A stretch of 64,000 nt of DNA, taken from the IMG/VR virus record IMGVR_UViG_3300045988_140747; one strand, 5' to 3'. The DNA is from a virus. The notes beneath the pieces were generated by a model. The model was not told where the DNA came from. It saw nothing but the letters and a program-made list of their open reading frames with translations, and did not search any database. Shown here piece by piece: positions 1 through 64,000 of this stretch (position 1 is the stretch's first letter; the number at the start of each line of letters is the position of its first letter). The position numbers and the translations under genes were made by a program.

Positions 1-492
1 GACGCCTATGATCGGGTTCTTTCTCGCAAGAAGGATATGATTGATCCTCTGAAATCTGCAGAGGATATCCTGAAAAGCAAAATGACGACCTACTCTGACG
101 AGCAGGAGCGAAAGCGAAAGGCTCAGGAAGAAGCGCTGCGCAAGCTTGCCGAGGCTGAGCTTGAAAAGAAACTTTCGGAAGCTACTGCCGCAGAGGCATC
201 TGGGGACACCGAGGCCGCCAGCAGCGCTATGGCTGAAGCTGAAGTTATGGATGACGTGTCCATTGGCGGAAGCGTCAGTGCCCCGGATGTTAAGGTCAAG
301 GGTGTGTCCAAGAGCAAGACGTGGAAGATTGTTGGCGTTGACGCTTCCCATGTCCCCGTTGAGATTAACGGCATGGTTATCCGCCCGGTCGATGAAAAAG
401 CTATTCTGCGGATTATCAAAGCATCTAAGGGAACCATTCGGATTCCCGGTGTTATTTATGAAGAAACCACGCAAATTAGCGCCCGTGGTTGA
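1..492 (+). CDS. hypothetical phage protein, 5' end outside window
   Basis: Frame 1 is open from nt 1 to TGA 490-492. Ala/Glu-rich coiled-coil-like N-part. Sits directly upstream of the annealase gene. No family recognised. Confidence 0.5.
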   Translation, partial: DAYDRVLSRKKDMIDPLKSAEDILKSKMTTYSDEQERKRKAQEEALRKLAEAELEKKLSEATAAEASGDTEAASSAMAEAEVMDDVSIGGSVSAPDVKVKGVSKSKTWKIVGVDASHVPVEINGMVIRPVDEKAILRIIKASKGTIRIPGVIYEETTQISARG

Positions 493-512
493 ATTTAAAG
501 GAGGTTATTGTT

Positions 513-1424
513 ATGGCAAACAATGCACTGAGCAAGGCCGAAAGCAACGCTCTGAGCGTCAGTTATGACGTTATGGGCACGAGAGTTGATCTGGATCTGA
601 ACTTCGTTAAGCGCTACCTTGTCAGAGGACAGGCCGATCGAGTGACTGATCAGGAGCTGGTGTTCTTTATGAATACCTGCAAGATGCAGAAGCTGAACCC
701 GTTGGCCTCCGGCGAAGTGTACTGCATCAAGTTTGGCAGTGATCCTGCGCAGATGGTTATCGGTAAGGATGCTTATCTGCGCCGGGCATTCAGCAATCCC
801 GACTACCTTTATAAGGAAGACGGCATCACCGTTCTGCGCGGAGAGCAGATCGTGCAGAAAGAAGGCTGCTGCCTTTACCCGGGAGAGAAGCTTATCGGCG
901 GATGGTGTAAGGTCTATTTCATGCGGAACGGCAAGGAACGTACCGCATACAAGGAGGTTTCCCTTGAGGAGTACAACAAGGGCCAGGCGAACTGGAAGAC
1001 AAAGCCGGCGACCATGATCGACAAGGTAGCCGTCTCTCAGTGCGTCCGCGATGCGTTCCCGAAAGACTACGAGGGCCTGTACAGCGAGGATGAAATGGTC
1101 GCTTCTGGAGCGATTCCCGTAAATTTCCGCGAGGTGAAGAACACGGAAAGCTCAAATGCACCGGCGACCGAGGTTGTCGATGCTGATCCCGTCATCTCTC
1201 AGGAACAGCGACAGGCTCTTTTCAAAGCCGCCCAAAAACAGTTCGGCAAGGAAGAAGGCAATGCGGTTGTCAAGAAAATCATCGAGAGTATGGGACTTGA
1301 ATCGACAACGGGAATGACTGAAAGCCAGTATGTCGAAGCTACCGAAAGGCTCATGAAGATGGTTGATGACAGAAAAGCTGCTGTCGCCAGTGAGGAGACT
1401 GCCGCCGATGAAGCCAGCGAATGA
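513..1424 (+). CDS. single-strand annealing recombinase, RecT/Bet-like
   Basis: RBS AAAGGAGG 497-504, then ATG 513. Motifs GKDAYLRRA and KPATMIDKVAVSQCVRDAFP are typical of phage RecT/Bet annealases. Acidic C-tail. Confidence 0.85.
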   Translation: MANNALSKAESNALSVSYDVMGTRVDLDLNFVKRYLVRGQADRVTDQELVFFMNTCKMQKLNPLASGEVYCIKFGSDPAQMVIGKDAYLRRAFSNPDYLYKEDGITVLRGEQIVQKEGCCLYPGEKLIGGWCKVYFMRNGKERTAYKEVSLEEYNKGQANWKTKPATMIDKVAVSQCVRDAFPKDYEGLYSEDEMVASGAIPVNFREVKNTESSNAPATEVVDADPVISQEQRQALFKAAQKQFGKEEGNAVVKKIIESMGLESTTGMTESQYVEATERLMKMVDDRKAAVASEETAADEASE

Positions 1425-1459
1425 TCGCTATTATCAAAAGGAGAGGCGGGTGATGCTCA

Positions 1460-2257
1460 ATGGCATGGGTCAGTGTGCATGATACGGTTGACGGGAGGAA
1501 GCTGCGAGAGCTTGCTAAGTCAATCGGATGCACCAAGGAAGAGGCCCTTGGAACATTGGTGTCCCTCTGGATGTGGGGACTCAAGAACGCCGACAAGTTT
1601 GGCAGAATCATAAGCGCGGACAAAACGGATATCCTTGACGCGTTCAGCATGAAGTTGGTTGCAAAAATCCCGAATGTCGTTGATTTGCTCATAGAAAACG
1701 GGTGGATTGACGTTGAAAACGAGAAAGACCTCGTCATCCACGACTGGGATCAATGGCAGGCGTTGTGGTACAAGGCAAACGAGCGGAGAGAGAGCGATGC
1801 AAGGAGAAAGAAGAAGGAACGGCTTAAAAAGCGTGGAACCGCAGATGAACCGGAGCAAACACGCGAAACTGCCGATTATCAAACGACAGAAGCCACCGAA
1901 GAGGCCGAGAACATGAGTTTCCTTCCGAAGGATGAAAAGCCGGTATCCAAGTATTCTGAAGGCTTTGAATCTTTCTGGAAGGCGTACCCAAGAAAAATCG
2001 ACAAGGGGAATGCCTACAAAAAGTATTCCGCTCGAAGAAAAGATGGATTTTCGGACGAGGAACTTATCGAAGCCGCTACTGCTTATGCCGGGGAGTGCAA
2101 TAGGCTTCACACTGAGCAGAACTACATCAAACATCCGAAGACATTCCTGAGCGATAGCTTGCCGTTCACGGACTACATCAAGAAGAAACCCACTTCACCG
2201 GCAGAATGCCAAGAACCGAATACTGCAGATCCGTTTGCGGAATGGGGTGAGCCGTAA
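1460..2257 (+). CDS. phage replisome organizer / DnaD-like replication protein
   Basis: N-terminal organizer-like region (LVSLWMWGLKNAD, DWDQWQ), basic KKKERLKKR linker, C-terminal FESFWKAYPRK...IKHPKTFL conserved phage C-terminus motif. Directly precedes the helicase-loader gene. Confidence 0.7.
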   Translation: MAWVSVHDTVDGRKLRELAKSIGCTKEEALGTLVSLWMWGLKNADKFGRIISADKTDILDAFSMKLVAKIPNVVDLLIENGWIDVENEKDLVIHDWDQWQALWYKANERRESDARRKKKERLKKRGTADEPEQTRETADYQTTEATEEAENMSFLPKDEKPVSKYSEGFESFWKAYPRKIDKGNAYKKYSARRKDGFSDEELIEAATAYAGECNRLHTEQNYIKHPKTFLSDSLPFTDYIKKKPTSPAECQEPNTADPFAEWGEP

Positions 2258-3135
2258 TGTACGAAACAAGCTATCAGATGATGAAAGCAGCGGCTGAAAG
2301 ATGCATGAAAATGCAGAAGGAGAGGCCGGGAGACTATAGGAATAGTCAGGGGCTTCTTGTATGTGGCCGCTGTAAGAGTCTACGACAGAAGATTATGATG
2401 ATTTCCAATCCGACTCCTGAAGACAAGGATCATAAAAGCCAGCTGATTGTTCCGATTCAGTGCAGATGCGATATCTCTGATCGCGAAAAAGGCTTGAAAG
2501 ATAGGGCCGATGCGCAAAATGCCGAAAGGCTTAAAAGGTTGAAAGCGGCCAGTCTGATGGATGAAAAGCTTGCAAATGCATCCTTTGACGGATTTCGGAG
2601 CAATCCATATAATGAGCGAAATCGAAAACTGTGCATCAGCTACGCCGATCGGTTTCAGAAAATGGTTGATAACAATCAAGGACTGCTTTTTTGGGGTGGA
2701 GTTGGAACAGGAAAGAGCTATGCTGCAGCCTGTATAGCCAACAGTCTTATGGGAAAAGGCGTTCCTGTTGTCATGACATCTTTTGTCAAGCTATTGGAGA
2801 TCATTCAATCCACCGGTCAGGAGTCCACAATATTATCAAACCTCAATTCTGCACAACTTGTTATTTTCGATGACCTTGGAGCTGAGCGTGGAACTGATTA
2901 CACGTTAGAAAAGGTTTACAACATTGTGGATAGCCGATATCGGAAAAGACTTCCGATGATTCTGACTACGAATCTTACTATCGAGCAGATGAAGGACGAG
3001 CAAGATATCCGCTACAGCCGAATTTATGATCGAATCTTCGAGTCCTGCTATCCGATGCAGTTCACAGGACCGAGCTGGAGAAAAAAAGAAGCATCCAGAC
3101 GTTTCAAGGAGATTGAAGATCTGCTTGGCAAGTAA
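2257..3135 (+). CDS. DnaC/IstB-like AAA+ helicase loader
   Basis: Walker A GGVGTGKSY, Walker B LVIFDDLGAE, then MILTTNL. The ATG overlaps the upstream stop (TAATG). Confidence 0.85.
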   Translation: MYETSYQMMKAAAERCMKMQKERPGDYRNSQGLLVCGRCKSLRQKIMMISNPTPEDKDHKSQLIVPIQCRCDISDREKGLKDRADAQNAERLKRLKAASLMDEKLANASFDGFRSNPYNERNRKLCISYADRFQKMVDNNQGLLFWGGVGTGKSYAAACIANSLMGKGVPVVMTSFVKLLEIIQSTGQESTILSNLNSAQLVIFDDLGAERGTDYTLEKVYNIVDSRYRKRLPMILTTNLTIEQMKDEQDIRYSRIYDRIFESCYPMQFTGPSWRKKEASRRFKEIEDLLGK

Positions 3136-3150
3136 AAGGAGATAAACCCA

Positions 3151-3351
3151 ATGAATGAACGTGAGAAAGAAGGAGTCCTTCGCATCTCAAATGAAGCGGA
3201 TCGTATGACTGTCGTTGCCATCCTGTATAAGAACGGATACAGTGTGTCTCCGATTCGGAGGAAGAAAAACGGTAGAAGCTACGAATACTTTATCAAATAT
3301 TCGTACAACGAGAGTATCGATGAAATCGGAGGTACGCCCAGTGACAGTTAA
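3151..3351 (+). CDS. hypothetical small protein
   Basis: 66-aa ORF preceded by AAGGAG. No motif recognised. Confidence 0.5.
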   Translation: MNEREKEGVLRISNEADRMTVVAILYKNGYSVSPIRRKKNGRSYEYFIKYSYNESIDEIGGTPSDS

Positions 3352-3832
3352 GTTTACCGTTTTTGGACAGCCCATCGGAAAAGGAAGACCAAAGTTTTCT
3401 ACGGTGTGCGGGCATGTGAATACCTACACACCGGAAAAAACTGCAAACTACGAGACGCTTGTGAAGTATGCGTACCAGAGCCAGTGCAGAGGAATTCGGT
3501 TTGACCCAAAGATTCCTCTTGATGTCCGAATCACTGCGTATTTCAAGATACCGTCCAGCTCGAGCAAGAAACGCGCAAAGTTGATGAGAGAGCACATCAT
3601 AAGGCCTGTCGTAAAGCCTGACATCGACAACGTGGCTAAGGTGGTGCTGGACTCCATCAATGGAGTTGCATTTTATGACGACTCTCAGATTGCGGATATG
3701 CAGGTGCGAAAATTCTATGACGACTCTCCCCGGGTGGTTGTCACAATCCGGGACATCCCATTGACTATGCCACGCGATTACCAATCGGAAATTAAACGCA
3801 GAAAACCGGAAATGAAAAGGAGAAAAACATGA
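3341..3832 (+). CDS. rusA: RusA-family Holliday junction resolvase
   Basis: GTG 3341 follows GGAGG 3328-3332. Motifs FTVFGQPIGKGRPKF and KPDIDNVAKVVLDSINGVAFYDDSQI are typical RusA. The longer upstream start of the track ORF would overlap the previous gene. Confidence 0.8.
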   Translation: MTVKFTVFGQPIGKGRPKFSTVCGHVNTYTPEKTANYETLVKYAYQSQCRGIRFDPKIPLDVRITAYFKIPSSSSKKRAKLMREHIIRPVVKPDIDNVAKVVLDSINGVAFYDDSQIADMQVRKFYDDSPRVVVTIRDIPLTMPRDYQSEIKRRKPEMKRRKT

Positions 3833-4062
3833 GCAGAGAACTTGAGTTTGACGGCTACTGGGAGGGCGATATTGTCTACTCCTGCGATTGCTGTAACAAG
3901 GAAGAGCGATACCCGTTCACCTCGGAGGAAGAAGCCAAGTCCTACCGAGAGAAAGCCGACCTGAAGAAAAAAGGCTGGCTTTTCACCAAGGTGAACAACC
4001 GATTTGTTGATACATGCTGCGAGTCATGTCGCAACAAGTATATCCGTATGAACACCCTTTGA
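3829..4062 (+). CDS. small Cys-rich (zinc-ribbon-like) protein
   Basis: 77 aa with CDCC and CCESC pairs. Start overlaps the upstream stop. Confidence 0.55.
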   Translation: MSRELEFDGYWEGDIVYSCDCCNKEERYPFTSEEEAKSYREKADLKKKGWLFTKVNNRFVDTCCESCRNKYIRMNTL

Positions 4063-4082
4063 TATTTTAGGAGGAAACTGAA

Positions 4083-4622
4083 ATGACCAACAACGAAATG
4101 ATCCTGAGCCTGAAGAGCGACACCTTTGCAGCCATGAAGGAGGACTTCGACGGCGTGCTGGCACGTACGATCGGAAACATGGAGATGAAGAACGCTGACA
4201 ACGCCACCATCACCCTGAAGCTTGGCATCACGCTGGACAAGGTCAGCGTTGGCACTCCGAACGGCAATCAGGACATCACCCGTCCGTCCTTCAAGCATGA
4301 CATCAGCTCTGTCATGCAGGTCAAGGACCGCAAGTCCGGCGCTCTTACTGGAGACTATGAGCTCGTCTACGAGGATGGCAAGTATGTCATGCGCCGCATC
4401 GATGACGGCCAGACCAATATGTTTGATGGACAGATTGAGCATGTCGAGCCTTCCTTCGTTGATGCTGACTACAATGATGTTGTGGATGACGACACTGATC
4501 GCCAGAAGGCAATCCCGGCGGCATCTGAGGTAGGCCCTCGTAAGCTTCCCGCAGCATCCACCGATGCTTCCGAGGATGACCCCGAAGATGGTGATTACAC
4601 TTACGACGAGCCGGAAGACTAA
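4083..4622 (+). CDS. hypothetical acidic protein
   Basis: RBS AGGAGG 4069-4074. 179 aa with a strongly acidic C-terminal third. No family recognised. Confidence 0.6.
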   Translation: MTNNEMILSLKSDTFAAMKEDFDGVLARTIGNMEMKNADNATITLKLGITLDKVSVGTPNGNQDITRPSFKHDISSVMQVKDRKSGALTGDYELVYEDGKYVMRRIDDGQTNMFDGQIEHVEPSFVDADYNDVVDDDTDRQKAIPAASEVGPRKLPAASTDASEDDPEDGDYTYDEPED

Positions 4623-4658
4623 GTAGGCCATAAAAATCCGTAAAAAGAGGGAAGCTAC

Positions 4659-5390
4659 ATGAAAAGCCCCATCGATGTTGTAAAAGGAACGATAGTAGGT
4701 TATGACGACAGAACCCGAGAGATTATCATCCGAGCGCCTTATGATGATTGGTTCACCATGACAAAGCGAGGCTACTCAAAGTGCAATGTCCAGTTGATAG
4801 ACTCTCGGCCACTGTCTGACAAGCAAAGAAGAACGTGTTACAAGCTCATTAGAGAGATTGCAAACTACACGGGAATGGGACTCGACCCCGCCAAAGAATA
4901 CCTCAAGTTGAAGTTCTTGGTTGAAGATATGGAGTCCACTGCTGACCAGATGTTCTCTTTGAGCGATGCTCCGATGAGCCTTGTGTGCGCGTTTCAAAGA
5001 TTCCTTGTACATTTCATCATCGACTGGGATCTGCCCTGTAGCTTCCCTCTGCTGGATTTTGTAGACGACACACAGGATTACATCTATGCCTGTTTGGCCG
5101 CTAAGAAATGCTGCGTATGCGGAAAGCAGAGTGATCTGCACCACGTTGAGCATGTCGGCACCGGACGAGACAGAGAAGACATCATCCACGAAGGAATGGA
5201 AGTTTTACCATTATGTAGAATCCACCACACAGAAGCGCACCAGATCGGCCAGATCACCTTCAACCGGAAGTACCACATCGATCGGGGCGTAAGGTTGGAC
5301 AAGGATCTCTGCAAGATCTATAGGCTGAAGAGAAAAAAGGAGCAAGAAAATGCTGAATGTAGTGGCGATTATGGGTCGGCTGGTTGCTGA
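4659..5390 (+). CDS. putative HNH-type nuclease
   Basis: C-terminal CCVCG...LHHVEHVG...LPLCRIHHTEAH (Cys pair plus His-rich beta-beta-alpha metal-finger pattern), as in phage HNHc-like proteins. Confidence 0.65.
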   Translation: MKSPIDVVKGTIVGYDDRTREIIIRAPYDDWFTMTKRGYSKCNVQLIDSRPLSDKQRRTCYKLIREIANYTGMGLDPAKEYLKLKFLVEDMESTADQMFSLSDAPMSLVCAFQRFLVHFIIDWDLPCSFPLLDFVDDTQDYIYACLAAKKCCVCGKQSDLHHVEHVGTGRDREDIIHEGMEVLPLCRIHHTEAHQIGQITFNRKYHIDRGVRLDKDLCKIYRLKRKKEQENAECSGDYGSAGC

Positions 5391-5811
5391 CCCTGAGCTC
5401 AGAACCACGCAGAGCGGTACTGATGTATGCAGTTTTCGTATCGCTTGTGATCGTAATTTTGTACGCCAAGGAGAGCAGCGTCAGGCAGATTTCATCGATA
5501 TTGTCGCTTGGCGAAATCAGGCATCCTTTGTAAGCAAGTATTTCCAGAAAGGTAGTCTGATTGCCATTGAAGGCAGTCTTCAGACCCGAAACTATCAAGA
5601 CAAGAATGGCAACAAGCGTACAGCAGTAGAGGTCGTTGCAAACAACATTAACTTCGCTGGCCCCAAGAACAACGGCTCTGGCGGAGGCAATGATTATCAA
5701 AACGCATCCTCTAACACGAGCTATGACGCTGCGGATCCTGCGCCCGCAGAGGATGCAACAGCGGCTGACGATTTCGCTGTCATTGACGATACAGATGACC
5801 TGCCATTCTAG
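5350..5811 (+). CDS. ssb: single-stranded DNA-binding protein
   Basis: OB-fold N-domain (MLNVVAIMGRLVADPELR...AVEVVANNINF), Gly/Asn-rich linker and canonical acidic tail DDLPF. Confidence 0.9.
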   Translation: MLNVVAIMGRLVADPELRTTQSGTDVCSFRIACDRNFVRQGEQRQADFIDIVAWRNQASFVSKYFQKGSLIAIEGSLQTRNYQDKNGNKRTAVEVVANNINFAGPKNNGSGGGNDYQNASSNTSYDAADPAPAEDATAADDFAVIDDTDDLPF

Positions 5812-5824
5812 CGAGGTGTGAAAA

Positions 5825-6232
5825 ATGAGTCTTGCCCGTAAAATGATTCGTTGCAGTCTGCGTACTGGCGGAAAGAGCATAGAGCAAATCCGAGAGATGT
5901 TCAAAGGGCAGGGGCTGACTTACCGGGACTTTGAAAACCTTCAGAAAATGTATGAAGAGTTTGACGGCGCGGAAGTTGTCCTGTCGCTGTGGGACTGGGA
6001 TCGGAGAGAAAGCTATCATCTTGATAGTTGGTCAGCTGCTGATGATGAGAAGGTGATGCGCGGCGTATACTTCGCCGAGCAGACTCATCCGTTCCCGCGG
6101 TACAAAGACAATTTTGAAAAGTTCCAATGCGACTGGAAGGCTGGAAAATATGACTTCGGAGGAGCTTCTTTGACATTTTCACCCGAGGACGTTGAAGAAA
6201 TCGAAGAGGTTATCGGAATGGAGATGCCCTGA
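5825..6232 (+). CDS. hypothetical protein
   Basis: 135-aa ORF, GAGGTG upstream. No family recognised. Confidence 0.55.
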   Translation: MSLARKMIRCSLRTGGKSIEQIREMFKGQGLTYRDFENLQKMYEEFDGAEVVLSLWDWDRRESYHLDSWSAADDEKVMRGVYFAEQTHPFPRYKDNFEKFQCDWKAGKYDFGGASLTFSPEDVEEIEEVIGMEMP

Positions 6233-6235
6233 AAT

Positions 6236-6652
6236 TTGAACAAGAGCTGTGCTATCTGGCTTGACGGGCGCTCTTTTTCTATGAAAGATGAAATTTTACT
6301 GCAATTGGGTAATGATGGAAATCTCAAAAAGTACAATGATGAGTTTGACATCATCATTCATTGCGAAACCGAAAAGGATAGGGAAGATACCATAAGGCTC
6401 CTCAAGAGAGCCGATAGGCTTAGATGGCACGATGTCAACAAGGAAATGCCTAAAGATGACGTGGATCCTTTGGCCAAAGATTGTAGCGTTGAGGTGTATG
6501 TTGTAACCAATGATGGATGGACGGGCATTGCCTTTCATGTCAAAGGTGATCCGGCAGACGAATGGATGTTCGCCGAAGGCTCTGCAAGCTTCGGAACGTC
6601 TTTTGACGGCGTGACCCATTGGATGTATCAACCTGATGCGCCAGACAAATGA
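6236..6652 (+). CDS. hypothetical protein, DUF551-like C-terminus
   Basis: C-terminal W...VTHWMYQPDAPD resembles the phage DUF551 pattern. Start uncertain (TTG 6236 or ATG 6281). Confidence 0.5.
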   Translation: MNKSCAIWLDGRSFSMKDEILLQLGNDGNLKKYNDEFDIIIHCETEKDREDTIRLLKRADRLRWHDVNKEMPKDDVDPLAKDCSVEVYVVTNDGWTGIAFHVKGDPADEWMFAEGSASFGTSFDGVTHWMYQPDAPDK

Positions 6653-6670
6653 AAGGAATAGACAAGATAT

Positions 6671-7168
6671 ATGAGCGTAGTAGCAGCAAAGGTATATACC
6701 GACCACATCGAAGTGGCAGCGGATTCTATCATTGTCCAAGGCGACATGAAGAGATCTGGCTTTTTTTCAAAGCTTGAATGCATCAACGATATGATTATTG
6801 GAGCTTGTGGGACTGCGAGAGAGGCTTCTTTAATGTGGCAATTTGCAAAGACCCACAAGCCAGAATCTGCCACTGAGAGAGATGTTCTTGCGTACATGGT
6901 CGAATTTCTTAAATGGAAAAAGGATTTCGGAGGAGACGCCGAAATTGAGAATGATTACGTTATTGCTTACCAAGGGCGTCTTTTTGAAATCGAGGAAACG
7001 TTTGTGAATCGAGTGAAAGACTACGTTGCGATCGGAGCCGGCATGTACTTTGCAACTGCAGCTCTTTACCTCGGCCAGAGTCCCAAAAATGCGGTTAAGG
7101 TGGCGTGCGATCTTAACTGCTATGTGGCCGAACCTATTGTGTCTTATGAGATGAAAACAGTTGACTAA
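6671..7168 (+). CDS. Ntn-hydrolase, HslV/proteasome beta-like
   Basis: The 165 aa can be aligned by eye to HslV: N-terminal MS-VVAAK (Ser after Met as candidate nucleophile), GACGTAREA, and YVAIGAGMYFATAALYL (cf. HslV AIGSGG.YA.AAA). Confidence 0.5.
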   Translation: MSVVAAKVYTDHIEVAADSIIVQGDMKRSGFFSKLECINDMIIGACGTAREASLMWQFAKTHKPESATERDVLAYMVEFLKWKKDFGGDAEIENDYVIAYQGRLFEIEETFVNRVKDYVAIGAGMYFATAALYLGQSPKNAVKVACDLNCYVAEPIVSYEMKTVD

Positions 7169-7180
7169 GGAGGTTTTAGT

Positions 7181-7597
7181 ATGAAAGTCATTATCAATAC
7201 CCACGGAAACCCGCTTCCCGCGTCTTACGGCGAGTGGGTCGATCTTTACACCGCAGAAGATGCAACCCTCGAACCGCTGGAGTTTAAGATCATCTCTCTT
7301 GGCGTGTCCATGCAGTTGCCCAAAGGAAAGTATGCCGTCGTGGTCCCACGCTCTTCTGCCTGCAAGAACTATGGTGTCATCATGGCGAACAGCATTGGCA
7401 TCATTGAGAACAGCTATTGCGGCAACAATGACATCTGGGGATTTCCTGCTGTTGCCATCCGGCACACTGAGATTCCGAAGGGAACACGGCTGTGCCAGTT
7501 CCGGCTTGTTGACCAGTCCGAAGCGATCGTGTTTGAACCCGTTGATGACCTCGGGAACCCTGACCGTGGCGGGTTTGGAAGCACTGGCAGCAAGTAA
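7181..7597 (+). CDS. dut: dUTP diphosphatase (trimeric dUTPase)
   Basis: Motifs VVPRSS, GIIENSYCG and C-terminal RGGFGSTG. RBS AAGGAGG upstream. Confidence 0.9.
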   Translation: MKVIINTHGNPLPASYGEWVDLYTAEDATLEPLEFKIISLGVSMQLPKGKYAVVVPRSSACKNYGVIMANSIGIIENSYCGNNDIWGFPAVAIRHTEIPKGTRLCQFRLVDQSEAIVFEPVDDLGNPDRGGFGSTGSK

Positions 7598-7677
7598 ACC
7601 TCTCTGTTGGGACATTTTCATTCCATTATCTGCCCCTGCTAAAGGATAGAGTGATGACGATGTAGGAGGAAATCAAA

Positions 7678-8214
7678 GTGAGAAGCCCGGAAATCGAGAT
7701 AAAAGAAAGACGGTATGACGTTGATGCCGTAAAGAATCGGCTCAACGCATACCGCGATAAAGAGCGGGAAATCGACGTCAAGGTCGAACGGCTTGAAACT
7801 TTGATTTCCAAAATGAAAAGCATAGAATCCCAGAGGATGTCCGATATGCCTAAAGCTGCCGGAGCCGGAAGTGACAGAATGGCGCGTGATCTTGAGCATA
7901 AGGAAGACCTAGAAAATGCTATCAATGAAGCAATAATGTCGCAGAAGGTCGAAAAGGCCGCTATCAAGGAAGAACTCGAGCAGCTGAAACTTTCAGATGA
8001 AAGAGAAGTTATCCAGATTCGGTATTTTGATTGCAACGGGTGGAGCGATGTTGCCCGGATCATGTTTGGTATGAAACCTGACTATGAGCGAAAGCAAGAT
8101 AGCTATCTTCGACGAGTGTTCAAAATACACGGCTCTGCACTCCTGCACATTGCGATGATCGAAGAGGAAGGAACAATGAATCCGTCCGAGAAGACTTCGG
8201 AAATTGCGAATTAA
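7678..8214 (+). CDS. sigma-70 region-4-like phage transcriptional regulator (ArpU/RinA/DUF1492-like)
   Basis: GTG after AGGAGG 7664-7669. Coiled-coil N-part with SDMPKAAGAGSD, then LSDEREVIQIRYFDCNGWSDVARIM...RRVFKIHGSALLHIA (HTH resembling sigma region 4). Confidence 0.55.
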   Translation: MRSPEIEIKERRYDVDAVKNRLNAYRDKEREIDVKVERLETLISKMKSIESQRMSDMPKAAGAGSDRMARDLEHKEDLENAINEAIMSQKVEKAAIKEELEQLKLSDEREVIQIRYFDCNGWSDVARIMFGMKPDYERKQDSYLRRVFKIHGSALLHIAMIEEEGTMNPSEKTSEIAN

Positions 8215-8224
8215 CGCAATTTAT

Positions 8225-8266
8225 TTGACATGGACGGTAGTTGTGGTACGATAACGTTGTAAAAAC
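8225..8266 (+). promoter_or_regulatory. promoter P1: TTGACA-16 nt-TGgTACGAT plus conserved downstream aacGTTGTAAAAAc
   Basis: -35 TTGACA 8225-8230, extended -10 TGgTACGAT ending at 8252. One of three near-identical motifs (see 22113 and 31930). Confidence 0.6.
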
Positions 8267-8293
8267 AAACCCACAACAAACGGAGGAAATACA

Positions 8294-8524
8294 ATGAAGG
8301 CCAAAATGAAGAAGTATTTCGCTGTCAAGAACGTTGAGCTTCCCGATTGCACTTATGTTCCCGGGTACTTCGGAAAGGAGCATTTTGCCTCAACACATCC
8401 GACCCCGAAGGAGATTGAGACGTTTGGCTTTGACACCAGAAATCAGGCGATCGATGAACTTTGCAACCTTGCGAAGATCTTCGGAACCGGGAACGTACAC
8501 GGATACGCTGTTGTTGAACTATGA
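8294..8524 (+). CDS. hypothetical protein
   Basis: 76-aa ORF with CGGAGG RBS. First gene after promoter P1. Confidence 0.6.
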   Translation: MKAKMKKYFAVKNVELPDCTYVPGYFGKEHFASTHPTPKEIETFGFDTRNQAIDELCNLAKIFGTGNVHGYAVVEL

Positions 8525-8775
8525 TTACCGAAAAGGAGGCTGTTTGGATGACCAAGATTGACGCTTTCAAGGAAACTATCAATATCGATATCGCAATGAA
8601 GCGCGGTATGATGAATCGCGACGTTGAAAGCATCAGGAACTGCATTGACAGTGATCCTGTTGCGTTCGCCGATCAGATTCTCAGCTACGCTGAGGATCTT
8701 TCAAGACTTAAGAACGAGATTATCAATCTGAAATCCACCTTGTCTATGCTTGATGCTATCAAAGTATCTGAATGA
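8521..8775 (+). CDS. hypothetical protein
   Basis: 84-aa ORF. Start overlaps the upstream stop (ATGA). Confidence 0.55.
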   Translation: MITEKEAVWMTKIDAFKETINIDIAMKRGMMNRDVESIRNCIDSDPVAFADQILSYAEDLSRLKNEIINLKSTLSMLDAIKVSE

Positions 8776-8792
8776 TCGCGGAGGAAAAGAAT

Positions 8793-9206
8793 ATGAACAT
8801 CAGCTTTGAAGAAAAGAAGACGGAAGCCATCAACCGCATGAAGATGCTCGGAATCTTCCCGGAGACCATCAAGCAGTTCAAGCAGGGGGGCTATGTTAGC
8901 CGGAGTGATCCTCCCTTTGGAGCGTACTACTGGGTAGAAGGCGATGAACTTGATGCCCTTAGAAAGTTTGAGCAAGCGCACAACTGCCTTGTCTACACTG
9001 TCGTTCGAGCTTACACAAGCATCGGCATGATGGACAGCTACCTGTTTGTAAGCGACTGCAAGGATGACTGGGATTCCGATCGAGAGGATCTCAAGGAAGG
9101 GTATGCCTTCTCCTACACAGTCAACTACGATGCCCCTGACTGCTCCGAGTTTGGCACTATTGGGATCAAGCTTGCCGCTGCCGCAGGACTCGTACGGACA
9201 GCGTGA
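8793..9206 (+). CDS. hypothetical protein
   Basis: ATG 8793, about 9 nt after GGAGG. 137 aa. No family recognised. Confidence 0.6.
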   Translation: MNISFEEKKTEAINRMKMLGIFPETIKQFKQGGYVSRSDPPFGAYYWVEGDELDALRKFEQAHNCLVYTVVRAYTSIGMMDSYLFVSDCKDDWDSDREDLKEGYAFSYTVNYDAPDCSEFGTIGIKLAAAAGLVRTA

Positions 9207-9239
9207 TGGCTGTTTATCAATAAAAAGGAGGAGCGTCTT

Positions 9240-9299
9240 ATGAACGGAAAACCGCCGAGAGATCCGAAGTATCCATACAAATTGCCTATTTGGTGGTGA
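9240..9299 (+). CDS. possible 19-aa micro-ORF (MNGKPPRDPKYPYKLPIWW)
   Basis: Strong RBS AAAAGGAGGA 9222-9231, 8 nt before the ATG. Too short to support further. Confidence 0.3.
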   Translation: MNGKPPRDPKYPYKLPIWW

Positions 9300-9312
9300 A
9301 GTTCCAATCCAT

Positions 9313-9333
9313 GCCGGGAGCACCCGGCTTTAT
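9313..9333 (+). terminator. GC hairpin plus T-run upstream of tRNA-Pro
   Basis: GCCGGG-agca-CCCGGC followed by TTTAT. Ends 1 nt before the tRNA. Confidence 0.5.
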
Positions 9334-9409
9334 CGGGTATTGGCGCAGACGGTAGCGCGCCAGATTTGGGATCTGGAGGCCGTCAGTTCGAATCTGACAT
9401 ATCCGACCA
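9334..9409 (+). tRNA. tRNA-Pro (anticodon TGG)
   Basis: Hand-folded cloverleaf. Acceptor CGGGTAT/ATATCCG (one G-T), D arm GCGC/GCGC, anticodon arm CCAGA-TTTGGGA-TCTGG, T arm GTCAG-TTCGAAT-CTGAC. CCA encoded. Confidence 0.85.
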
Positions 9410-9460
9410 GCGGATCATCTCCGCATCGATTGTCAACACATATAGTCTGGAGGAAATGAA

Positions 9461-9628
9461 ATGCCTACGCAGAGAGAATTTTCTGAAGCTTTCAGGTGGA
9501 TGTTCGGAAGCACTTGGAGAGGAGCTGTTGAGACGTACAAGGAAATGAAACGGAAGGATCCACAGTATATCGAAACAGTCGTGGCCGTCTACCGGAAAAA
9601 TAGCCGAGATGCGTTTTATAACGACTGA
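9461..9628 (+). CDS. hypothetical 55-aa protein between two tRNAs
   Basis: GGAGG 9449-9453 precedes two ATGs (9455 and 9461). The 9461 frame gives MPTQREFSEAFRWMFG...RDAFYND, 55 aa ending at TGA 9626-9628. Below the ORF-track cutoff. Confidence 0.4.
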   Translation: MPTQREFSEAFRWMFGSTWRGAVETYKEMKRKDPQYIETVVAVYRKNSRDAFYND

Positions 9629-9638
9629 TTATCAATAC

Positions 9639-9715
9639 GGGCTAGTAGCTCAGTCGGTCAGAGCCGGCAGCTCATAACTGCTTGGTCGCGGGTTCAAGTC
9701 CTGCCTGGCCCACCA
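9639..9715 (+). tRNA. tRNA-Met (anticodon CAT; elongator type or tRNA-Ile2)
   Basis: Acceptor GGGCTAG/CTGGCCC, D arm GCTC/GAGC, anticodon arm GGCAG-CTCATAA-CTGCT, T arm GCGGG-TTCAAGT-CCTGC, CCA encoded. G1-C72 paired, so not initiator-like. Confidence 0.85.
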
Positions 9716-9752
9716 TTTTTTTGAATACTACCCCAAAAAGGAGAGATGGATA

Positions 9753-9998
9753 ATGAAAAATTCGAGCGTCAAGGAAATCGTTGAATGGGTTATTGCGAAG
9801 GGGAAAGAGAAGGCTTCGTCTCGTGTCGCGGTTATCCACGAAAGCGAGATTATCAAAGAGTTCGGTGTGGAACCTGGATGGCTTCAGAGCCATGGTCCCG
9901 AAATCTATCATGAGTGCGATCGGCACACAGAAGTTTCGGATTCTCTGATCTACACCGGAAATGACAGGGACTATTGGTCTATTCAGCTCACTTTTTGA
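9753..9998 (+). CDS. hypothetical protein
   Basis: 81 aa, RBS AAAAAGGAGAG upstream. Confidence 0.6.
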   Translation: MKNSSVKEIVEWVIAKGKEKASSRVAVIHESEIIKEFGVEPGWLQSHGPEIYHECDRHTEVSDSLIYTGNDRDYWSIQLTF

Positions 9999-10035
9999 GC
10001 AAATAATAAGTCAAACGTGAAGGAAGGTTTTCATT

Positions 10036-10407
10036 ATGTTTTATTCGTTCTGCTTCTTGAACGGCAAGATCGGCGTTACTCTTGATCGCTACACCACCAT
10101 CTCACCGAAGTTCCGCTCTTGCATTACCGGAATGATCGTTTCCGAAGATGATACTGAGGCGCTTGGCGATATGATCGGTGAAGAGGGCATTCATCTCCTT
10201 GTTGAGAACGGCTTTCTGATCGAAGAAGGCGAATGGAAAAAGACTCCTGACACCAGATCGTGGCAGGAGCTTTGTGAGTATGGCGAGGTTATCAAAGCGG
10301 TAAGGAAATTCAGGGAAGATCACGATTCCACCCTGAGAGAAGCTCGTGATGCCATTGAGAACTACAAGGCGTTTCTGAAGAACAAGTACGGCAGGAAGGG
10401 AAAGTAA
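10036..10407 (+). CDS. hypothetical protein
   Basis: 123 aa. The C-terminal GEVIKAVRKFREDHDSTLREARDAIENY loosely recalls the L7/L12 C-terminal helix motif. Weak. Confidence 0.55.
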   Translation: MFYSFCFLNGKIGVTLDRYTTISPKFRSCITGMIVSEDDTEALGDMIGEEGIHLLVENGFLIEEGEWKKTPDTRSWQELCEYGEVIKAVRKFREDHDSTLREARDAIENYKAFLKNKYGRKGK

Positions 10408-10673
10408 TGATGCATCCCAATTATTTCACGGTTCTTGGTTACAACAAGGACGATGGCAGTTACACTCATTTTACGGACTGCTCAAGTTTTCCAAATGCAG
10501 AAAGGTATGCAAGGTACTTGCTTCGGACGGCTCAGGCAAAGCCGGCTGGCGGAAGCTTTGACCAGTTCGAAGTATGGGATATCAACAAGAACCGGGTTGC
10601 AGTGCTATCCCCCGACGGGGGGAAGCGAATCTGTGAGGGCGTGACAAATGCGGATCGAGAAGATTTTCTGTGA
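10407..10673 (+). CDS. hypothetical protein
   Basis: 88 aa. Start abuts the upstream stop (TAATGATG). Confidence 0.55.
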   Translation: MMHPNYFTVLGYNKDDGSYTHFTDCSSFPNAERYARYLLRTAQAKPAGGSFDQFEVWDINKNRVAVLSPDGGKRICEGVTNADREDFL

Positions 10674-10902
10674 TCGTTGCGGCAAGGAGATTCCAAAGGT
10701 TACAGAGATGAACATTTTGGGCCATGAAGTAGAGAGATATCGGCTTGGGAAGCTAGATTTTGGATTTCCATTCCACGACATCGACCTTAGCCGGTATGGC
10801 ACAGACGTTTGCGAGAAATGCGCTTTTGAAGTAAGCATATTGATGCGCGACCAGAAAGCTAAAATGATTGGAGGCAACGGCTATGGAACACTCAAGGAAT
10901 GA
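10648..10902 (+). CDS. small zinc-ribbon-like protein
   Basis: CDRCG...CEKC pairs. 84 aa. Confidence 0.55.
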   Translation: MRIEKIFCDRCGKEIPKVTEMNILGHEVERYRLGKLDFGFPFHDIDLSRYGTDVCEKCAFEVSILMRDQKAKMIGGNGYGTLKE

Positions 10903-11365
10903 CGCCTACAATGCACTGGATACTCTGGCAAGCAACGTCAGAGAAACAGACAACTACGGCATGTTCTGCAGGGACGAGCTGAAAAGCCTGATTGATGACT
11001 ATTTTTCAATTGTAGATCACCTCAAGCAAACGACACTCTGGGATGTCCTGACATATGAAGATCGGCTTGAAAGTCCGGTGCGAATCCTCACAGCAGACAA
11101 TGAGCGGCTGAAGAATGAAAACAACGAGCTTCTTTGCAAGCTCAAACAGTCTGAAAAGTACATAGCTTACGAAGACATCGATGAACAGCTCCGCATTGGT
11201 GATGTAGTTTACTCGAAGATTTTGAAAACGGCTGGAACGGTTCTCCGAGCCGATCCTGATGACTATATTATCGCAGACTTTGATATGAGAAATGGATCGT
11301 CAAAGAGATATGCGTGCAGATGGAATGATATTGTTCTTATAGAACGGAAGGGGGAGCAAAAATGA
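10883..11365 (+). CDS. hypothetical coiled-coil protein
   Basis: ATG 10883, 8 nt after GGAGG 10870-10874. 160 aa. Confidence 0.6.
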   Translation: MEHSRNDAYNALDTLASNVRETDNYGMFCRDELKSLIDDYFSIVDHLKQTTLWDVLTYEDRLESPVRILTADNERLKNENNELLCKLKQSEKYIAYEDIDEQLRIGDVVYSKILKTAGTVLRADPDDYIIADFDMRNGSSKRYACRWNDIVLIERKGEQK

Positions 11366-11604
11366 AGTATTTTGTTGAAGCGAACGTTAAGTACCCTTAC
11401 ATGAGCACGACTGCCACGTTTATCATTGATTGCGATTGTACGATCGAATCTGTTGATGGCATCACGTGGCTTGAATCTCAAGCAAAAAGGGCTTTCGATG
11501 AAGAGCCATCCAACCGCAAAGACTACGATGAGTTCATTATTATCTCGTTTTCTCCGCTTGACACACCTACGGGCCCCATTTGCGGAGGTGCAGCTTTGTT
11601 ATGA
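11362..11604 (+). CDS. hypothetical protein
   Basis: 80 aa, RBS GGGGGAG upstream, start overlaps the upstream stop. Confidence 0.55.
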   Translation: MKYFVEANVKYPYMSTTATFIIDCDCTIESVDGITWLESQAKRAFDEEPSNRKDYDEFIIISFSPLDTPTGPICGGAALL

Positions 11605-11786
11605 AAAAGAAAGAAAAAACATGCGATCCTGGCACCTGCGACTATTGCCAGTACATTGGCGAAGGTGACTTTTTGTGCGACAAATATCTCGAAGTCGTCG
11701 TAGAGGACTGGGAACCCACCAAAAACTTTTTGATGTGTGCCAAGAAAAAACGGAGGATTTCAAATGACTTTTCTGTGCGTCCCTGA
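11601..11786 (+). CDS. small Cys-rich protein
   Basis: MKKKEKTCDPGTCDYCQYIGEGDFLCDKY...; ATGA overlap with the previous ORF. Confidence 0.5.
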   Translation: MKKKEKTCDPGTCDYCQYIGEGDFLCDKYLEVVVEDWEPTKNFLMCAKKKRRISNDFSVRP

Positions 11787-12003
11787 AAAGTGCGATATCA
11801 GTATTATCACACCTGCAGACAAAGAGACTCCAATTCTCTGCACTGCCCACAATTGCGAGAGAAGAGTCTCTCCTACATGTGGAAGCTGTAAGTTCTATGC
11901 GGAACATGAAGGCGTGTGCTGCTACTACAAGTCGGAACATGTGGCGGATTTTACCGCTCCTGATGATGAATGCCGCTGTTGGAGGAAGAAAGAAGATGCT
12001 TGA
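11764..12003 (+). CDS. small Cys-rich protein
   Basis: ATG 11764 after CGGAGG. 79 aa with 11 Cys (CERRVSPTCGSCKFY...CCYY...CRCW). Confidence 0.5.
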   Translation: MTFLCVPEKCDISIITPADKETPILCTAHNCERRVSPTCGSCKFYAEHEGVCCYYKSEHVADFTAPDDECRCWRKKEDA

Positions 12004-12241
12004 TATCGTTCTGAAGATTTCGCAGATCGCTGCCGCCGGCGCTGCGATTTTTATGATTTATCAAAGCGTTAAGCCAAGACCGCTTTGTGATAGATGCAAA
12101 CATCTGATCTGCAAAAGGACGGATGACTACTTCAAATATGTGTGCGGAGCTGGCTCTTTTAGAGAGTTCTATCATAAAGCCCCTGAGATCTGTAACTGTT
12201 TTGAGAAAAAAGTGGAAGGCAATACGTCCCATTTTCAATAA
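11996..12241 (+). CDS. small membrane-anchored Cys-containing protein
   Basis: ATG 11996. N-terminal hydrophobic helix ISQIAAAGAAIFMIY, then CDRCKHLIC. Confidence 0.5.
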   Translation: MLDIVLKISQIAAAGAAIFMIYQSVKPRPLCDRCKHLICKRTDDYFKYVCGAGSFREFYHKAPEICNCFEKKVEGNTSHFQ

Positions 12242-12274
12242 TGACAGGAGATAATCTTTAGGAGGAGCTTGTGG

Positions 12275-12472
12275 ATGAAAAAAGCAAACGGCAGGTATAT
12301 GGATGTAGTGTGCGACCGTTGTGGGCGCGATATCCGAGTGGATGACACAAGCAGGGCGCTACTACACGGATGGGGATGGCGAAAAGACACTGGAGACTTA
12401 TGCCCGGGGTGTTATAGCGACTACAGAAAAATGATCTCTGAATTCAAATCCGAGAAGCGCAAAATCCGATAA
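12275..12472 (+). CDS. small zinc-ribbon-like protein
   Basis: ATG 12275, 9 nt after AGGAGG 12260-12265. CDRCG...CPGC. Confidence 0.55.
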   Translation: MKKANGRYMDVVCDRCGRDIRVDDTSRALLHGWGWRKDTGDLCPGCYSDYRKMISEFKSEKRKIR

Positions 12473-12498
12473 ATGTTAAGATTTAGGAGGAACTAAGC

Positions 12499-12726
12499 AT
12501 GGAAGAATGCAGATTAAAACCATGTCCCTTTTGTGGTGGCGAGGTCACCATCGCTGAAGGCGGCGATGATTTAACTAAGTGGATGTTTGTCACAAGAGGA
12601 AACAAAGAAAACGCTTGCAAGTGCCGCGTATTTATGGAAAGTAAACCGTACTATTCTGATTGCGAAGAAAATGATAAACAAAGTATCAAGCGGAAGCTTA
12701 TCAATGAGTGGAATAAGAGGATTTGA
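12499..12726 (+). CDS. Lar-family restriction-alleviation-like protein
   Basis: N-terminal LKPCPFCGGE, internal CKC, C-terminal NEWNKR: the pattern of Lar-family small zinc proteins. Confidence 0.6.
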   Translation: MEECRLKPCPFCGGEVTIAEGGDDLTKWMFVTRGNKENACKCRVFMESKPYYSDCEENDKQSIKRKLINEWNKRI

Positions 12727-12755
12727 TAAAAGCTGAGATTTAAGGGAGATACATT

Positions 12756-12953
12756 ATGAAAAAGTTCGTTGTTCTTTTTGAAGGTTGGAATGATAAGCAC
12801 GACCGTGAATGTATGCGCTATGTTGTTGATGCAGATGATGGCTTTGAAAGTATTTTGAGTGTTGAAGAACGGGCGGAAAAGATGGCTCGAAGCAAACATC
12901 CTAATCTGAAAAATTTTAAGACGCTTTACATCAAAGAACTGCTTAACAGATAA
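12756..12953 (+). CDS. hypothetical protein
   Basis: 65 aa, RBS AAGGGAG upstream. Confidence 0.5.
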   Translation: MKKFVVLFEGWNDKHDRECMRYVVDADDGFESILSVEERAEKMARSKHPNLKNFKTLYIKELLNR

Positions 12954-12975
12954 AAACTAAGTTTTAATTAGAGTT

Positions 12976-13158
12976 GTGATGGAAGAACATGAACTGAAAC
13001 CATGCCCGTTTTGCGCATCGGAGTATCCTCATGTCATGCTAAACGATAGAGGAGCGAAGGCTGGAATGTGGAGATACTTTGTAGAATGCCTTAACTGCGA
13101 AAGCAAAACTGGCATCTATAAAACAAAGGAAGGCGCAATGCAGGCATGGGAGCTGTGA
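12976..13158 (+). CDS. Lar-family restriction-alleviation-like protein (second copy)
   Basis: ELKPCPFCAS...VECLNCESK...AMQAWE. Paralogous pattern to 12499-12726. Confidence 0.6.
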   Translation: MMEEHELKPCPFCASEYPHVMLNDRGAKAGMWRYFVECLNCESKTGIYKTKEGAMQAWEL

Positions 13159-13193
13159 GCATATAAAAAATAGGTTCTATGGAGGTTTGTCTC

Positions 13194-13511
13194 ATGGAGA
13201 AAATTAAATTGGTTGATGCAATTTCCATTTCTGATGGATTCAAGAAGGCTGGACTGGAGAAAAAATCTGAGGCAAAGAGGCTTATGGATTCAAAAGATAT
13301 CTATAAGCAACGGAAGGGGATAGTCAAGGACTGTGGAGCTGATATGATCATTGGCCTTGCTGAAGACCTCGCTACATTTCGAGGAATTGATATTGTTGCA
13401 CTCCTCACCGAATATGAGTCGATAAAGACATATACAGATTGTGAAGAATACAGAAAGCAGGGTGCCATTGAGGTTCTCGAGAGGATGATCGACATGCTCT
13501 CTTCAAATTAA
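13194..13511 (+). CDS. hypothetical protein
   Basis: ATG 13194 after GGAGG 13181-13185. 105 aa. Confidence 0.55.
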   Translation: MEKIKLVDAISISDGFKKAGLEKKSEAKRLMDSKDIYKQRKGIVKDCGADMIIGLAEDLATFRGIDIVALLTEYESIKTYTDCEEYRKQGAIEVLERMIDMLSSN

Positions 13512-13534
13512 ATCTGTAATCGGAGGTTCAATTT

Positions 13535-13834
13535 ATGCCATATTTTGTATGTGAGGAATGCAAAGCTGGCCATTGCGCACGAAGGTCTCCCGGACCGAAT
13601 ATCGTAGTGGATAGAATGTGCGATTTTTTCATTGGATGGTGCGATATCGAAAAATACAAACCGCCGGAATGTACGGAGATTGTAGTCAAGGATTCAAAAG
13701 GCAAAATGCATCTTGCTTTTTATCAGCCTGGTTGGGATGTTGGCTACGCTCATAAGGATCCTGTAGTTATGGACAGCAATACGGGAGAAAAAATCGAGGA
13801 TCCGGCAAAATGGCTCAAAGGAATGCAGCTATAG
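13535..13834 (+). CDS. hypothetical protein (possibly DUF551-like)
   Basis: 99 aa, RBS CGGAGG upstream, N-terminal Cys cluster. Confidence 0.55.
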   Translation: MPYFVCEECKAGHCARRSPGPNIVVDRMCDFFIGWCDIEKYKPPECTEIVVKDSKGKMHLAFYQPGWDVGYAHKDPVVMDSNTGEKIEDPAKWLKGMQL

Positions 13835-13845
13835 GAGGAATAAAG

Positions 13846-14364
13846 ATGAACGAAGCAAAGATTTTCAAATTTTCCGGGTACGCGGTCGATTCGATTGATC
13901 CGTACTCAAAAGATCAGGTTAAGGATAGCCTTTACGACTGGGCTGACGATCAGTCTTTCCAGTTCCTGCAGCATGTACATGTCGAGGAGGCTGTGTTGCA
14001 AGATGATGATCTGGATGATCTGAGCGTCAAGAACTGCGACTTGTCGCACTGCGAGAAACATTTTCAAAAGCAAGCAAGCGCAGCTGAGTATGACCGGCCC
14101 ATTCCTAAGCCGGGCGAGCACTGGATGCACTTCAAGGCAGGAAAGATGGTCGAGATCGTTGCGGTCAGCCGATGCAGCGAAAGCCCCGATTCTTTCAGCG
14201 TGATCTATCGAGATCCAAACGGCATCGTGTGGGACCGCCCTCTTGATATGTTTATGAGTGAAGTGGATCGCGAGAAATATCCGAATGCTCTCACGAAATA
14301 CCGTTTCGAGAAAGTTGTTGCAAGCTATACGGCGTATTCTGATACCGTTGAACACTACGAATAA
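13846..14364 (+). CDS. hypothetical protein with DUF1653-like C-domain
   Basis: ATG 13846 after TAGGAGG. C-terminal HWMHFKAGKMVEIVAV...VIYRDPNGIVWDRPLDMF...YRFEKV matches the DUF1653 pattern. Confidence 0.55.
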   Translation: MNEAKIFKFSGYAVDSIDPYSKDQVKDSLYDWADDQSFQFLQHVHVEEAVLQDDDLDDLSVKNCDLSHCEKHFQKQASAAEYDRPIPKPGEHWMHFKAGKMVEIVAVSRCSESPDSFSVIYRDPNGIVWDRPLDMFMSEVDREKYPNALTKYRFEKVVASYTAYSDTVEHYE

Positions 14365-14374
14365 GGAGGATCGC

Positions 14375-14647
14375 ATGAAAACCATTTTTTACCCGGCTAT
14401 CTTTCACCCGGAAACAACAGGCTATTCCGTTTCCGTCCCTGATATTGAAGGCTGCTTCACTCAGGGAGAGAACATGGAAGATGCCATGTCTATGGCAAAA
14501 GAGGCTGTTAGCCTTATGCTCGAAGAGGCGAGCATATTTCCAAAACCGTCACTCGCCGCTACGATTCGGCTCCACCGTGGAGACTTCATTTCCATGATCC
14601 CATTTGAGCCAAAGGATGCTAAAGCTAAAGGAGATTCTCTGCGATGA
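14375..14647 (+). CDS. HicB-like antitoxin-fold protein (no HicA seen)
   Basis: ATG 14375 after AGGAGG. FYPAIFHPETTGYSVSVPDIEGCFTQGENMEDAMSMAKEA is the typical HicB/UPF0150 N-domain. Confidence 0.65.
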   Translation: MKTIFYPAIFHPETTGYSVSVPDIEGCFTQGENMEDAMSMAKEAVSLMLEEASIFPKPSLAATIRLHRGDFISMIPFEPKDAKAKGDSLR

Positions 14648-14943
14648 ATGAAAAAATTGTCGGCCTTTTCAAGTGCCGTAACTGTGGGTCAATCTTTAAT
14701 GAAAAAGTGGAAGTGACGCAGTCTGTAAGTTGGGCAATCAAAGACATGTCCAAGGAAGTTGAATATACCACGACCGCGGCATTCCACGGAACTTCTCTCC
14801 CGGGGCGCTTTATCATTCACCGGTGCAAAAAAGGATGGTTCTGCATTTGCGACCTTGTTGGATGGAAGATTGGAGAGGAGGCGCAGGACGGTTGTGAATT
14901 TGGATGGAATATTGGAGAGGAGACGCAGGACGGTGGTGAATGA
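14644..14943 (+). CDS. hypothetical Cys-containing protein with duplicated C-terminus
   Basis: 99 aa. CRNCG...HRCKKGWFCIC. The last 28 aa are a 14-aa tandem duplication. Confidence 0.5.
   Translation: MNEKIVGLFKCRNCGSIFNEKVEVTQSVSWAIKDMSKEVEYTTTAAFHGTSLPGRFIIHRCKKGWFCICDLVGWKIGEEAQDGCEFGWNIGEETQDGGE
14858..14941 (+). repeat. 42-nt tandem duplication (2 copies)
   Basis: ttggatggaagattggagaggaggcgcaggacggttgtgaat and ttggatggaatattggagaggagacgcaggacggtggtgaat differ at 3 positions. Confidence 0.85.
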
Positions 14944-15286
14944 GGTTAGGCCTGTAGATGCCAATGAGCTGCTGAAGCAGTCTGTCTACTGTAAAGGCGA
15001 GGACGGGACTATGTTTTATGCTGTACCCGCTAGTTCTATTATCAAAGCTTCAACACTGACACCGAAATACATATGGAACACACCAGACAAGAAGCCAACC
15101 GAGGCGGATGTTGATCGAAGCGGTTACGTTTTGGCAATCCACAAGAACGATACCCATATTGAGAGGTGGCTCGCATACATAGTTGCGGAGCACCCGGAAA
15201 AATTTTATTGCTGGTATCCGTTGCCGGAGCCCAAACTGGAGGTTTTCGATCATGAGCAAAATGAAAAAGCTGATTCTTGCAGATGA
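14933..15286 (+). CDS. DUF551-like protein
   Basis: GTG 14933/14936 downstream of GGAGAGGAG. Ends in the ...FYCWYPLPEP pattern. The upstream part of the track ORF overlaps the previous gene out of frame. Confidence 0.45.
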   Translation: MVNEVRPVDANELLKQSVYCKGEDGTMFYAVPASSIIKASTLTPKYIWNTPDKKPTEADVDRSGYVLAIHKNDTHIERWLAYIVAEHPEKFYCWYPLPEPKLEVFDHEQNEKADSCR

Positions 15287-15677
15287 CCTGTACGACAAGG
15301 TCTCAAGCATGGGTTTGCAGAATGGCTCTGCTCTTGGTCATCACAGCGGCACCGCTGATGTCATTGCGGAGATGATTTGGCGTGCCCCTGCTGTTGACCC
15401 TGCAAGCTGCCTGAACTGGCACACCGGAATGCCGCCCGAGCATGATTCTCAATCAGCAAAGCTGAAAGGAACAGAAAAGTGGCATCCATGGATGTTTGAA
15501 AAAATATCCGACAAGGTTCTTGTGACCATTGAAGATGCAGAAGGCAATCGATGCACCGATGTGTCGCAGACGTTTGACGGGAAATGGAAGGGGTACTACC
15601 AGATGGATGCTTTGAAACTCAAAATCGTTGCATGGACCGAATTTCCATCACCTGCAAAGGAGGCCGACAATGACTGA
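15252..15677 (+). CDS. DUF551-like protein
   Basis: ATG 15252 after TGGAGG. C-terminal KIVAWTEFPSPAKE. Confidence 0.55.
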   Translation: MSKMKKLILADDLYDKVSSMGLQNGSALGHHSGTADVIAEMIWRAPAVDPASCLNWHTGMPPEHDSQSAKLKGTEKWHPWMFEKISDKVLVTIEDAEGNRCTDVSQTFDGKWKGYYQMDALKLKIVAWTEFPSPAKEADND

Positions 15678-15954
15678 AATAGAAAAGCTGGATGCCGCTC
15701 TTACCGAAATGAACATCGGCCACGAGCACGTCATTCAGCCTATTGGTGGTGGCGATATGATAATCGCTTACGGTGGAAGATTCGGAACAAAGTATCTGTT
15801 TGACGCGATCTGCAATGAATTTTCATACGGCGGAAGGCAGGGCCTTTTGGAAGTCATGGGCAAATGGCTTATCGGAAACAGGGATGTTATGGGGGGGCTC
15901 ACTGCCGATGAGGTCGTCAAACTCATCAACAAGAAGTTGGAGGAAAAGAAATGA
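15670..15954 (+). CDS. hypothetical protein
   Basis: ATG 15670 after AAGGAGG. 94 aa. Confidence 0.55.
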   Translation: MTEIEKLDAALTEMNIGHEHVIQPIGGGDMIIAYGGRFGTKYLFDAICNEFSYGGRQGLLEVMGKWLIGNRDVMGGLTADEVVKLINKKLEEKK

Positions 15955-16202
15955 CAGAAAAGATATATGGGCTCACTGAAAAAAGGCGAGGACTCTACGA
16001 AGTTCCCATCGAATATACAAAGCGAGGGAAGATGATAGTTCATGCTGATTCTTATGAAGAGGCCATCCAGAATGCGCTGGATCCGATGTCTGGATCACTT
16101 CCGGTTGATGATGAGGTTGTAATGGGGAGCCTACACATTCCGTTCGAAAAGGAAAATGCTCCATTACACATCAGATTCAAAGAATTGCCAAAATGGCTAT
16201 GA
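15951..16202 (+). CDS. hypothetical protein
   Basis: 83 aa, ATGA overlap with the previous ORF. Confidence 0.55.
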   Translation: MTEKIYGLTEKRRGLYEVPIEYTKRGKMIVHADSYEEAIQNALDPMSGSLPVDDEVVMGSLHIPFEKENAPLHIRFKELPKWL

Positions 16203-16422
16203 GATGCAACAGCTGCATTTTGTATCGCAAACCATTGCTTTCGTGCATTTTGCATAAAAAATCATATAATCGCATAAAAAGTCATTGTAGTACATTATCG
16301 ACCTATGGTATCCTGTATCCTGTCAAGAATGAGCGAGAGGCAAACAGCATCTTGCGATTTCCGATCGGCAACAGCAGGAAACCGATCCGACATGTTCCCG
16401 ACATTTTGCCGGGAACATTCAT

Positions 16423-16498
16423 GCAGCTGTAGTTCAATTGGCAGAGCATCGGATTTCCAATCCGAGTGTTGCGGGTTCGATCCCCGTCAGCTGCTCCA
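16423..16498 (+). tRNA. tRNA-Gly (anticodon TCC)
   Basis: Acceptor GCAGCTG/CAGCTGC, D arm GTTC/GAGC, anticodon arm TCGGA-TTTCCAA-TCCGA, T arm GCGGG-TTCGATC-CCCGT, CCA encoded. Preceded by a 9-bp hairpin (16392-16418). Confidence 0.85.
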
Positions 16499-16867
16499 CC
16501 TGCGTAATGCAGGCCATGAATTGACCAACCTTCACACTGCCATGCTCGGCTCTCCATCACGGTGGAGCGGCAGGCTGCAAGCCGAGCGCTTTATATGCGG
16601 ATAATGGATGCCTTAAATGCGAGGCCCGGTTCGATACCGGAAATCCGCGCGAAAGGGGTGGATGAGATGCTGGAGCTATATTATGTGAAAGGCACTGACC
16701 TTGTATACGTCCGTCTCATCTGTCCGAAAGTGCGATCGATTTCGGCTAAAGGCAACGGAATCCACTCCAATCGTATCAACCGTTCAGCAAAGGCTGAGAC
16801 TGGAGGCGGAGGTTGTAGATACTCTAGGGGCCGACCTGCAACTCGGTTTGAAAGCGGATGTTAAGTA

Positions 16868-16926
16868 AAGTGGAAGATTATCATTCCCATTGCTGCTGAT
16901 ACCAGCTGATAGTCTTCCACTTTTAT
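16868..16926 (+). terminator. 15-bp hairpin plus T-run
   Basis: AAGTGGAAGATTATC ... GATAGTCTTCCACTT (one mismatch) followed by TTTAT. Lies immediately 5' of the tRNA-like element. Confidence 0.55.
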
Positions 16927-16928
16927 AA

Positions 16929-17013
16929 GGGCGTGTAGCTCAGAAGGTAGAGCACGCGTGAGTCCAAAAGGTCTCCGCCAGAAGAAGTCGTCGGTTCGAT
17001 TCCGACCACGCCA
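16929..17013 (+). pseudogene. tRNA-like element / probable tRNA pseudogene
   Basis: Canonical acceptor (GGGCGTG/CACGCC), D arm (GCTC-AGAAGGTA-GAGC) and T arm (GTCGG-TTCGATT-CCGAC). The 36-nt middle has no 5-bp/7-nt anticodon arm in any register. No CCA. Confidence 0.4.
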
Positions 17014-17120
17014 AGACCGAAAGTATTGAAAGATCATGTGTGGTGCGCAACATACGCGGTCTGGAGACACATAGTAGGCAACAAGGCTCGTGTTAGGTAC
17101 AAGCACGGGTCAAATGCAAG

Positions 17121-17152
17121 AGAGCTGAAGACGTTCAGCTCTCTTTCTTTAT
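17121..17152 (+). terminator. 9-bp hairpin plus T-rich tail upstream of tRNA-Ser
   Basis: AGAGCTGAA-gacg-TTCAGCTCT followed by CTTTCTTTAT. Confidence 0.5.
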
Positions 17153-17242
17153 GCAGTCGTACTCAAGTCTGGTTTAAGAGGGCTGTTTTGAAAACAGCTA
17201 GGTGGGTAACACGCGCGGGTTCGAATCCTGCCGGCTGCGCCA
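17153..17242 (+). tRNA. tRNA-Ser (anticodon TGA), class II
   Basis: Acceptor GCAGTCG/CGGCTGC, anticodon arm GCTGT-TTTGAAA-ACAGC, long variable arm, T arm GCGGG-TTCGAAT-CCTGC, discriminator G, CCA encoded. Confidence 0.8.
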
Positions 17243-17271
17243 TGAAAATAAAAATGAAGGAAGGCCATTTT

Positions 17272-17946
17272 ATGAAAGTTGAAAGACCCAGTTATCAAAT
17301 CCTTACTGAGATCTCAAAAGACGGCATCGAAGAGCTGCAGCGAATTGAACGCGTAGCACGAGTCTGCTATAAGAGCGAGGATAAGATCGTCCCGGATGGC
17401 TCATCGGCGAAGAAGCTGGTGAGCTTTCTTATTAAGCAGGAGCATGAGGCCATGCTGGAGCACTCCCAGCTGTCTGTGCTGTTCACCTGTGACAGGGCCA
17501 TTGCAAATGAACTGGTACGTCACCGCATTGCATCCTTCGCGCAGGAGAGCACCCGCTACTGCAACTATGCAGGGGAGAAATTCGGATGGGAGACTACGGT
17601 TATCAAACCGTACTACATTCCCGGCGATGGGTCTGACGCATATAAAGCTTGGTTCGATGCCTGCTGGGAAGCAGAGCAAAGCTATCTGAAGCTCATTCGG
17701 AGTGGTCTTCGTCCTGAACAAGCACGCTGCGTATTGCCGTTGTGCCTGAAGACAGAGATCGTGGTGACTGCCAACTACCGTGAGTGGCGTAACATTTTCA
17801 AATTGCGTACACATATCGCCGCTCACCCTCAGATGCGCCAGCTTATGTGCCCGCTTCTTCTCGAGCTGCAGAAGAAGATCCCGGTTGTGTTTGATGATAT
17901 CTACACCTACTGGCCGAATGATGACCAGACCGGTAAGAAAGCTTAA
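17272..17946 (+). CDS. thyX: FAD-dependent thymidylate synthase ThyX
   Basis: ATG 17272 after AAGGAAGG. ThyX signature RHRIASFAQESTRY, plus EHSQLSVLF and REWRNIFKLR. The 5' part of the track ORF (from 17026) runs across the tRNA and is not coding. Confidence 0.9.
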   Translation: MKVERPSYQILTEISKDGIEELQRIERVARVCYKSEDKIVPDGSSAKKLVSFLIKQEHEAMLEHSQLSVLFTCDRAIANELVRHRIASFAQESTRYCNYAGEKFGWETTVIKPYYIPGDGSDAYKAWFDACWEAEQSYLKLIRSGLRPEQARCVLPLCLKTEIVVTANYREWRNIFKLRTHIAAHPQMRQLMCPLLLELQKKIPVVFDDIYTYWPNDDQTGKKA

Positions 17947-17972
17947 CCCAAAGCCGTGGAAACACGGCACAT

Positions 17973-18062
17973 CGAGGATTCGCCAAGATGGTAATGCAGC
18001 GGAATTTGACTCCGCCAGTGCTGAATAAGCGATCGCAGGTTCGAGCCCTGCATCCTCGGCCA
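17973..18062 (+). tRNA. atypical class II tRNA, Ser-like scaffold with anticodon TTG (nominally Gln)
   Basis: Acceptor CGAGGAT/ATCCTCG, discriminator G, CCA. Anticodon arm GCGGA-ATTTGAC-TCCGC (perfect 5 bp). Long variable arm with TGCT/AGCG stem. T arm GCAGG-TTCGAGC-CCTGC. The D stem is weak. Confidence 0.55.
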
Positions 18063-18085
18063 TAAAAGCAATCTGGAGGTCGTTC

Positions 18086-18715
18086 ATGGAAAGCAAAGAA
18101 CAGCTGGTGATTTTCGGTGCCGGCCAGCAGGGGCGCGTATGTAAGCGCCTTGCCATTGAAAACGGTTATGATGTGGCAGCATTCATTGATGACTTTGCCG
18201 CAGGATTAGTAGAGGATGTCCCCGTTTATCAAACCATCTATGATATCCCGGACTTCCGAAAATACAAATATTTCGTTGCCATTGGGGATGTCAAGGCAAG
18301 ACGGAAGTTCGTTGACCAGATCTACTCTCAGAAACTTGAATCTGTCAATTTGATCGACAAAGCCGCCTATATCGAAGATGGAGCGCAGCTCGGTACAGGA
18401 AACTACATCTGCAAGCTTGCGATCATCTACGCATCTGCAAAGATCGGAAGCCACAACATTATCAACTGTAAGGCAGTTCTCGCCACGGATACGGTGGTAG
18501 GCACCAACAATAACATCTCAATGGGATGCAACCTATGCGGAAGCGTCCGTGTCGGGAACAACTGCTACATAGGATGTCAGGCGTCCATTGTGAGCGAACG
18601 AACTATTGGAAACGGCTCTACTGTCGCAGCTGGCGCTGTTGTCCTGAAGAATGTCCCTGAGAATTCTTTCGTTGCTGGTGTACCTGCCATTCCGAAGGAG
18701 AGGAAAAGACGATGA
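18086..18715 (+). CDS. NeuD/PglD-family hexapeptide-repeat sugar N/O-acyltransferase
   Basis: N-terminal Rossmann-like VIFGAGQQGR...AFIDD, then left-handed beta-helix hexapeptide repeats (IGSHNIIN, VGTNNNIS, VGNNCYIG, IGNGSTVAAGAVV). Confidence 0.8.
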   Translation: MESKEQLVIFGAGQQGRVCKRLAIENGYDVAAFIDDFAAGLVEDVPVYQTIYDIPDFRKYKYFVAIGDVKARRKFVDQIYSQKLESVNLIDKAAYIEDGAQLGTGNYICKLAIIYASAKIGSHNIINCKAVLATDTVVGTNNNISMGCNLCGSVRVGNNCYIGCQASIVSERTIGNGSTVAAGAVVLKNVPENSFVAGVPAIPKERKRR

Positions 18716-19374
18716 AAGTTCTTGTTATCGCACCTCACCCTGATGACGAGATTCTCGGTGTTGGCGGAACGATAGCAAAAAGGGCTGCTGTCGGCGATGA
18801 AGTTACCGTGTGCATCTGTACAAAGGGCGTACACCCTATGTTCGATCAAAAGATTATTAAAGCTGGACGTGATGAAGCCAGAAAGGCTCACACATACCTT
18901 GGTGTCTCAGAAACCATATTTCTGGATCTTCCTGCTGCAGAGCTTGATAGTCTGCCTATGACTGATATCGTGGGAAGGCTCGAGAATGTGGTTTGCGAAA
19001 CACGTCCAGATGAGATTTTCATTCCTCATCATGGTGACATCCACAATGACCATAAGGCTATCTCTGCTGCCGCGATGGTTGCTTTGAGGCCGAAACGGTT
19101 CAAGAAGCCTGTTCGCATTCTCAGCTATGAGGTTCCGTCTGAGACAGGATGGGATACTCCTACTCCAGAAAATGCATTTAGCCCGAATGTATATGAGGAT
19201 ATCACCGACACAATCGGAAAGAAGCTCGACGCTGTTCTTATATACAGATCGCAAGCTGAACAGTGGCCGGGCGCTCGTTCCGCGGGCGCTGTTGAAGCTC
19301 TTGCAAAATATCGGGGATCTACCGTCTGCATCCCTTACGCCGAGGCATTTCAGCTTGTAAGGCAGACACTGTGA
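18712..19374 (+). CDS. PIG-L/LmbE-family de-N-acetylase
   Basis: VLVIAPHPDDEILGVGGT...HHGDIHNDH are the zinc-binding motifs of GlcNAc-type deacetylases. ATGA overlap with the upstream gene. Confidence 0.8.
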   Translation: MKVLVIAPHPDDEILGVGGTIAKRAAVGDEVTVCICTKGVHPMFDQKIIKAGRDEARKAHTYLGVSETIFLDLPAAELDSLPMTDIVGRLENVVCETRPDEIFIPHHGDIHNDHKAISAAAMVALRPKRFKKPVRILSYEVPSETGWDTPTPENAFSPNVYEDITDTIGKKLDAVLIYRSQAEQWPGARSAGAVEALAKYRGSTVCIPYAEAFQLVRQTL

Positions 19375-19401
19375 CCAACATCTAAAGAAGAGGGTTCGTC
19401 A

Positions 19402-20055
19402 ATGGAAAAACGAATTGAAGTTTGCAAGATGAGAGCTGGAGATATCAAAACCGGCTTCGGGAATCCCAGAAAGATCAGCAACAAAAAAATGGATGAGCTC
19501 GAGCAGAGCATGAGCACCTTCGGAGATTTCGGGATTTTCCTCATCGACGAAAAGAACAACGTCATCGGCGGAAACCAGCGGTTGAAAGTTGTCAAGAAGC
19601 TTTATGGCGAAGATGCCATGATTGATTGCAAACGGCTCATCGGATATTCTCAATCCGAGCTCAAGGCGATCAACATCAAGGACAACACACACTCTGGTGA
19701 ATGGGACCTTGACTTGTTGGCTGACTGGACTTCTGAACTCGTCATGGACTTCAGCGTTGAGGCCGAGGAGAAGAAGCAGATCGAAGAGCGCGAGATCCCG
19801 GAGATGGAGCTTATCCACTACGAAAAGTACGATTATGTCATGATCGTATGCAACAACGAGCTGGATTACAACAATCTGGTGAGAGCACTTGGCATCGAAG
19901 GCAAGAAAGTTCGGATTTCCAAACGCAAGATCAACGCGCGTGCGGTCTGGTATCACAAGATGAAGGCGAAGGTCATTCCTTACGATGAACTTCCTGAAGA
20001 ACTTCTTGATGATTCTGACATCAAGGCAAGGGATGGCGGTGGCGAAGATGAGTAA
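19402..20055 (+). CDS. ParB/Srx-fold N-terminal domain protein
   Basis: GFGNPRKIS...SMSTFGDFGIFLIDEKNNVIGGNQRL...NIKDNTHSGEWDLDLLADW is the pattern of ParB-like nuclease/NTP-binding domains, often fused to phage DNA methylases. No methylase domain here. Confidence 0.65.
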   Translation: MEKRIEVCKMRAGDIKTGFGNPRKISNKKMDELEQSMSTFGDFGIFLIDEKNNVIGGNQRLKVVKKLYGEDAMIDCKRLIGYSQSELKAINIKDNTHSGEWDLDLLADWTSELVMDFSVEAEEKKQIEEREIPEMELIHYEKYDYVMIVCNNELDYNNLVRALGIEGKKVRISKRKINARAVWYHKMKAKVIPYDELPEELLDDSDIKARDGGGEDE

Positions 20056-20671
20056 CAATACTCTCGTTATCCTTGGTGCCGGCCAGCAGGGAAGAAACTG
20101 CCATAGACTGGCTCCCATCAACGGTTATCAAACGGTTGCCTTCGTCGATGATTTCATCACTGACCCAGTGGAAGACATCCGGGTGTATAGCAAGATCGAA
20201 GATATTCCGGATTTCATGGATCATAAGTACATCGTTGCTGTTGGGGATCTTGCGGTCAGAAAAAAGTTCATTGAGCAGATCAATCTGCTTGGCCTTGAGT
20301 GCGCAAACCTGATTGATCCCACCGCTGATATCGAACCCGGAGCCAAGATTGGAACTGGCAACTACATCTACAAGTTCGCCAGCGTGTATGCTTCGGCCAC
20401 AATCGGAGACCACAACATTATCAATTGCAAAGCTGTACTTGCTACCGACAGCGTTATTGGCAACAACTGCAATATCTGCATGGGAAGCAACATCTGTGGC
20501 GCGGTTCATGTAGGAGACAATAGCTATATTGGGTACAACGCAACGGTCGTCAGCGGGAACAACGTGGGGGCGAACGCCACAGTGGAGGCTGGATCTGTGG
20601 TTATGGAGGATGTGCCGGACTGGCTCCGCGTTTCTGGTATTCCGGCTCGAGACGCCGAAGAACTGTGGTAA
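20048..20671 (+). CDS. NeuD/PglD-family acyltransferase, second paralogue
   Basis: ATG 20048 overlaps the upstream stop. Alignable over its full length with 18086-18715 (VILGAGQQGR, IGDHNIINCKAVLATD, VGDNSYIG). Confidence 0.8.
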   Translation: MSNNTLVILGAGQQGRNCHRLAPINGYQTVAFVDDFITDPVEDIRVYSKIEDIPDFMDHKYIVAVGDLAVRKKFIEQINLLGLECANLIDPTADIEPGAKIGTGNYIYKFASVYASATIGDHNIINCKAVLATDSVIGNNCNICMGSNICGAVHVGDNSYIGYNATVVSGNNVGANATVEAGSVVMEDVPDWLRVSGIPARDAEELW

Positions 20672-20686
20672 ACGTAGAGGTGTAAT

Positions 20687-21403
20687 ATGGAAAAGCCAGA
20701 TATTTTCGGAATCTACATTCCGAGCTATAAGAGATCTGATACGATTACCACTCATAAGCTTCTCGAATACTACAAGGTTGTTATTCGCCAGAGCGAATAT
20801 GAAGACTACCTCAAGACCATCCCTGCAGAAAACATCATTGCCGTTCAGGACGATCTTATCGATAGCGTTCCGAAGGTGTGGAACTGGATCATCGACAATG
20901 CAGAGGAGGACTACTTCTGCATTATCGGTGATGATGTTCCAAGGTTCTACTACCGGCTTGAGAAGAGCGAGGCCATCACAGATCCTGAGATTATCACTTC
21001 TGAGATAGAGCGAATCGGCCAGCTTATGATCGATCTCAATATCGGATGGGGATGTGATGATGCCACCAACGTGCCTTGGGGATACGATGCTGAGTTCACG
21101 TTCAAGGGGACTACCGGCGGAATCAACTGGATTAACAGGAAGAAGCTCAAGGGAAGGTTCAATGCGGAAATCGGATACTGCTGCGATACCGATGTCGTTA
21201 TGCAGGAACTTCTGGTAAACCGGATTATTCTCAAACCCAAGTATTTGTGTCCCGGCGGTGGAGCTGACAAAAACAAAGGCGGCAACTCAAAGAAGAGCCG
21301 AGAGAGTATGATTGCCAGCTTCGAACTTATGAAAACGAAGTGGGGCAAGTATTTCGACTACGACCTGAAGACCAACAAGATCTATGTGAGGGTTCCGCGA
21401 TGA
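20687..21403 (+). CDS. putative GT-A-like glycosyltransferase
   Basis: N-terminal IYIPSYKRSD strand-loop and FCIIGDDV (DxD-like). Resembles phage DNA/TET-associated or GT2-like glycosyltransferases. Assignment by motif only. Confidence 0.4.
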   Translation: MEKPDIFGIYIPSYKRSDTITTHKLLEYYKVVIRQSEYEDYLKTIPAENIIAVQDDLIDSVPKVWNWIIDNAEEDYFCIIGDDVPRFYYRLEKSEAITDPEIITSEIERIGQLMIDLNIGWGCDDATNVPWGYDAEFTFKGTTGGINWINRKKLKGRFNAEIGYCCDTDVVMQELLVNRIILKPKYLCPGGGADKNKGGNSKKSRESMIASFELMKTKWGKYFDYDLKTNKIYVRVPR

Positions 21404-22083
21404 CCGATGTAAGAGTGTTCTCAGGCCATCAGCCAAACTTCCTTCCATACATGGGCGTGTTCTACAAGATGTACCGTTCCAACGTGTTTGTCTTGGATGA
21501 CGATGTGCAGTATTCTAGGGATGGACTTCACAACGCCAACTTTATCAAAGTGAATGGGTCTAAGCACAGGATTACCGTGCCGGTCAAATACAACTTTGGA
21601 GATCCGATCAACAAGGTTGAGATATGCAACGACATGGATTGGGCTGGCAAGATGCTCAAGACTATGAAGTGCGCTTATGCAAAGGCTCCGCATTTTGAAG
21701 AAGGATATGGGCTCTTGGAAAGGCATTTTCAAAACATGCCAACCCGCTTGTCGGACTTGAACATTGGCCTCATCCGCGAAATCGCAGATAGATTCGGGAT
21801 GACGTGCAAAATTGTCGTTGCCAGCGAATCTGTTCCTACGGATCTCAAGAAGAACGAAAGAAACCTCTACCAATGCATCACCCTCGGGGGAAGTGAGTAC
21901 CTGTCAGGAGAGGGAGGAAGGGTATACAACGACGAAGAGCTGTTTGCTGGGCACGGGATCGACGTGAAGTACTCCGATTATCATCCACTCCATTACAGGC
22001 AAGTCGGTAGGGAGTTCATCGAGAACTTATCCGTTATTGACTACATTTTTAATGTTGGATTTGCGATTCCTGAAGAATGGTGA
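21400..22083 (+). CDS. WbqC-family protein
   Basis: ATG 21400 (ATGA overlap). SGHQPNFLPYMGVFYKM...VLDDDVQYSRDG..HNANFI...ITVPV...LSVIDYIFNVG matches the WbqC-like O-antigen-cluster family pattern. Confidence 0.7.
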   Translation: MTDVRVFSGHQPNFLPYMGVFYKMYRSNVFVLDDDVQYSRDGLHNANFIKVNGSKHRITVPVKYNFGDPINKVEICNDMDWAGKMLKTMKCAYAKAPHFEEGYGLLERHFQNMPTRLSDLNIGLIREIADRFGMTCKIVVASESVPTDLKKNERNLYQCITLGGSEYLSGEGGRVYNDEELFAGHGIDVKYSDYHPLHYRQVGREFIENLSVIDYIFNVGFAIPEEW

Positions 22084-22112
22084 AATAATTCTCGGTGATA
22101 CGTCAAAAATAC

Positions 22113-22156
22113 TTTACAAATGGAATGGTTGTGTTACGATATAGTTATATAAAAAC
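22113..22156 (+). promoter_or_regulatory. promoter P2: TTTACA-16 nt-TGtTACGAT plus downstream atAGTTATATAAAAAc
   Basis: Second copy of the conserved promoter-like motif. About 20 nt upstream of the RBS of 22175. Confidence 0.55.
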
Positions 22157-22174
22157 CACATCAGGAGGTTAAAT

Positions 22175-23335
22175 ATGGCTTATCCGTACACAGAGAATGG
22201 CTACAACATGTTCGACATGCTCAGCCTGATTCAGAAATCCATCCGCCGTTCCGACTACAATCATGCAAGCTTCGCAGCAAAACAACTCAAGGGGCGATAC
22301 CGCAGTACAATGTGGAATCGCCTTTTTGTCACCGCATCGGAAGACTGTTTTGGCGTATTATCAAAAGAACTCGTCGAGCTGAGGAAATGTGATGAAGTGC
22401 ATCCCAGCGACCAGAACCTCAGTGATGCACTCGCTCTGATGTGCAGAGCAAAGAAAAGCCGGGATGCCTGCTACTTTGCCTGCAATTTCGTCCTTGCAAA
22501 CAGAAAGCCGCGCAACTTCGAGTTTTCGGAATCGGAGATGTACGGTTTTCATTTGCAGTTGAATAGAATCCATGATCGTATTGCCGGGAAGATCAATCCT
22601 GATGGATGCGATCAGCTCTCTATCGAAGAGAACGGATTCAAAGAAGCTGACATTGACTACTGCGATCTGTTCTGTGAACTCAGCGAGGGAGAAGCCGCAG
22701 TGGCATACAATGGCCTTGCTCTCCAGAAGGCTATGAAACACCGCGACATGGATATGATCGGCTATCACACCAACTTCTTCCGGGAAAATTGCCGAGAGAA
22801 GTTTTGGGAGACACTGCTCGATTACACCCTGACCAATGCGCTGGATCTCTATAGTGAGATTGACGCCCTGCGGATCTGCGATGAAGTTGTCAACAAGAGG
22901 AGAGCACCTCTCGATAAGGACAACATCTTCGTGGCGAAGGCGGTCATGCTGCTGTGCTACTACGAAGATGACCGGTTCGACTCCGTATTATCAAACAAGA
23001 TTGTCAAGTTCGATGAGCTTATCGACTGGTCGCAGTGGGACATTCCTTCCATTGAGCGGGCAAGGCTCGTGAATGGTGAAATCCCTGAGTGGGTATATGA
23101 CTGCCACACCCTGAAGGGAAAGAAAGCGGGGAAAACCGACTGGGATATGACCGTTAGTGAGCAGGCAGCTCTTACACCTCTCCAGCCGGCATACTTCGAT
23201 GAAGCAAGCTGGCTGTACACCTACGAGCAGGACGTGGAGATGGGAGTTCTCGATGAGGTGGGGATGAAGCCCATCCGGGAATTCGCAAAAACGCATCCAG
23301 TGAATCCCGTGGAGGTAATCCCCTATGAGGAGTGA
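22175..23335 (+). CDS. hypothetical protein with MgsA/RarA C-terminal-like helical domain
   Basis: N-terminal FDMLSLIQKSIRRSDYNHASFAAKQL...RLFVTASEDCFGV parallels the RarA C-domain motif (SA.HKS.RGSD.DAA.YW...RR...ASED.G). No AAA+ module. Confidence 0.45.
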   Translation: MAYPYTENGYNMFDMLSLIQKSIRRSDYNHASFAAKQLKGRYRSTMWNRLFVTASEDCFGVLSKELVELRKCDEVHPSDQNLSDALALMCRAKKSRDACYFACNFVLANRKPRNFEFSESEMYGFHLQLNRIHDRIAGKINPDGCDQLSIEENGFKEADIDYCDLFCELSEGEAAVAYNGLALQKAMKHRDMDMIGYHTNFFRENCREKFWETLLDYTLTNALDLYSEIDALRICDEVVNKRRAPLDKDNIFVAKAVMLLCYYEDDRFDSVLSNKIVKFDELIDWSQWDIPSIERARLVNGEIPEWVYDCHTLKGKKAGKTDWDMTVSEQAALTPLQPAYFDEASWLYTYEQDVEMGVLDEVGMKPIREFAKTHPVNPVEVIPYEE

Positions 23336-23576
23336 GCCTGAAAGAAAGTCCGATAAGGTCCGGAGGTTGGTGGCAGAGGGAAGATACAAGGAAGCCCTGA
23401 GAATTGCCAAGGATTTCCATTTTGGCATATCCAAGGAAGACTCCGACACCATGAAGCGGGGATATGAATGTATGGTATGGCCGGACTTTTACAGGCAGAT
23501 AGGGAAGATGCCCTCTGAAATCTCACAAAAAGCCATAGAAACCGTGCAACGGCTGTATGGAATAAAATCAATCTAA
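23325..23576 (+). CDS. hypothetical protein
   Basis: 83 aa. GGAGG about 9 nt upstream. Overlaps the upstream gene's end. Confidence 0.5.
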   Translation: MRSEPERKSDKVRRLVAEGRYKEALRIAKDFHFGISKEDSDTMKRGYECMVWPDFYRQIGKMPSEISQKAIETVQRLYGIKSI

Positions 23577-23598
23577 GAAGATAAAAAACGCTCATAAA

Positions 23599-23635
23599 CA
23601 GCCTCTACGATCAATGCGTAGGGGCTGTAATTTTT
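23599..23635 (+). terminator. rho-independent terminator
   Basis: CAGCCTCTACG-atcaatg-CGTAGGGGCTG (11 bp, one T-G) followed by TAATTTTT. Confidence 0.7.
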
Positions 23636-23643
23636 GAAAAAGG

Positions 23644-24255
23644 TTGGTGAAACTAGTGGACGAAAACAAGGAACGGAATGACGCTCCCGAAACGGCGCTT
23701 AAAAGCGCGAAGAAAACGCGAAGAAAACTTTCCCCTCAACTGAAGGAAAATCAATACACCAAGGGGTCCGAAAAGGCAAGAGAGAATGGTCGGAAGGGCG
23801 GGATCAAATCCGGCGAGTCCAAACGGAACAAGAAGGATGCCAGAGAGTCTATCCGGTATATGCTTCAGTTGTCCGCCAAGAAGGGCTGGGAAGCAAACCT
23901 CAAGGAGTTTGGCGTTGCTACGGAAGAGCTGACCAACATGAACGCCCTTAGCGCCAGGCTGTTTTCAATGGCTTTGAGCGGAAACCTTGATGCCTATCTG
24001 ACCCTCATGAAGATGGGAGGATATGATCCCGAAGAAATCCGTAGAGAGCGCGAGAGCATTGCATCCGATGCCCGCCGGGATAAGGAAGTCAATGCTAAGG
24101 TGGAAGCTCTCGGTAATGGGCCGGATGGATCCAGCGCCGCGCTCAACATGAATGACGAGGAAGGCCACAGCGATGTCGTAATCTACATGCCGCAGGTAGA
24201 AAAGTTCGAGGATCTTGAGGAAAAAGACCAAGAGGGCGGCAAGACTGAGGAATAA
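23644..24255 (+). CDS. putative terminase small subunit
   Basis: Sits immediately upstream of TerL. 203 aa with a basic N-half (KKTRRKL, GRKGGIKSGESKRNKK) and an acidic tail. TTG/GTG start. Assignment is mainly positional. Confidence 0.5.
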   Translation: MVKLVDENKERNDAPETALKSAKKTRRKLSPQLKENQYTKGSEKARENGRKGGIKSGESKRNKKDARESIRYMLQLSAKKGWEANLKEFGVATEELTNMNALSARLFSMALSGNLDAYLTLMKMGGYDPEEIRRERESIASDARRDKEVNAKVEALGNGPDGSSAALNMNDEEGHSDVVIYMPQVEKFEDLEEKDQEGGKTEE

Positions 24256-24288
24256 TTTTCCAAATTCCGTTCGGAAGGGGTGATGAGT

Positions 24289-25691
24289 ATGCCACAGATC
24301 CTGAAGCCGCAGGAAGGACCTCAGACACGGTTCATGTCTACCCCCGCGAGCATTTGTATCTATGGCGGCTAGGAGCAGCCGGCGGAGGGAAAAGCTTTGG
24401 ATTGCTCATGTCTGCCCTTCGGTACAAGAACGTGCCCGGGTTTGGCTGCACCATATTCCGAAAGAACTTCAACCAGATATTTGCACAGGGCGGTCTGTGG
24501 GATGAATCCATGCAGATCTACCAAGACGTCAAGGGAGCTTGTCCCAAGTTCGCTCGAGGGCAATGGTTGTTCTGCAATGACAAAGGTGAGGTTTTATCAA
24601 AGGTCACGTTTGCTCATATTGAGAAGGATGAGGACGTCCATAAATGGCAAGGCTCTCAGATCTGCGAATTGGGATTTGACGAGCTAACTCATTTTACCGA
24701 GAAAACGTTCTTCTATATGCTATCCCGTAACCGATCTGCCTGTGGTGTTGAGCCATTTGTCAGGGCTACATGCAACCCTGATGCGAATTCATGGGTGGCA
24801 AAGTTCATTGAGTGGTGGATCGATCAGGATACTGGATACCCAATCCCTGAACGGAGTGGGAAGATTCGATGGTTTATCCGCCGGGATGAAGTGCTCTACT
24901 GGGCTAATACCCGGCAAGAGCTCTGGAAAAGATTCAATCTCACTACAGAAGAGGAGAAAAGTGAGCCAAGGTCTGTCACGTTCATAATGTCTAAGTTGAG
25001 CGACAACAAGGAACTTATGAAGGTGAACCCGGGCTACCTTGCAAACCTAAAGGCGCTGTCTCAGATCGAGAGAGAGCGCCTTCTTTATGGAAACTGGAAG
25101 ATCAAGGCCGCTGCTGGTCTCTACTTCAAGAGATCACAGCTTGGAGAGATTCTCAATAGTGTCCCTGCGGATGTCATCCAGTGGGTAAGATGCTGGGACT
25201 TGGCTGCTACGGAAAAGGACGACAAGGGAGACCCGGCATATACTGCTGGCGTCCTTATGGGAAAGCGGAAGAATGGACGATATGTCATTGCCAACGTTGT
25301 CAACAAGCAGATGTCCGCATCTGATGTCCGAAAGACCATCAAGCTCACGGCACAGTCTGATAGAGCTGCCTATAAGCGAGTCCGAGTTCGATTGCCACAG
25401 GATCCCGGACAGGCCGGTAAGGAACAGGCGGAGTCCTACATAAAGTTCTTGGCCGGCTTTGATGTTACGACTGTGGCAGAAAGCGGAACCAAAGAGGCAA
25501 GAGCGGAGCCAATGGCTGCACAATGGCAGGCTGGAAACTTCGACATTGTATACGGCGAGTGGAATGAAGAGTACCTGCTTCAGCTTGAAAACTTCCCAGA
25601 TGGAAAGTTCAAGGATATGGTCGATGCTTCCGCAAATGCTTTTGCAGAGATCGAATCCAGATGCGCATTCAACCTCAGCAACCTGATTTGA
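24289..25691 (+). CDS. terL: terminase large subunit, reading frame interrupted near codon 27
   Basis: ATG 24289 (RBS GGAAGGGG) encodes MPQILKPQEGPQTRFMSTPASICIYGG, then TAG 24370. The -1 frame continues LGAAGGGKSFGLL (Walker A), FDELTHF and ATCNPD. The long frame has no ATG or RBS of its own. Confidence 0.75.
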
Positions 25692-25717
25692 TTACCATAC
25701 CGGAAGGAGATATAAGC

Positions 25718-27110
25718 GTGGATAAGATGACACAAGAGGATCGCATCAAGCACTATGCGCATCTGATTCAGCGTCAGACTGGCAAGGCTGTGCGACCGTA
25801 CCGTGCTGACGGATACGTCAACATGGTTAACCGGTATGGCACATCGAAAGATTCGTCCGAGCAGTACAACTTCGTACCGGATGCGCCGGTTGCTGACGAT
25901 GTGCTTGAAATGCACTATGAAAACAACGGCCTGTTTTCCAAAATCATCGATATGCCGGCAGAGGAAGCCATCAAGCACGGCTTTACCATCGAAGACGTAG
26001 AGGACGGAAAGCTGGCTGACTTCTACAGCGAAGCTCTCGACGAACTCAACTGGGAAGAGAACGCCATGACCGCCGTTAAGTGGGCAAGACTGTTCGGCGG
26101 CTCCATTGCCATTATGCTTGTGAACGATGGTCGTGGGCTCGAGGAACCTCTCGATTGGAAGAACATTCAATCCATTGACGATATCCGAGTGTACGACAGA
26201 TCGCTCATTAGCCCTGACTACAGTAGCGTGTTCAACTACGATCCGCAGGATCCATTCCGAGTTCGCGGCAGTCGGCTTGGTATGCCCGAATACTATGATG
26301 TCTATAGCAAGTATGGATCATTCCGAGTACACGACAGCAGATGCCTTGTTTTCCAAAACGGCGTCCTGCCTGAAAATGCAACTAACTCCATCTACCAGTT
26401 TTGGGGAATCCCGGAGTACATCAGGCTGAACAAGGCCATCCGGGATGCGGACATTGCACACCGCAGCGCACCCAAGTTGCTGGAACGGTCTGTGCAGCCC
26501 ATCTATAAGATGAAGGATCTCGCGGCTGAGTTGGCTACAGAACAGGGCGAAGACCGCATTCTCAAACGTCTGCAGGTTATCGACACTGCACGAGGAATCC
26601 TCAACAGCCTTGTCATCGATGCCGATGGCGAAGACTATGACTTCAAGACGTTCCAGTACAACGGTATCACTGACGTTATCAGTGCATCCTGCAATATGCT
26701 CGCTGCCCTGTCCAATATTCCACAGATCATTCTGTTTGGGCAGACCATCAGCGGAATGAGCAGCACTGATGACACCAGCATGGAGAACTACTACAACTAC
26801 GTTGAGCGCATTCAGAAAAGGATGCTGCGGAGTAATCTCCGATATCTACTGTCTGTTGTTTTTCAAGCCGGCCTTGCAACCGGAGAGGTTGATGAAGTCC
26901 CAAAGCTGAAGGTTCAGTTCAATCCTCTGTGGTCTGTCAGCGATTCCGACCAAGCAACTCTGGATCAGCAGAAGGCCCAGACCGAGCAGATCAAGGCGCA
27001 GACTGCCCAGATCTATGTCGGTATGGAAGCCATTGATCCCAGCGAGGTTCGTTCCAAGCTTGCAGATAGCGATGACTTTGATGTCGAGAATATGCTTGAT
27101 GAGTATACTG
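25718..27110 (+). other. portal domain (DUF1073-like)
   Basis: RADGYVNMVNRYGTSKDSSEQYNF...LEMHYENNGLFSKIIDMPAEEAIKHGF and the following ~400 aa fit the DUF1073 portal pattern. Position is directly after TerL. Confidence 0.75.
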
Positions 27111-30100
27111 AAGAGGAACTCGAAGCTGGAATGCCAAGCAATGATGAGAGCCAAGAGCAAACGCCTGATGATGGACAGCCTGCTACTCCTGATTCTCAAC
27201 CTACTGGAAATGATGAAAAAGCCGGACCTGGTCAGCTCCTGAACGAAAAGACTCTCTCTGCTGTTGGAAACAATGCAAAAGATCCTGCCACCATGGAGAC
27301 TAAGGTTAGCTCCGATCCTCATGAAAACAAGGAAGGCACTGAAGGTGATGCCCCTGCATCCGCCCCTGCTGCGACGAAAAAGCCTTCCGACATGGACCCT
27401 GAAGAAAAGGCCAAAGCTGCACAATCGCGCCAAAACAAGGCAAAAGACCGGGAGGACTCACTTCGTACCGATGACAACAATTCTCACTCCGAAGATCAAA
27501 AAGGCTCGGTGGGCGTTATTGTGGTCAATGGGGGCAGAGTCCTGAATGGTACTCGGCACAACGATTTTGGCTACGGCCTTGTCTGTGGCCCCGGCGGTCA
27601 CATTGAAGAAGGTGAAACTCCGGAACAGGCTGCATTCCGAGAGACCAAAGAAGAATTCGGTATTACGCCCAAAAGCCTTATGTGCCTTGGACAAGGGCCT
27701 AAAGAAAAAGATACCGGCCTGAAGCCGTACCTGTTCCTGTGCACCGAATACTACGGCACTCCGAACTGCGAAGATCTCGAGATGACCGGCGCCAAGTTCA
27801 GTACCATTGAGGAATTGAACGAAAAGGCCGAATCCTTGTTCGGCCCGTTCGCAGACGGCCTGAACATCCTGATGGACTGCCTTGAAACCGGCATCTTCTA
27901 TACAGACCCAGCGGAAGGCGTAACTGGCGAGAAACTGAATTCTCATCTGGAAAAGGCTATGAATGCCGATGGAGGTCAAGGATCTGGCAATTTTGGACAC
28001 GAAGGAAGGCCAGGAAAAGTAGGAGGAAGCGCCGAGTCGCACAACTTTGGAGGGCTCAAAAACAGCGAGCTTTCATCTAAGATGAATGGCGTGTTCGATG
28101 ATGCAAAGATAGGAACTCGCTTTTCCGTAAAGATGAACGGCGTTGCCGGAAAAGATGATTATGAAATCTATAAAGTTTCAGATGGATTCTACGTTCGGAG
28201 CAAAAAAGGCGGAAACGATATTGTCAAATCAGTTGACAAGCTCGTCGAGAATTGCGGTGTATACGTCACAAATCTGACCTCTGACAAGGTCATGTATAAG
28301 GAAGCCAACATTGAAGTTGGTGAACCCGAAACAGAAGAAGCACAAAGTTTTACTAGAGCATACGAATCTTGCAGAAAGGAAAGAGAGCGACTTGCATCTG
28401 GGAATTATAAAATCACTGAAGTTGATGATGCTACCGCAAAAAAGTATGCTGACACTTTGAACAAAGCAAGCAAGGCAAAAATCGCAAAACTTGCTATTGA
28501 TGACCCACAGTTCAAGGCTGTTGTTGATAACATTTCTGCGTATACACAGGGAGAATATGTATATCAGCGAAAAGCGACTGAAAAATTCATCAGCAACGGA
28601 TATGACCCATCTAACGATGCAATCCTCGGAGATCGACTTACCGATTCTTTGTATTTATGCAAAGACATGTACAAGGGACAAAATCTTTCCGTTTCCAGTG
28701 CAAGTGTAACGGAAGGCATGGCGAACTTGACAAAGGCTGTGAATTGCTCCGATCCGTTTGACGGAGAGCTGTACCGAGTTGCTCAGGACAGAAGCCTGAT
28801 GAAAACTGCAGACTCTGGAAACCAGGGAGTATACACTCCGCCAAAACCCGGAGAAACAATATCCATAGTTGCTCCTACTTCGTTCTCAAAGGACAAAGCG
28901 GCTATTGATAAGATTGCCAAAGATAAGTCCGGTGATATCATCTATTACACTGTTCAACCGGGTGCTCATGCCGTAGATGTATCAAAGCTGTCACCGTATA
29001 AGCAAGCTGAACTCCTTACCTGCGGAGAATATGAGGTTGTCAGTGTTGATTCCAAGCCTCAGAGAGTTGTTATGACTCAGATCGATCGTTTCACAAGTGA
29101 AACAATCGATTCGCTGAAGGCCAACAGAGGGGCAACAGTTGACGACGGTTTTGTTAAATTTCCAATCCTTGAAACTCATGTGACTCTTCGCCAGAAAGAA
29201 CCTATTCACATGGATTCTTGCGATGATAGCATCCACAGATACAGACCCGACGATTTTTCCGAACGGATGGTCTATGATGACGAGATTGATCTCGATGGTG
29301 GCCCAGGGTCTGGGAACTATGGGCACGAGGGCGTTCCGGGGCAAGTGGGCGGAAGCGCCCCTAGCACAAGCGGTCCGATTTCCAAAAGTAGCTTTCAGAA
29401 GGGCTCTGGTCACTTTGAAGTAACTGGTGACGTGAAAGATATGTATCTCACAAAGCCGGCAAGAACCAGAATTGAAGGGGCTATTAAAACGGTGAAAACC
29501 GCTAATGACCTCAAGAAATATCTTGAAAATCAAGGAATCAAGCTTGAAACGTCTTATGAACCACTCAAGAAAGCGATGGATAGAGAGATCCCGTCCATCA
29601 AGGAGCAGGCTGATTATGTGATTGCCGCTATTGAGCAGTACAAGGATCTCGGTGGGCTTAAAGCGCTTAAAGCGGTTCACATCTATGACCATGATATTGA
29701 TGCACAGGCGCAGTACAGCTATCGCGCAAAAGGGGAAGGTGATGTTCCAGACGAGGGACATTTGTATATCAGCTACATGGCTAATGGAGAGCAAATTATG
29801 CATGAGTTTGCTCACGCCTATGCTGACTCCACAAAGCCTGATGGAATGGATGTTGTCGAATGGTCAGCGAAGCTCAACCAAGAAGCAGGCCTTTCGAAAA
29901 ACGTAAAATCATACTTCGGCGCGGACAGCGATGCTAAAGAAGCTGAGCGTTTTGCCAATGCGATTGGGTACGCAATTGCGGATGGAGATGGACCGGATGG
30001 CCGACTTGCATTTGCTGCAAATGTTGCGAATATCGTAAGAAATTCCAATGGATCGTCCGCAGGAATGTCCGGCGGAAACCTTGCATTTAGAAGCATGATT

Positions 30101-31897
30101 CCGAAAGACAGCTACTTCAACTCTCCATCCTACAAGAAGGCTGTTGAAGCCTACCGCGGAGCCATCAGAAAGCATGACGATGCATGGAAGAAATATAGCG
30201 ACCTCAAGGAAGATCTCAAAGCAGAGTCCGCTCCGAAGCCTGAATCTGAATGGGATGATAACGACATCTTCGAAGATCTCATTGGCCATCGTCCCATGAC
30301 CTACACAGAAAAAGGCAAGAAGATCAAGTCTGAGATGGACAAAGCCTTCAAGGATTCACAGGAATATGACCATGAGCAGACCGAGACTGGCGACAAGCTT
30401 CGCGAGATCAAGAAAAAAGAGCATGACAAGCAGGTGAAGGGCATCCATTTCCAACCGCCTGCTGATGCCTCCTCCGATGATTATGAGGGCTTTACCACTA
30501 AGACCACCGGAACGTCCGCCTATGATGACTACATCAACGGAGAAAGGAACGGAGGCCGAATTGCAGAGATGTCCCCGGCGGAATATCTTCAAAGATGCGC
30601 CTATCAGGTCTTTGAAGATGCTACCATTGAGTCCACTCTGGCTGCTATCGATGAGTCCAACGTTAAGAAGTATGCCGATATGATGAAGAATGGCACAAAG
30701 TTTGACATGCCGTATCTCAATTTCATGTCTGGTCAGCAGGAAGGACGGCATCGAGCCGCTGCTGCCATGCAAGCTGGTATCGATAAGATCCCTGTGCTTG
30801 TGGTCGGAGAAAGGTTTGCCAAGTATGACGGAGGAAAAGGCTCTGGCAACTGGGGCCATGAAGGCCGAAAAGGGAAGCTCGGTGGATCGGCCCCCGGCGG
30901 AGGCGTGCACAACCGGATTTCCGAAGAGGGCGGATCCTACACCTCATTCTCAAAGAAGCAGAAGAAACTTGCCACAACGCACTTTGCCGGCAAGGGGGAA
31001 TTTCACAATCTCCCGGACAAGACTAAGATTGTTGCCGATCTTGTGTTTGGACCGTACTCTATGGTCTATAACGCCAAGCATGGCATGTTCATCGGCGAAG
31101 ACGGTGCCGAAATGAACCCGGATGATGTGACAGACGCTTGCGACAAAGACACTCCTGTTCGAGTGTTCATTCCGAATGAGGCGAGCACGAACTACAACAA
31201 GCTCAAGCAGTCCTTTGATGTTTCCCCGTCCAGAATGGCTGAAGCAAAAGCCTATTCACAGCCAAAGCAAGCCGACAAAGACCTCCGAAAGAAAACCGGA
31301 GAGGTGTGGAAAACGCTTACTGATGGTCAGAAAAAGTCACTTTATGATTATACCGGCGGCTTTTTTATGGACATCAACCACTCCCTGAGAAGTGGTCATG
31401 GAACTGTGCAGAACCAGTCCAAGGCCTCTGACATCACGACCGCCATAGCTAAGAGCAAAACTCAAGAGGATATGTGGCTGTATCGAGGAGTTGGCTTGGA
31501 GGCTGTTCCTAAGATGTTTGGTATTGACTGGGGAAAAATACAGAAGAATGACATTGGTTCTATTGTTGGAATGTCCGGCTCTGACGACGGCTTTATGTCG
31601 TGCGGTACAACTGCTGGCACTGGATATGGAGACGTAACCGATGTCAACATGAAGATTTTCGTTCCGAAGGGGTCTGAGGCTCTATACGCAGAGCCGTTCT
31701 CAAAGTATGGAAGCAACCCGGATGCCAAGAACTGGAACGGCGAAAGCGATCAGACCTATTTTTCCTCCGAAATGGAGACTATCTTGCAAAGAGGGTCTCA
31801 TTTCCAATGCACAAAAGCCTACTACGATGAGGACAAAAAGAAATACAGTATCGAAGTGGCTGTCACCGGACAAGAATACAAGGAGCTCAATTGGTGA
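25718..31897 (+). CDS. portal protein fused to a ~1,500-aa multi-domain (polyvalent) effector extension
   Basis: GTG 25718, 8 nt after GGAAGGAG (or ATG 25727). One uninterrupted frame of about 2,060 codons. N-terminal DUF1073-type portal, then NUDIX, ART-like, HExxH, ParB-like and ART domains separated by a repeated Gly-rich motif. Confidence 0.85.
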   Translation: MDKMTQEDRIKHYAHLIQRQTGKAVRPYRADGYVNMVNRYGTSKDSSEQYNFVPDAPVADDVLEMHYENNGLFSKIIDMPAEEAIKHGFTIEDVEDGKLADFYSEALDELNWEENAMTAVKWARLFGGSIAIMLVNDGRGLEEPLDWKNIQSIDDIRVYDRSLISPDYSSVFNYDPQDPFRVRGSRLGMPEYYDVYSKYGSFRVHDSRCLVFQNGVLPENATNSIYQFWGIPEYIRLNKAIRDADIAHRSAPKLLERSVQPIYKMKDLAAELATEQGEDRILKRLQVIDTARGILNSLVIDADGEDYDFKTFQYNGITDVISASCNMLAALSNIPQIILFGQTISGMSSTDDTSMENYYNYVERIQKRMLRSNLRYLLSVVFQAGLATGEVDEVPKLKVQFNPLWSVSDSDQATLDQQKAQTEQIKAQTAQIYVGMEAIDPSEVRSKLADSDDFDVENMLDEYTEEELEAGMPSNDESQEQTPDDGQPATPDSQPTGNDEKAGPGQLLNEKTLSAVGNNAKDPATMETKVSSDPHENKEGTEGDAPASAPAATKKPSDMDPEEKAKAAQSRQNKAKDREDSLRTDDNNSHSEDQKGSVGVIVVNGGRVLNGTRHNDFGYGLVCGPGGHIEEGETPEQAAFRETKEEFGITPKSLMCLGQGPKEKDTGLKPYLFLCTEYYGTPNCEDLEMTGAKFSTIEELNEKAESLFGPFADGLNILMDCLETGIFYTDPAEGVTGEKLNSHLEKAMNADGGQGSGNFGHEGRPGKVGGSAESHNFGGLKNSELSSKMNGVFDDAKIGTRFSVKMNGVAGKDDYEIYKVSDGFYVRSKKGGNDIVKSVDKLVENCGVYVTNLTSDKVMYKEANIEVGEPETEEAQSFTRAYESCRKERERLASGNYKITEVDDATAKKYADTLNKASKAKIAKLAIDDPQFKAVVDNISAYTQGEYVYQRKATEKFISNGYDPSNDAILGDRLTDSLYLCKDMYKGQNLSVSSASVTEGMANLTKAVNCSDPFDGELYRVAQDRSLMKTADSGNQGVYTPPKPGETISIVAPTSFSKDKAAIDKIAKDKSGDIIYYTVQPGAHAVDVSKLSPYKQAELLTCGEYEVVSVDSKPQRVVMTQIDRFTSETIDSLKANRGATVDDGFVKFPILETHVTLRQKEPIHMDSCDDSIHRYRPDDFSERMVYDDEIDLDGGPGSGNYGHEGVPGQVGGSAPSTSGPISKSSFQKGSGHFEVTGDVKDMYLTKPARTRIEGAIKTVKTANDLKKYLENQGIKLETSYEPLKKAMDREIPSIKEQADYVIAAIEQYKDLGGLKALKAVHIYDHDIDAQAQYSYRAKGEGDVPDEGHLYISYMANGEQIMHEFAHAYADSTKPDGMDVVEWSAKLNQEAGLSKNVKSYFGADSDAKEAERFANAIGYAIADGDGPDGRLAFAANVANIVRNSNGSSAGMSGGNLAFRSMIPKDSYFNSPSYKKAVEAYRGAIRKHDDAWKKYSDLKEDLKAESAPKPESEWDDNDIFEDLIGHRPMTYTEKGKKIKSEMDKAFKDSQEYDHEQTETGDKLREIKKKEHDKQVKGIHFQPPADASSDDYEGFTTKTTGTSAYDDYINGERNGGRIAEMSPAEYLQRCAYQVFEDATIESTLAAIDESNVKKYADMMKNGTKFDMPYLNFMSGQQEGRHRAAAAMQAGIDKIPVLVVGERFAKYDGGKGSGNWGHEGRKGKLGGSAPGGGVHNRISEEGGSYTSFSKKQKKLATTHFAGKGEFHNLPDKTKIVADLVFGPYSMVYNAKHGMFIGEDGAEMNPDDVTDACDKDTPVRVFIPNEASTNYNKLKQSFDVSPSRMAEAKAYSQPKQADKDLRKKTGEVWKTLTDGQKKSLYDYTGGFFMDINHSLRSGHGTVQNQSKASDITTAIAKSKTQEDMWLYRGVGLEAVPKMFGIDWGKIQKNDIGSIVGMSGSDDGFMSCGTTAGTGYGDVTDVNMKIFVPKGSEALYAEPFSKYGSNPDAKNWNGESDQTYFSSEMETILQRGSHFQCTKAYYDEDKKKYSIEVAVTGQEYKELNW
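27503..27900 (+). other. NUDIX hydrolase domain
   Basis: Nudix box GPGGHIEEGETPEQAAFRETKEEFGI (GX5EX7REUXEEXGU). Confidence 0.8.
27968..28033 (+). repeat. protein-level linker motif copy 1: DGGQGSGNFGHEGRPGKVGGSA
   Basis: Read directly from the translation. Codons differ from the other copies. Confidence 0.9.
28520..29120 (+). other. possible ADP-ribosyltransferase-like domain (R-S-QxE)
   Basis: YTQGEYVYQRK..., ELYRV (Arg, nt 28775), PTSFS (nt 28877), KQAELL (QxE, nt 29003), spaced about 35 and 42 aa apart as in C3-like ARTs. Motif-level only. Confidence 0.35.
29294..29359 (+). repeat. linker motif copy 2: DGGPGSGNYGHEGVPGQVGGSA
   Basis: Read directly from the translation. Confidence 0.9.
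29400..30060 (+). other. HExxH (zincin-like) domain
   Basis: IMHEFAHAY at nt 29798-29821 within a helical region. No third ligand assigned. Confidence 0.4.
30550..30812 (+). other. ParB/Srx-like domain
   Basis: MSPAEYL...YADMMKNGTKFDMPYLNFMSGQQEGRHRAAAAMQAGIDKIPVLVV (GRHR plus IPV pattern). Confidence 0.6.
30827..30892 (+). repeat. linker motif copy 3: DGGKGSGNWGHEGRKGKLGGSA
   Basis: Read directly from the translation. Confidence 0.9.
31300..31894 (+). other. C-terminal ADP-ribosyltransferase domain (R-S-ExE type)
   Basis: LYDYTGGFFMDINHSLR, WLYRG (Arg, nt 31484), GFMSCGT (STS-like), SEMETILQRG (ExE, nt 31769-31777). Confidence 0.75.
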
Positions 31898-31929
31898 TTC
31901 TTGCAATATTCTGAAATGTTTGTTGTTAT

Positions 31930-31973
31930 TTGACAAAACAGAATGTATCTGTTACGATACGTTTGTAAAAAAC
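31930..31973 (+). promoter_or_regulatory. promoter P3: TTGACA-17 nt-TGtTACGAT plus downstream acGTTTGTAAAAAAc
   Basis: Third copy of the conserved motif. About 20 nt upstream of the RBS of 31996. Confidence 0.6.
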
Positions 31974-31995
31974 ATCATGTTCTAGGAGGGATAAA

Positions 31996-32223
31996 ATGGC
32001 GAAATGGGACAATGAAGAACTGTCGTGGGTACGGCCTGACAAGAATAAAATCCAATGTTCAAAGTGCATGCTGCGAGAGAAGGACCGACTGGACGGAGAA
32101 ATCGACGGGGCCACACTTGGTGTGTGTGAAGCCTTCCAATTTAAGCCGACGGAGATTCTTTTCAACGGCGCTGAGTGTCCGTATTTCATTGACGAGAACA
32201 CGCCAGACGACGAAGAAGAGTGA
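31996..32223 (+). CDS. small Cys-containing acidic protein
   Basis: 75 aa, RBS TAGGAGGG. CSKC...C...C. Acidic tail DDEEE. Confidence 0.6.
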   Translation: MAKWDNEELSWVRPDKNKIQCSKCMLREKDRLDGEIDGATLGVCEAFQFKPTEILFNGAECPYFIDENTPDDEEE

Positions 32224-32238
32224 CTTGAAAGGGAACAG

Positions 32239-33057
32239 GTGGCAGGATTGAAGAACACCAATCGAATCATCGGAGGAATCGTTGGCGATATCGTCGGATC
32301 TGTATATGAGTTCGACAATATCAAGTCCAAGGACTTCGTTCTGTTTGGGGATCATCACGGTCAGAAATGCTTCGCAACCGATGACAGCATAATGACTCTG
32401 GCGGTTTGCGATGCGTTCACCAAGAGTGCTCCGTACTACGAATTCCTTTACGAAAACCTCATGAAGTCCATGCAGGAAATCGGAAGACCGTATCCGGATT
32501 GCGGATACGGAGGAAGATTTTATAGCTGGATGTACTCTGATAACCCACAGCCGTATAACAGCTTTGGGAATGGCGCTGCGATGCGCGTAAGTGCTGCAGC
32601 ATACGCTGCGAATACGCTCTCTGAAGCTCTCGACTTCGCAAGAATCACTGCAGAAGTCACCCATAATCACCCTGAAGGCATCAAGGGCGCACAGGCTACT
32701 GCTGGATGCATTTACCTTGCGCTTCATGGATATGACTTCCGAAAGATCCTGCGATTTGCCGATCACTACTATGACCTAGACTTCACCCTTCACGGTATCC
32801 GTGACAGCTATCGGTTCAATGAGTCCTGCCAGGAAACAGTTCCACAGGCTATTGTCGCTTTCCTTGAATCCACTGATTTTGAGGATTCAATCCGCAACGC
32901 GATTTCCATTGGCGGGGACAGCGACACACTGGCCTGTATTACTGGATCTATTGCCGGAGCCTACTATGGTGTTCCCGTAAACATCGCAGATAAGGCCATC
33001 GGATATTTGGATCCTCGCCTCCGTGAAATCTACGATCGGTTTGTTGAAGAGTTCTGA
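32239..33057 (+). CDS. ADP-ribosylglycohydrolase (ARH/DraG family)
   Basis: GDIVGSVYEF, ATDDSIMT, NSFGNGAAMR, THNHPEGIKGA and IGGDSDTLACITGSIAGAYYG are the ARH metal-binding motifs. GTG start. Confidence 0.85.
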   Translation: MAGLKNTNRIIGGIVGDIVGSVYEFDNIKSKDFVLFGDHHGQKCFATDDSIMTLAVCDAFTKSAPYYEFLYENLMKSMQEIGRPYPDCGYGGRFYSWMYSDNPQPYNSFGNGAAMRVSAAAYAANTLSEALDFARITAEVTHNHPEGIKGAQATAGCIYLALHGYDFRKILRFADHYYDLDFTLHGIRDSYRFNESCQETVPQAIVAFLESTDFEDSIRNAISIGGDSDTLACITGSIAGAYYGVPVNIADKAIGYLDPRLREIYDRFVEEF

Positions 33058-33084
33058 TCTGCTACAATTCCATAAGCACCTGTG

Positions 33085-33118
33085 AGCAGGGCCATCTTTT
33101 TGATGGTCCTGCTTTTTT
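33085..33118 (+). terminator. rho-independent terminator abutting tRNA-Thr
   Basis: AGCAGGGCCATC-ttttt-GATGGTCCTGCT (12 bp, one G-T), then TTTTTT. Confidence 0.8.
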
Positions 33119-33194
33119 GCTAGTGTAGCTCAACCGGAAGAGCAGACGTCTTGTAATCGTCAGGTTGCGGGTTCAAGTCCCGCCGTTAGCTCCA
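33119..33194 (+). tRNA. tRNA-Thr (anticodon TGT)
   Basis: Acceptor GCTAGTG/CGTTAGC (two wobbles), D arm GCTC/GAGC, anticodon loop CTTGTAA, T arm GCGGG-TTCAAGT-CCCGC, CCA encoded. Confidence 0.8.
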
Positions 33195-33448
33195 ATAGCC
33201 GTACACCGTAATCGGCACGTCGAATGGCACATGGATCATCGCAACGTTTTTGTTTGCGCGTTACGGTTTCCAACAGAAGCTGGCAATGGGAGCAAGTTTG
33301 TCCATAACGCCTCCGCCCATTGTCTGTCGGATGCGCTGTAAGCAATCAGCTGTGTGCCATAAAGCTCTGTACTCGTAAAAAGGTGCAGGGCTTCTTTTAT
33401 GAACACTTCACCAAATCTAAATAAAAGGCCGGGAAAGGGGACATCTCT

Positions 33449-34384
33449 GTGAACAATAAAATTCACCAAGAAGCTGTCAAACAGGCCACACAGGCCAAAT
33501 TCCGCGGCAAAAAGACCATCAAGTGCAAAACCAAACCATTATACCCGGAATCTGCCGAACGAGAGTATGCCCGAGTTACAAACGGCTACATGAAAATCCT
33601 CGACGATACTGTCAAGAAGCACATGCCAGCTATCATGAAAGCATACAAGGCAGATCTCGATGCAAGCATCCGAGAAGATGACATCCATGATGTTTTCGAC
33701 AAAACCCGCCGGGAATTCCAAAGAATGGCTGAAGAGCTTGAACGGAAACTTGCAAAGTATGGGCTGCAGAACCTCGTTGGCAAAGTCGCTCGCGTCGCAA
33801 GAAAGAGCTCATATAGGCAGTGGAAACGGGCCTGCAAGCAAACTCTCGGCATCGACCTTATGGACGATTACTACAACGGAGACTTCTATCGGCAAGCTGT
33901 TCAGAAATGGGTTGACGACAATGTCTTGAAGATTAAGAGCCTTCCGAATGACTCTCTCGGGTCAATGCAGCAGATTGTCTATAAGGGTTTTCAAAGTGGT
34001 GCAAGCGTCAGAGACATCTCGAAGGAGATTCAGGACGAGTACCAAACATCCAAGCATCAGGCACAAATGCTTGCTAGGGATCAGCTGTCCACCCTGAATT
34101 CTCAAATCACCCGACTTCAGCAAGAGGATGCCGGCTGTAAGCGATATAGGTGGTCAACGTCCAAAGACTCCCGAGTCCGGGACTGCCACAAGTCCTTCGA
34201 AGGAAAAGTGTTCAGCTGGGACGACCCACCTGAAGGATGGTATAAGACCAAGAACGGAATCAAGTACACTGGACGAAGATGCCACCCCGGGGAGGACTAC
34301 ATGTGTAGATGCGTAGCGATCCCCGTTTTCGACTGGGAAACCATAGACGTCCCTATGCAGACTGATGGTGAAAAGGAGAGCTGA
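33449..34384 (+). CDS. MuF/SPP1 gp7-like minor head (head morphogenesis) protein
   Basis: Central helical region, then C-terminal RYRWSTSKDSRVRDCHKSFEGKVFSWDDPP...RCHPGEDYMCRCVAIPV, typical of the Phage_Mu_F domain. GTG start after GGGAAAGGGGA. Confidence 0.8.
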   Translation: MNNKIHQEAVKQATQAKFRGKKTIKCKTKPLYPESAEREYARVTNGYMKILDDTVKKHMPAIMKAYKADLDASIREDDIHDVFDKTRREFQRMAEELERKLAKYGLQNLVGKVARVARKSSYRQWKRACKQTLGIDLMDDYYNGDFYRQAVQKWVDDNVLKIKSLPNDSLGSMQQIVYKGFQSGASVRDISKEIQDEYQTSKHQAQMLARDQLSTLNSQITRLQQEDAGCKRYRWSTSKDSRVRDCHKSFEGKVFSWDDPPEGWYKTKNGIKYTGRRCHPGEDYMCRCVAIPVFDWETIDVPMQTDGEKES

Positions 34385-34389
34385 TTTCA

Positions 34390-34578
34390 ATGGAAACCAA
34401 AGAAAAGATCGAAGTTTTCATTGACATTGAGAACGGGAACACGGTCTGCATCTGCAAACGCACTCGAAAAGGATGCAAAAAGTTCTGCGAAGCAGCTGTT
34501 GTTGAGAGGGATAAGTACCTCGGCTGGGAAAAGACGTTCCGACAGAACCGATACGGAAAATGCGATGGAATAGACTGA
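34390..34578 (+). CDS. small Cys-containing protein
   Basis: 62 aa, RBS AAAAGGAGAG. Confidence 0.5.
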   Translation: METKEKIEVFIDIENGNTVCICKRTRKGCKKFCEAAVVERDKYLGWEKTFRQNRYGKCDGID

Positions 34579-34666
34579 AGGGGTGGCAGACTTGAGGTCG
34601 AGATCGCGATCACTGGTCAGAATACCAAGAAGCTCAACTGGTAGATCATAGAAAGGAACTTTTTAC

Positions 34667-35566
34667 ATGAAAAACACAATACAAGATATTCGAGAGAGAC
34701 AGATGCTTCGAAGGAAAGCGATGGACAGCCGAAAGCTTGTTATTTTTCGAAAAGACGGTTTGCCGGTTGTTGTTAGCGAGGATGGAGGCCCGGGGTCCGG
34801 TAATTTCGGACATGGAGGGCGTCCTGGAAAGGTTGGCGGTTCATCTGGCGGAGAAGGCTCTAAAAGCGCATCTGCTCCCAGCAGTAAAGCACCAAAAGCC
34901 AAGACTTACAACAATGAGATATCAAAAGCGTATAAGTCGAAGAACTACGCAGATGTTGGCAAAGCAATTAGAAAATGCGTTACGGATGCACCTATCGGCT
35001 CGAAATTCACCTCAAACGGAAACTCCTACACCAAAACAGGAGACGATACATTCGAGTATACAATCGCTTCGTTTCCGAATAAAAAGTTTCCTGCCAATAC
35101 GAACATGGTTGTAAATAACGCCGACTTGTTCAAATCCGAAAACGCTCTGAAGTTTGAAGAAAGTGAAGAAAAAGCATCGAAAGCCAGTGAAGAACAGGCA
35201 TCCGCTCCGCAGAAAAAAACTTCAGATAAAGAAACTTCGTCCCGAAAGCCGACCTTTAGCGGAAGCAAAAAGACCGAAGGAATTCGTTCTTTTGGTGGCA
35301 TCAAGTGGAACGAAAGAAATGAAATTCTCGAGAAAGCCCCAGTTGGAGCTAAAATCGAAGGAATTGTCAGCAATTCCGGGCGCCCGGTTGTCATTGAAAA
35401 GACGAGCGGTATTGTTTCCAAAACGTCTTATTTCGGAGACATCTTCAAAGAGAAGGAGGATTACTGGGAAGTCAACGGAGAAAGGGCTAACGGAAGCTCG
35501 CAGATTGCTGAGATTATTGGTCAGACTCTGAAGGGCACGAGCAAGTACTACAAGCTGAAGGAATAA
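34667..35566 (+). CDS. hypothetical virion-cargo-like protein carrying the GSGN linker motif near its N-terminus
   Basis: 299 aa. Residues 39-62 are DGGPGSGNFGHGGRPGKVGGSS. The rest is Lys/Ser-rich and unrecognised. Confidence 0.65.
   Translation: MKNTIQDIRERQMLRRKAMDSRKLVIFRKDGLPVVVSEDGGPGSGNFGHGGRPGKVGGSSGGEGSKSASAPSSKAPKAKTYNNEISKAYKSKNYADVGKAIRKCVTDAPIGSKFTSNGNSYTKTGDDTFEYTIASFPNKKFPANTNMVVNNADLFKSENALKFEESEEKASKASEEQASAPQKKTSDKETSSRKPTFSGSKKTEGIRSFGGIKWNERNEILEKAPVGAKIEGIVSNSGRPVVIEKTSGIVSKTSYFGDIFKEKEDYWEVNGERANGSSQIAEIIGQTLKGTSKYYKLKE
34781..34853 (+). repeat. linker motif copy 4: DGGPGSGNFGHGGRPGKVGGSS
   Basis: Read directly from the translation of 34667-35566. Confidence 0.9.
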
Positions 35567-35602
35567 CGGCTATAGTCGTGCCATCACTTGATTGAATGAA
35601 AG

Positions 35603-35896
35603 GTGTTGTTTATGCAAAATTCTGCGGCTGTAGGTAGTATCTGCGCACAACTTATCAAGTCGTGCGAGAAGGTTCAAACGATCACATCGGCTATGGATGC
35701 TTTTGAGCAGACTAACGAGAAGCTCGTTGAATCTTATGGGAACATTCGGTTTGACGAACTCGAGCACATCCAGATTCTCACGCTGATGCTCACGGAGCTT
35801 GTCTCCGTTGAGAACGAGGAGAACATGGATGGAGAGGGGAGCGTATTTGCCCCCGGAGATCTCAACGACGTAAAGAAATGTGAGGGCGAGGAATGA
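35603..35896 (+). CDS. hypothetical protein
   Basis: 97 aa. Precedes the scaffold gene with an ATGA overlap. Confidence 0.5.
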   Translation: MLFMQNSAAVGSICAQLIKSCEKVQTITSAMDAFEQTNEKLVESYGNIRFDELEHIQILTLMLTELVSVENEENMDGEGSVFAPGDLNDVKKCEGEE

Positions 35897-37452
35897 CAAG
35901 AAATACCGAAAATGCACCGCCCAAGCTTTCTAGGGTCTACCGGCTCGATAGCTCTCCTGTGAATTCCACCTATTTCACTGAGGAAGGTTATCTGATCGAC
36001 CACCCGATTCTGACAAGCATCGGAATCTTCGAATACACGAACCCTGACGGAACCACTCGCAGGGAACTGCGAATTCCTGAAGAGGTTTTTAAGCCTGAAA
36101 GCCTCAAGTCCTATAAGGGTAAGCCTATCATCGTGACTCATGATGCCGGGCTTATCACCAAGGATAACGTTGGCGAAGAGGCAATCGGAACAATCCTGTC
36201 TGAAGGATACCAGGACAAGGATGACGTCCGAGCCGAAATCATCATCCATGATACGGATGAGATGAAATCTGTTGGGTTGAAGGAGCTGTCGCTCGGCTAT
36301 AACCTCACGCTCGATGAAACGCCGGGCGTGTGGGAAGGCAAGCCGTATGACGCTATTCAGCGAGATATTACCATCAATCACCTTGCGCTGGTTCTTCAAG
36401 CGAGAGCTGGCGACCAAGCACGGCTTAACATCGATAGCCGTGACCGCACTACGAAAGGAGTAAAAACCACCATGAGCAAGAAGATCAAAAAGTTCGGCTC
36501 TCGCGCCGACGGTGTTCTGAGCCCCGAAGAGCTGCAGAAGGCAATCGCCGACTACAAGAAGCGCCGCGCAGAGCGCATCGAGGGTCAGAAGGATGCAGAT
36601 GACGTTGCTCCTGCAGAAGCAGAGAACAAAAAGCCTGCTGCTGTCGAGACCGACGGAGATGAGACTGCTCCAACTGGCGCTGACGACCAGAAGAACGCAG
36701 TTCAGGCTGTCAAGGACCGCCGCGATCGTCGCGATGAGGAAGGCGACCCGAAAGATAAGGATGCCGCAATGGGCGTTATTGCCCAGCAGGATAGCGACAT
36801 GGATATCCTGTTTGACATCATCGACACCCTGCTGGCCGAGCGCGACATGAAGACTTCCGCCACCGATGGAGAGGAATGCGATCCCGAGGATCCCAACACC
36901 GACGCCGATGACGAGGAGAACAAGCCCGCATCTGCACTGGCTGCGGTCAACGGCGATGAGGACGAGGACGAGGATGAGGATCTCAACTCCGACGAGGATG
37001 ATGAAGAGGAAGTCAATGCCGATGAGGACGACGATGAGGTGCCTTCCACGAACGAGGGAGATGTCGGCAGCGCTGTCGTCAAGGAACCCACTTCCAATAT
37101 GGACTCTATCGATGCCATCGTTCGCCAGCGCGTCCAGCTCGGCATCGCAGGATCCAAGCTCGGCATCAAGGGCCTTGAGAACATGAAGCTGTCAAAGGCC
37201 AAGAAGACCGTCATTCGCGCAGTCAACCCCGGCATTCGTCTGGATGGCAAGAGCGATGCCTACATCAACGGCGCGTTCAGCTGCGCAATGGCTGCAATCA
37301 ATGCTCCTGCAAAGAAGGGCATTGCCTATCAGAAGAAGCAGATGTTCAACGGCGATTCCCGCGACTTTGCTTCTCGCACCACCAAGATGACTTCTGCTGA
37401 TGCAGCACGCGCTCGCATGATCGAGCGCCGTATGAACAAGGAGGTAAAGTAA
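35893..37452 (+). CDS. DUF2213-like head scaffolding / maturation protein
   Basis: N-domain YFTEEGYLIDHPILTSIGIFEY...ELRIPEEVF...KGKPIIVTHD...LSLGY...INHLALV (DUF2213 pattern), then a long acidic low-complexity region (DEDEDEDED...). Confidence 0.65.
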   Translation: MTRNTENAPPKLSRVYRLDSSPVNSTYFTEEGYLIDHPILTSIGIFEYTNPDGTTRRELRIPEEVFKPESLKSYKGKPIIVTHDAGLITKDNVGEEAIGTILSEGYQDKDDVRAEIIIHDTDEMKSVGLKELSLGYNLTLDETPGVWEGKPYDAIQRDITINHLALVLQARAGDQARLNIDSRDRTTKGVKTTMSKKIKKFGSRADGVLSPEELQKAIADYKKRRAERIEGQKDADDVAPAEAENKKPAAVETDGDETAPTGADDQKNAVQAVKDRRDRRDEEGDPKDKDAAMGVIAQQDSDMDILFDIIDTLLAERDMKTSATDGEECDPEDPNTDADDEENKPASALAAVNGDEDEDEDEDLNSDEDDEEEVNADEDDDEVPSTNEGDVGSAVVKEPTSNMDSIDAIVRQRVQLGIAGSKLGIKGLENMKLSKAKKTVIRAVNPGIRLDGKSDAYINGAFSCAMAAINAPAKKGIAYQKKQMFNGDSRDFASRTTKMTSADAARARMIERRMNKEVK

Positions 37453-37453
37453 C

Positions 37454-37960
37454 ATGAGCGCACAGATCAATTACGGATTTTCTACCCCGATCGGCTCTGC
37501 TGGCGGCATTGTCGATCTGGCTCCCTATGCCATTGACAGCTTCCTGAACGATGAGGATAACGGCAAGCTGAAGTTCGGCATCGGCGTTGTCCGCGGAGAG
37601 AAGCCCGGCGTTGGCATTAAGCTGCCTGCCACCGATTCCACCGCTGCCAAGTTTGAAGGCATCACCACAAACAACCGTACCACTGAGTACAATATGGACG
37701 GTGACCTGTCCATCCGTAAGGGCGCATCCGTTGGTGTCATGCGTTATGGTCGCATCTATGCTCGCGTTGCAGATGGTGTGACGGTCAAGTATGGTGATGC
37801 ACTGTATCTGCTGACCGATGGCGAAAATGCCGGCATGTTTACCAACGCTGCATCTGCTACCACTCCCAAAGCTGTGGCTGTCAAGGGACGCTTCCTTGGC
37901 GCAGCTGATCTCAGCACCAAGGTCGCCGCCGTCGAGCTGTTCGATCAGGCACAGGCTTAA
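37454..37960 (+). CDS. capsid cement/decoration protein (Gp24/DUF2190-like)
   Basis: 168 aa, lying between the DUF2213-like and major capsid genes as in related head modules. Gly-rich beta-type sequence. Confidence 0.5.
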   Translation: MSAQINYGFSTPIGSAGGIVDLAPYAIDSFLNDEDNGKLKFGIGVVRGEKPGVGIKLPATDSTAAKFEGITTNNRTTEYNMDGDLSIRKGASVGVMRYGRIYARVADGVTVKYGDALYLLTDGENAGMFTNAASATTPKAVAVKGRFLGAADLSTKVAAVELFDQAQA

Positions 37961-37980
37961 ACAGAAAGGAGAAAATCACA

Positions 37981-39024
37981 ATGGCTATTAAGAAAGCTTC
38001 TTACAACAAGGATGAAGCAAAGGCTCTGCGCAACTCTGCCATTCCCGCAGCCGTCATGGCCTCCGAGGGTACTCGCTTCGACAGCGCTGATGACGCTTCC
38101 GTCTTTTTTGCCCGCGAGCTGGATCACGTCAAGGCTGAGTCCTACGACGTTGAGTACCCGGAGTTCACGGCTCTGAACCTTTTCCCGGTCAGCAACGAGA
38201 CTGATCCTGGCGCAGAGACCGTCACCTACTACACCTACGACAAGACCGGTCTGGCAAAGGTCATCGACAACTACAGCACCGACCTGCCCCGTGCTGATGT
38301 GACCGGCAAGCCCAGCTATGCTCAGGTGAAGTCCATCGGCGACAGCTATGGCTACTCCGCACAGGAGATGCGTGCATCCCGCATGGCCGGCAAGTCTCTG
38401 GACTCCCGCAAGGCTGAGTCTGCTCGCTACCAGATCGACAACCTGACCAACCGCATTGCATGGGCTGGTGATGAAAACTCCGGCCTGATGGGTGTTCTGT
38501 CTACTGGTCAGAATGTCCCTCTGTACACCATCGGAAATGGTGCTGGAAACAAGGCTGACTGGGCAAGTAAGACTGCCGATGAGATTCTGGCCGATGTCAA
38601 CGGTATGCAGAAGCAGGTCGCCCGCGTCACCAAGAACGTTGAGCGTCCTGATACTCTGTGCGTGCCTTCTGATGTCTACATGGATATCAGCACCCGCCGC
38701 ATTCCCGATACCGCTACCACCGTCAAGGCTTTCCTGCTGGAGAACGCTCCCTACCTGAAGGATATCGTTTCCGCCGCAGAGCTGGATGCTGACTCCGTTG
38801 ATACCAACCCCTATGCAAAGGCCGCCACTGGCGGCAAGGGCGTTGCGTTCCTGTTCAAGAATGACAAGCGCAAGATGTCTCTGGAGAACCCCATGCCCTT
38901 TATGCAGTACCCGCTGCAGGTCAAGGGCCTGGAAACCGTCATTCCCTGTGAGGCTCGTACCGCCGGTGTCATTTTCTACTACCCGCTGTCCGCTCTGATC
39001 GCCGTTGGCGTTTCCGTGAACTGA
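37981..39024 (+). CDS. major capsid protein (DUF2184-like)
   Basis: 347 aa, strong RBS GAAAGGAGA. FFARELDHVKAESYDVEYPEF...TYYTYDKTG pattern. Followed by a strong terminator. Confidence 0.8.
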   Translation: MAIKKASYNKDEAKALRNSAIPAAVMASEGTRFDSADDASVFFARELDHVKAESYDVEYPEFTALNLFPVSNETDPGAETVTYYTYDKTGLAKVIDNYSTDLPRADVTGKPSYAQVKSIGDSYGYSAQEMRASRMAGKSLDSRKAESARYQIDNLTNRIAWAGDENSGLMGVLSTGQNVPLYTIGNGAGNKADWASKTADEILADVNGMQKQVARVTKNVERPDTLCVPSDVYMDISTRRIPDTATTVKAFLLENAPYLKDIVSAAELDADSVDTNPYAKAATGGKGVAFLFKNDKRKMSLENPMPFMQYPLQVKGLETVIPCEARTAGVIFYYPLSALIAVGVSVN

Positions 39025-39048
39025 TCTTTAACGACTATAAGATTCTCG

Positions 39049-39086
39049 AAGAGGTTGTCCATGAGGGCAACCTCTTTGTTTTTTAT
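39049..39086 (+). terminator. rho-independent terminator after the capsid gene
   Basis: AAGAGGTTGTCC-atga-GGGCAACCTCTT (12 bp with one G-T), then TGTTTTTT. Confidence 0.8.
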
Positions 39087-39106
39087 GAAAGTGAAAGGAC
39101 GAGACT

Positions 39107-39370
39107 ATGATTCTCTCTAATATTGGCACGAAGATTATCAATGTTGGCTCTACTGTTCTCATGCCTGGTGACAATATGAAGATCGATGCAGAAATTGCCA
39201 CTCTGCCCGCCATCGAGGCATTCAAGGAAATGGGGTTTGTGGCTGTCATCGGTGAAGAGCCTGAGCACACCTCTGAACCTAATACAGCAGATGAAAACGT
39301 TGCTGACGAGGCGGCAACCGTTAAGCGCCGTGGCCGCAAGCCTGCTGCTGAGGAAGCTCCACAGGAGTAA
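39107..39370 (+). CDS. hypothetical head-associated protein
   Basis: 87 aa, RBS GAAAGGA. Basic C-terminus. Confidence 0.55.
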   Translation: MILSNIGTKIINVGSTVLMPGDNMKIDAEIATLPAIEAFKEMGFVAVIGEEPEHTSEPNTADENVADEAATVKRRGRKPAAEEAPQE

Positions 39371-39382
39371 CGGAGGAATTTC

Positions 39383-39772
39383 ATGCCCGCCATCGAGATT
39401 ATTCGGCTCATCGGAGCGGAGTTTAGCGAAGTTGATGAAGATACCATTTTGAAATGGATCGAGCTGGTCAAACCGATGGTCAGCAAAAAGCAGTTTGGAG
39501 ATCTCTATGAACAGGCTATTGCTTATCTGGTGTGTCACAAGCTGAAGATGTCCGGCAATGGTCAGAACCCCCTCGGAGAAATTGGCGCCATTGGCGTTGG
39601 GTTTTCCATCAGCAGCGTATCTGAAGGTGGAACCAGTGTTAGCTTTGGAGCTGGACAGAGTTCAAACCTCGCTACGGATGCAGAGCTCACGCTCACCGCC
39701 TATGGCCTGCAGTATCTGTCTCTCCGTCGGCTTGTAATTATTCCTATTCGATGCAGTGGAGAAAACCAGTAA
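39383..39772 (+). CDS. head-tail adaptor (DUF4054-like)
   Basis: [27 protein letters not shown]...[17 protein letters not shown] fits the DUF4054 connector pattern. Confidence 0.6.
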
Positions 39773-39782
39773 GGAGGACTTC

Positions 39783-40262
39783 ATGGGTGAGATTGCAAAC
39801 GCTCTCGGACTTAATCTGACTCCAGAAGGCGCTGTTGCTATCGCAAGACTCGAAGAGCTGAACGGACTCACCATCGAGGTCGGCTATCACGAAGATCAGA
39901 TTGCTGATGATGGAAAGACTCCACTCGCAGCTATCGCCTACTGGAACCACTTCGGAACTGTATCTGAAAATGGTTCCGTTGCTATACCAGCTAGACCGTT
40001 CATGGACGCGCTTAATACGCATAAGGATCAAGTTCAACAAATTGCGCAAAGTGCCCTTTCATCTGCGGCATCTGGACAAGAAACAGCCTCGATTATCGGA
40101 GCTGCTGCCGTTGGCATCATACAGAAAGAAATTGTTGATGGAAAGTGGGTTCCGAATGCTCCTTCCACCATCAAGAAAAAGGGAAGTGCTCAACCCCTGA
40201 TCGATACAGGTCATATGCGCCAGTCCTGCCATTTCGTAGTCAAGAATAAGGAGGAGCAGTAA
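39783..40262 (+). CDS. head-tail connector/neck protein
   Basis: ATG 39783 after TAAGGAGG. 159 aa. Assignment is positional. Confidence 0.5.
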   Translation: MGEIANALGLNLTPEGAVAIARLEELNGLTIEVGYHEDQIADDGKTPLAAIAYWNHFGTVSENGSVAIPARPFMDALNTHKDQVQQIAQSALSSAASGQETASIIGAAAVGIIQKEIVDGKWVPNAPSTIKKKGSAQPLIDTGHMRQSCHFVVKNKEEQ

Positions 40263-40267
40263 CTGCT

Positions 40268-40639
40268 ATGGTTTTCTTCAAAAAGCCGTACAAGGTAAGA
40301 CGGTACGGAAAAACAGAGTGGACAAACGGCTATGCAGCTGCTCCGTATGAAGATATTACGCTGCATCTTGATGTTCAAGGAACCACTCGCACAAATCAAG
40401 ATGATCCTGCCGGCAGATATCCAACTGGATCTCTTACAGTGTACAGCGATGAAGCACTTCACCCTGCCGAGCCAGACAATCAGGAAACTGGCGACCGTCT
40501 TGAAATGATGGGGCGATGGTATATCTGCAAAAGTTCAGTGTACTGGGGGAACACAATACTCAAGCACTGGGTTTCCCAGTTTGAAGCTATCGATGGCGAA
40601 CCGACCGGAGGTGAAAAAGGTGATAGCATCAGCATGTAG
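40268..40639 (+). CDS. neck/tail-terminator-like protein
   Basis: 123 aa. Assignment is positional. Confidence 0.45.
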   Translation: MVFFKKPYKVRRYGKTEWTNGYAAAPYEDITLHLDVQGTTRTNQDDPAGRYPTGSLTVYSDEALHPAEPDNQETGDRLEMMGRWYICKSSVYWGNTILKHWVSQFEAIDGEPTGGEKGDSISM

Positions 40640-41210
40640 GGAGTACATAAGAAAACTCTTTTCTGATCTGTACCCCGGCTGCACCGTTATCTATTCGTAT
40701 CCCGGGATCTCTCCAAGACCACCGCTTCCATATATCGTGCTTGACTTTGGAAAGGTGCAAACATCCAAAGTTAATGCCGCTATCGAAGACGGCATTCTTC
40801 AGCAAGCATGGTACAAAACCATTCCGTTTACTGCTGAGCTTGTCGCATCAAGCAAAGTGACCCACTCTGATGGAAGCATGAGCGTTTCTGCCTCTACTGT
40901 TGTAGATGATCTCGATAGGTCAATTCAGTTTCTGAGGAGTGATTACGTTGCAGATCAGTCCAGAGCTGTCAACATTGCAATCTCGGTCGCCGGAGACCCC
41001 GAGCCTGTTTACAATGCTGCACCCAGCGTTGAACGAGCAAAGTGTTCCTACTCCGTTGATTTTATTGAATCTACAGATGAATATGCTGCGCTCCATCCGG
41101 CAGATGGCGTCTATTCTGCAGATCATCCGAGTGCCGCATCCGAAAAGCTCACAAATATGCAAGCGGGTTGGTTCAACGAAGCTGAAATCATCCCAAAGGT
41201 TAATGAATAA
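40620..41210 (+). CDS. neck/tail completion protein
   Basis: GTG 40620, 9 nt after GGAGG 40606-40610. 196 aa. Assignment is positional. Confidence 0.45.
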   Translation: MIASACREYIRKLFSDLYPGCTVIYSYPGISPRPPLPYIVLDFGKVQTSKVNAAIEDGILQQAWYKTIPFTAELVASSKVTHSDGSMSVSASTVVDDLDRSIQFLRSDYVADQSRAVNIAISVAGDPEPVYNAAPSVERAKCSYSVDFIESTDEYAALHPADGVYSADHPSAASEKLTNMQAGWFNEAEIIPKVNE

Positions 41211-41224
41211 AGGAGCGATTACGT

Positions 41225-42271
41225 ATGAATATCGACAAGATCGTACAGTGCGATATTGCTATTTCTGAAGCGGTTTCCATCGATGGAGGATACGATACCA
41301 TCCTGCTTATTGGTCCGCTTCCCAAGAATCCCGGGGGACGGAGCACTCCCGATATTGCTGGATACTCCAGCACTCAGGAACTCAAAGAGGCTGGATTCGA
41401 TACCGAAGATCCTATCTATATCGCAGCCTCAAAGGCTTTTTCCCAAACGCCGAAGCCCACAATGGTCATGGTCGCGGTACAGAAACTGATTTCTGGCTCG
41501 ACAGAAAAGGTCGATGTCACTCTCGAACGTGCCATGGGTGTTCCTGGCTGGTATTGCGTATGCCCTGCAGGAATCAAGGAAGACTTCTACCAGTCCATTG
41601 CTGACTGGGTTGAAGCCAATGAAAAACTTTGCGTTTGTGAAACCACCGGCATCTCCGCATCTCCTGTCACAGACTCTATGATGCGAACAGCTGTTATTCA
41701 CGCATCTGCTGAAAACGACTGTATCAATGTCGCATTTGCCGCAAAGTTCTTGGCCTATGACCCCGGTTCTGAGCAGTGGTCTTTCAAGACCCTGAATGCT
41801 ATTTCCGCGCAGAGCCTGTCTTCTTCTGACACGACAAAGCTCGAAGAGCGTAACATTTCCTACTACATCAGAATTGGGAATATGGCTATGGTTCAGGGCG
41901 GCAAGGTCTCTGGCGGAGAATGGATCGATACTATCCGGTTCCGTGACTGGCTAAAGGCCACAATTCAGCAGAAGGTCTTGAACCTGATCGTGTCCGTTCC
42001 CAAAATTCCGTACACTGACCCGGGCATTGGCCTTGTTTATAACGCCGTCAAGGATGCACTTGAAGCCGGCGTTGCAGCTGGCGGTATCGCCGCCCCGTCT
42101 GCTTCTGAAGACAATTCGGCTCTTGTACCAGCATACACCATTGAAGTTCCCCGCGCTGCTGACCTCGACGCATCTGAGCGCAAGTCTCGTAGGCTTCCCA
42201 GTGTCAAATGGTCCGCACAGCTTGCTGGCGCTATCATTGCTGTAAAGATCAGCGGCGTGCTGAACTATTGA
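41225..42271 (+). CDS. tail sheath-like protein (DUF3383-like)
   Basis: 348 aa. GGYDTILLIGPLPK...TPKPTMVMVAV pattern. Followed by a tube-like gene, the chaperone and the tape measure. Confidence 0.6.
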   Translation: MNIDKIVQCDIAISEAVSIDGGYDTILLIGPLPKNPGGRSTPDIAGYSSTQELKEAGFDTEDPIYIAASKAFSQTPKPTMVMVAVQKLISGSTEKVDVTLERAMGVPGWYCVCPAGIKEDFYQSIADWVEANEKLCVCETTGISASPVTDSMMRTAVIHASAENDCINVAFAAKFLAYDPGSEQWSFKTLNAISAQSLSSSDTTKLEERNISYYIRIGNMAMVQGGKVSGGEWIDTIRFRDWLKATIQQKVLNLIVSVPKIPYTDPGIGLVYNAVKDALEAGVAAGGIAAPSASEDNSALVPAYTIEVPRAADLDASERKSRRLPSVKWSAQLAGAIIAVKISGVLNY

Positions 42272-42286
42272 GAAGGGAGAAGTTAA

Positions 42287-42706
42287 ATGCGAAACGATAT
42301 CCACGTTTACAGCCCCGATAATGTTATTACCGCTCTTGGCAACCATATGCCGAGCGGTTTCGCCCCGGACAGCTTCATCACCATTACTGAGCTTGGTGAT
42401 GGTGTCACTGATGAGGCTGGTGCTGACGGAGAGGTCGTTGTGAATGTTTCCAACGATCCTCGATATGAGGTTAAGATGGTGTTCCTGTACGGCTCTCAAA
42501 CGAACCAGTGGCTGCTGAATCGATACAATCTGCTCAAGAACAATCCGAACAGCGGATTTTTCTCTATGCTGATTACCGATCTCGGCGATAACCCTAAGTT
42601 CACTGCGACTCAGGCATGGATCACAAAGCCTGCAGGCATTGCTTACGGAAAGGCCGGCAACAATCAGGAGTGGACACTGCACTGCATTGGCAAGCTTGGT
42701 GAGTAA
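42287..42706 (+). CDS. tail tube protein (DUF3277-like)
   Basis: 139 aa. YSPDNVITALGNHMPSGFAPDSFITI...YEVKMVFLYGSQTNQWL pattern. Confidence 0.6.
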   Translation: MRNDIHVYSPDNVITALGNHMPSGFAPDSFITITELGDGVTDEAGADGEVVVNVSNDPRYEVKMVFLYGSQTNQWLLNRYNLLKNNPNSGFFSMLITDLGDNPKFTATQAWITKPAGIAYGKAGNNQEWTLHCIGKLGE

Positions 42707-42723
42707 CAGGAGGGCAACTACCA

Positions 42724-43242
42724 ATGAAAATGAAGCGAATGTCCGTTAAAGAAGTTGACATCGGCGGTTTTTCCTTTAAAATCCGCCCGTTCGGTGCTAT
42801 GGATGCAAGCTATATCTTTGGTGATGTTGTTTCCATTGTTCTGCCGATCATAGGAACAGTTGCCTTATCTTCTAACGATAGTGAAAAGGCATCCATTGCT
42901 GTCTCCGATAACATGAAGCTTGATGCCGAGTCGATTGCAACCTCTCTTGGAAAGCTGAACGGTAAAGAGCTTACGAATCTTATCCGCGAGCTGCTGCTCG
43001 ATCACAACAATGTTTCCTTCAGAGACAATGAAGCCGGCGGAGAGTTTCAGCGGCTCACACGGGACGATTTCGACGAGATCTTCTGTATGTACTTTGCCGG
43101 AGCTTTAAAGCTTTGCGCGGAGGTGCTGATTCAGAACTACGGAAATTTTTTCGGAGATGCCAACACCCTCTTTGGAAGCCTGCTCGATCGTTTTCTGGCG
43201 GAGAAATCAAAGAGTACGGCCAGTTTGACAACGAACGCCTAA
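42724..43242 (+). CDS. tail assembly chaperone (short form)
   Basis: 172 aa, directly upstream of the tape measure gene. Contains the slippery site. Confidence 0.65.
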   Translation: MKMKRMSVKEVDIGGFSFKIRPFGAMDASYIFGDVVSIVLPIIGTVALSSNDSEKASIAVSDNMKLDAESIATSLGKLNGKELTNLIRELLLDHNNVSFRDNEAGGEFQRLTRDDFDEIFCMYFAGALKLCAEVLIQNYGNFFGDANTLFGSLLDRFLAEKSKSTASLTTNA

Positions 43243-43415
43243 GCGACCTGGAATGGCGTATGTATGCGCTCATCATGGATCATTCTGCATCCATGCAGGA
43301 GCTGAAGTACGTTTATACGTTGGATGAAGCTCTCATGCTCTATGATCTGCTTGAAATGCGCCAAGATCAGCAAAGAATCGAGTACGAACGTCAATCGGAG
43401 AAGGGAGGTGAGTAG
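42724..43415 (+). CDS. tail assembly chaperone, -1 frameshift-extended form
   Basis: A slip at T_TTT_TTC (43146-43152) joins ...QNYGNFF to the -1 frame FRRCQHPLW...SEKGGE, which ends at 43415, 2 nt before the tape-measure start. Confidence 0.6.
43146..43152 (+). promoter_or_regulatory. -1 programmed frameshift slippery heptamer U UUU UUC
   Basis: Zero-frame codons are aaT TTT TTC. The overlapping ORF 43113-43415 is in the -1 frame. Confidence 0.6.
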
Positions 43416-43417
43416 CT

Positions 43418-45235
43418 TTGGCAGAAACGATTATCAGTAAGTTCGTCAGCCTTATACAGACCAAGGTTGACCCTAAGAGCGTTCAGCAGACGCAAGCAAC
43501 CCTGAAAAGTGTAAGGAGCTTTGCCGCTAAAACGCTTGGAGTCCTTGGTATTGGATTTTCTTTGTCATGGTTAAAGAACATTACAGAGGAGTTCAAAGGC
43601 GCCAATGACCAAATCCGTGGGGCTACAGAAGGATTGGGAGAGCAAGCAGAAATCCAGAAGAAAATTCTGGCTGCGGCAAACTCATGCCGTGAGTCTTACA
43701 GCGATATGGCCGGCTATGTTACCAGCCTGACGAGCAACAGTTCAAAAATCTTCCCAGTTGATGATGCAACGCGGTTTGCATCTATTGTGGCAAAGCTTGA
43801 AAAAGCTTCCGGCAAATCTGGAAACACGAATGCAACCATGACTGCCATGACAAAGATGGCGTCTACCGGAAATATTGACAAAACGAGTTTTGCTTCGCTT
43901 TCTCCTGAAGTTCTGAGCGTTCTTGAAAAGTCCCTCGGAAAGAGCAAGAAGCAGCTTGAATCAATGGCTGCGGCAGGCACACTCACCGCCAAAACGATAA
44001 AGAGTGCCTTCTTTGCAGCTGAAGAAGATATCCAGAAAAAGTTCAACAATCTGGATCTGACGATTACGGATGCTACAAAGCATATTCGAAATAGTTGGGG
44101 TTTCTGGTTTGAAGATCTGGGCTCCACCTATAAGATCACTGATAAAATTGCGCGATTTCTCGTGGATGTCAGTGATAGGTTGATGTCCAAAGCCCAGAAA
44201 ATCACAAGCTGGCTAAAAATCCTTGGCGACAAGCTAGAAGGAACCGATAAGGTGTTGAAACTTATTGCGTTCTCTGCTGCAGCCATATTCCTCGCGATGA
44301 ACGCCCAGAAAATCACGGCATTCCTTCTTACGGCCGTGAATTTTCTGAAAAGCTTTAACATTCAGACGGCGCTTGCTGCAGCTAAGTGGTTGCTTCTGTT
44401 CCTTGTGCTTGAAGATATCTGGACCTTTTTCCAAGGCGGGGACAGCGTTTTGGGCCGATTGCTTAAAGACGCTGGTGTTGATGTTGATGCTCTGCGAGAA
44501 AAAATCAGCACATTCTTTGATAATGCAAAGCAATGGTGCCAAGATACACTCTCCTCTATTGGCTCATGGTGGCAAGAACATAAAGACACTGTGCTCGCCG
44601 TCCTTCAATGGATTTGGCAAGGCTTTGTTGATTTGACCGCTGACATCATTACCCTCGGAGAACATTTGTTTGATCTTTTGGCCGGCCTTATCACTGGATT
44701 TCAAACTGGTGACTGGACTCAGTTCCTTACTGGATGCAAAGAGCTGTGGCAAGATTTCCTTGATGTATTGAATAGACTTGGCGAGATTTGCTTTGGCGAG
44801 ACATGGGAACCAATGAAGGAAAGTGCCAAGGAAATCTGGGACTATCTGACCGGATTTTTCGACTGGTTCGGAGACAAAATCAAGTGGGCAAAAGATCTTT
44901 GGAGTGGAGCTAAGGACATCTTGAACAAAGTCACCGGGAAGGATCAGGATGATCCTAAGCCAATGGGTGGTGGAAGCACATCCTCTGGAAATGGCTCTGG
45001 ACGAAAAGGTGTCAGTGATTTCTTGGCTGGTGGACAAGGTGTATCTGGAAGGACCGCCGCAACAGCTCCCGTGTCCAACAACACTACGAACACCACTATA
45101 AAGCAGGAGAACAATCAGCAGTATACCTTCCATGTGTCTGAACGGGATGCTGCGGATAAGCTCCAACGGGAGGCCTATGCTCAAGGCAACAATTCTGCCA
45201 TTCAGCTTTCACATGCTTTGAATTACGGGAGGTGA
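43418..45235 (+). CDS. tail tape measure protein
   Basis: 605 aa, TTG after GGGAGGTGAG. Helical N-half, hydrophobic segment (LKLIAFSAAAIFLAM...), Trp-rich C-part. Canonical position. Confidence 0.8.
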   Translation: MAETIISKFVSLIQTKVDPKSVQQTQATLKSVRSFAAKTLGVLGIGFSLSWLKNITEEFKGANDQIRGATEGLGEQAEIQKKILAAANSCRESYSDMAGYVTSLTSNSSKIFPVDDATRFASIVAKLEKASGKSGNTNATMTAMTKMASTGNIDKTSFASLSPEVLSVLEKSLGKSKKQLESMAAAGTLTAKTIKSAFFAAEEDIQKKFNNLDLTITDATKHIRNSWGFWFEDLGSTYKITDKIARFLVDVSDRLMSKAQKITSWLKILGDKLEGTDKVLKLIAFSAAAIFLAMNAQKITAFLLTAVNFLKSFNIQTALAAAKWLLLFLVLEDIWTFFQGGDSVLGRLLKDAGVDVDALREKISTFFDNAKQWCQDTLSSIGSWWQEHKDTVLAVLQWIWQGFVDLTADIITLGEHLFDLLAGLITGFQTGDWTQFLTGCKELWQDFLDVLNRLGEICFGETWEPMKESAKEIWDYLTGFFDWFGDKIKWAKDLWSGAKDILNKVTGKDQDDPKPMGGGSTSSGNGSGRKGVSDFLAGGQGVSGRTAATAPVSNNTTNTTIKQENNQQYTFHVSERDAADKLQREAYAQGNNSAIQLSHALNYGR

Positions 45236-45241
45236 CACGGA

Positions 45242-45823
45242 ATGACTGCTGCCAAGCCTGCCACTCTCGGAACGCTCGAATTCGATGCTGTCGTCTCAAG
45301 ATCTGAAACTATGGATGCAGATATTCCTGAGTACGCCACCGAAGCTGGTTATTCTGTTAGCGATAACATCTGCCTCAAGGCATTAACACTTGATGTTGAA
45401 GCGGTTATAAGCAACACTCCCGTGACATGGGCGAACATTCACTCCCCGTCGCAATCTCGTGTTGAAACGCTGTGCGATGAATTCCGAAAGCTGTGGAAAG
45501 AAAAGAAAACCCTCACTTTTTCCGCTGGCAGCGATGTATATGAGAACATGTGCATCGAAAGCCTGACACTGCCAAGAAAGGCCGAAAACGGAAGCAGCGT
45601 CTACATTTCTCTTACCTTGAAACAGGTCACTGTTGCACAAAGTGATACCGCTGCTATTTCTATCAACTATGCCCGTGGCGGAAAATCTGGACAGAACACA
45701 GGATCAGGACAGCGTAAAACCACCTCTACATCATCCGGGAAAAGTCAAGGGACAAAGAAAAGTCAAGGGACAAAATCTAGTATTTTGTGCTCTGGAGCAA
45801 AAGCGCTCGGCTTATTCAAGTAA
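45242..45823 (+). CDS. tail/baseplate protein (Dit-like N-domain?)
   Basis: LEFDAVVSRSETMDADIPEYATEAGYSVSDNI...LTLDVEAVIS pattern. Low-complexity basic tail. Confidence 0.45.
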   Translation: MTAAKPATLGTLEFDAVVSRSETMDADIPEYATEAGYSVSDNICLKALTLDVEAVISNTPVTWANIHSPSQSRVETLCDEFRKLWKEKKTLTFSAGSDVYENMCIESLTLPRKAENGSSVYISLTLKQVTVAQSDTAAISINYARGGKSGQNTGSGQRKTTSTSSGKSQGTKKSQGTKSSILCSGAKALGLFK

Positions 45824-45832
45824 GGAGAAGAC

Positions 45833-46150
45833 ATGCAGTATTATGAAATATCTGTCCCTGACAGAAACGATTCTATTATGCGTGTTAGCTTCGATGGCGC
45901 GTATTACTACCTGCGAACGACTTGGAATGAACACGGAGGATTCTGGCTACTCAGTATTTACGATGCTGACATGAATCTGCTTATCGGCATGGCAAAGCTT
46001 GTGTCCGGTGTGATATGGAACTTTTACGAAATTGAAAGTGTAGGTCCTCCTGGCATAATTGGCGTTCTTACGGACAATGAGAGAATCGGAAGAAACGACT
46101 TTGTTTCTGGCACAGCAAAGCTGGTTTATCTTCCGTCGGATCAAATGTAA
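45833..46150 (+). CDS. baseplate-associated protein
   Basis: 105 aa. Assignment is positional. Confidence 0.45.
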   Translation: MQYYEISVPDRNDSIMRVSFDGAYYYLRTTWNEHGGFWLLSIYDADMNLLIGMAKLVSGVIWNFYEIESVGPPGIIGVLTDNERIGRNDFVSGTAKLVYLPSDQM

Positions 46151-46182
46151 GTTGCTCTGCACAAACTGGAACGGATGATTAC

Positions 46183-47061
46183 ATGGAATACTTCAATCGA
46201 CAGTACCGTGTCCAAATCGGAAAGAACGGTACGATGGGCAAAGAAATCGGCAAGCCGGATCCTGAAACAGGTAGGTCAATTAGATGCCAATTCTCTTGTG
46301 AAATCGGAGATTCTTCCGCATCGAATACGGGCAAGATCACTCTGTGGAATCTTTCCGACGAGACTCTCCGCCTTCTGGATCAAGAAGCTTGTCTCATTGA
46401 GCTTCGAGCTGGATATGGAGATGATCTCCCTGTAATAATGGGCGGCTCCTTGGTATCGTGCGTTACGTCTCCCGATGGAGCTGACTCTCAAACAGAAATT
46501 GAGTTCGTTGACGGATTCAAAAGCGCCCGTGACAACACCTTGAGCCTAAGCTACTCCGGTTCTGTAAACGGAAAGAAAATCGTTGAGGACGCTGCTAAAA
46601 AAATCGGCTGTGAAGTTCGCTATTCCAACAGCGTAAAATTTTCTGATCTCAAAAATTTTGCGTTTGTTGGAAACGGAAAAACGCTCATAGGGAAAATATG
46701 CAACAAGTCCGGCCTCCGATGGAGCGTTCAGAATGGAATTGTCCAGATATGCACGCTTGATGAGCCGATCACGACAGCTGCATATCGCCTTGCCGCCGAT
46801 ACAGGACTTATTGGTTCTCCAAAGCCTGTCTATGAATCATCCCAAACCAGCAATAATAAGGGAAAGAACTCAACTAAGCGAAAGGCAAAAAAGGGTCTTG
46901 AAATTGAATACCTTTTGAACGGCCATATCCTGATTGATGACTACATCAAGTTGGAATCTCGCAAATATAGCGGTAATTACCGAATGTCAAAAATAGCCTT
47001 TGATGGTGATACCGAAGGCGGAGACTGGATCTGTAAAGCCCAGATTGTGGAGGTGAAGTGA
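46183..47061 (+). CDS. baseplate hub protein (XkdQ/Mu gp44-like)
   Basis: 292 aa. ...NTGKITLWNLSDETLRLL...IELRAGYGDD pattern and position. Confidence 0.5.
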   Translation: MEYFNRQYRVQIGKNGTMGKEIGKPDPETGRSIRCQFSCEIGDSSASNTGKITLWNLSDETLRLLDQEACLIELRAGYGDDLPVIMGGSLVSCVTSPDGADSQTEIEFVDGFKSARDNTLSLSYSGSVNGKKIVEDAAKKIGCEVRYSNSVKFSDLKNFAFVGNGKTLIGKICNKSGLRWSVQNGIVQICTLDEPITTAAYRLAADTGLIGSPKPVYESSQTSNNKGKNSTKRKAKKGLEIEYLLNGHILIDDYIKLESRKYSGNYRMSKIAFDGDTEGGDWICKAQIVEVK

Positions 47062-47062
47062 G

Positions 47063-47704
47063 GTGAAGGATCGAGACTTCAAACAAGATGTTTATGAAGC
47101 ACTGGATGAATTGATCTCATCGAAGATCAATGAAAGCATCCATACTTCAGCTCCCGGAAAGATCGGAAATATTACGGATAACTTCACCGCTGAAGTAAAG
47201 CCTGATCTCGAAGTTACAACTGACGATGGAGAGAAAATCCCGTATCCGAATCTTTCAGGAGCAAAGGTACTTATGCCATGTGGAGCAGGCGGCACAATCG
47301 GATTTGCATTTCCCGTCAAAAGCGGCGATGGGTGTATTTCGCTGTTTAGCGAAGGGGGTACCGGATCCGATCTTAAGTTCGATCTTTCAAATTCTCTTTT
47401 GCTTCCCGGCCTATGTGGATCTTCTGGAGAACAGACAAAAAGATCTGGTACGGAGGATGCTGCCATTATGTATGCTCCCACCGCAACCATTACGGTAAAA
47501 AAAGACTGCATAGAGCTGAAGAAGAATGGAACCACGGTCAAAATTACTGACAGTTCTATTGATATCACCGGAGATGTAGCGGTCAAAGGGACCGTTCAGG
47601 TTAATGGAAATGTTACGATCTCTGGAACATTGACACTTGGCGGCATTGTGATGAACTCTCATACCCATGCCGGAGTGCACGGCCCGACAAGCGGTCCGCA
47701 GTGA
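47063..47704 (+). CDS. baseplate spike / assembly protein V-like
   Basis: C-terminal VQVNGNVTISGTLTLGGIVMNSHTHAGVHGPTSGPQ resembles Mu gp45 / P2 gpV spikes. Confidence 0.6.
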   Translation: MKDRDFKQDVYEALDELISSKINESIHTSAPGKIGNITDNFTAEVKPDLEVTTDDGEKIPYPNLSGAKVLMPCGAGGTIGFAFPVKSGDGCISLFSEGGTGSDLKFDLSNSLLLPGLCGSSGEQTKRSGTEDAAIMYAPTATITVKKDCIELKKNGTTVKITDSSIDITGDVAVKGTVQVNGNVTISGTLTLGGIVMNSHTHAGVHGPTSGPQ

Positions 47705-47718
47705 TTGGAGATTCAATT

Positions 47719-48099
47719 ATGGCATTGAAAGATCTTGCCCTCAACTCGCAAGGAGATTTGTTCATCAATGAAAAAGGTGACTTTGAAATCATTGACTCAG
47801 TTCGCCAAGCTGTATCCATAAAGCTGAGATGGATAAAAGGCGAATGGATCTTCAACAAAGCGCTCGGAACCCCGTACTTTGAATCCATCCTCATAAAAAA
47901 TCCAAGTGAGCATTTGATTGAGAAGCTCATCAAAGATCAAATCTTGAGCGTTGATGGGATTATCGGCGTTAGCTATATCAACTTGGTCAATGATCGCTCG
48001 AAGCGAACACTGACAGTCAAATTTGCGGCGAAAACTTCTGAAGAAGAAATAGAGAGCGAGGTGGAATTGTCTCATGCCGGATCTTGGAATAACACCTAA
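47719..48099 (+). CDS. baseplate wedge protein (gp25/W-like, DUF2634-like)
   Basis: ATG 47719, 9 nt after GGAG. GDFEIIDSVRQAVSIKLRWIKGEWIFNKALGTPYF pattern. Confidence 0.55.
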   Translation: MALKDLALNSQGDLFINEKGDFEIIDSVRQAVSIKLRWIKGEWIFNKALGTPYFESILIKNPSEHLIEKLIKDQILSVDGIIGVSYINLVNDRSKRTLTVKFAAKTSEEEIESEVELSHAGSWNNT

Positions 48100-49591
48100 A
48101 GGCTTTGTCATGCGCCGTTTGGACGAAATCTATGATACTGCCTGCAAAAGGTTCAAAACAGAAGTTGGAATAGACCCGTCCGAGAATCCTCAGAGCTTTA
48201 TGAATGTGCTCTTCACCATCTTTTCTGATGAGCCTTCAATGCTTTGGGAGATATTCGCAGCCGGATATCAAAACCTTTTTCCTAATACTGCCGAAGGGAT
48301 TGCGCTTGACAACTGTATGCAGCTTGGCGGAGTCAGCCGTATTGGACAGTCAAAAACAAAATACACTCTTGCCTGCACAGGGCGAGAAGGAACCACTATT
48401 CCCGTTGGCGCTATCGTTCAGACAAGCTCTTTTCCTCAAAGGCAGTTCCAAGCATCAGAAGTCTCTCAGATTTCAAGTGTAAATTGGAATGTCCTTGATA
48501 TCGCTCCAATTGAGAGCATTTCTGGAGACATTACTTTCACATTTGGCGTTGTGCGAAGCTCAACATCTGGCGAGGTTGGAGCCTACGACGAGTCAATATC
48601 TGTTACTAAAGATCTTTCGGTGTCCTCTTATGACGATGCCTTCAGTCAGATTTTTAGTGTGCTCCAAAATTTTAGCGATCTGAAAAAATACGGAATCTCC
48701 GTTTCAAAGATCGCTGATGATAGTGGAGGATCCGTTATCCGGTTCAAGTCCTCTGGTTCTTCTGATAGCTTTTCCGCCACGCTCTGCCGCTACATAACGG
48801 TGGTCTCGGTCACAAGCAATATTGCCTTTGAGAGCGTCGATTATGGAAGCGTCGTTTTGGCAAACGGAACCATAACAGATATCGTTACTACAGTAGATGG
48901 ATGGAGCTCTTGCACCAATTGCATCGCTCCGATAAAGGGAAGACTTGTTCAGACTGATGCTGAAGCAAGATCCAGCTACACAAATCGAGTTGCCATGCGC
49001 GGAACCGGAACGGTTCTTAGCATCGCTTCTCTGCTGTACAACGATGTTGATGGGGTCACATTTTCCACTGGATACCAAAACGATGGTGATGAACCCGATT
49101 CTGCCGGAAGACCGCCTCATAGCATTGAAATGATCGTTCAGGGCGGAAGCGACGATGACGTTGCAAAAGTAATCTGGGAAAACAAGTCTGCTGGTATTCG
49201 GGCGTATGGATCTCATTATGCCTACGCTGTTGATTCCAACGGCCAAAAACAGTATGTGGAATTTACTCGCGTTCTGGATGTCTACTTGCTTGTGTCTGTT
49301 AAGATCACAAGTTCTGATGGACTGGATGATGATTATGTCTCCAGAATTCAGACCCTTCTCCTTGATGAGCAGCTTCATACGGGTCAGGTGATCCGACTGC
49401 AAAAATTCATCAGGCCAATTCTCGAATCTGTTTCTGGAGTTGATTTTGTCGAAATCAGAGGGATGCTCAGTAGAACCCCTGACATTTCTGATGTGTCTGA
49501 TGATGAGCTGTTGAACGGAGTTGTTCCCGTCAAAATCAATCAGCAACCGATTCTGACTCCCAAATGCATTAGGGTGGTGAAGACAACTTGA
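48074..49591 (+). CDS. baseplate J-like protein
   Basis: 505 aa. N-terminal PKGFVMRRLDEIYD...NLFPNTAEGIALDNCMQLGGVSR is typical of Baseplate_J. Confidence 0.75.
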   Translation: MPDLGITPKGFVMRRLDEIYDTACKRFKTEVGIDPSENPQSFMNVLFTIFSDEPSMLWEIFAAGYQNLFPNTAEGIALDNCMQLGGVSRIGQSKTKYTLACTGREGTTIPVGAIVQTSSFPQRQFQASEVSQISSVNWNVLDIAPIESISGDITFTFGVVRSSTSGEVGAYDESISVTKDLSVSSYDDAFSQIFSVLQNFSDLKKYGISVSKIADDSGGSVIRFKSSGSSDSFSATLCRYITVVSVTSNIAFESVDYGSVVLANGTITDIVTTVDGWSSCTNCIAPIKGRLVQTDAEARSSYTNRVAMRGTGTVLSIASLLYNDVDGVTFSTGYQNDGDEPDSAGRPPHSIEMIVQGGSDDDVAKVIWENKSAGIRAYGSHYAYAVDSNGQKQYVEFTRVLDVYLLVSVKITSSDGLDDDYVSRIQTLLLDEQLHTGQVIRLQKFIRPILESVSGVDFVEIRGMLSRTPDISDVSDDELLNGVVPVKINQQPILTPKCIRVVKTT

Positions 49592-49827
49592 TATCTGCTT
49601 ACAACAATATGGTTGAAAAGCTCCCACTGCAATTTCGTCTGGAAGCTTGTGACGAATCTTATTTCGGAGACTTTATTTGTGATACGAAAGACGATCTTAA
49701 AAGCTTGCCAACCGATTGTGCAATGGGAAGCATCGCCAGAGTTATCGAGCCGCCATCTATTTATAGAAAAAGTGCATCTGGCACTTGGGTTCTGCAAAAA
49801 AGCGTCGGGGAGGATGAAGAAATTTGA
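49588..49827 (+). CDS. hypothetical tail protein
   Basis: 79 aa. TTG start overlapping the upstream stop. Alternative ATG 49609. Confidence 0.4.
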   Translation: MISAYNNMVEKLPLQFRLEACDESYFGDFICDTKDDLKSLPTDCAMGSIARVIEPPSIYRKSASGTWVLQKSVGEDEEI

Positions 49828-50405
49828 GCTACGAAATCATCGAAACCACCCCCATACGGATAGAAAAAATGTCCGTCATAGATGGTATCCCCTGGGCATT
49901 TTCTCCGGCATATGAAGAATTGGAGCTTGCACTCGGTCAGATTGAAAGTCTGAATGATATTGATTCGTGTTCTGGCGTTCTACTTGATCGCATAGGGCAA
50001 ATTGTTTGCTTGTCCAGACAGGAAGCGGGCATCATGATCGGAAGCCGTGAGCTTGCTGACGACGACAGCATCTATAGGGTATGCCTTAAATATAAGGCTT
50101 ATGTCAACAGCTGTCGCTGTACCCCGGATGAAATCATTGAAGCGACAAAAATTATTTTTGGGGCTTCACAGGTTTTGTACAGCGAGCAGCGAGACACACC
50201 AGCCACATTTCATCTGTCAATATCTGCGCCTTTTTCCGATCTAGTTCTTTCGATTCTTGGATCTCACGATCTTATCGTTCATCCTGCCGGCGTAAAGGTC
50301 AAAGCGGATTGTTCTACAGTAGATACAGATACATTCGGATTTGTTGACATAAATCCAAATGTTGCGGGGTTCGGAAACGGAAAATTCGCGCAATCGATTA
50401 ACTAA
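49824..50405 (+). CDS. tail-fibre-proximal baseplate protein (DUF2612/XkdU-like)
   Basis: VLLDRIGQIV...DDDSIYRVCLKYKAYVNSCRCTPDEII pattern. Confidence 0.45.
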   Translation: MSYEIIETTPIRIEKMSVIDGIPWAFSPAYEELELALGQIESLNDIDSCSGVLLDRIGQIVCLSRQEAGIMIGSRELADDDSIYRVCLKYKAYVNSCRCTPDEIIEATKIIFGASQVLYSEQRDTPATFHLSISAPFSDLVLSILGSHDLIVHPAGVKVKADCSTVDTDTFGFVDINPNVAGFGNGKFAQSIN

Positions 50406-50423
50406 AGGAAAGGAGGATTTTTT

Positions 50424-51458
50424 GTGGCCGAAACACGATCCGGATTAGTTGTGGATGACTATTCAAAAGTTGCCTTTTCTGTAGATGGCACCAAACAGGA
50501 GCTATCTATTGACGAATGGAAGGCCGGCTGGGCTACCATTGTTGGCGGCATTAACGGAAAGCCGACAAGCCAGCAGTTCAACATGGTTACATACATTCTG
50601 TCAAGCTTGCTGAATCAAGCCATTTCAGATCTTTCAACTGTTAAAAGCACCGCCAATGACGCACTGCCAAAGACCGAATTCACAGCGGATCAAATTGCAA
50701 AGATGCTTGCAGAACTGGATCTGATGAATGGATGCAACGCCGATAAGCTTGACGGAAAACATGGCGATGAATATGCGTCTGCAGACCATAAGCATTCTGC
50801 AGACGACATTGAAGTCGGAACATTGCCCATCGAACGAGGTGGAACATATGCCACTACCGCTCCTGAGGCGTGTGCAAATCTTGGCGCAATGCAGACAGCC
50901 GGCGGTACGTTCATTGGTGATGTTTACTTTGCAAACGGAACTGCGCATTATGTTTTGTCAACAGGCGACGCGCATCTTAAATCTTTGACGGTATCTGGTG
51001 ATATCAATGCAAAGCGAGTCTACGATGCAGTTTATAACGACTATGCTGAGTTGATGCCGCGTGGCGAACAAACAGAACCGGGCGACATCGTTGCTCTCGA
51101 TACCAGCAGTCAGACGGAACGATACATCAAGGCAACGAATTTGTCTGACCGTATCGCTGGAGTCCACACTGATGAGTTTGCAATGCTTATCGGCGGCAAT
51201 AAAGTTAGAGAAGGGCAGGATTTCCTTGCGGAAAACCTGCCCTCTTTTATTCCTGTTTCTCTTGCTGGCCGTGTGCATACCAAAGTGATCGGGCCTGTTC
51301 ATACGGGTGACTACATTGTTTTGTCTGAAACGCCAGGAATCGGACGTGCCGTTGGTTCGTGTGAATCCTGCCCGACCGATAAAATTGTTGGCTACGCTTG
51401 TGAAGGCGATGACCGAACAGATCTTAGACTGGTAAAAGTCAGAGTAGGGGGCAAGTGA
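50424..51458 (+). CDS. tail fibre protein 1
   Basis: GTG after AAAGGAGG. W..GW..IVGGINGKPTSQQFN, DKLDGKHGDEYA..HKHSADDIEVGTLPIERGG: classic fibre motifs. Confidence 0.7.
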   Translation: MAETRSGLVVDDYSKVAFSVDGTKQELSIDEWKAGWATIVGGINGKPTSQQFNMVTYILSSLLNQAISDLSTVKSTANDALPKTEFTADQIAKMLAELDLMNGCNADKLDGKHGDEYASADHKHSADDIEVGTLPIERGGTYATTAPEACANLGAMQTAGGTFIGDVYFANGTAHYVLSTGDAHLKSLTVSGDINAKRVYDAVYNDYAELMPRGEQTEPGDIVALDTSSQTERYIKATNLSDRIAGVHTDEFAMLIGGNKVREGQDFLAENLPSFIPVSLAGRVHTKVIGPVHTGDYIVLSETPGIGRAVGSCESCPTDKIVGYACEGDDRTDLRLVKVRVGGK

Positions 51459-52444
51459 TGATAAAAAAGGATTCACGGTGCTATGCTTCTGACTTTTCTG
51501 AAATAAAGAAAGCACTTGATGCTGAGCTTGGCCGTCGCGGAAAAGCTGAGGGAACAGCGCGTGGGCAGAGCGTTGGCAGCATGGCTTCATACAAACAAGA
51601 GTTCTCAAATGCTATTGCAGTAGGAGAAACTATCAGAAATGAACACATTCAGAAGCTCACTCAGCCTTTGAGCGCCATTACGGGTTCATCCATTGCACCT
51701 GAAAATGGAAACAAGGTTACTGCCGATGTACTGGCTCAAGCTGCATCGATGCTCAGTGAACTCAGTTCGGTCGAGGAGACATCCTCATCAAGCGGATGCG
51801 CAGGAGCGTGCTCCGGCCTTTGCGCAACTGGTTGCTATTCCTCGTGTTCTGGATGTACCGGTAGCTGCACGGGTGGTTGTTTAGACTCTTGCGTTGCGAC
51901 TTGCGCAGATGATTGCGTTGGTGGCTGCAAGACAACATGCTCTGGATTGTGCACCGGGACATGCACTGGAACGTGCACGCAAGCATGTGCAAATACTTGC
52001 GGAGGAACATGTACCGGCACTTGCATGGGCACCTGCGTAAATTCCTGCACTGGCAACTGCGTTGGAAAATGTACAGGTACATGCACAGCAGCCTGTGCCG
52101 ATAGCTGCACAAGGAACTGTAAGACAACCTGTAGTGGCGGATGCTCCGGTTCATGTGATGGTTGTTCAAGTTCCTGCGAGGGAAGCTGCAGCACCAATTG
52201 TGCTGATAGCTGCGATAACAATTGCACGACTGGGTGCAAATCTTATTGTGCAAATAGCTGTCAGGATAGTTGCGCTGGAACGGGTTGCCTTGCTAACTGC
52301 GAAAGCGGCTGCTCGAACTCTTGCAGAGGCGACTGTAATTCGCACTGCGGTTCACAGTGCACTAGCGGTTGCGATTCAAGCTGCGATGGATGTTCTGGAT
52401 CGTGTTCCGGTGGCTGCACAAGCTGCTCTGGATTCTTATTTTAA
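51455..52444 (+). CDS. CXXX-repeat (54-Cys ladder) protein, candidate radical-SAM substrate
   Basis: GTG/ATG 51455/51458 overlaps the fibre gene stop. 114-aa non-repetitive N-domain, then about 215 aa with Cys at nearly every 4th residue (CTGTCTGTCTQACANTC...). Confidence 0.8.
   Translation: MMIKKDSRCYASDFSEIKKALDAELGRRGKAEGTARGQSVGSMASYKQEFSNAIAVGETIRNEHIQKLTQPLSAITGSSIAPENGNKVTADVLAQAASMLSELSSVEETSSSSGCAGACSGLCATGCYSSCSGCTGSCTGGCLDSCVATCADDCVGGCKTTCSGLCTGTCTGTCTQACANTCGGTCTGTCMGTCVNSCTGNCVGKCTGTCTAACADSCTRNCKTTCSGGCSGSCDGCSSSCEGSCSTNCADSCDNNCTTGCKSYCANSCQDSCAGTGCLANCESGCSNSCRGDCNSHCGSQCTSGCDSSCDGCSGSCSGGCTSCSGFLF
51797..52441 (+). repeat. 12-nt periodic Cys-codon array (54 TGC/TGT codons)
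   Basis: Units counted by hand: 49 CXXX, 4 CXX, 1 CXXXX. Spacer residues are almost only G/S/T/A/D/N. Confidence 0.9.
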
Positions 52445-52462
52445 AAAATACAGGAGGAAAAG

Positions 52463-53047
52463 ATGGACGCTACTATTCATTATGCAAGTAACGGCGACTC
52501 AGATGCAGATGCATCGTATCTCAGAAATCTGCCGATCATTAAGCTCCTTCAAAAGGCCACCATCGATGTCGATGACTGGAGTGTGCTCTTGTCTGCCGCT
52601 CCTAACGGCGAAGATAAGCTTTTCTGGTGTCTTGGATATGCTGGCGCTCTTTGTGCTATCGACGCAACAGACTTTGATGACTGGTTTATCTACTGCCTTA
52701 CAGTCGTGGACTCCGCTTTGCAAGCCTGCAAAATCGAGAGTGCTTCTGATGAGCGCCGAAACCTGCTTGCTCTTGGGCTTGCATCGAGAACTTTTAATTT
52801 TGCAGCAAATCCTGTCACCAAAGATCTGAAATGTAAGGACGCATTACTCGGCGCTGGCGATTACCGTTGTTCTGAAGATGCTGATATCTTTGCCATGTGG
52901 TTTGCTCTTCGCATCTTGACTGAATATCTGAGGCTTGACTTCAACAGCAATCTGCGGGCTTTGACAAATGCCATGGTGTCCATGAACAAAATTCGGGAAC
53001 GGTACAGCCAGATTGCAGACAGGCTTCCGAAAATGGATGCCTGCTGA
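52463..53047 (+). CDS. hypothetical protein of the CXXX/rSAM cluster
   Basis: 194 aa, RBS CAGGAGGAAAAG. Seven Cys. No family recognised. Confidence 0.6.
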   Translation: MDATIHYASNGDSDADASYLRNLPIIKLLQKATIDVDDWSVLLSAAPNGEDKLFWCLGYAGALCAIDATDFDDWFIYCLTVVDSALQACKIESASDERRNLLALGLASRTFNFAANPVTKDLKCKDALLGAGDYRCSEDADIFAMWFALRILTEYLRLDFNSNLRALTNAMVSMNKIRERYSQIADRLPKMDAC

Positions 53048-53067
53048 GATCTGAAAAGGGGAAGAGT

Positions 53068-53370
53068 ATGAAAATTGTAGAGTTGACTACCATCGAGAGC
53101 GAAACTGTAGAGCGTGCTTTTTATGAGGCACAGTCGTATGAGTCGCTCATGGCGGTTCTCAGCCGACAGCTGAATGCCAATGCGAATCCTGAAACTGCCA
53201 AGATCCTTATGCATTATGCAGAGCTGTGCAGAGCTGCACAAATGAAGCTTAAAATGGCACAGGATACCGTCGTTTCGCGGTATATCGACCTGAACGATCC
53301 GCGATATGTCCGATACCAATTCGATTTCGGCAGGGAGGAGGTCCATCTCCTTGAAAAACAAGAGATTTGA
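53068..53370 (+). CDS. hypothetical small helical protein of the CXXX/rSAM cluster
   Basis: 100 aa, RBS AAAAGGGGAAG. No family recognised. Confidence 0.6.
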   Translation: MKIVELTTIESETVERAFYEAQSYESLMAVLSRQLNANANPETAKILMHYAELCRAAQMKLKMAQDTVVSRYIDLNDPRYVRYQFDFGREEVHLLEKQEI

Positions 53371-54700
53371 GGACTACGGAAATACAGTCCAAAGACTGTA
53401 CTGCCGAGACCTTCCTGAAACCAGCAGTGCATGCCGCAATATCACATTTCAGGTTACGAACGGCTGCAATCTTCGGTGTTCTTATTGCTATGAGCATCAC
53501 AAGGGATCGGAGCATATGAGCGTCGAGACCGGCAGAAAAATTGTTGATTACTTGCTTGACCAGTACGAACGCAACGATTCGGACTTCATCAACTGGAATA
53601 CACGGGCTGTCGTTCTCGACTTTATCGGCGGAGAACCGCTGCTTGAGGCCACTTTGATTGAACAGATCTGTGATTACTGGTTTTCAGAATGCTTCCGTCG
53701 CGACATTCCACTGGCTCCGTTCACAAGGATCTCTTTTGCTACGAATGGTCAACTCTGGTTTAGCTCTGAAGCGCAGCATTTGATTGAAAAGTATCACGAC
53801 CTCATGTCAATCACAGTTAGCATTGACGGTGTTCAGGATCTTCACGATATGTACCGCCTCGATGAACACGGTAACGGGAGCTTTTCAAAAGCATGGGTCG
53901 CATTTCAAGATGGAAAGCGCCGCTTTGGATGGGCCAACAGCAAAATGACTTTTGTTCCCGGGTCATTCCCGTACATTTCCGATAGTCTCAAGATGATGTT
54001 AGATGAAGGATGCTCTGATGTCGCTTGTAACTACGCATATGAACCTGTGTATACGCCTGCAGATGGACGGTCTCTGTATGAGCAGCTGAAGATTGTGTCC
54101 GACTACATTGTAGACAACAAACTGGATGTTGTTGTCACGATTCTCGATAGTCTGCTCGGCGGAAAAGCTAAAGACGACAAGAATTTCTGCGGTGGCACAG
54201 GCGCTATGTTATCGTTTGCGCCGGATGGGAGCGCCTATCCATGTATTCGATATGCTCCTATTAGCATTGGTGTGGAAAAAGCCAAGAAAGTCCGCTTTGG
54301 AAGCGTCTACGATGGACTATATGTCACTGATGAGCAAAAACGTGTAAAAGCGGATCTTGACGCAATTACTCGTACAACACAGTCTCCAAAAGAATGCTTG
54401 GAATGCCCTGTGTCTGCAGGGTGCGGCTGGTGTTCTGGCATGAATTATGAGGTGTTCGGTACAGCCAATAAGCGTACCACCTCTATTTGCTGGGCACACA
54501 AGGCCCGTGTCCTTGCAAGTGCCTATTATTACAATCACCGGTATGTTGAGATCGGCGATTGCCTGCCAATCAAGGTCGAACTGCCTGAAACCGATGCGCT
54601 GAAGATCCTCTCCAAGCAAGAGTATTCTAAGTTTCAGAACTTAGAAAAAAAGGCGCTGCTGAAATTTGCTGATGCAGCAGGAATTAGAAGAAAGGAGTGA
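53351..54700 (+). CDS. radical SAM / SPASM-domain enzyme (peptide/protein maturase-like)
   Basis: TTG 53351, 9 nt after GGAGGAGG (alt. ATG 53306). CNLRCSYC cluster, GGEPLL, ATNG. C-terminal FCGG...YPCIRY...CLECPVSAGCGWC...SICW is a SPASM-type auxiliary-cluster Cys pattern. Confidence 0.85.
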   Translation: MKNKRFEDYGNTVQRLYCRDLPETSSACRNITFQVTNGCNLRCSYCYEHHKGSEHMSVETGRKIVDYLLDQYERNDSDFINWNTRAVVLDFIGGEPLLEATLIEQICDYWFSECFRRDIPLAPFTRISFATNGQLWFSSEAQHLIEKYHDLMSITVSIDGVQDLHDMYRLDEHGNGSFSKAWVAFQDGKRRFGWANSKMTFVPGSFPYISDSLKMMLDEGCSDVACNYAYEPVYTPADGRSLYEQLKIVSDYIVDNKLDVVVTILDSLLGGKAKDDKNFCGGTGAMLSFAPDGSAYPCIRYAPISIGVEKAKKVRFGSVYDGLYVTDEQKRVKADLDAITRTTQSPKECLECPVSAGCGWCSGMNYEVFGTANKRTTSICWAHKARVLASAYYYNHRYVEIGDCLPIKVELPETDALKILSKQEYSKFQNLEKKALLKFADAAGIRRKE

Positions 54701-54704
54701 AAAA

Positions 54705-56309
54705 ATGGCTGTTTTAATTGCAGAAACCAAGCTCGAAACAATTGATACAGCATGGTACCACTTCTACATTGACAAAGTTGCCGATATAGAGTCACTTCCC
54801 ACTAGTTGTTCGATTGGCATTGCCTTTTCTGTAAAAAAATATGCTCGGCCAACCAGCGTTGCCTACTGCATAGAAGACGCGCATGTATATATGCTCGACA
54901 GCCATGACAAGTGGCGTCCCATGTACGGCTTCTCTGATGATGTTCTTGACGCCCTTGATGTCAAAACAAGTGATTTCTTCAAGATCTGCTCCGAGACAAA
55001 GAACTATAGGGATGAAGCAGTTTCAAATGCTAATTCCTCCGCTAAAAGTGCAGCTGCTGCTCTCGCAAGTCAAAATGCCGCCAAGAACAGCGAGACAAAA
55101 TCTGCTGCAAGTGAAGCCGTAGCAAAAAGAAGTGAGCAAAGTGCAGCAGCTGCAGCTGCAGCTGCAAGCAGCAGTAAAACTTCTGCCGCTGCAAGTGAGG
55201 CAACAGTCAAAGCATCTGCAACTGCTGCCGCTGAATCTCAGGCTAAAGCCGCCGAATCAGAGAAAAATGCAAAGGCTAGCGAGACTTTAGCTGGTACAAG
55301 CGCCACAAACGCATCCACGTCCGCAAAAAATGCAGCCTCTTCCGCCACTACAGCAACTGACGCCGCTACGACAGCTTCCGAAAAGGCTACTGCCGCTAGC
55401 TCTAGTGCCACCAATGCAGCTGCAAGCGCAAAAACTGCAGAAAAAAGCGAAGCAAACGCTAAAATTTATGCTGAGAAAGCTCAACTTATCGGCGACAGTT
55501 ACAAAGGCTGGTACCAAACAGAAAAAGAACTGGCCGCAGATCTGACAGAAGCAAAAAACGGTGACTGGGCGATCGTCGGCGAGTCTGACACCATGTGGGT
55601 GTGGGATGGCGACACCGGCGCGTGGGTCAATACCCGCAAAGAGGTGGACCTGTCGGACTACATGACGCAGGACCAGATCATGAAGCTGCTTGAGCAGTAC
55701 ATGCCACTTCGCCCCGCCACCGCAACCACACTGGGCGGAATTAAGGTCGGCAGTGGACTTTCTGTGACCGAAGATGGAATGCTGAGCGCCGATGCTCAGG
55801 AATACACCCTCCCCGCCGCCACCGCAACCACGCTGGGCGGTGTGAAGGTTGGCAGCGGTCTGACGGTCGATGCGGACGGAACACTTTCTGCGGACAGCGC
55901 TTTGGCTGCCTACCCCGTTGGCAGTATTTTTCAAACAGTCAGCACTACCAGTCCCGCCGAACTGTTCGGCGGTACATGGCAGGAGATTGCATTTAACCGC
56001 GTGCTGATGGGTGCTGGCACAGGCTACACAGCGGGAAGCACGGTGGAGGCCGGACTGCCGAACATCACGGGCAGCTTAATAGAAACAAACGCAGAATCCT
56101 CCCCATTCCGTGGTTCAAAAGCGTCTTTGAAATCATCGGGAGCTTTAAAATTCGTAGAAATCAATACTTCTTGGGGTGGCTACAGTGGTATGTCAGGTTC
56201 GACGTATGATGTTTACTTTGATGCTTCCCGCTCGAACTCAATCTACGGTCGCAGCTATACCGTGCAGCCCGCCGCCTACTATGTGCACATCTGGAAGCGC
56301 GTGGCATGA
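54705..56309 (+). CDS. tail fibre protein 2
   Basis: ATG 54705 after GAAAGGAG. Long Ala/Ser/Thr-rich helical repeat region, duplicated TLGG(I/V)KVGSGL motif, C-terminal YPVGSIFQT...GGTWQEI collar-like domain. Confidence 0.75.
   Translation: MAVLIAETKLETIDTAWYHFYIDKVADIESLPTSCSIGIAFSVKKYARPTSVAYCIEDAHVYMLDSHDKWRPMYGFSDDVLDALDVKTSDFFKICSETKNYRDEAVSNANSSAKSAAAALASQNAAKNSETKSAASEAVAKRSEQSAAAAAAAASSSKTSAAASEATVKASATAAAESQAKAAESEKNAKASETLAGTSATNASTSAKNAASSATTATDAATTASEKATAASSSATNAAASAKTAEKSEANAKIYAEKAQLIGDSYKGWYQTEKELAADLTEAKNGDWAIVGESDTMWVWDGDTGAWVNTRKEVDLSDYMTQDQIMKLLEQYMPLRPATATTLGGIKVGSGLSVTEDGMLSADAQEYTLPAATATTLGGVKVGSGLTVDADGTLSADSALAAYPVGSIFQTVSTTSPAELFGGTWQEIAFNRVLMGAGTGYTAGSTVEAGLPNITGSLIETNAESSPFRGSKASLKSSGALKFVEINTSWGGYSGMSGSTYDVYFDASRSNSIYGRSYTVQPAAYYVHIWKRVA
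55716..55895 (+). repeat. two 78-nt copies (period 102 nt) encoding ATATTLGG(I/V)KVGSGL(S/T)V..DG.LSAD
   Basis: Copies at 55716-55793 and 55818-55895, aligned by eye. Confidence 0.8.
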
Positions 56310-56327
56310 GAAAGGAGGTTTTGATCG

Positions 56328-56630
56328 ATGATCCCTGTGACATTTGATACTGTGGCAACATTGCAGTTTGGCAGTGAGGGTCACCCGACCAGTCTGCACT
56401 TTGCCATCCCGGAAGAGTGGAAAACCTGCAAAATCAGACTCCACCTGCGGCGCAGCGACGGTAGCTTTGTGCCCCCGATGCAGCTGGACGAAAATGGGTG
56501 CGTAAAAGTAGACCGCAGTGACTCCGGCAAGACCGGCGGACAGTGGATGCTGTCGGCTGAAAGTCCTGACGGAAAAGTATCTTACTCGCGAATCGGCAAA
56601 TATGTGACCCCCATGGAGGTGACACAATGA
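56328..56630 (+). CDS. hypothetical tail-fibre-associated protein
   Basis: 100 aa, RBS GAAAGGAGG. Confidence 0.55.
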   Translation: MIPVTFDTVATLQFGSEGHPTSLHFAIPEEWKTCKIRLHLRRSDGSFVPPMQLDENGCVKVDRSDSGKTGGQWMLSAESPDGKVSYSRIGKYVTPMEVTQ

Positions 56631-57349
56631 AGATCCTTGACGAGACCGGCGCGGTCGTGGAAAACCCCGACCTGACCCTTGGCTACCTGACCGACGACAC
56701 CGAAGAAGTTACCCACCCCGCCGTAGAGGGCGTGGAGGAGCAGTGGCACTGGGAGACCGTGACCGAGTATCCGAACGGCGGCAAGGATGTGCAGAAGGTC
56801 ATCGACGTGCCGGGCGTGCCTGCGCAGGCCGCATGGACCGAACAGGTGCCGGTGCAGAGATACATCCGTTACACGGAAGAAGAGCTGGCCGAAATAAAAG
56901 AATCTCTACGCACAGAAAAACTAAAAGAGGTTTCTGCTGATTGTGAAAAGGCAATTTACGCAGGTATCGATGTGATATTTGCAGATGAATCACAAAAACA
57001 TTTTAGTCTTCAACCCAATGACCAAACTAATATTGATAGTGTTTTTAATGCAATTGTATTGGGCGCAACAGAATACCCGTACCATGCCGATGGTGAGCCG
57101 TGTGTTATGTATAGTGCAGCTGACATTATGACTTTGTATGTGGCTTACAAAAGCTTTATCACCAGGCAGACCACGTATTGCAACTTTTTGCGTCAGTGGA
57201 TTAAGCGCGTTGACAACAAAGAAGCTCTGAACGCGATTGAGTACGGCGCAACTCTTCCGGATGATTTGGAGGCTGGCGTTGAAAAGATTCTGAGTGCAGC
57301 GGAGCAGCAGGTTCAGTCTATCATCGCAAAGCTTACAGAAGGTAATTGA
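56627..57349 (+). CDS. DUF4376-like tail-fibre-associated protein
   Basis: C-terminal FSLQPNDQTNIDSV...MYSAADIMTLYVAYKSFITRQTTYCNFLRQWI pattern. Sharp GC-to-AT composition change near nt 56885 inside the gene. Confidence 0.5.
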   Translation: MKILDETGAVVENPDLTLGYLTDDTEEVTHPAVEGVEEQWHWETVTEYPNGGKDVQKVIDVPGVPAQAAWTEQVPVQRYIRYTEEELAEIKESLRTEKLKEVSADCEKAIYAGIDVIFADESQKHFSLQPNDQTNIDSVFNAIVLGATEYPYHADGEPCVMYSAADIMTLYVAYKSFITRQTTYCNFLRQWIKRVDNKEALNAIEYGATLPDDLEAGVEKILSAAEQQVQSIIAKLTEGN

Positions 57350-57464
57350 TATGAGTGCATGGGTAAATGAGTCTCATGGTATTCGTCCAGCGTTTATTGT
57401 TACATACGATACAAAACTTAAAGTGGTGTAAGAATAAAATAAGCTAGAATCGATGTGATGAAAT

Positions 57465-57887
57465 TTGAATAGATTAAAAGAGATTTTGAAGTGTCTTGTT
57501 CTATTTTTAATTGGCGGAACTCTTTACTGCTGCCTCGAAGTTCTATGGCGCGGATATACCCACTGGACGATGGCTGTTGTGGGCGGTTGCTGCTTTATTG
57601 TTATCGGTGGATTAAATAACTATATTCCTTGGGAAATGAAAATCTGGAAGCAAGGAGTTGTTGGCGCGGTATTCGTTACCGCGATGGAACTTGTTGTTGG
57701 CGTTCCTCTCAACCTGTTCATGGGCTTAAATATCTGGGATTACTCTCAGGTGCCTTTTAACTTTCTTGGACAGATTTGTTTGCCGTTTACTGTTCTTTGG
57801 TTCTTTCTGTCAATTCTGTGCATTTTTGTTGATGACTGGCTACGTCATATTTTGTTCAAAGAAGAAAAGCCTAAATATTATTGGTAA
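57465..57887 (+). CDS. small polytopic membrane protein (ABC-transporter type IV-like/DUF1113-like)
   Basis: TTG start. Four hydrophobic segments. LIGGTLYCCLEVLWRGYTHW motif. Confidence 0.5.
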   Translation: MNRLKEILKCLVLFLIGGTLYCCLEVLWRGYTHWTMAVVGGCCFIVIGGLNNYIPWEMKIWKQGVVGAVFVTAMELVVGVPLNLFMGLNIWDYSQVPFNFLGQICLPFTVLWFFLSILCIFVDDWLRHILFKEEKPKYYW

Positions 57888-58098
57888 AGGTGGTGAGAAA
57901 AATGAGTTGATATATTGAAGTTGGCTGGACGACTAGTGACAACAGTAGATTTCCCGAGGATAGCGTTCTGCTGGCGTACTTTGGCAACAGCTCCGGCGGT
58001 AACAGCAAGCGTATCGCATACAACGGCGGCAGCGCTGCAGGCCGCTCTGGCCGACGATGAAACAACTGAAACTGCATGAGCAGAAAGGAAGGAATACT

Positions 58099-58215
58099 AT
58101 GGAATTTTATAACGCCTGTAATCTCATGATCGAGCGCGGCCAGACCGCGGGCATGGCAAAGAAGCTGGACATCTTATACGCCGCCGTCAAGCTGACCGAA
58201 AAGACCAGCGCCTGA
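58099..58215 (+). CDS. 38-aa XkdX-like small protein
   Basis: ATG 58099 after AGAAAGGAAGG. MEFYNACNLMIERGQTAGMAKKLDILYAAVKLTEKTSA. Below the ORF-track cutoff. Confidence 0.4.
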   Translation: MEFYNACNLMIERGQTAGMAKKLDILYAAVKLTEKTSA

Positions 58216-58253
58216 CCGGGCCGGAAAAGGACGCACCAAGGAGGTGTTGCTTT

Positions 58254-61169
58254 ATGATCGAGTTCCCCATCACGCTGACATCCGGCGGCAGCGTATGCAT
58301 GCCCGGGTACGTATTTGCGCTGGCCCTCGGCTACACCAAGAACCTGGGCGTGTACCGCCTGCACGTCGATGCAACCGGCGAGTGGGAAGGGCTGACTATC
58401 CGCTGCTTCTGGCACGTGCCGGACGGCAAAGATCCGTCATCCTCGTTGGTGGTGGACGGCTATGTGGACGTGCCCGCCAGCGTGACCGCACAGCCCGGGA
58501 GCGGGTGCATCACCTTTGAGGGCAGCGATGACACCAAGAACATCACCAGCGCAGACCTGCACTACCGTGTAAGTGCCAACTCAGGCACAGAGGATGGCAC
58601 AGAGCCGGAACCGGGCACCCCTGCATGGCAGCAGCTGGTGGATGCCGTGCACACTGACGCCACCGCCGCAGAGCAGGCCAAGACCGATGCACAGACGGCA
58701 GCACAGCAGGCCGGGGCATCTGCCCAAAAGGCTGGGAATGCCCTTTCTGACACCATTACCGCCAAAGAGGATGCTCTGAAAGCCACCAAAGACGCACAGA
58801 CCGCTGCTAGTGAAGCCAGTGCATCAGCCGAAAATGCTGCGCTTGCACAAGTTACAGCATCTCAACTTGCAGGACAGGCAGCGGGCAGTGCGTCTGAAGC
58901 TCAAAACAGTGCCACTAAGGCTGCTGCGAGTCAACAGACCGCCGAAAGCAATGCAGCAGCTGCACAAGGGAGCGCCACAAAGGCCGAGGCATCAGCTTCT
59001 ACAGCTGTTCAGGGACAACAGCGTGCGGAGGCGGCAGCAGCCCGTGCCGAAACCGCACAGCAGCAGACTGAAAGTGCCAGCACTGACGCGCTGGATAAAA
59101 TCAGCTCTGCAAAAACTGATGCACTGAAAGCCATCGGTAACAAGCAGACTTCTGCCACCACTGCAGTAGAAAGCGCTCAGGGAAAAGCTCTTGACGCTGT
59201 GGCTGATGCCAAGAACACCGCCGTAACAGCCGTGACCGATGCTCAGACCGCCGCCACACAGGCAGTGGGCACTGTCCAAGCTAATGCCATTCAGCAGATG
59301 AAATCCACAAAAACAGACGCTCTGAAAGCCATCGGTGACAAGCAGACCGCCGCCACGCAGGCTGTGGACACGGCCCGGGACAAGGCCCTCCAGCAGGTGG
59401 GAGCCTCTACAGAAGCCGCACAGACCGCAGCCAATAAAGCCGCCACCAGTGCGGGCAATGCAGACCAGAGCGCTCAGAAGGCCGCTGGCAGTCTGCAGGA
59501 GCTCAAGAACGGCATCGCAAGCGGTGACTTCAAAGGCGAGCCCGGCAACGACGGGAAATCTCCAGTTGTAACTGTACTTGGCATCGAAAATGGCCATCGT
59601 GTTAGCATCACTGACAAAGACGGTACCAAAACAATTGATGTCTTGAATGGCAAAGACGGCAAAGATGCTCCACAAATTGATGACACCACTGTGGGGCTTG
59701 ACGCATGGAGCAGCAAGCACATCGTGGATATGCTCTGTCCGCCGCTTGAGGAGACCGGGAACCCGGTGCAGTGTTATCCTGTGGCGGAATATCCGCTGGG
59801 CTGTAAGGTGAGCTGGGAACCCGTGCAGGAAGGCAGTGGAACACCGTATCCGGCAGGTGGCGGAAAAAACCTGTTTAATCCTGCATGGATGCCAGAAAAA
59901 ACCTTGAACAATGGATTAACATGGACAACGACCTCCGATGGCACTGTAACAGCAAACGGAACGGCAAATGGGACTTCATACTACAATTCTGATTATTTTT
60001 CGCTCCCTGCGGGCACATACACGATTAGCGCAATGCCGTATTCCCGTATGTCAATTCTCAATAGGGATGTAGGCGATACTACAGTTGCTGCCCAACAGGT
60101 TGGGCAGCCGTGTACATTTACGGTAGAGACTGACATACAAAATGCCTCCTTGTTTTTTGCCACCTCTGGCATACTGGATAATGTTTCGGCAAAACCGCAG
60201 ATAGAGAAAGGCACGACTGCAACAGCCTATGCACCCTACGAAAACATTCGCTCGATTAAGGGCAAGGGCAGCGTGACGGTCGAGCGGTGCGGGGGAAATC
60301 TGCTGAATCCAAAAGAGAACGCCAATGATACATATACTCCGTATGGCCTAACGATAACTTATATTGGGGATAACAAGGTTCATTTAAGTGGAACTTACCA
60401 AGAAAACGGCGGCAGCTTTGCCATCCTTGACACTCAGCAAAAACTTCTTGCGGGAAAAGGGCTGAAAATCACCGGATTTACGGTAGCCGGAACAAAACAA
60501 AGCTACACTCTTTACGGACTACGGACAAAAAACGAAACCGTTATTGCTATGAGTGCACAGTTTGCAAAAGGCGATGTTATTGATATGACTGTCGCTGTTG
60601 TCGTGTCAGGCACCACCGCCCCTACCACTTACGCCCCTTACACCGGCCAAACCGCCACCCTCACTCTGCCCCGCACCATCTACGGCGGCACGGTGGATGC
60701 AGTGACAGGAGAGGGAAACGAAAACGCAAAGATTATCACGCTGGACGGCAACGAACTGAAATTTGTCAAAGCCAACATCTATATCAACCTCCCGAATCAT
60801 TCTGCACCGGGGATTTCAAAAGGTGGAATTGTTTGTTGTAGTCACTTTAACAAAAGGCTTTTTGCCGTGAATACGACTTACGAGTTTTGTTTTTTGTTAG
60901 AGTCTGATATGACTAGTCTTTTTGCCAGTGTTGACGACCTGAATGCCTACCTTGCTGCCCAGTACGCAGCCGGAACTCCCGTGCAAATCGCTTACAAGCT
61001 GGCAGAGCCTATGCCCTTCACTGCACCTGGTGCACAGCCCATCCCCGCTCTGAGCGGCGTGAACACAGTCCTGACCGATGCAGACAGTGCAACCGTTACC
61101 GGCAAGGCTGACCCCATCAAACGCATTACTGACCTTGAGGACGCAGTAGCGTCCATGACAACGACCTAA
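58254..61169 (+). CDS. tail fibre / receptor-binding protein 3 (971 aa)
   Basis: RBS CAAGGAGG. About 330-aa Ala/Gln/Thr-rich helical repeat region, GDFKGEPGNDGKSP collagen-like turn, beta-rich C-terminal half. Confidence 0.75.
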   Translation: MIEFPITLTSGGSVCMPGYVFALALGYTKNLGVYRLHVDATGEWEGLTIRCFWHVPDGKDPSSSLVVDGYVDVPASVTAQPGSGCITFEGSDDTKNITSADLHYRVSANSGTEDGTEPEPGTPAWQQLVDAVHTDATAAEQAKTDAQTAAQQAGASAQKAGNALSDTITAKEDALKATKDAQTAASEASASAENAALAQVTASQLAGQAAGSASEAQNSATKAAASQQTAESNAAAAQGSATKAEASASTAVQGQQRAEAAAARAETAQQQTESASTDALDKISSAKTDALKAIGNKQTSATTAVESAQGKALDAVADAKNTAVTAVTDAQTAATQAVGTVQANAIQQMKSTKTDALKAIGDKQTAATQAVDTARDKALQQVGASTEAAQTAANKAATSAGNADQSAQKAAGSLQELKNGIASGDFKGEPGNDGKSPVVTVLGIENGHRVSITDKDGTKTIDVLNGKDGKDAPQIDDTTVGLDAWSSKHIVDMLCPPLEETGNPVQCYPVAEYPLGCKVSWEPVQEGSGTPYPAGGGKNLFNPAWMPEKTLNNGLTWTTTSDGTVTANGTANGTSYYNSDYFSLPAGTYTISAMPYSRMSILNRDVGDTTVAAQQVGQPCTFTVETDIQNASLFFATSGILDNVSAKPQIEKGTTATAYAPYENIRSIKGKGSVTVERCGGNLLNPKENANDTYTPYGLTITYIGDNKVHLSGTYQENGGSFAILDTQQKLLAGKGLKITGFTVAGTKQSYTLYGLRTKNETVIAMSAQFAKGDVIDMTVAVVVSGTTAPTTYAPYTGQTATLTLPRTIYGGTVDAVTGEGNENAKIITLDGNELKFVKANIYINLPNHSAPGISKGGIVCCSHFNKRLFAVNTTYEFCFLLESDMTSLFASVDDLNAYLAAQYAAGTPVQIAYKLAEPMPFTAPGAQPIPALSGVNTVLTDADSATVTGKADPIKRITDLEDAVASMTTT
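59112..59399 (+). repeat. internal ~90-nt duplication (period ~198 nt): KTDALKAIG(N/D)KQT.AT.AV..A..KAL
   Basis: Copies about 59112-59201 and 59310-59399, aligned by eye. Coordinates approximate. Confidence 0.6.
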
Positions 61170-61182
61170 AGGAGGACTGACT

Positions 61183-61401
61183 ATGGCTATCAAAAGCAAA
61201 GCCCGCCATGACCTGACCCTGCGCTCCATCAAGCGGGAGATTTCCGCAGGACGTGACGTGGCATACTGGCTGGACAAAGCGTACACCCATCTGGACAGCG
61301 GATTGTTGGACGCCGACGACGTCGCAGAGGTGGAAGCCCTTGCACAGGCGTACTACGATGCACTGGATGCGGCGGACGCTGAGGAAATCACGCAGGAGTA
61401 A
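61183..61401 (+). CDS. hypothetical acidic protein
   Basis: 72 aa, RBS TAAAGGAGG. Confidence 0.55.
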   Translation: MAIKSKARHDLTLRSIKREISAGRDVAYWLDKAYTHLDSGLLDADDVAEVEALAQAYYDALDAADAEEITQE

Positions 61402-61892
61402 AAAATCAGCAGATTGGAAGCAGATTGCTCTTTTATACCTTATTATAATAGGACAGTCCGCAAAATGTCCGTCGGACAATCCAACGGACATTCCGAAACG
61501 GTATTTAAAAATTTGTCGAAAAATTGCCGTGATTTGTTGCGCTCTCAAAAAAATCGGTCAAATTTTGCTGCCCAGAAGCGCAATATATGTGTCATTTTCT
61601 GACAATGAACACAATATTTGCACTATTATGGACAGTACTGTGGATTTTCCGCGTGACAATCCACAGCAAATCCAGACATATACCGTAACCGTAACCATAT
61701 AGTTATATATTATATATATTTTATGATTATATATTAAGCTTAGAGTATTAAATATATTATTAGATGGATGTATAGTATAACTATATGGATGGCATCTGTT
61801 GATGAACCTTGGCGGGCTGATTTTATCGGCCTTTTTATTTTGCAAAAAATCAGCTAGTGTCTTACGGCTGACCGGATTGGAGGTGAATCGAA

Positions 61893-62351
61893 ATGAGCCT
61901 GAAAGCCATCTGGGAAGCATGGGGACCAGCTATGGTCACGCCTGCCGTCATTGTTCTGCTGTCTCTTGTGGAGATTGCTCCCATCAAACTCAACCCGTGG
62001 TCAGCTATTATTGGATTTTTAAGCAAAAACCTAAACGCCGATGTAACGCAGCGGCTTTCTGTTTTGCAGCAGCGGTTGGAGGAAATGCAAAAGAAGCTGG
62101 ACGAACATGTTGTTACCGATGATGACCGAGAAGCTAGATCGTGGAGAACGCAAATTTTGCGTTTCAACGATGAACTGATACACGGGGTTCGTCACACAAA
62201 AGAGCACTTTGACGAAATGCTCGACATCGTGCATGACTATGAGAACTACTGCCAAAAGCACAAGAATTTCCCGAATGGAAAGTGCGTCCATGCCATCGAC
62301 AACATCAACCGCGTGTACGACGAGCTGCTGGAAAGCCATGATTTTCTATGA
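61893..62351 (+). CDS. membrane-anchored coiled-coil protein of the lysis module
   Basis: RBS TTGGAGGTG. N-terminal TM (AMVTPAVIVLLSLVEIAPI), then a helical domain. Directly precedes the endolysin. Function not recognised. Confidence 0.55.
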   Translation: MSLKAIWEAWGPAMVTPAVIVLLSLVEIAPIKLNPWSAIIGFLSKNLNADVTQRLSVLQQRLEEMQKKLDEHVVTDDDREARSWRTQILRFNDELIHGVRHTKEHFDEMLDIVHDYENYCQKHKNFPNGKCVHAIDNINRVYDELLESHDFL

Positions 62352-62366
62352 AAGGAGATGGTGCCG

Positions 62367-63020
62367 ATGAGCATCGTAACGTTTAAGCGTGGAGACCACA
62401 CAGCACTGACAAGAAACTTCACCCGTAACGAATTTGAGTGTCCCTGCGGCTGCGGACAGCAGTCGGTTGATACGGAGCTGGCCGAAAAGCTCCAGCTCAT
62501 CCGGGACAAGGTAGACCGCCCGCTGAAGATCACATCCGGCTACCGTTGTATTCCGCATAATGCGGCGGTTAAAGGAAGTTCGGGCAGTAAGCACCGCTAT
62601 GGCATGGCGGCGGACTGGAGGACGGAGAACCGCAGCATCAACCCGGTGGCACTGGGCATCCTTGCTCAGGCCGTGGGGTTCGGCGGCATCGGTATCTACT
62701 GGCACAGCCGTGGGGCTTTTGTTCACGCCGACACCCGTGGCACGAAAGCGACGTGGCTCTGCACCACACCGGGAAAGTACCCCAGCACGACCTACAACAA
62801 GTTCTTGTTGCCCACCATCCGTCGGGGCTGCACCGGGGACTCGAACCGCAGTGCTACCATCATGCTCCAGAAGCTCCTGAAGCTGAAGGCTGATGGTCTG
62901 TTCGGCGAGGCCACCGAAAACGCCCTGCTGAAGGCGCAGGAGGCGCATGGCCTGACTGTGGACGGCATCTGCGGCCCTGCATCGTGGAAGGCGCTGTCTG
63001 GCGCTGACAAGTACCTGTGA
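62367..63020 (+). CDS. endolysin: peptidase M15-like domain plus PG_binding_1 domain
   Basis: ATG 62367, 9 nt after AAAGGAG. SGYRCIPHNAAVKGSSGSKHRYGMAAD...VHADTRG (H-D-H zinc triad), C-terminal LQKLLKLKADGLFGEAT...DGICGP. Confidence 0.8.
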   Translation: MSIVTFKRGDHTALTRNFTRNEFECPCGCGQQSVDTELAEKLQLIRDKVDRPLKITSGYRCIPHNAAVKGSSGSKHRYGMAADWRTENRSINPVALGILAQAVGFGGIGIYWHSRGAFVHADTRGTKATWLCTTPGKYPSTTYNKFLLPTIRRGCTGDSNRSATIMLQKLLKLKADGLFGEATENALLKAQEAHGLTVDGICGPASWKALSGADKYL

Positions 63021-63035
63021 GAGGAGATAGGCTCT

Positions 63036-63287
63036 ATGACGAATAGCAAAGTGTCCATCGCTACGCTGGCCCGCACGGCCGCTCTGGCGTTCGCTCTTAC
63101 GAATCAGGTTTTGAGTGCCTGTGGCAAACCGATACTTCCTATCGAGAGCCAGACGGTTGAACAGTTTGTGTCTGCTGGCCTGACTGTCGCTGCCGCTATT
63201 CCTGCTTGGTGGAGCAACAACAGCTTTACCGCAGCCGCTATCGAAGGCGACAAGCTGATGAACAATCTAAAAAATCGGATTCACTGA
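63036..63287 (+). CDS. holin (phi-LC3/Phage_holin_1-like)
   Basis: 83 aa, two hydrophobic segments and the AWWSNNSFTAAA motif. Confidence 0.6.
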   Translation: MTNSKVSIATLARTAALAFALTNQVLSACGKPILPIESQTVEQFVSAGLTVAAAIPAWWSNNSFTAAAIEGDKLMNNLKNRIH

Positions 63288-63302
63288 AAGGAGTAAAAAA
63301 CA

Positions 63303-63707
63303 ATGAATGATCTTCTTCGCAATTTGGTGTACATTGCACTGCTGGTTTGCATTCCTTTTGCCACAGCATGCGTGAAGAAAGGAATCTCTCTGCTGGTTGA
63401 AATGGCAACCGACAAGATCGAGAATGACAAGATTGACCGTATCGTCCGAGAAATCGGTAATGCCGTTTCTGATGCTGTTGCCGCTTGCAATCAGACGTAC
63501 GTTGATGACCTCAAGAAAGTTGGAAAATTCGACGAGAAGGCACAGAAGGAGGCACTGCAGCGTGCCCTGTCTGCCGCAATCAAGTCCTTGAGCTCTGATG
63601 CAATGAAGTATATTAAGGACAACTACGGCGACACCACCAGCTATCTGGAAGATAAAATCCATGCAACCATTGGAGAGAATAAGCTGGCAAAGAAAATCTC
63701 TGCTTGA
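63303..63707 (+). CDS. LL-H-type holin-like protein
   Basis: 134 aa, a single N-terminal TM (LVYIALLVCIPFATA), then an amphipathic helical region. Confidence 0.5.
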   Translation: MNDLLRNLVYIALLVCIPFATACVKKGISLLVEMATDKIENDKIDRIVREIGNAVSDAVAACNQTYVDDLKKVGKFDEKAQKEALQRALSAAIKSLSSDAMKYIKDNYGDTTSYLEDKIHATIGENKLAKKISA

Positions 63708-63738
63708 CGCCTCCTGAAAAACGAATAGTATCTGAATT

Positions 63739-63777
63739 TCCCCCGTCTTGGCTCCCGCCGAGGCGGGGGATTTTTTG
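63739..63777 (+). terminator. rho-independent terminator ending the lysis module
   Basis: TCCCCCG ... CGGGGGA (7 bp), then TTTTTTGTTTTTTG. Confidence 0.7.
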
Positions 63778-64000
63778 TTTTTTGCAGAAAGTGCTCCAAA
63801 TACGCAATAGACATAATTAACAAACTTTAGAACAATTTTTTTACATTTACGTCTCACCGGGTTTTCAGAAAAAACCAATACACACATACCCCGAATCAAA
63901 AAACGCCGCAAATAGGCTAAAATTGACCTCTTACGCAAAATGACCCCGAAAGAAAATACTCTGAACAATATTTTTGAAAATAGCGAAAAATACTTGACTT

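Follow-up and report, generated by a model that had tools for sequence, protein, structure and literature searches.

A phage operon that joins a ParB-fold protein and a TAGT-family glycosyltransferase to variable, putative amino-sugar tailoring enzymes

Results

Organization of the locus

The window analysed here is a 64,000-nt stretch of DNA from a phage of gut bacteria, the IMG/VR virus record IMGVR_UViG_3300045988_140747. The original prediction had described an operon of six genes, A to F, downstream of thyX and a tRNA gene, in a region that also holds dut (Table 1). Profile matches bear out each of the six ORFs and its family, and the overlaps between A and B (18712-18715), C and D (20048-20055) and E and F (21400-21403) are as described. 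The co-directional, tightly packed unit, however, runs on past F through two further genes, G and H, to a terminator-like hairpin, right after which come the terminase genes. Because overlapping or closely spaced co-directional genes are followed by this hairpin, we read A-H (18086-23576) as one operon of eight genes rather than six, located between the replication and packaging genes of the window. Its GC content is the same as that of the rest of the phage, and all of its proteins are soluble, with membrane segments absent (maximum Kyte-Doolittle mean over 19 residues at most 1.17). The tRNA, which has a long variable arm and lies between thyX and A, is present as named, as are dut and thyX (119.6 bits against the TIGR02170 cutoff of 87.9), but neither thyX nor dut is part of the module: thyX occurs beside it at only 2 of the 47 non-redundant loci described below.

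Table 1. Positions of the module genes and neighbouring features in the window
Feature	Position	Strand	Supporting match or property
dut	7181-7597		
thyX, FAD-dependent thymidylate synthase	17272..17946	+	PF02511 6.7e-45; TIGR02170 equivalog
tRNA-Gln(UUG), 90 nt	17973..18062	+	ARAGORN call; Rfam tRNA 40.2 bits
A, NeuD/PglD-type acyltransferase	18086..18715	+	
B, PIG-L/LmbE de-N-acetylase	18712..19374	+	
C, ParB-fold protein	19402..20055	+	
D, second NeuD/PglD-type acyltransferase	20048..20671	+	
E, TAGT-family glycosyltransferase	20687..21403	+	
F, WbqC-family protein	21400..22083	+	
G, 386-aa helical protein	22175..23335	+	
H, 83-aa basic protein, last gene	23325..23576	+	phrog_18237
Terminator-like hairpin	23598..23628	+	12-bp stem, 7 G-C pairs, T-run

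An invariant core surrounded by variable tailoring genes

C, G and E each served as a separate query to collect related loci, which come from IMG/VR, metagenomes and GTDB genomes. Wherever flanking DNA exists, all three genes are present, amounting to 78 phage or prophage loci, 47 of them non-redundant, and every G locus with upstream DNA also has E and C. H, which matches phrog_18237 at 2e-24, lies directly 3' of G in 35 of the 47. The survey of co-occurrence across phages that had been suggested with the original prediction thus yields C, E and G as the invariant core, whereas the deacetylase and the acyltransferases vary among loci.

A PIG-L gene is found in 37 of the 47 loci and a PglD-type gene in 16, making A a variable accessory. 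Of the 47 loci, 45 encode either WbqC (38 loci) or an ATP-grasp (PylC-like) ligase (seven), and none encodes both; the partner of WbqC is always an amine-generating enzyme, PIG-L in 36 loci and DegT in two. Other variants bring in a Polysacc_synt_2 4,6-dehydratase, DegT, a GFO/IDH/MocA oxidoreductase, UDP-galactopyranose mutase or UDP-glucose dehydrogenase, and some have UDP-glucose dehydrogenase only, or a dehydratase with an aminotransferase. In cultured, lytic Microbacterium cluster EC phages, a related set comprises a ParB-like protein (gp88), a glycosyltransferase (gp89), UDP-glucose dehydrogenase (gp90) and a G homologue (gp91); it follows a sigma factor gene near the right genome end, with the terminase genes at the left end. 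We found no description of the module gene set in the literature searched, in line with what had been supposed.

This distribution bears on an alternative that had been raised from the start, namely host-surface chemistry. E could decorate a wall polymer precursor (teichoic-acid-like) at the cytoplasmic face and so alter receptors, resulting in superinfection exclusion or in fewer progeny being adsorbed to debris. TarP, a prophage enzyme, modifies wall polymers in this way in S. aureus, and since TarP-type enzymes are soluble, the missing transmembrane segments are compatible with such a role; PglD, DegT, the 4,6-dehydratase and WbqC are classical surface-polysaccharide families, and many carriers of the module are prophages of gut Clostridia. 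In the PDB, moreover, TarP is the closest structural relative of phage GT-A DNA glycosyltransferases (bioRxiv 10.1101/2023.12.21.572611). However, the module is also carried by Microbacterium phages that are strictly lytic (PMC7302621), it has the GC content of the phage and lies beside packaging genes, not where a lysogeny gene or moron would sit, and every homologue that we found of E, F or G belongs to a phage context and none to a polysaccharide locus. As a wall-polymer pathway would also leave the ParB-like protein without a role, we consider surface chemistry disfavoured and its probability low.

The transfer core

C alone has no Pfam match. It does match phrog_620 'ParB-like' (5.7e-21) and the N-terminal part of phrog_498 'DNA methyltransferase' (5.2e-20), and the profile of its family aligns with the N-terminal domain of Spo0J/ParB (6sdk, E 6e-4), including the NPR and G-x-x-R motifs. 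C consists of a ParB-CTPase-fold N-domain (approximately residues 1-125) and a small C-terminal domain that is conserved, and it lacks an HTH; the GERR motif of ParB is G-N-Q-R in C, replacing the hydrolysis Glu. Identity among loci ranges from 55 to 89%, and the Microbacterium homologue gp88 matches Pfam ParB_N (3.3e-8) and C itself across both domains (BLASTP 2e-16). The ParB-fold protein that had been noticed in the operon is therefore genuine, and it is always linked with E and G. ParB-like proteins were shown in 2026 to activate phage T-dioxygenases on dsDNA, for which they are required (PMC13229309), and in phages the ParB fold usually occurs as a fusion with a DNA methyltransferase (PMC12704722), as in phrog_498. 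By architecture, C resembles the former in being a stand-alone ParB-fold NBD with a small CTD and no HTH, strictly co-encoded with a polymer-modifying enzyme in a hypermodification-type phage cluster, although its GERR motif is altered and its partner is a glycosyltransferase rather than an Fe/2OG dioxygenase. We propose that C is an activator or targeting factor for E.

The match of E to TAGT (PF20691; 1.6e-5, 25.4 bits) falls slightly below the gathering score of 27.5, but all 46 aligned relatives match the family (best 1.8e-12), and the homologue at locus L092 exceeds the gathering score (33.5 bits, model positions 3-186 of 205). E also matches phrog_842 'beta-glucosyl-HMC-alpha-glucosyltransferase' (1.2e-11) and contains a [DG]-D-D motif in which D82 is invariant and D83 nearly so. 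Judged by sequence, E is a TAGT-family, GT-A-like glycosyltransferase, in agreement with the original prediction. It thus shares a sequence family with the T2/T6 enzyme, but forms its own subfamily and never stands beside TET/JBP.

G has no Pfam or NCBIfam match. Its structure model (pLDDT 92) is all-helical, with an MgsA/RarA-C-like N-terminal domain and an invariant C-terminal motif, DCHT..G...GKTD.DMT. Foldseek matches in the PDB cover only residues ~1-110, with E-values all above 0.3 despite listed probabilities near 1.0, and those in BFVD (E 1e-6 to 1e-3) are giant-virus proteins, two of them labelled 'putative glycosyltransferase'. Neither the model nor the matches reveal a recognisable catalytic or DNA-binding fold, and we propose that G assists E as an adaptor or by binding the acceptor.

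The tailoring enzymes

A belongs to the NeuD/PglB/VioB family TIGR03570 (1e-53, 182 bits, cutoff 160.8) and combines PglD_N (PF17836), a nucleotide-sugar-binding domain, with Hexapep (PF00132), as in sugar N-acyltransferases of the left-handed beta-helix type. D matches the same family (9.9e-50) and is a paralogue of A (57% identical; BLASTP 2e-82). B matches PIG-L (PF02585, 1.4e-25) and contains the motifs PHPDDE and HHGDIHNDH; the best named NCBIfam models, BshB1 (78.6 bits, cutoff 182.5) and BshB2 (59.6 bits, cutoff 195.25), score well below their cutoffs. B is thus a predicted zinc de-N-acetylase that would free a sugar amine.

F matches WbqC (PF08889, 5.2e-58). Its AlphaFold2 model (pLDDT 95.5) retrieves BshC first from the PDB (4wbd, E 6.7e-4, probability 1.0), with class I aaRS and a cytidylyltransferase ranking next; the likeness to BshC is one of fold only (TM 0.44 normalised to the query), with no sequence match. 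This BshC/class I aaRS-like nucleotide-binding fold, the mutual exclusion with the ATP-grasp ligase and the constant presence of an amine-generating enzyme together suggest that F is an amide (amino-acid) ligase that uses ATP and has the sugar amine as its substrate. Instead of the plain replacement of an N-acyl group that had been envisaged, the chemistry would then be to deacetylate, ligate an amino acid and cap, similar to mycothiol and bacillithiol synthesis.

Given this similarity, it seemed conceivable that the operon makes a soluble aminoacyl-glucosamine glycoside, either a bacillithiol- or mycothiol-like thiol or an aminoglycoside-like compound, for redox control or host interference. 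A glycosyltransferase, a PIG-L deacetylase, a BshC-like, class I aaRS-like ligase and an acetyltransferase match the step order of BshA/B/C and MshA/B/C/D, of which the mycothiol pathway includes N-acetylation, and all enzymes are soluble. However, it is C, E and G that are invariant, not the deacetylase or the ligase: WbqC is missing from nine of the 47 loci and PIG-L from ten, and variants with a dehydrogenase only, or with a dehydratase and an aminotransferase, are unfit for a single conserved metabolite. E is of the TAGT type and not a GT4 enzyme like MshA and BshA, the acetyltransferases are left-handed beta-helix PglD-type proteins and not GNATs, and such extreme tailoring diversity would be more expected of a polymer epitope under recognition than of a cofactor. 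We therefore regard a small-molecule product as very improbable and a polymer as the probable acceptor.

Discussion

Our interpretation, which we hold tentatively and at somewhat less than even confidence, is that A-H form a soluble, cytoplasmic glycosylation module of two layers, which places a tailored amino sugar on a macromolecule, most likely phage DNA. We infer the substrates, the order of steps and the roles of C, G and H as follows. The first, variable layer would start from a common nucleotide sugar, in the simplest case UDP-GlcNAc, and yield an unusual donor: B would strip the N-acetyl group, F would use ATP to couple the exposed amine to an amino acid or some other carboxylate, and A and D would cap free amines with acetyl. 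That PglD_N is kept in A and D, and that other variants contain UDP-sugar enzymes, suggests that tailoring probably takes place on the nucleotide sugar, ahead of transfer. In the second, invariant layer, E would attach the sugar with the help of C and G, C acting in the manner of the ParB-like activators that enable phage thymine dioxygenases on double-stranded DNA, and G as a partner of E; the acceptor would most likely be replicated phage DNA, prior to packaging.

DNA is favoured as the acceptor by the TAGT membership of E, the precedent of ParB-like activators, the late-operon position, the solubility of the proteins, the GC content and the occurrence in strictly lytic phages. Among the members of TAGT are the T6-type enzyme, presumed to place a second glucose on glucosyl-hmC (PMC13390438), and TET-associated DNA glycosyltransferases (PMC13390438; Pfam name). 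The DNA hypermodification put forward originally is supported to this extent, but no source of a hydroxymethyl-pyrimidine was found: TET/JBP, a ThyA-like hydroxymethylase and a hydroxylase are absent from the scanned window ORFs (all but ~10 small early ones of at most 130 aa), TET/JBP and hydroxymethylases from the 10 kb upstream in relatives, and a hydroxymethyl-pyrimidine source from the annotation of Microbacterium phage Gina, whose complete genome spans 53 kb. Modification of DNA, if that is the acceptor, would then be distinct from the base-J/TET chemistry that had been proposed for comparison. We know of no precedent for direct glycosylation of a canonical base.

A 5hmC, 5hmU or 5-hydroxy-C acceptor could also be supplied by a divergent enzyme elsewhere in the phage or host. 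Thousands of 5mYOX-like contigs are missed by the Pfam TET/JBP model (PMC13229309), relatives L001, L002 and L023 have a long C5-cytosine methyltransferase upstream, and L003 has a dCMP deaminase. Against this, the 10 kb upstream of the module contain no further conserved family in a set of 26 representative loci, a C5-methyltransferase lies within range in only one of the 47, the unassigned window ORFs are at most 265 aa and, like the small unscanned ones, not conserved with the module, Gina has no annotated candidate, and G is modelled as all-helical and not as a jelly-roll dioxygenase. We judge this route improbable.

TAGT membership leaves the acceptor undefined, since GREB1 has a TAGT-type domain that adds O-GlcNAc to a protein (PMC7968844), and E might likewise O-glycosylate virion or other proteins, with C and G providing specificity or scaffolding and epitope pressure driving the sugar diversity. 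Consistent with this, the module lies immediately upstream of packaging and structural genes, no enzyme generating a DNA acceptor was found, and hypervariable glycans are typical of exposed surfaces. Mycobacteriophages do glycosylate capsid and tail proteins of their virions, but by other glycosyltransferase families, a point against this reading. The module adjoins the terminase side of the late region rather than capsid or tail genes, and its strict link to a ParB-CTPase fold that is otherwise tied to phage DNA-modifying enzymes (PMC13229309, PMC12704722) also speaks against a protein acceptor, which we consider unlikely, if worth keeping in mind.

Sugar hypermodification of phage DNA is known from the T-even glucosyltransferases and from clusters of 5mYOX/TET or ThyS with GT-A/GT-B enzymes (PMC8256090; bioRxiv 10.1101/2023.12.21.572611; PMC13326640). 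The module shares with these pathways a TAGT/GT-A phage glycosyltransferase, nucleotide-sugar enzymes (mutase, epimerase-type), soluble proteins and ParB-like neighbours. It differs in having no enzyme that forms a hydroxymethyl- or hydroxy-pyrimidine, in the invariant G, in having temperate phages of Clostridia among its carriers and in the predicted amino sugar, which would be processed by a deacetylase, a ligase and acyltransferases, none of them reported there; in a survey of phage GT-A and GT-B enzymes, contigs without a 5mYOX or ThyS neighbour were deemed less likely to encode DNA pathways (bioRxiv 10.1101/2023.12.21.572611). A conceptual precedent for base modification before packaging is Mom of the temperate phage Mu, although it involves neither a sugar nor a ParB or G partner. 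Mom has an acyltransferase fold and adds a carbamoylmethyl group to adenine, a late, post-replicative modification of a canonical base that needs no pre-replicative precursor. The tailoring families, in turn, recur in pathways for O-antigens and flagellin glycans that employ WbqC-like, PglD/VioB and DegT enzymes, such as the one for N-acetylglycyl-Qui4N in E. coli O121 or the one with Cj1324 in C. jejuni, where they act on nucleotide-linked amino sugars and where N-(acyl-aminoacyl) amino sugars are known products. Unlike these, the module is phage-borne, has no flippase, polymerase or lipid-carrier glycosyltransferase, and is tied to a ParB-like protein, TAGT and G.

The existence of cultured related phages makes the question of the acceptor testable. 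Should it prove to be DNA, the modification would shield virion DNA from host nucleases, and the diversity of the tailoring genes would stem from an arms race against modification-dependent defences.

Extent and layout of the module

The window derives from a siphovirus-type phage of gut Firmicutes, in which the module lies between the early genes (RecT, a DnaC-like loader, RusA, an HNH nuclease, SSB, dUTPase and several tRNAs) and the packaging genes. All six ORFs of the original prediction (A-F) are present, with boundaries and overlaps as described there, and they do form a single unit; this unit is, however, larger than the six-gene operon proposed, as the genes for a helical protein (G) and a small protein (H) also belong to it. 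The GC content of the module is the same as that of the remainder of the phage, and a promoter scan returned promoter-like sites no more often than in shuffled sequence. None of the proteins A-I contains a TM-like segment. Among deposited phages, nucleotide matches to the region were limited to thyX and a tRNA, with the thyX relative belonging to Faecalibacterium phage FP_oengus.

Coordinates of features in the window and in related loci
Feature	Sequence	Position	Strand	Remarks
tRNA	window	16929-17014	+	86 nt; Rfam 41.3 bits; absent from ARAGORN output
thyX	window	17272-17946		after early genes, before module
tRNA-Gln(UUG)	window	17973-18062	+	90 nt; ARAGORN assignment; Rfam tRNA 40.2 bits
G	window	22175-23335		386 aa; 3' of F
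H	window	23325-23576		83 aa; overlaps G
Strong terminator-like hairpin	window	23598-23628		after H; ahead of an uncharacterised 203-aa ORF and the large terminase gene
Large terminase	window	24354-25691		followed by portal fusion protein
Portal fusion	window	25661-31897	+	2078 aa; portal, NUDIX and C-terminal ADP-ribosyltransferase exoenzyme domain
ADP-ribosylglycohydrolase	window	32239-33057	+	next sizeable gene after portal; 5.7e-38
Cys-rich repeat protein	window	51455-52444	+	tail region; 329 aa; repeats CSGSCDGCSSSC...
Radical SAM enzyme	window	53306-54700	+	beside Cys-rich repeat protein; 464 aa; CNLRCSYC; Radical_SAM and Fer4_12
C5-cytosine DNA methyltransferase	L001/L002	2444-4906		upstream; unusually long (613-638 aa, with L023)
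C5-cytosine DNA methyltransferase	L023	6003-7844		upstream; unusually long (613-638 aa, with L001/L002)
C-PglD fusion	L011	472-1713		408 aa; IMG/VR relative, C 99% identical
Distant C homologue	L026	9974-11011		47% identity over the ParB-like domain

An invariant core with variable tailoring genes

Genomic contexts were fetched via E, via C and via G, that is, the glycosyltransferase, the ParB-like protein and the helical protein of the module. In this co-occurrence survey, proposed together with the original prediction, the three genes were linked in all 78 loci for which flanking DNA was available (47 non-redundant at 95% identity of E), and every one of these lies in a phage or prophage, where the module closely precedes terminase genes. 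The deacetylase and acyltransferases, from which the chemistry was originally deduced, are present in the window, but across the 47 loci the tailoring genes vary while C, E and G stay constant.

Tailoring genes accompanying the core in the non-redundant loci
Tailoring genes	Loci	Additional genes
PglD + PIG-L + WbqC (window type)	16	
PIG-L + WbqC	13	
PIG-L + WbqC + DegT aminotransferase + Polysacc_synt_2 4,6-dehydratase	7	methyltransferase in one
ATP-grasp ligase + PLP-dependent Orn/DAP-type decarboxylase	6	UDP-galactopyranose mutase in three
WbqC + DegT + GFO/IDH/MocA oxidoreductase	2	
PIG-L + ATP-grasp + DegT + dehydratase	1	
DegT + dehydratase only	1	
UDP-glucose dehydrogenase only	1	

All-against-all ORF clustering of 26 representative loci revealed no further gene family conserved within 10 kb upstream. 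A C5-cytosine methyltransferase is adjacent in 1/47 loci and thyX in 2/47; the latter rarity, together with a score above the thyX equivalog cutoff, led us to reject thyX as a hidden hydroxymethylase. Some related loci carry long C5-cytosine methyltransferases (see the table of coordinates), followed in L001 and L002 by a Lar-like restriction-alleviation gene and replaced in L003 by a dCMP deaminase.

Genome records give gut Clostridia as hosts (Lachnospiraceae, Oscillospiraceae, Acutalibacteraceae, Lawsonibacter, Faecalibacterium, Ruminococcus, Roseburia and Coprococcus), in addition to one MAG each of Treponema and Bacteroidales and to the isolate Coprococcus intestinihominis CLA-AA-H190. 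At an E-value of at most 0.001, metagenomic clusters at 90% identity yielded 217 homologues of E, 224 of G and 175 of F, the WbqC-family protein. A tblastn search of 50,697 deposited phage genomes (INPHARED) with E found no match. G, in contrast to E, matched 56 Microbacterium phage records, mostly of cluster EC, and it was through G alone that this link was found. In Microbacterium phage Gina, a sigma factor gene is followed by those for the ParB-like gp88, the glycosyltransferase gp89, the UDP-glucose dehydrogenase gp90 and the 'AAA-ATPase' gp91, with the set near the right genome end and the terminase genes at the left end. BLASTP aligns gp88 with both domains of C (2e-16), while hhalign aligns gp89 over its full length with the E profile (89%, E-value 2e-6) and pairs gp91 with the N-terminal domain of G (99.7%). 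The same layout of ParB-like, TAGT, UGDH-like and short G genes recurs in a Coprococcus prophage. In the Microbacterium phage genome paper, the genes are listed without function and the phages are described as lytic (PMC7302621). The complete Gina annotations contain no hydroxymethylase, dioxygenase or DNA polymerase, and our literature search found no restriction-digest data for a cluster EC phage.

Proteins of the core

The ORF at 20687, E, had been read as a GT-A-like glycosyltransferase, and its relatives support this at the level of family assignment. While the window copy itself scores slightly below the gathering threshold of TAGT PF20691 (25.4 against 27.5 bits), all 46 aligned relatives match this family at E-values below 0.01 (best 1.8e-12), and the L092 homologue, at 33.5 bits, covers positions 3-186 of the 205 in the model. 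PHROGs groups E with the T-even beta-glucosyl-HMC-alpha-glucosyltransferase family. The family has a GT-A-type DxD metal/nucleotide-sugar motif, with D82 invariant and D83 nearly so, in a region that reads I-D-D-D in the consensus and I-G-D-D in the window. A PDB sequence search with the E profile gave nothing useful. Neither a TET/JBP-type dioxygenase (5mYOX) nor a hydroxymethylase was found beside E in the scanned window ORFs, within 10 kb upstream in the 26 representative loci, or in the Gina annotations.

For C, the predicted ParB fold was upheld: the family profile matches the CTP-binding N-domain of B. subtilis Spo0J (6sdk; E-value 6e-4), aligning NPR with QPR of Box I and G-N-Q-R with G-E-R-R of Box II, so that C has an N-terminal ParB domain with the Box I and Box II arginines. 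N21, P22, R23, G57 and R60 are invariant in the family. C further matches the ParB-like phrog_620 (5.7e-21) and the N-terminal part of the phage DNA methyltransferase PHROG phrog_498. The window copy alone has no Pfam match; its homologue gp88 matches ParB_N at 3.3e-8. Residues ~125-200 form a conserved second domain that matched no HTH family, and charge and pI of both C and G were uninformative on DNA binding. Unusual forms of these genes also occur. In L011, a short deletion that takes out the G-x-G motif at the N-terminus of D has fused C to this second PglD paralogue, and protein P0060 (407 aa) joins a PglD-like part to E; such fusions could hint, as Rosetta stones, at physical coupling or else be artefacts of decay or assembly. 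The distant C homologue in L026, a locus without E or G, carries a C-terminal extension of ~230 aa with SAM-methyltransferase-like motifs by eye (ELYAGRG, DFDDEG) and without a Pfam match.

G has no match in Pfam, NCBIfam or a functionally named PHROG family. Its structure is confidently predicted (pLDDT 92) as all-helical, with the first ~110 residues resembling the C-terminal domain of MgsA/RarA-type ATPases, all Foldseek E-values against the PDB being above 0.3; beyond this N-domain, no PDB fold was matched. As the model lacks a beta-sheet, we rejected the GKKAGKT stretch as a P-loop. Among predicted viral structures, G matches giant-virus proteins (E-values 1e-6 to 1e-3), two of which, from Heterosigma akashiwo virus, are named 'putative glycosyltransferase', which hints that the predicted fold may travel with glycosyltransferases elsewhere. 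An HMMER profile search of 1.84 billion representatives at 50% identity returned at least 1172 relatives, and the best 150 of these are all at most 425 aa long and free of fusions. Many family members are short forms of ~180-230 aa, apparently reduced to the MgsA-C-like N-domain plus the region of the C-terminal motif. Actinobacteria phage genomes annotate G relatives as 'AAA-ATPase' despite the lack of an ATPase domain.

Putative sugar-tailoring enzymes

The family assignments originally made for A, B, D and F all hold above cutoff. A and D, paralogues with 57% identity, score 182 and 168.9 bits against TIGR03570 (NeuD/PglB/VioB; cutoff 160.8), and both contain PF17836 (PglD_N) and PF00132 (hexapeptide beta-helix). 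B matches PIG-L PF02585 with 90.7 bits (gathering score 28.2), has intact metal motifs (PHPDDE and HHGDIHNDH), and finds its best named NCBIfam matches in BshB1 and BshB2. F matches WbqC PF08889 with 196.9 bits (gathering score 21.3; 5e-58). The confident AlphaFold2 model of F (pLDDT 95.5) has BshC, the cysteine-adding enzyme of bacillithiol synthesis, as its best PDB match in Foldseek (4wbd; E-value 6.7e-4, prob 1.0, TM 0.44), followed by class I aaRS (TyrRS, LysRS-I) and a cytidylyltransferase; this points to a HUP nucleotide-binding, class I aaRS-like fold. Searches of the PDB by sequence, with single sequence and profile, gave no match, such that the likeness to BshC is one of fold and context.

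The genomic distribution of the ligases agrees with this. WbqC is present in 38 loci and the ATP-grasp ligase in 7, in no case together, and 45/47 loci have one or the other; WbqC is always accompanied by an enzyme that generates the free amine of a sugar, namely PIG-L (36 loci) or DegT (two). Based on its predicted fold, this mutual exclusion and the constant amine-making partner, F may be an ATP-dependent amide ligase acting on a sugar amine. Bacillithiol synthesis employs a deacetylase and then a ligase, to which mycothiol synthesis adds N-acetylation; B, F and the capping enzymes A and D would reproduce this step logic, while in loci with PIG-L and WbqC only, a free amine would remain. The thiol pathways, however, use a GT4 glycosyltransferase (BshA/MshA), whereas E is TAGT-like, and mycothiol MshD is a GNAT acetyltransferase, whereas A and D are left-handed beta-helix enzymes. 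That the module, like these pathways, yields a small molecule as its product has only a slim probability.

Other features of the phage

Several genes outside the module deserve mention. By eye, the tRNA-Gln(UUG) combines a variable arm of ~20 nt, as in class II tRNAs, with a G discriminator in front of CCA; a Ser-like body here carries a Gln anticodon, so that mis- or re-coding is a possible function. In relatives, separate genes encode the portal-NUDIX part and the ADP-ribosyltransferase that are fused in the window, and the fusion together with the ADP-ribosylglycohydrolase suggests an ejected ADP-ribosylation effector with its antidote. The radical SAM enzyme, which lies in the tail region beside the Cys-rich repeat protein, could serve as a maturase and introduce cross-links into a structural protein; we rejected it as an acceptor-forming enzyme and consider it unrelated to the module.

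Discussion

In the mechanism that we propose, the variable enzymes would build a non-standard nucleotide sugar, in the window via UDP-GlcN and an N-aminoacyl intermediate from UDP-GlcNAc to an N-(acyl-aminoacyl) product, and the invariant core of C, E and G would transfer this sugar to a macromolecule. Tailoring after transfer is a possible alternative order; we favour tailoring of the nucleotide sugar because A and D keep PglD_N, which in PglD binds the UDP moiety, and because variant loci use 4,6-dehydratase, DegT, Glf and UGDH, enzymes that act on nucleotide sugars only.

DNA is the best candidate for the acceptor, for several reasons. TAGT enzymes include DNA-sugar transferases (PMC13390438). 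ParB folds in phages typically occur as fusions with DNA methyltransferases (PMC12704722), and in hypermodification clusters phage ParB-like proteins are required activators of thymine dioxygenases on dsDNA (PMC13229309); C may share the architecture of these activators. The module moreover lies between replication and packaging genes and is present in lytic phages, and variable tailoring on a fixed core is what would be expected of an arms race with modification-dependent nucleases. Pfam searches of most window ORFs (all but about ten small early ones of at most 130 aa) found no enzyme that would form an acceptor hydroxyl, be it TET/JBP, ThyA-like or a DNA methyltransferase. E would thus need to act on a canonical base or another position of DNA, a glycosylation for which we know of no precedent, or else the acceptor is not DNA. 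We rate the former, our proposed route without any hydroxymethyl or hydroxy pyrimidine, at slightly less than an even chance; a DNA acceptor formed through a hidden hydroxymethyl or hydroxy pyrimidine is improbable.

In a survey of phage glycosyltransferases, contigs lacking a 5mYOX or ThyS neighbour are considered weaker candidates for DNA pathways, and phage GT-A enzymes are likened to TarP, which acts on wall teichoic acid (bioRxiv 10.1101/2023.12.21.572611). A wall polymer is an improbable acceptor. Surface-polysaccharide (O-antigen/WTA) clusters comprise a flippase, a polymerase, a lipid-carrier glycosyltransferase and membrane components and reside in cellular glycan loci, whereas the module is without these: A-I include no membrane component, and each of the 78 loci lies in a phage or prophage, beside terminase genes. 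A tie of the homologues to surface-polysaccharide genes, named at the outset as speaking against DNA, was seen in none of them. Transfer to a protein, as carried out by the TAGT-type domain of GREB1 (PMC7968844), is unlikely too, if less so.

The earlier interpretation as DNA hypermodification is thereby supported in part, and revised regarding the extent of the unit, its core, its chemistry and the absence of a TET-type route. In its full form, our model has a ParB-activated TAGT glycosyltransferase, together with G, glycosylating canonical (non-hydroxymethylated) bases post-replication with aminoacyl- or acyl-amino sugars from a bacillithiol/mycothiol-like pathway diversified by an arms race with modification-dependent defences, which would amount to a new class of DNA hypermodification, widespread in prophages of human-gut Clostridia and in Actinobacteria phages; all of this together is tentative and on balance doubtful. 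The chance that the module represents a categorically new DNA modification is well below even, yet substantial. Neither the gene set nor the C-E-G triad nor G is described in the literature searched, and we class the module among phage glycosylation/hypermodification clusters, as a new variant.

Should the acceptor prove to be DNA, the module would provide the first case both of a sugar hypermodification independent of hydroxymethyl or hydroxy pyrimidines and of a DNA modification with an amino-acid-decorated amino sugar, and it would extend the activator role of ParB-like proteins from dioxygenases to glycosyltransferases. Whatever the acceptor, the uncharacterised WbqC family gains a proposed amide-ligase activity on sugar amines, and G constitutes a new protein family without a Pfam match. 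As cultured carriers exist, in the form of the Microbacterium phages and the Coprococcus isolate, the question of the acceptor is directly testable. The module is common, and its carriers include prophages of Lachnospiraceae, Oscillospiraceae, Faecalibacterium, Roseburia and Coprococcus, major Clostridia of the human gut; consequences for restriction barriers, sequencing biases and phage-host dynamics in this environment are therefore conceivable.

Follow-up and report, generated by a model that had tools for sequence, protein, structure and literature searches.

How should a phage portal gene that continues in frame into a chain of enzyme-like domains be read? Such a gene lies in the window, the whole 64,000-nucleotide stretch of viral DNA analysed here, where all features described below are on the + strand. 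It is preceded by a large terminase gene (24354..25691; Pfam Terminase_6N and Terminase_6C; phrog_979, E 3e-146) that opens the packaging and head module, and followed by genes for a MuF/SPP1 gp7-like minor head protein (33449..34384; PF04233, E 1.4e-21; TIGR01641), a DUF2213/Pa193_gp24-type head scaffold or protease (35893..37452; PF09979, E 5e-30; phrog_530 'head maturation protease') and the capsid. The portal-cargo frame is open without interruption over 25661..31897 in the ORF listing of the window. Its start, GTG 25718, is 7 nt downstream of GGAAGGAG and agrees with gene-caller starts in relatives, giving an ORF (25718..31897) of 2,059 aa with its stop codon at 31895-31897. The ORF listing and the PF04233 match bear out the unbroken frame and the separate MuF gene reported in the initial annotation.

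The constant core and the variable cassettes

The first 480 residues (25718..27157; phrog_15528, E 9e-182) are a portal domain, with Phage_portal_3 (PF06381, formerly DUF1073) matched at aa 65-423 (E 3.5e-72). An acidic low-complexity linker, identified by its composition (aa 451-595, 27068..27502), has 18 D/E and no K/R residues at aa 451-500, and aa 451-595 returned no family match. The NUDIX hydrolase domain that follows (aa 596-745, 27503..27952) was matched by PF00293 at aa 596-701 (E 5.8e-14) and has a complete Nudix box, G626-x5-E632-x7-REtkEEfGI. NUDIX was found in nearly all portal homologues and is joined to the portal without the delimiter motif described below across the whole clade, which comprises phages of gut Clostridia related to Brigitvirus. 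Portal and NUDIX are the constant core, and everything past NUDIX is a variable set of cassettes. In the established portal architecture, the portal C-terminus points into the capsid interior.

A survey of portal fusions in related phages, proposed in the initial annotation, found the portal-NUDIX core, followed by differing tails, in more than 120 related clusters of 1,130-2,090 aa, drawn from independent gut metagenomes. The tails carry PF03496, PF01129, PF06414, PF15542 or PF15644, and include ADP-ribosyltransferases (ARTs), Zeta toxin, Ntox50 and glutamine deamidase. One full-length homologue (P0001), which stands for 67 member sequences, is 92% identical and has the same architecture.

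Every domain named in the initial annotation was recovered: Pfam accounts for three, and predicted fold together with conserved catalytic residues for the other three, the latter from the segment-by-segment structural comparison (AlphaFold, Foldseek, BFVD) that it had recommended. The first cassette, M0 (aa 776-1192, 28043..29293), had been called a possible ART. Its AlphaFold model (mean pLDDT 80) has a beta-rich N-subdomain and a C3-like ART fold, and every PDB structure that Foldseek matched to it is an ART (C3, Vis, Certhrax, CDTa or Vip2; best E 1.2e-7, probability 1.0). As modelled, M0 is a C3-like ART of the R-S-QxE class; R1020, T1054-S1055 and Q1096-x-E1098 are invariant among homologues. 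Cassette M6 (aa 1220-1442, 29375..30043) contains the HExxH sequence noted previously, as HEFAH at 1362-1366, and resembles zincin-like metallopeptidases; it matched a phage 'Metalloprotease' model in BFVD (E 4.6e-3, probability 1.0) and, marginally, Pfam Peptidase_M78. Cassette M10 (aa 1443-1703, 30044..30826) combines long helices with a ParB/Srx-like domain that includes GRHR at 1676-1679. It matched 'ParB/Sulfiredoxin' phage models in BFVD (best E 1.1e-3), and its top PDB match was Osa (4o7k, E 0.28). The metallopeptidase and ParB-like assignments are fold matches of modest significance. The C-terminal cassette, M2 (aa 1730-2059, 30905..31894), is a Vip2/Alt-like ART with ADPrib_exo_Tox (PF03496) at aa 1859-2048 (E 1.2e-20) and the expected R-S-ExE residues, R1923, S1961 and E2018-x-E2020; its PDB sequence matches are Lmo0066 (8za7_B) and Vip2.

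Proposed injection of the enzymes and a linked ADP-ribosylglycohydrolase

Beside the portal-cargo gene is a candidate antidote that the initial annotation had not mentioned, an ADP-ribosylglycohydrolase (ARH) gene (32239..33057; PF03747, E 5.7e-38). It is separated from the ART by a conserved 75-aa ORF (31996..32223 in the ORF listing), and three relatives (L002, L004 and L006) have gene calls of 73-78 aa in the corresponding place. ARH was present in 12/13 loci with the ExE ART and in 0/21 without it (Fisher p = 2.4e-8, with related loci counted as independent), and in most of the loci that have it a single gene lies between the ART and ARH. This co-occurrence makes ARH the probable antidote, or immunity protein, of the ExE ART. 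No recognisable partner gene was found for the QxE ART of M0 (L007).

Among the PDB matches of ARH are Lmo0067 (8za7_A), DraG and Tri1. In 8za7, the structure of the Listeria ART-ARH effector-immunity pair Lmo0066/Lmo0067, one chain is matched by the C-terminal ART (E 4e-6) and the other by ARH (E 4e-13). Both this pair and Serratia Tre1/Tri1 (PDB 6drh) are secreted bacterial effectors, whereas the ART here is putative virion cargo. Tre1 is a type VI secretion effector.

On balance, we think it reasonably likely that the ORF encodes a phage portal extended C-terminally by a chain of effector cassettes, that is, a portal-anchored polyvalent protein. The twelve portal subunits that enter the procapsid would bring the cargo inside, at approximately 174 kDa per chain and 2 MDa in total, which by our rough estimate would occupy a few per cent of the capsid volume for a genome of approximately 64 kb. 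The delimiters may mark sites for processing or docking by which single enzymes are freed or organised, and the enzymes would exit with the DNA and act on NAD+/ADP-ribose-linked targets in the first moments of infection. The injected set would comprise two ARTs that differ in specificity class (QxE for one, ExE for the other), the NUDIX hydrolase, a zincin-like peptidase and a nuclease or NTPase of ParB/Srx-like type. In the cell that produces the phage, or in a lysogen, the ARH two genes downstream would reverse or block the ExE-type ART.

Fusions of this kind are known, and portal, Nudix and ART fusions have already been published as injected 'polyvalent' proteins. As the initial annotation recognised, the protein fits the concept of polyvalent proteins, and its gene has a head-gene setting. 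The domains of motif-rich proteins make up the repertoire that Iyer et al. 2017 (PMC5512222) gave for phage polyvalent proteins; a later paper by the same group noted Nudix and ART fusions to portal or MuF (Iyer et al. 2022, PMC9503650). Both studies interpret Nudix, ART, 2H and PBECR domains fused to portal or MuF proteins as effectors packaged in the head and injected. The Iyer polyvalent proteins resemble the ORF described here in having many effector domains per polypeptide, with ART, zincin-like peptidase ('MPTase'), ParB-like and Nudix domains in common; their genes lie among those for late or virion functions, and the proteins are predicted to enter the cell together with the DNA. Motif-rich relatives of the ORF also carry the Pfam ART-PolyVal domain. 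The present family differs in its strict 'prefix' grammar, in cassettes that can be shed as separate genes and in the linked ARH.

The alternative that we take most seriously, though we consider it unlikely, is that the protein is a polymorphic toxin for inter-bacterial competition, with the portal as trafficking domain, tails directed against rivals, and ARH as the immunity protein that protects lysogens or kin. A constant N-terminus with a variable tail exchanged at a conserved junction, the classic toxin tails (Zeta toxin, Ntox50 and glutamine deamidase), the tightly linked immunity-like gene and closest solved homologues that are a toxin-immunity pair all fit it, as do the prophage state of Faecalibacterium phage FP_Brigit and the presence of relatives inside Lachnospiraceae and Clostridia genomes. 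However, the NUDIX, ParB-like, 2H, Acb1 and HD cassettes look more like enzymes for takeover or anti-defence than like killing toxins. Polymorphic toxins vary a single C-terminal tip, so up to ten cassettes per protein would be atypical; a recognisable partner accompanies the ExE ART but not the QxE ART, and no integrase was seen within the window. The MuF polymorphic toxins of temperate phages, which include the Enterococcus EFV MuF-ART toxin (Jamet et al. 2017, PMC5576092), similarly have a head-protein carrier, a variable C-terminal toxin (often an ART), Firmicutes hosts and downstream immunity genes. Their carrier is MuF, with one to two copies in SPP1 (PMC5576092), and they have one tip, whereas here the carrier is the portal, with 12 copies per virion, several cassettes are present, and there is also a separate MuF gene without a toxin. 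The toxin and injected-polyvalent readings are not mutually exclusive.

The delimiter and the exchange of cassettes

The repeated motif recognised in the initial annotation is 22 residues long and glycine-rich, DGGxGSGN[FHWY]GHxG[RV]PGx[VI]GGSAP, normally stands ahead of each cassette, and occurs three times in the portal-cargo ORF, at aa 751-772 (27968..28033, DGGQGSGNFGHEGRPGKVGGSA; pLDDT <50), aa 1193-1214 (29294..29359, DGGPGSGNYGHEGVPGQVGGSA; disordered in both models) and aa 1704-1725 (30827..30892, DGGKGSGNWGHEGRKGKLGGSA). Its partitioning of the domains holds for the other cassettes but not between the HExxH and ParB-like parts, which run together here as a single 483-aa block that the motif does not interrupt. 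Relatives have them as two motif-bounded cassettes, M6 standing alone in P0037-P0048 and M10 in P0002 and P0006.

A fourth copy (34781-34846), absent from the initial annotation, is in a separate head-module gene (34667..35566, 299 aa) that consists of a 38-aa leader, the delimiter and a module. The C-terminal module of this gene is fused to the portal ORF in three other loci (L008, L010 and L015).

All four copies are in one and the same reading frame, and none was found in the other five. Compared pairwise, the copies in the window differ synonymously at 10-14/22 codons and in amino acid at 3-6, and share 61-73% DNA identity. As the differences are mostly at synonymous sites, the sequences indicate that selection acts on the motif as a peptide. 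Across 164 unique instances nine residues never vary, and the conserved block begins and ends sharply. Representative proteins that carry the motif number 5,458, with up to 10 copies each; in the best 149 of these, the first copy is at median residue 32 and the spacing is approximately 200 aa. The domains of motif-rich proteins include ART-PolyVal, 2H, Zeta toxin, MuF, Fic, HD and Acb1.

When 121 proteins were cut at the motif, the resulting 233 segments fell into 44 clusters that are used in differing orders. Where near-identical phages differ, whole cassettes change and the break lies exactly at the motif; on this sequence comparison, cassettes are shuffled at the delimiter. In P0001 the portal and M0 are 99-100% identical to those described here and the ART cassette only 65%, while P0003 lacks M0 and is 97-100% identical in the shared parts. 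Among 37 loci, all portal ORFs of at least 926 aa contain one or more delimiters, and most of those with portal and NUDIX alone contain none. In L002 and L003, a separate gene of 891 aa directly downstream of a shorter portal gene encodes the M6-M10-ART block at 97-100% identity and begins with a 24-aa leader and the motif. Thus, fusion to the portal is optional. That the motif, rather than the portal, is the constant element goes beyond the initial annotation.

It is rather doubtful that the delimiter is a mere flexible spacer and a shared sequence for cassette-swapping recombination, with no further biochemical role. The delimiter is predicted to be disordered in 4/4 modelled instances, and the breakpoints of mosaic relatives fall at it, as such a spacer would have it. 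Loss is possible too, as the M6-M10 junction shows, and some proteins terminate in a delimiter with nothing beyond it, from which we conclude that the motif is not strictly required at each junction. However, a plain spacer would not preserve D, S, N, H and nine glycines unchanged through 164 instances, and copies with 61-73% DNA identity and near-saturated synonymous change are poor substrates for homologous recombination. An unrelated motif, WITVNGxH, takes the place of the delimiter at exactly the same junction, and the polarity is strict, with a leader followed by repeated motif-module units and the first copy near residue 32.

Proposed release of the cargo and related delivery systems

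A portal-tethered chain can exit the capsid only if it is cut, and the release protease that portal-anchored injection calls for is putative. The DUF2213 protein is a candidate partner of the delimiter; PHROGs calls DUF2213 a protease, and Pa193 gp24 is a putative scaffold in a cryo-EM study (PMC11456595). Iyer et al. 2017 proposed MPTase as a processing device, whereas the HExxH cassette is missing from most members of the present family, which also counts against the portal-anchored reading. We consider it very unlikely that the cargo instead stays attached and acts in the particle or during assembly, where a ParB-like domain might hold the DNA end or enzymes might modify phage components. 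The putative status of the protease and the delimiter-free step from portal to NUDIX would suit it, but the same cassettes exist as free-standing genes without a portal, NAD+-dependent ARTs would have no substrate supply inside the capsid, and the linkage of ARH implies cytoplasmic activity of the ART.

That a mis-assembly or lost stop joined the portal gene to genes downstream can effectively be discounted, even though equivalent cassettes form a separate downstream gene in some close relatives, as the portal-NUDIX core is shared by the independent gut metagenome clusters, P0001 is full length, dozens more portal-cargo fusions occur in independent ENA, Logan, JGI and NCBI assemblies, and the junctions are in frame, at the conserved motif and not at gene ends.

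The delimiter and its cassette logic were not found in the literature searched, and appear undescribed. In Iyer et al. 2017 (PMC5512222), searched for mentions of linkers, cleavage and motifs, no description of a conserved inter-domain delimiter was found, and no mention of a motif, linker or cleavage was found in Jamet et al. 2017 (PMC5576092).

The closest cultured relative is FP_Brigit, whose portal gp30 (NC_047909) is 52% identical over aa 9-749. FP_Brigit has the same portal-NUDIX core and head gene order, but gp30 is only 828 aa and has one small C-terminal domain past an 'ADHPRDENGQF' junction in place of the GSGN delimiter, which speaks against the portal-anchored reading. No ART or ARH was found in the stretch of FP_Brigit examined.

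T4 Alt is a head-packaged, injected ART, and resembles the cargo proposed here in that respect. The T4 capsid-targeting sequence, borne by Alt and the internal proteins, is a short N-terminal signal of approximately 10 residues that ends LxE, occurs once per protein and is cut off by the prohead protease; the T4 cargo proteins are separate from the portal. The delimiter is unrelated to it in sequence and is repeated internally. In polymorphic toxins, short conserved sequences such as VENN of CdiA and PT-TG mark the border where variable toxin modules are exchanged, and MARTX toxins are effector strings freed by autoprocessing cleavage between modules. The delimiter is unrelated in sequence to these junctions and is repeated before modules.

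The portal-cargo protein

The + strand frame that encodes the portal-cargo protein is open without a break from 25661 to 31897. A GTG at 25718 lies 7 nt past the Shine-Dalgarno-like sequence GGAAGGAG and agrees with the gene-caller starts in close relatives, and the product that begins there is 2,059 aa. The initial annotation had described a single uninterrupted portal fusion at 25718-31897, and this is borne out by the open frame and by more than 120 related clusters, found in a protein search, that have the same portal-NUDIX N-terminus and are 1,130-2,090 aa long. The portal was indeed of the DUF1073 type. PF06381 (Phage_portal_3, formerly DUF1073) matched aa 65-423 (E 3.5e-72; 243.5 bits against a cutoff of 33.8) and covered profile positions 5-355 of 357, and PHROGs concurred with Pfam (phrog_15528, E 9e-182). 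The gene also has the position of a portal gene, adjoining the large terminase gene and lying 5' of the MuF, scaffold and capsid genes, and the order terminase-portal-MuF-scaffold-capsid was also found in at least 30 related loci. By domain assignment, the portal-cargo protein belongs to the portal family.

The large terminase gene (24354-25691) is the upstream neighbour. Downstream, a small ORF of 75 aa without a family match (31996-32223, + strand) separates the C-terminal ADP-ribosyltransferase (ART) from an ADP-ribosylglycohydrolase (ARH) gene (32239-33057). This is followed by the separate MuF gene that had been placed at 33449 (33449-34384), a 299-aa ORF (34667-35566) and a gene for a DUF2213/Pa193_gp24-type head protein (35893-37452). 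The flanking genes were identified with Pfam and PHROGs.

An acidic linker after the portal was also correctly recognised (aa 451-500, with 18 D/E and 0 K/R), and five predicted catalytic domains follow the portal in one polypeptide. The NUDIX domain (aa 596-701, E 5.8e-14; PF00293, 52.7 bits against a cutoff of 21.1) contains the Nudix box (GX5EX7REUXEEXGU) attributed to it, as G626 HIEEG E632 TPEQAAF RETKEEFGI. The C-terminal ART (ADPrib_exo_Tox, PF03496; aa 1859-2048, E 1.2e-20) has the R-S-ExE arrangement claimed for it, made up of R1923, S1961 and E2018-x-E2020, and its best PDB match by sequence was Lmo0066, with Vip2 next.

Of the two remaining stretches, aa 776-1192 is the QxE ART cassette (M0) and aa 1220-1703 the block that joins the HExxH and ParB/Srx-like cassettes (M6+M10). 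Sequence searches with them found no match in either Pfam or the PDB, and a PDB profile search with alignment A2 returned only noise. Both stretches were modelled from homologue alignments. The AlphaFold model of aa 776-1192 (M0) had a mean pLDDT of 80, with a core above 90, and its top PDB fold matches were all C3/Vis/Certhrax/CDTa/Vip2-type ARTs (best E 1.2e-7, probability 1.0). R1020, T1054-S1055 and Q1096-x-E1098 are invariant in the M0 alignment of 12 sequences. From the fold match and these invariant catalytic residues, what had been listed as a possible ART is a second ART, of the QxE type. Both ARTs accord with the R-S-E clade (C3/Vip2/Alt-like), which is marked by Arg, Ser-x-Ser and (Q/E)xE motifs on an ART fold.

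The two-domain model of aa 1220-1703 (M6+M10; pLDDT 76, pTM 0.48) had no significant PDB match by Foldseek, the best being Osa, which has a ParB/Srx fold (E 0.28, not significant), and better matches came from predicted viral structures (BFVD). There, the ParB-like part matched a phage 'ParB/Sulfiredoxin' (E 1.1e-3, probability 1.0; target-normalised TM-score 0.57), with many more ParB matches, and the HExxH part matched a phage 'Metalloprotease' (E 4.6e-3, probability 1.0). Profile and Pfam searches with the ParB-like region gave no match; hhalign comparison with the ParB protein of Faecalibacterium prophage FP_Brigit aligned the GRHR catalytic box (E 0.12, not significant). For the HExxH part, Peptidase_M78 was returned at just E 0.012 and in 2 of 14 members, and PDB fold matches were not significant. 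The GRHR box (1676-1679) is kept in all homologues and the HExxH motif (HEFAH, 1362-1366) in all homologues aligned. Both domains had been proposed in the initial annotation, and on the models the assignment of the HExxH part to the zincin-like metallopeptidases and of the GRHR part to the ParB/Srx-like proteins is probable.

The delimiter, its cassettes and their spread

The enzymatic cassettes are set apart by a repeated delimiter, D-G-G-P-G-S-G-N-[FHWY]-G-H-x-G-[VR]-P-G-x-[VI]-G-G-S-A-P. Nine residues are invariant in 164 unique instances, and conservation falls sharply at both edges. No Pfam family spans the motif. The four copies in the window (aa 751-772, 1193-1214 and 1704-1725 of the portal-cargo protein, and one in the ORF at 34667-35566) share only 61-73% DNA identity, and of the 22 codons, 10-14 show synonymous differences from copy to copy and only 3-6 alter the encoded residue. 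Because of this synonymous divergence, recent duplication or gene conversion is ruled out as the cause of motif identity; the copies are old, and the constraint acts on the peptide, which has been kept by protein function. All four modelled instances were disordered (AlphaFold, pLDDT <50), which would fit an exposed short linear motif. Though the motif includes five G-X-Y triplets, a collagen-like triple helix is unlikely, as it is too short and a helix leaves the invariant Asn, His and Asp unexplained. In a related locus, L024, the DUF2213 head protein (12837-14414) has half a delimiter (DDGSGNFGHEGVP) in a linker near aa 354, which may be a self-processing or pseudo-substrate site.

Cassettes are exchanged at the delimiter sites. 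The clusters with the portal-NUDIX N-terminus originate from ENA, Logan, JGI and NCBI assemblies and include one full-length homologue that is 92% identical to the portal-cargo protein; their tails contain ART (PF03496, PF01129), Zeta toxin, Ntox50 or glutamine-deamidase domains. When 121 proteins were cut at the motif, 233 segments were obtained that fell into 44 clusters, in varied orders and combinations. After the portal-NUDIX core, the order is M0 - (M6+M10) - ART in the window protein, M0 - M10 - ART in the related protein P0002, (M6+M10) - ART in P0003 and M0 - M1 in P0005. Compared with the window protein, P0001 shows 99-100% identity across the portal and M0 and just 65% across the ART cassette, and P0003 is 100% identical in the ART and lacks M0. 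As the 483-aa HExxH+ParB block forms two cassettes elsewhere, one delimiter has been lost from the window protein. Across 37 loci, all portal ORFs of at least 926 aa had at least one delimiter, and those with only portal and NUDIX (655-755 aa) were mostly without one.

The portal is an optional carrier. P0121-P0134 have the same cassettes (97-100% identity) and no portal; at their N-terminus, a leader of 20-25 aa or a domain of 88 aa directly precedes the motif. In the related loci L002 and L003, the portal protein is shorter (portal-NUDIX-motif-small ART), and after it comes a separate gene of 891 aa with the structure leader-motif-M6M10-motif-ART. L004 and L006 encode the ART in a gene of its own (397-405 aa; leader, motif and ART). 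Leader and motif also open the 299-aa window ORF (34667-35566), whose module other phages carry as a portal fusion. Cargo genes occupied three sites: some were portal fusions, some lay between portal and MuF, and others came after MuF and before DUF2213.

Several arrangements in individual loci were also noted. In L018 (6816-8660), L024 (11186-12823) and L026 (4109-4963), a second NUDIX-delimiter-cargo gene lies after MuF, beside the portal-linked NUDIX. The portal-cargo proteins of L038 (6001-9597) and L039 (6001-10431) end in a delimiter plus 0 or 9 residues, and MuF is the next substantial gene; these terminal delimiters are either scars of cassette deletion or a motif with its own function. 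In L002, there is a 20-nt overlap (10001-10020) between the portal stop and the separate cargo gene, which is in another frame and has a TTG start; this is probably ordinary translational coupling. A programmed frameshift from portal to cargo was set aside, as the downstream ORF possesses a start codon of its own, and a clean stop and restart is seen in L004.

A different delimiter was found in P0012, P0027, P0031, P0035 and P0036, in which DDDWITVNGTHVMIDENG... follows the NUDIX junction 'HLEKAMNAD' in place of the GSGN motif. Its consensus is [DE]xxW[IV]T[IV]NGxH[IV]x[IV][DN]xxGxAxxGG, and a WITVNGxH-type element also divides cassettes in P0049, P0058, P0109 and L033 (9953-12733). The WITVNGxH element is an unrelated second delimiter that does the same job, and an invariant Asn-x-x-His is common to the two types. 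The FP_Brigit junction differs again (ADHPRDENGQF). 'HPRD' was rejected as a third delimiter type, as the regular expression matched FP_Brigit alone.

An exhaustive search of 1.84 billion representative proteins with the delimiter profile returned 5,458 matches at E 1e-3, 966 at E 1e-10 and 131 at E 1e-30, some with up to 10 copies. Among the best 149 of the 5,458, the first copy lies at median residue 32 (within the first 60 residues in 102/149), copies are approximately 200 aa apart, none is C-terminal, and just two of the proteins are portal fusions. Pfam domains were examined in 36 of these best 149 and included ART-PolyVal (PF18760; 8/36), ADPrib_exo_Tox (5), 2H phosphoesterase (4), Zeta toxin (3) and MuF (3), as well as PI3/PI4-kinase-like, Fic, HD, Acb1, GNAT, PRTase, poly(A) polymerase-like and XkdF-type protease domains. 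In domain content, the motif-rich proteins are what Iyer et al. 2017 (PMC5512222) described as phage 'polyvalent proteins'. A homologue search with the motif profile returned only P0138-P0164, predicted proteins of 41-76 aa that are scarcely more than a delimiter; some are on long contigs, with P0141 on 18 contigs, and they may be real mini-ORFs or fragments produced by gene calling.

Polyvalent proteins are defined by two to fifteen distinct effector domains (PMC5512222). With its domain count, its setting among packaging and virion genes and a repertoire that it and its relatives share with the described set (ART, MPTase, ParB-like, 2H, Zeta and others), the portal-cargo protein, as predicted, fits this published definition. 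It also has the predicted hallmarks of a polymorphic toxin system, with a constant N-terminal carrier and C-terminal modules that vary among close relatives. Polyvalent proteins on a portal or MuF are a published idea, and portal, Nudix and ART fusions are already reported in PMC9503650; the novelty is the delimiter and cassette logic, not the fusion. A literature search by motif strings found no paper with the delimiter sequence, and term searches found no description of it in PMC5512222 or in the MuF toxin paper of Jamet et al. 2017 (PMC5576092). As far as we found, the delimiter or delimiters, the cassette grammar in thousands of proteins and the interchange of fused and free-standing cargo are seemingly undescribed.

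The nearest cultured relative is FP_Brigit, with a portal that is 52% identical over aa 9-749. It was found by protein-level search only; a nucleotide search with the 13-kb head region returned no match in 50,697 phage records. Farther relatives are in Lachnospiraceae and Clostridia genomes, such as that of Parablautia intestinalis.

The ExE ART and the adjacent ARH

The C-terminal ExE ART is linked to the ARH. In 34 informative loci, the two were found together in 12, the ART alone in 1, the ARH alone in 0 and neither in 21 (Fisher p = 2.4e-8, with loci counted irrespective of relatedness). The pairing holds whether the ART is portal-fused, in a separate polyprotein, a single gene or located after MuF. 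The QxE ART (M0) is present without an ARH in L007, and no recognisable partner gene was found for cassettes other than the ExE ART. In gene order and distribution, the ART and ARH are neighbouring and co-inherited, as in effector-immunity pairs. PDB matches of the ARH included ARH3, DraG, Tri1 and Lmo0067. In PDB 8za7, deposited as an ART-ARH toxin-immunity pair, Lmo0067 is the chain that partners Lmo0066. Given the co-occurrence in loci and the matches to both partner chains, the ARH is a candidate, and probably the cognate, antidote of the C-terminal ART. The two offer a candidate effector and antidote pair for biochemistry in an abundant human gut phage group. ORFs of 73-78 aa are found at the same place as the 75-aa ORF (31996-32223) in L002, L004 and L006, and the 75-aa product may be an adaptor or another immunity protein.

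Possible role of the delimiter, and other genes in the window

The C-terminus of a portal protein lies within the capsid. Twelve chains would therefore bring approximately 2 MDa of cargo into the procapsid, which by rough estimate would take up a few per cent of the space in the capsid. For injection, the cargo must first come off the portal, and the delimiters may release and/or dock the individual enzymes. The strict order, first a leader and then delimiter and module in repeated units, is reminiscent of an N-terminal propeptide or of a targeting signal like the capsid-targeting sequence of T4. Most likely, the delimiter signals processing and/or docking.

As to what might process it, DUF2213 is labelled a protease by PHROGs, the DUF2213-type protein of Pa193 is a putative scaffold (PMC11456595), and the HExxH cassette is not universal among family members. 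Self-cleavage at the delimiter is a possible route. The Asn-x-x-His of both delimiter types recalls the NPTH autocleavage loop of FlhB and YscU, two proteins of type III secretion. We consider it conceivable, though rather doubtful, that both delimiters are a portable packaging-and-release signal that can stand before any enzyme and after a portal, MuF or short leader. If so, they would form a plug-and-play cassette system for virion-delivered effectors in thousands of phage lineages. In a narrower form of this reading, the release would be self-catalysed.

The course of the first minutes of infection is set by the proteins that arrive with the DNA, and very little of this cargo has been described for gut phages. 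This locus gives a readable grammar for such cargo, a carrier or leader and then repeated delimiter-enzyme units. If the delimiter marks capsid cargo, it would be a sequence tag by which metagenomes could be searched for candidate enzymes of anti-defence and host takeover, many of which have no known fold, and it could serve to load chosen proteins into phage heads.

Elsewhere in the window, a 971-aa ORF at 58254-61169 (+ strand) with a high GC content (0.57) and a strong AT skew (0.27) had no Pfam match and a weak match to a PHROG of unknown function, and may encode a tail fibre or receptor-binding protein. Amid baseplate and tail-fibre genes, at 53306-54700 (+ strand), lies the gene for a radical-SAM / 4Fe-4S protein, an unusual site for such an enzyme. 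Just 5' of the packaging genes, a run of genes at 17026-22083 (+ strand) encodes a ThyX-like protein (PF02511), two PglD_N/hexapeptide acyltransferases, a PIG-L deacetylase and WbqC, and includes a weak match to a TET-associated glycosyltransferase. The run is kept at the same place in L002, L006, L007 and L039 and, from its predicted products, looks like a DNA-base hypermodification cluster.
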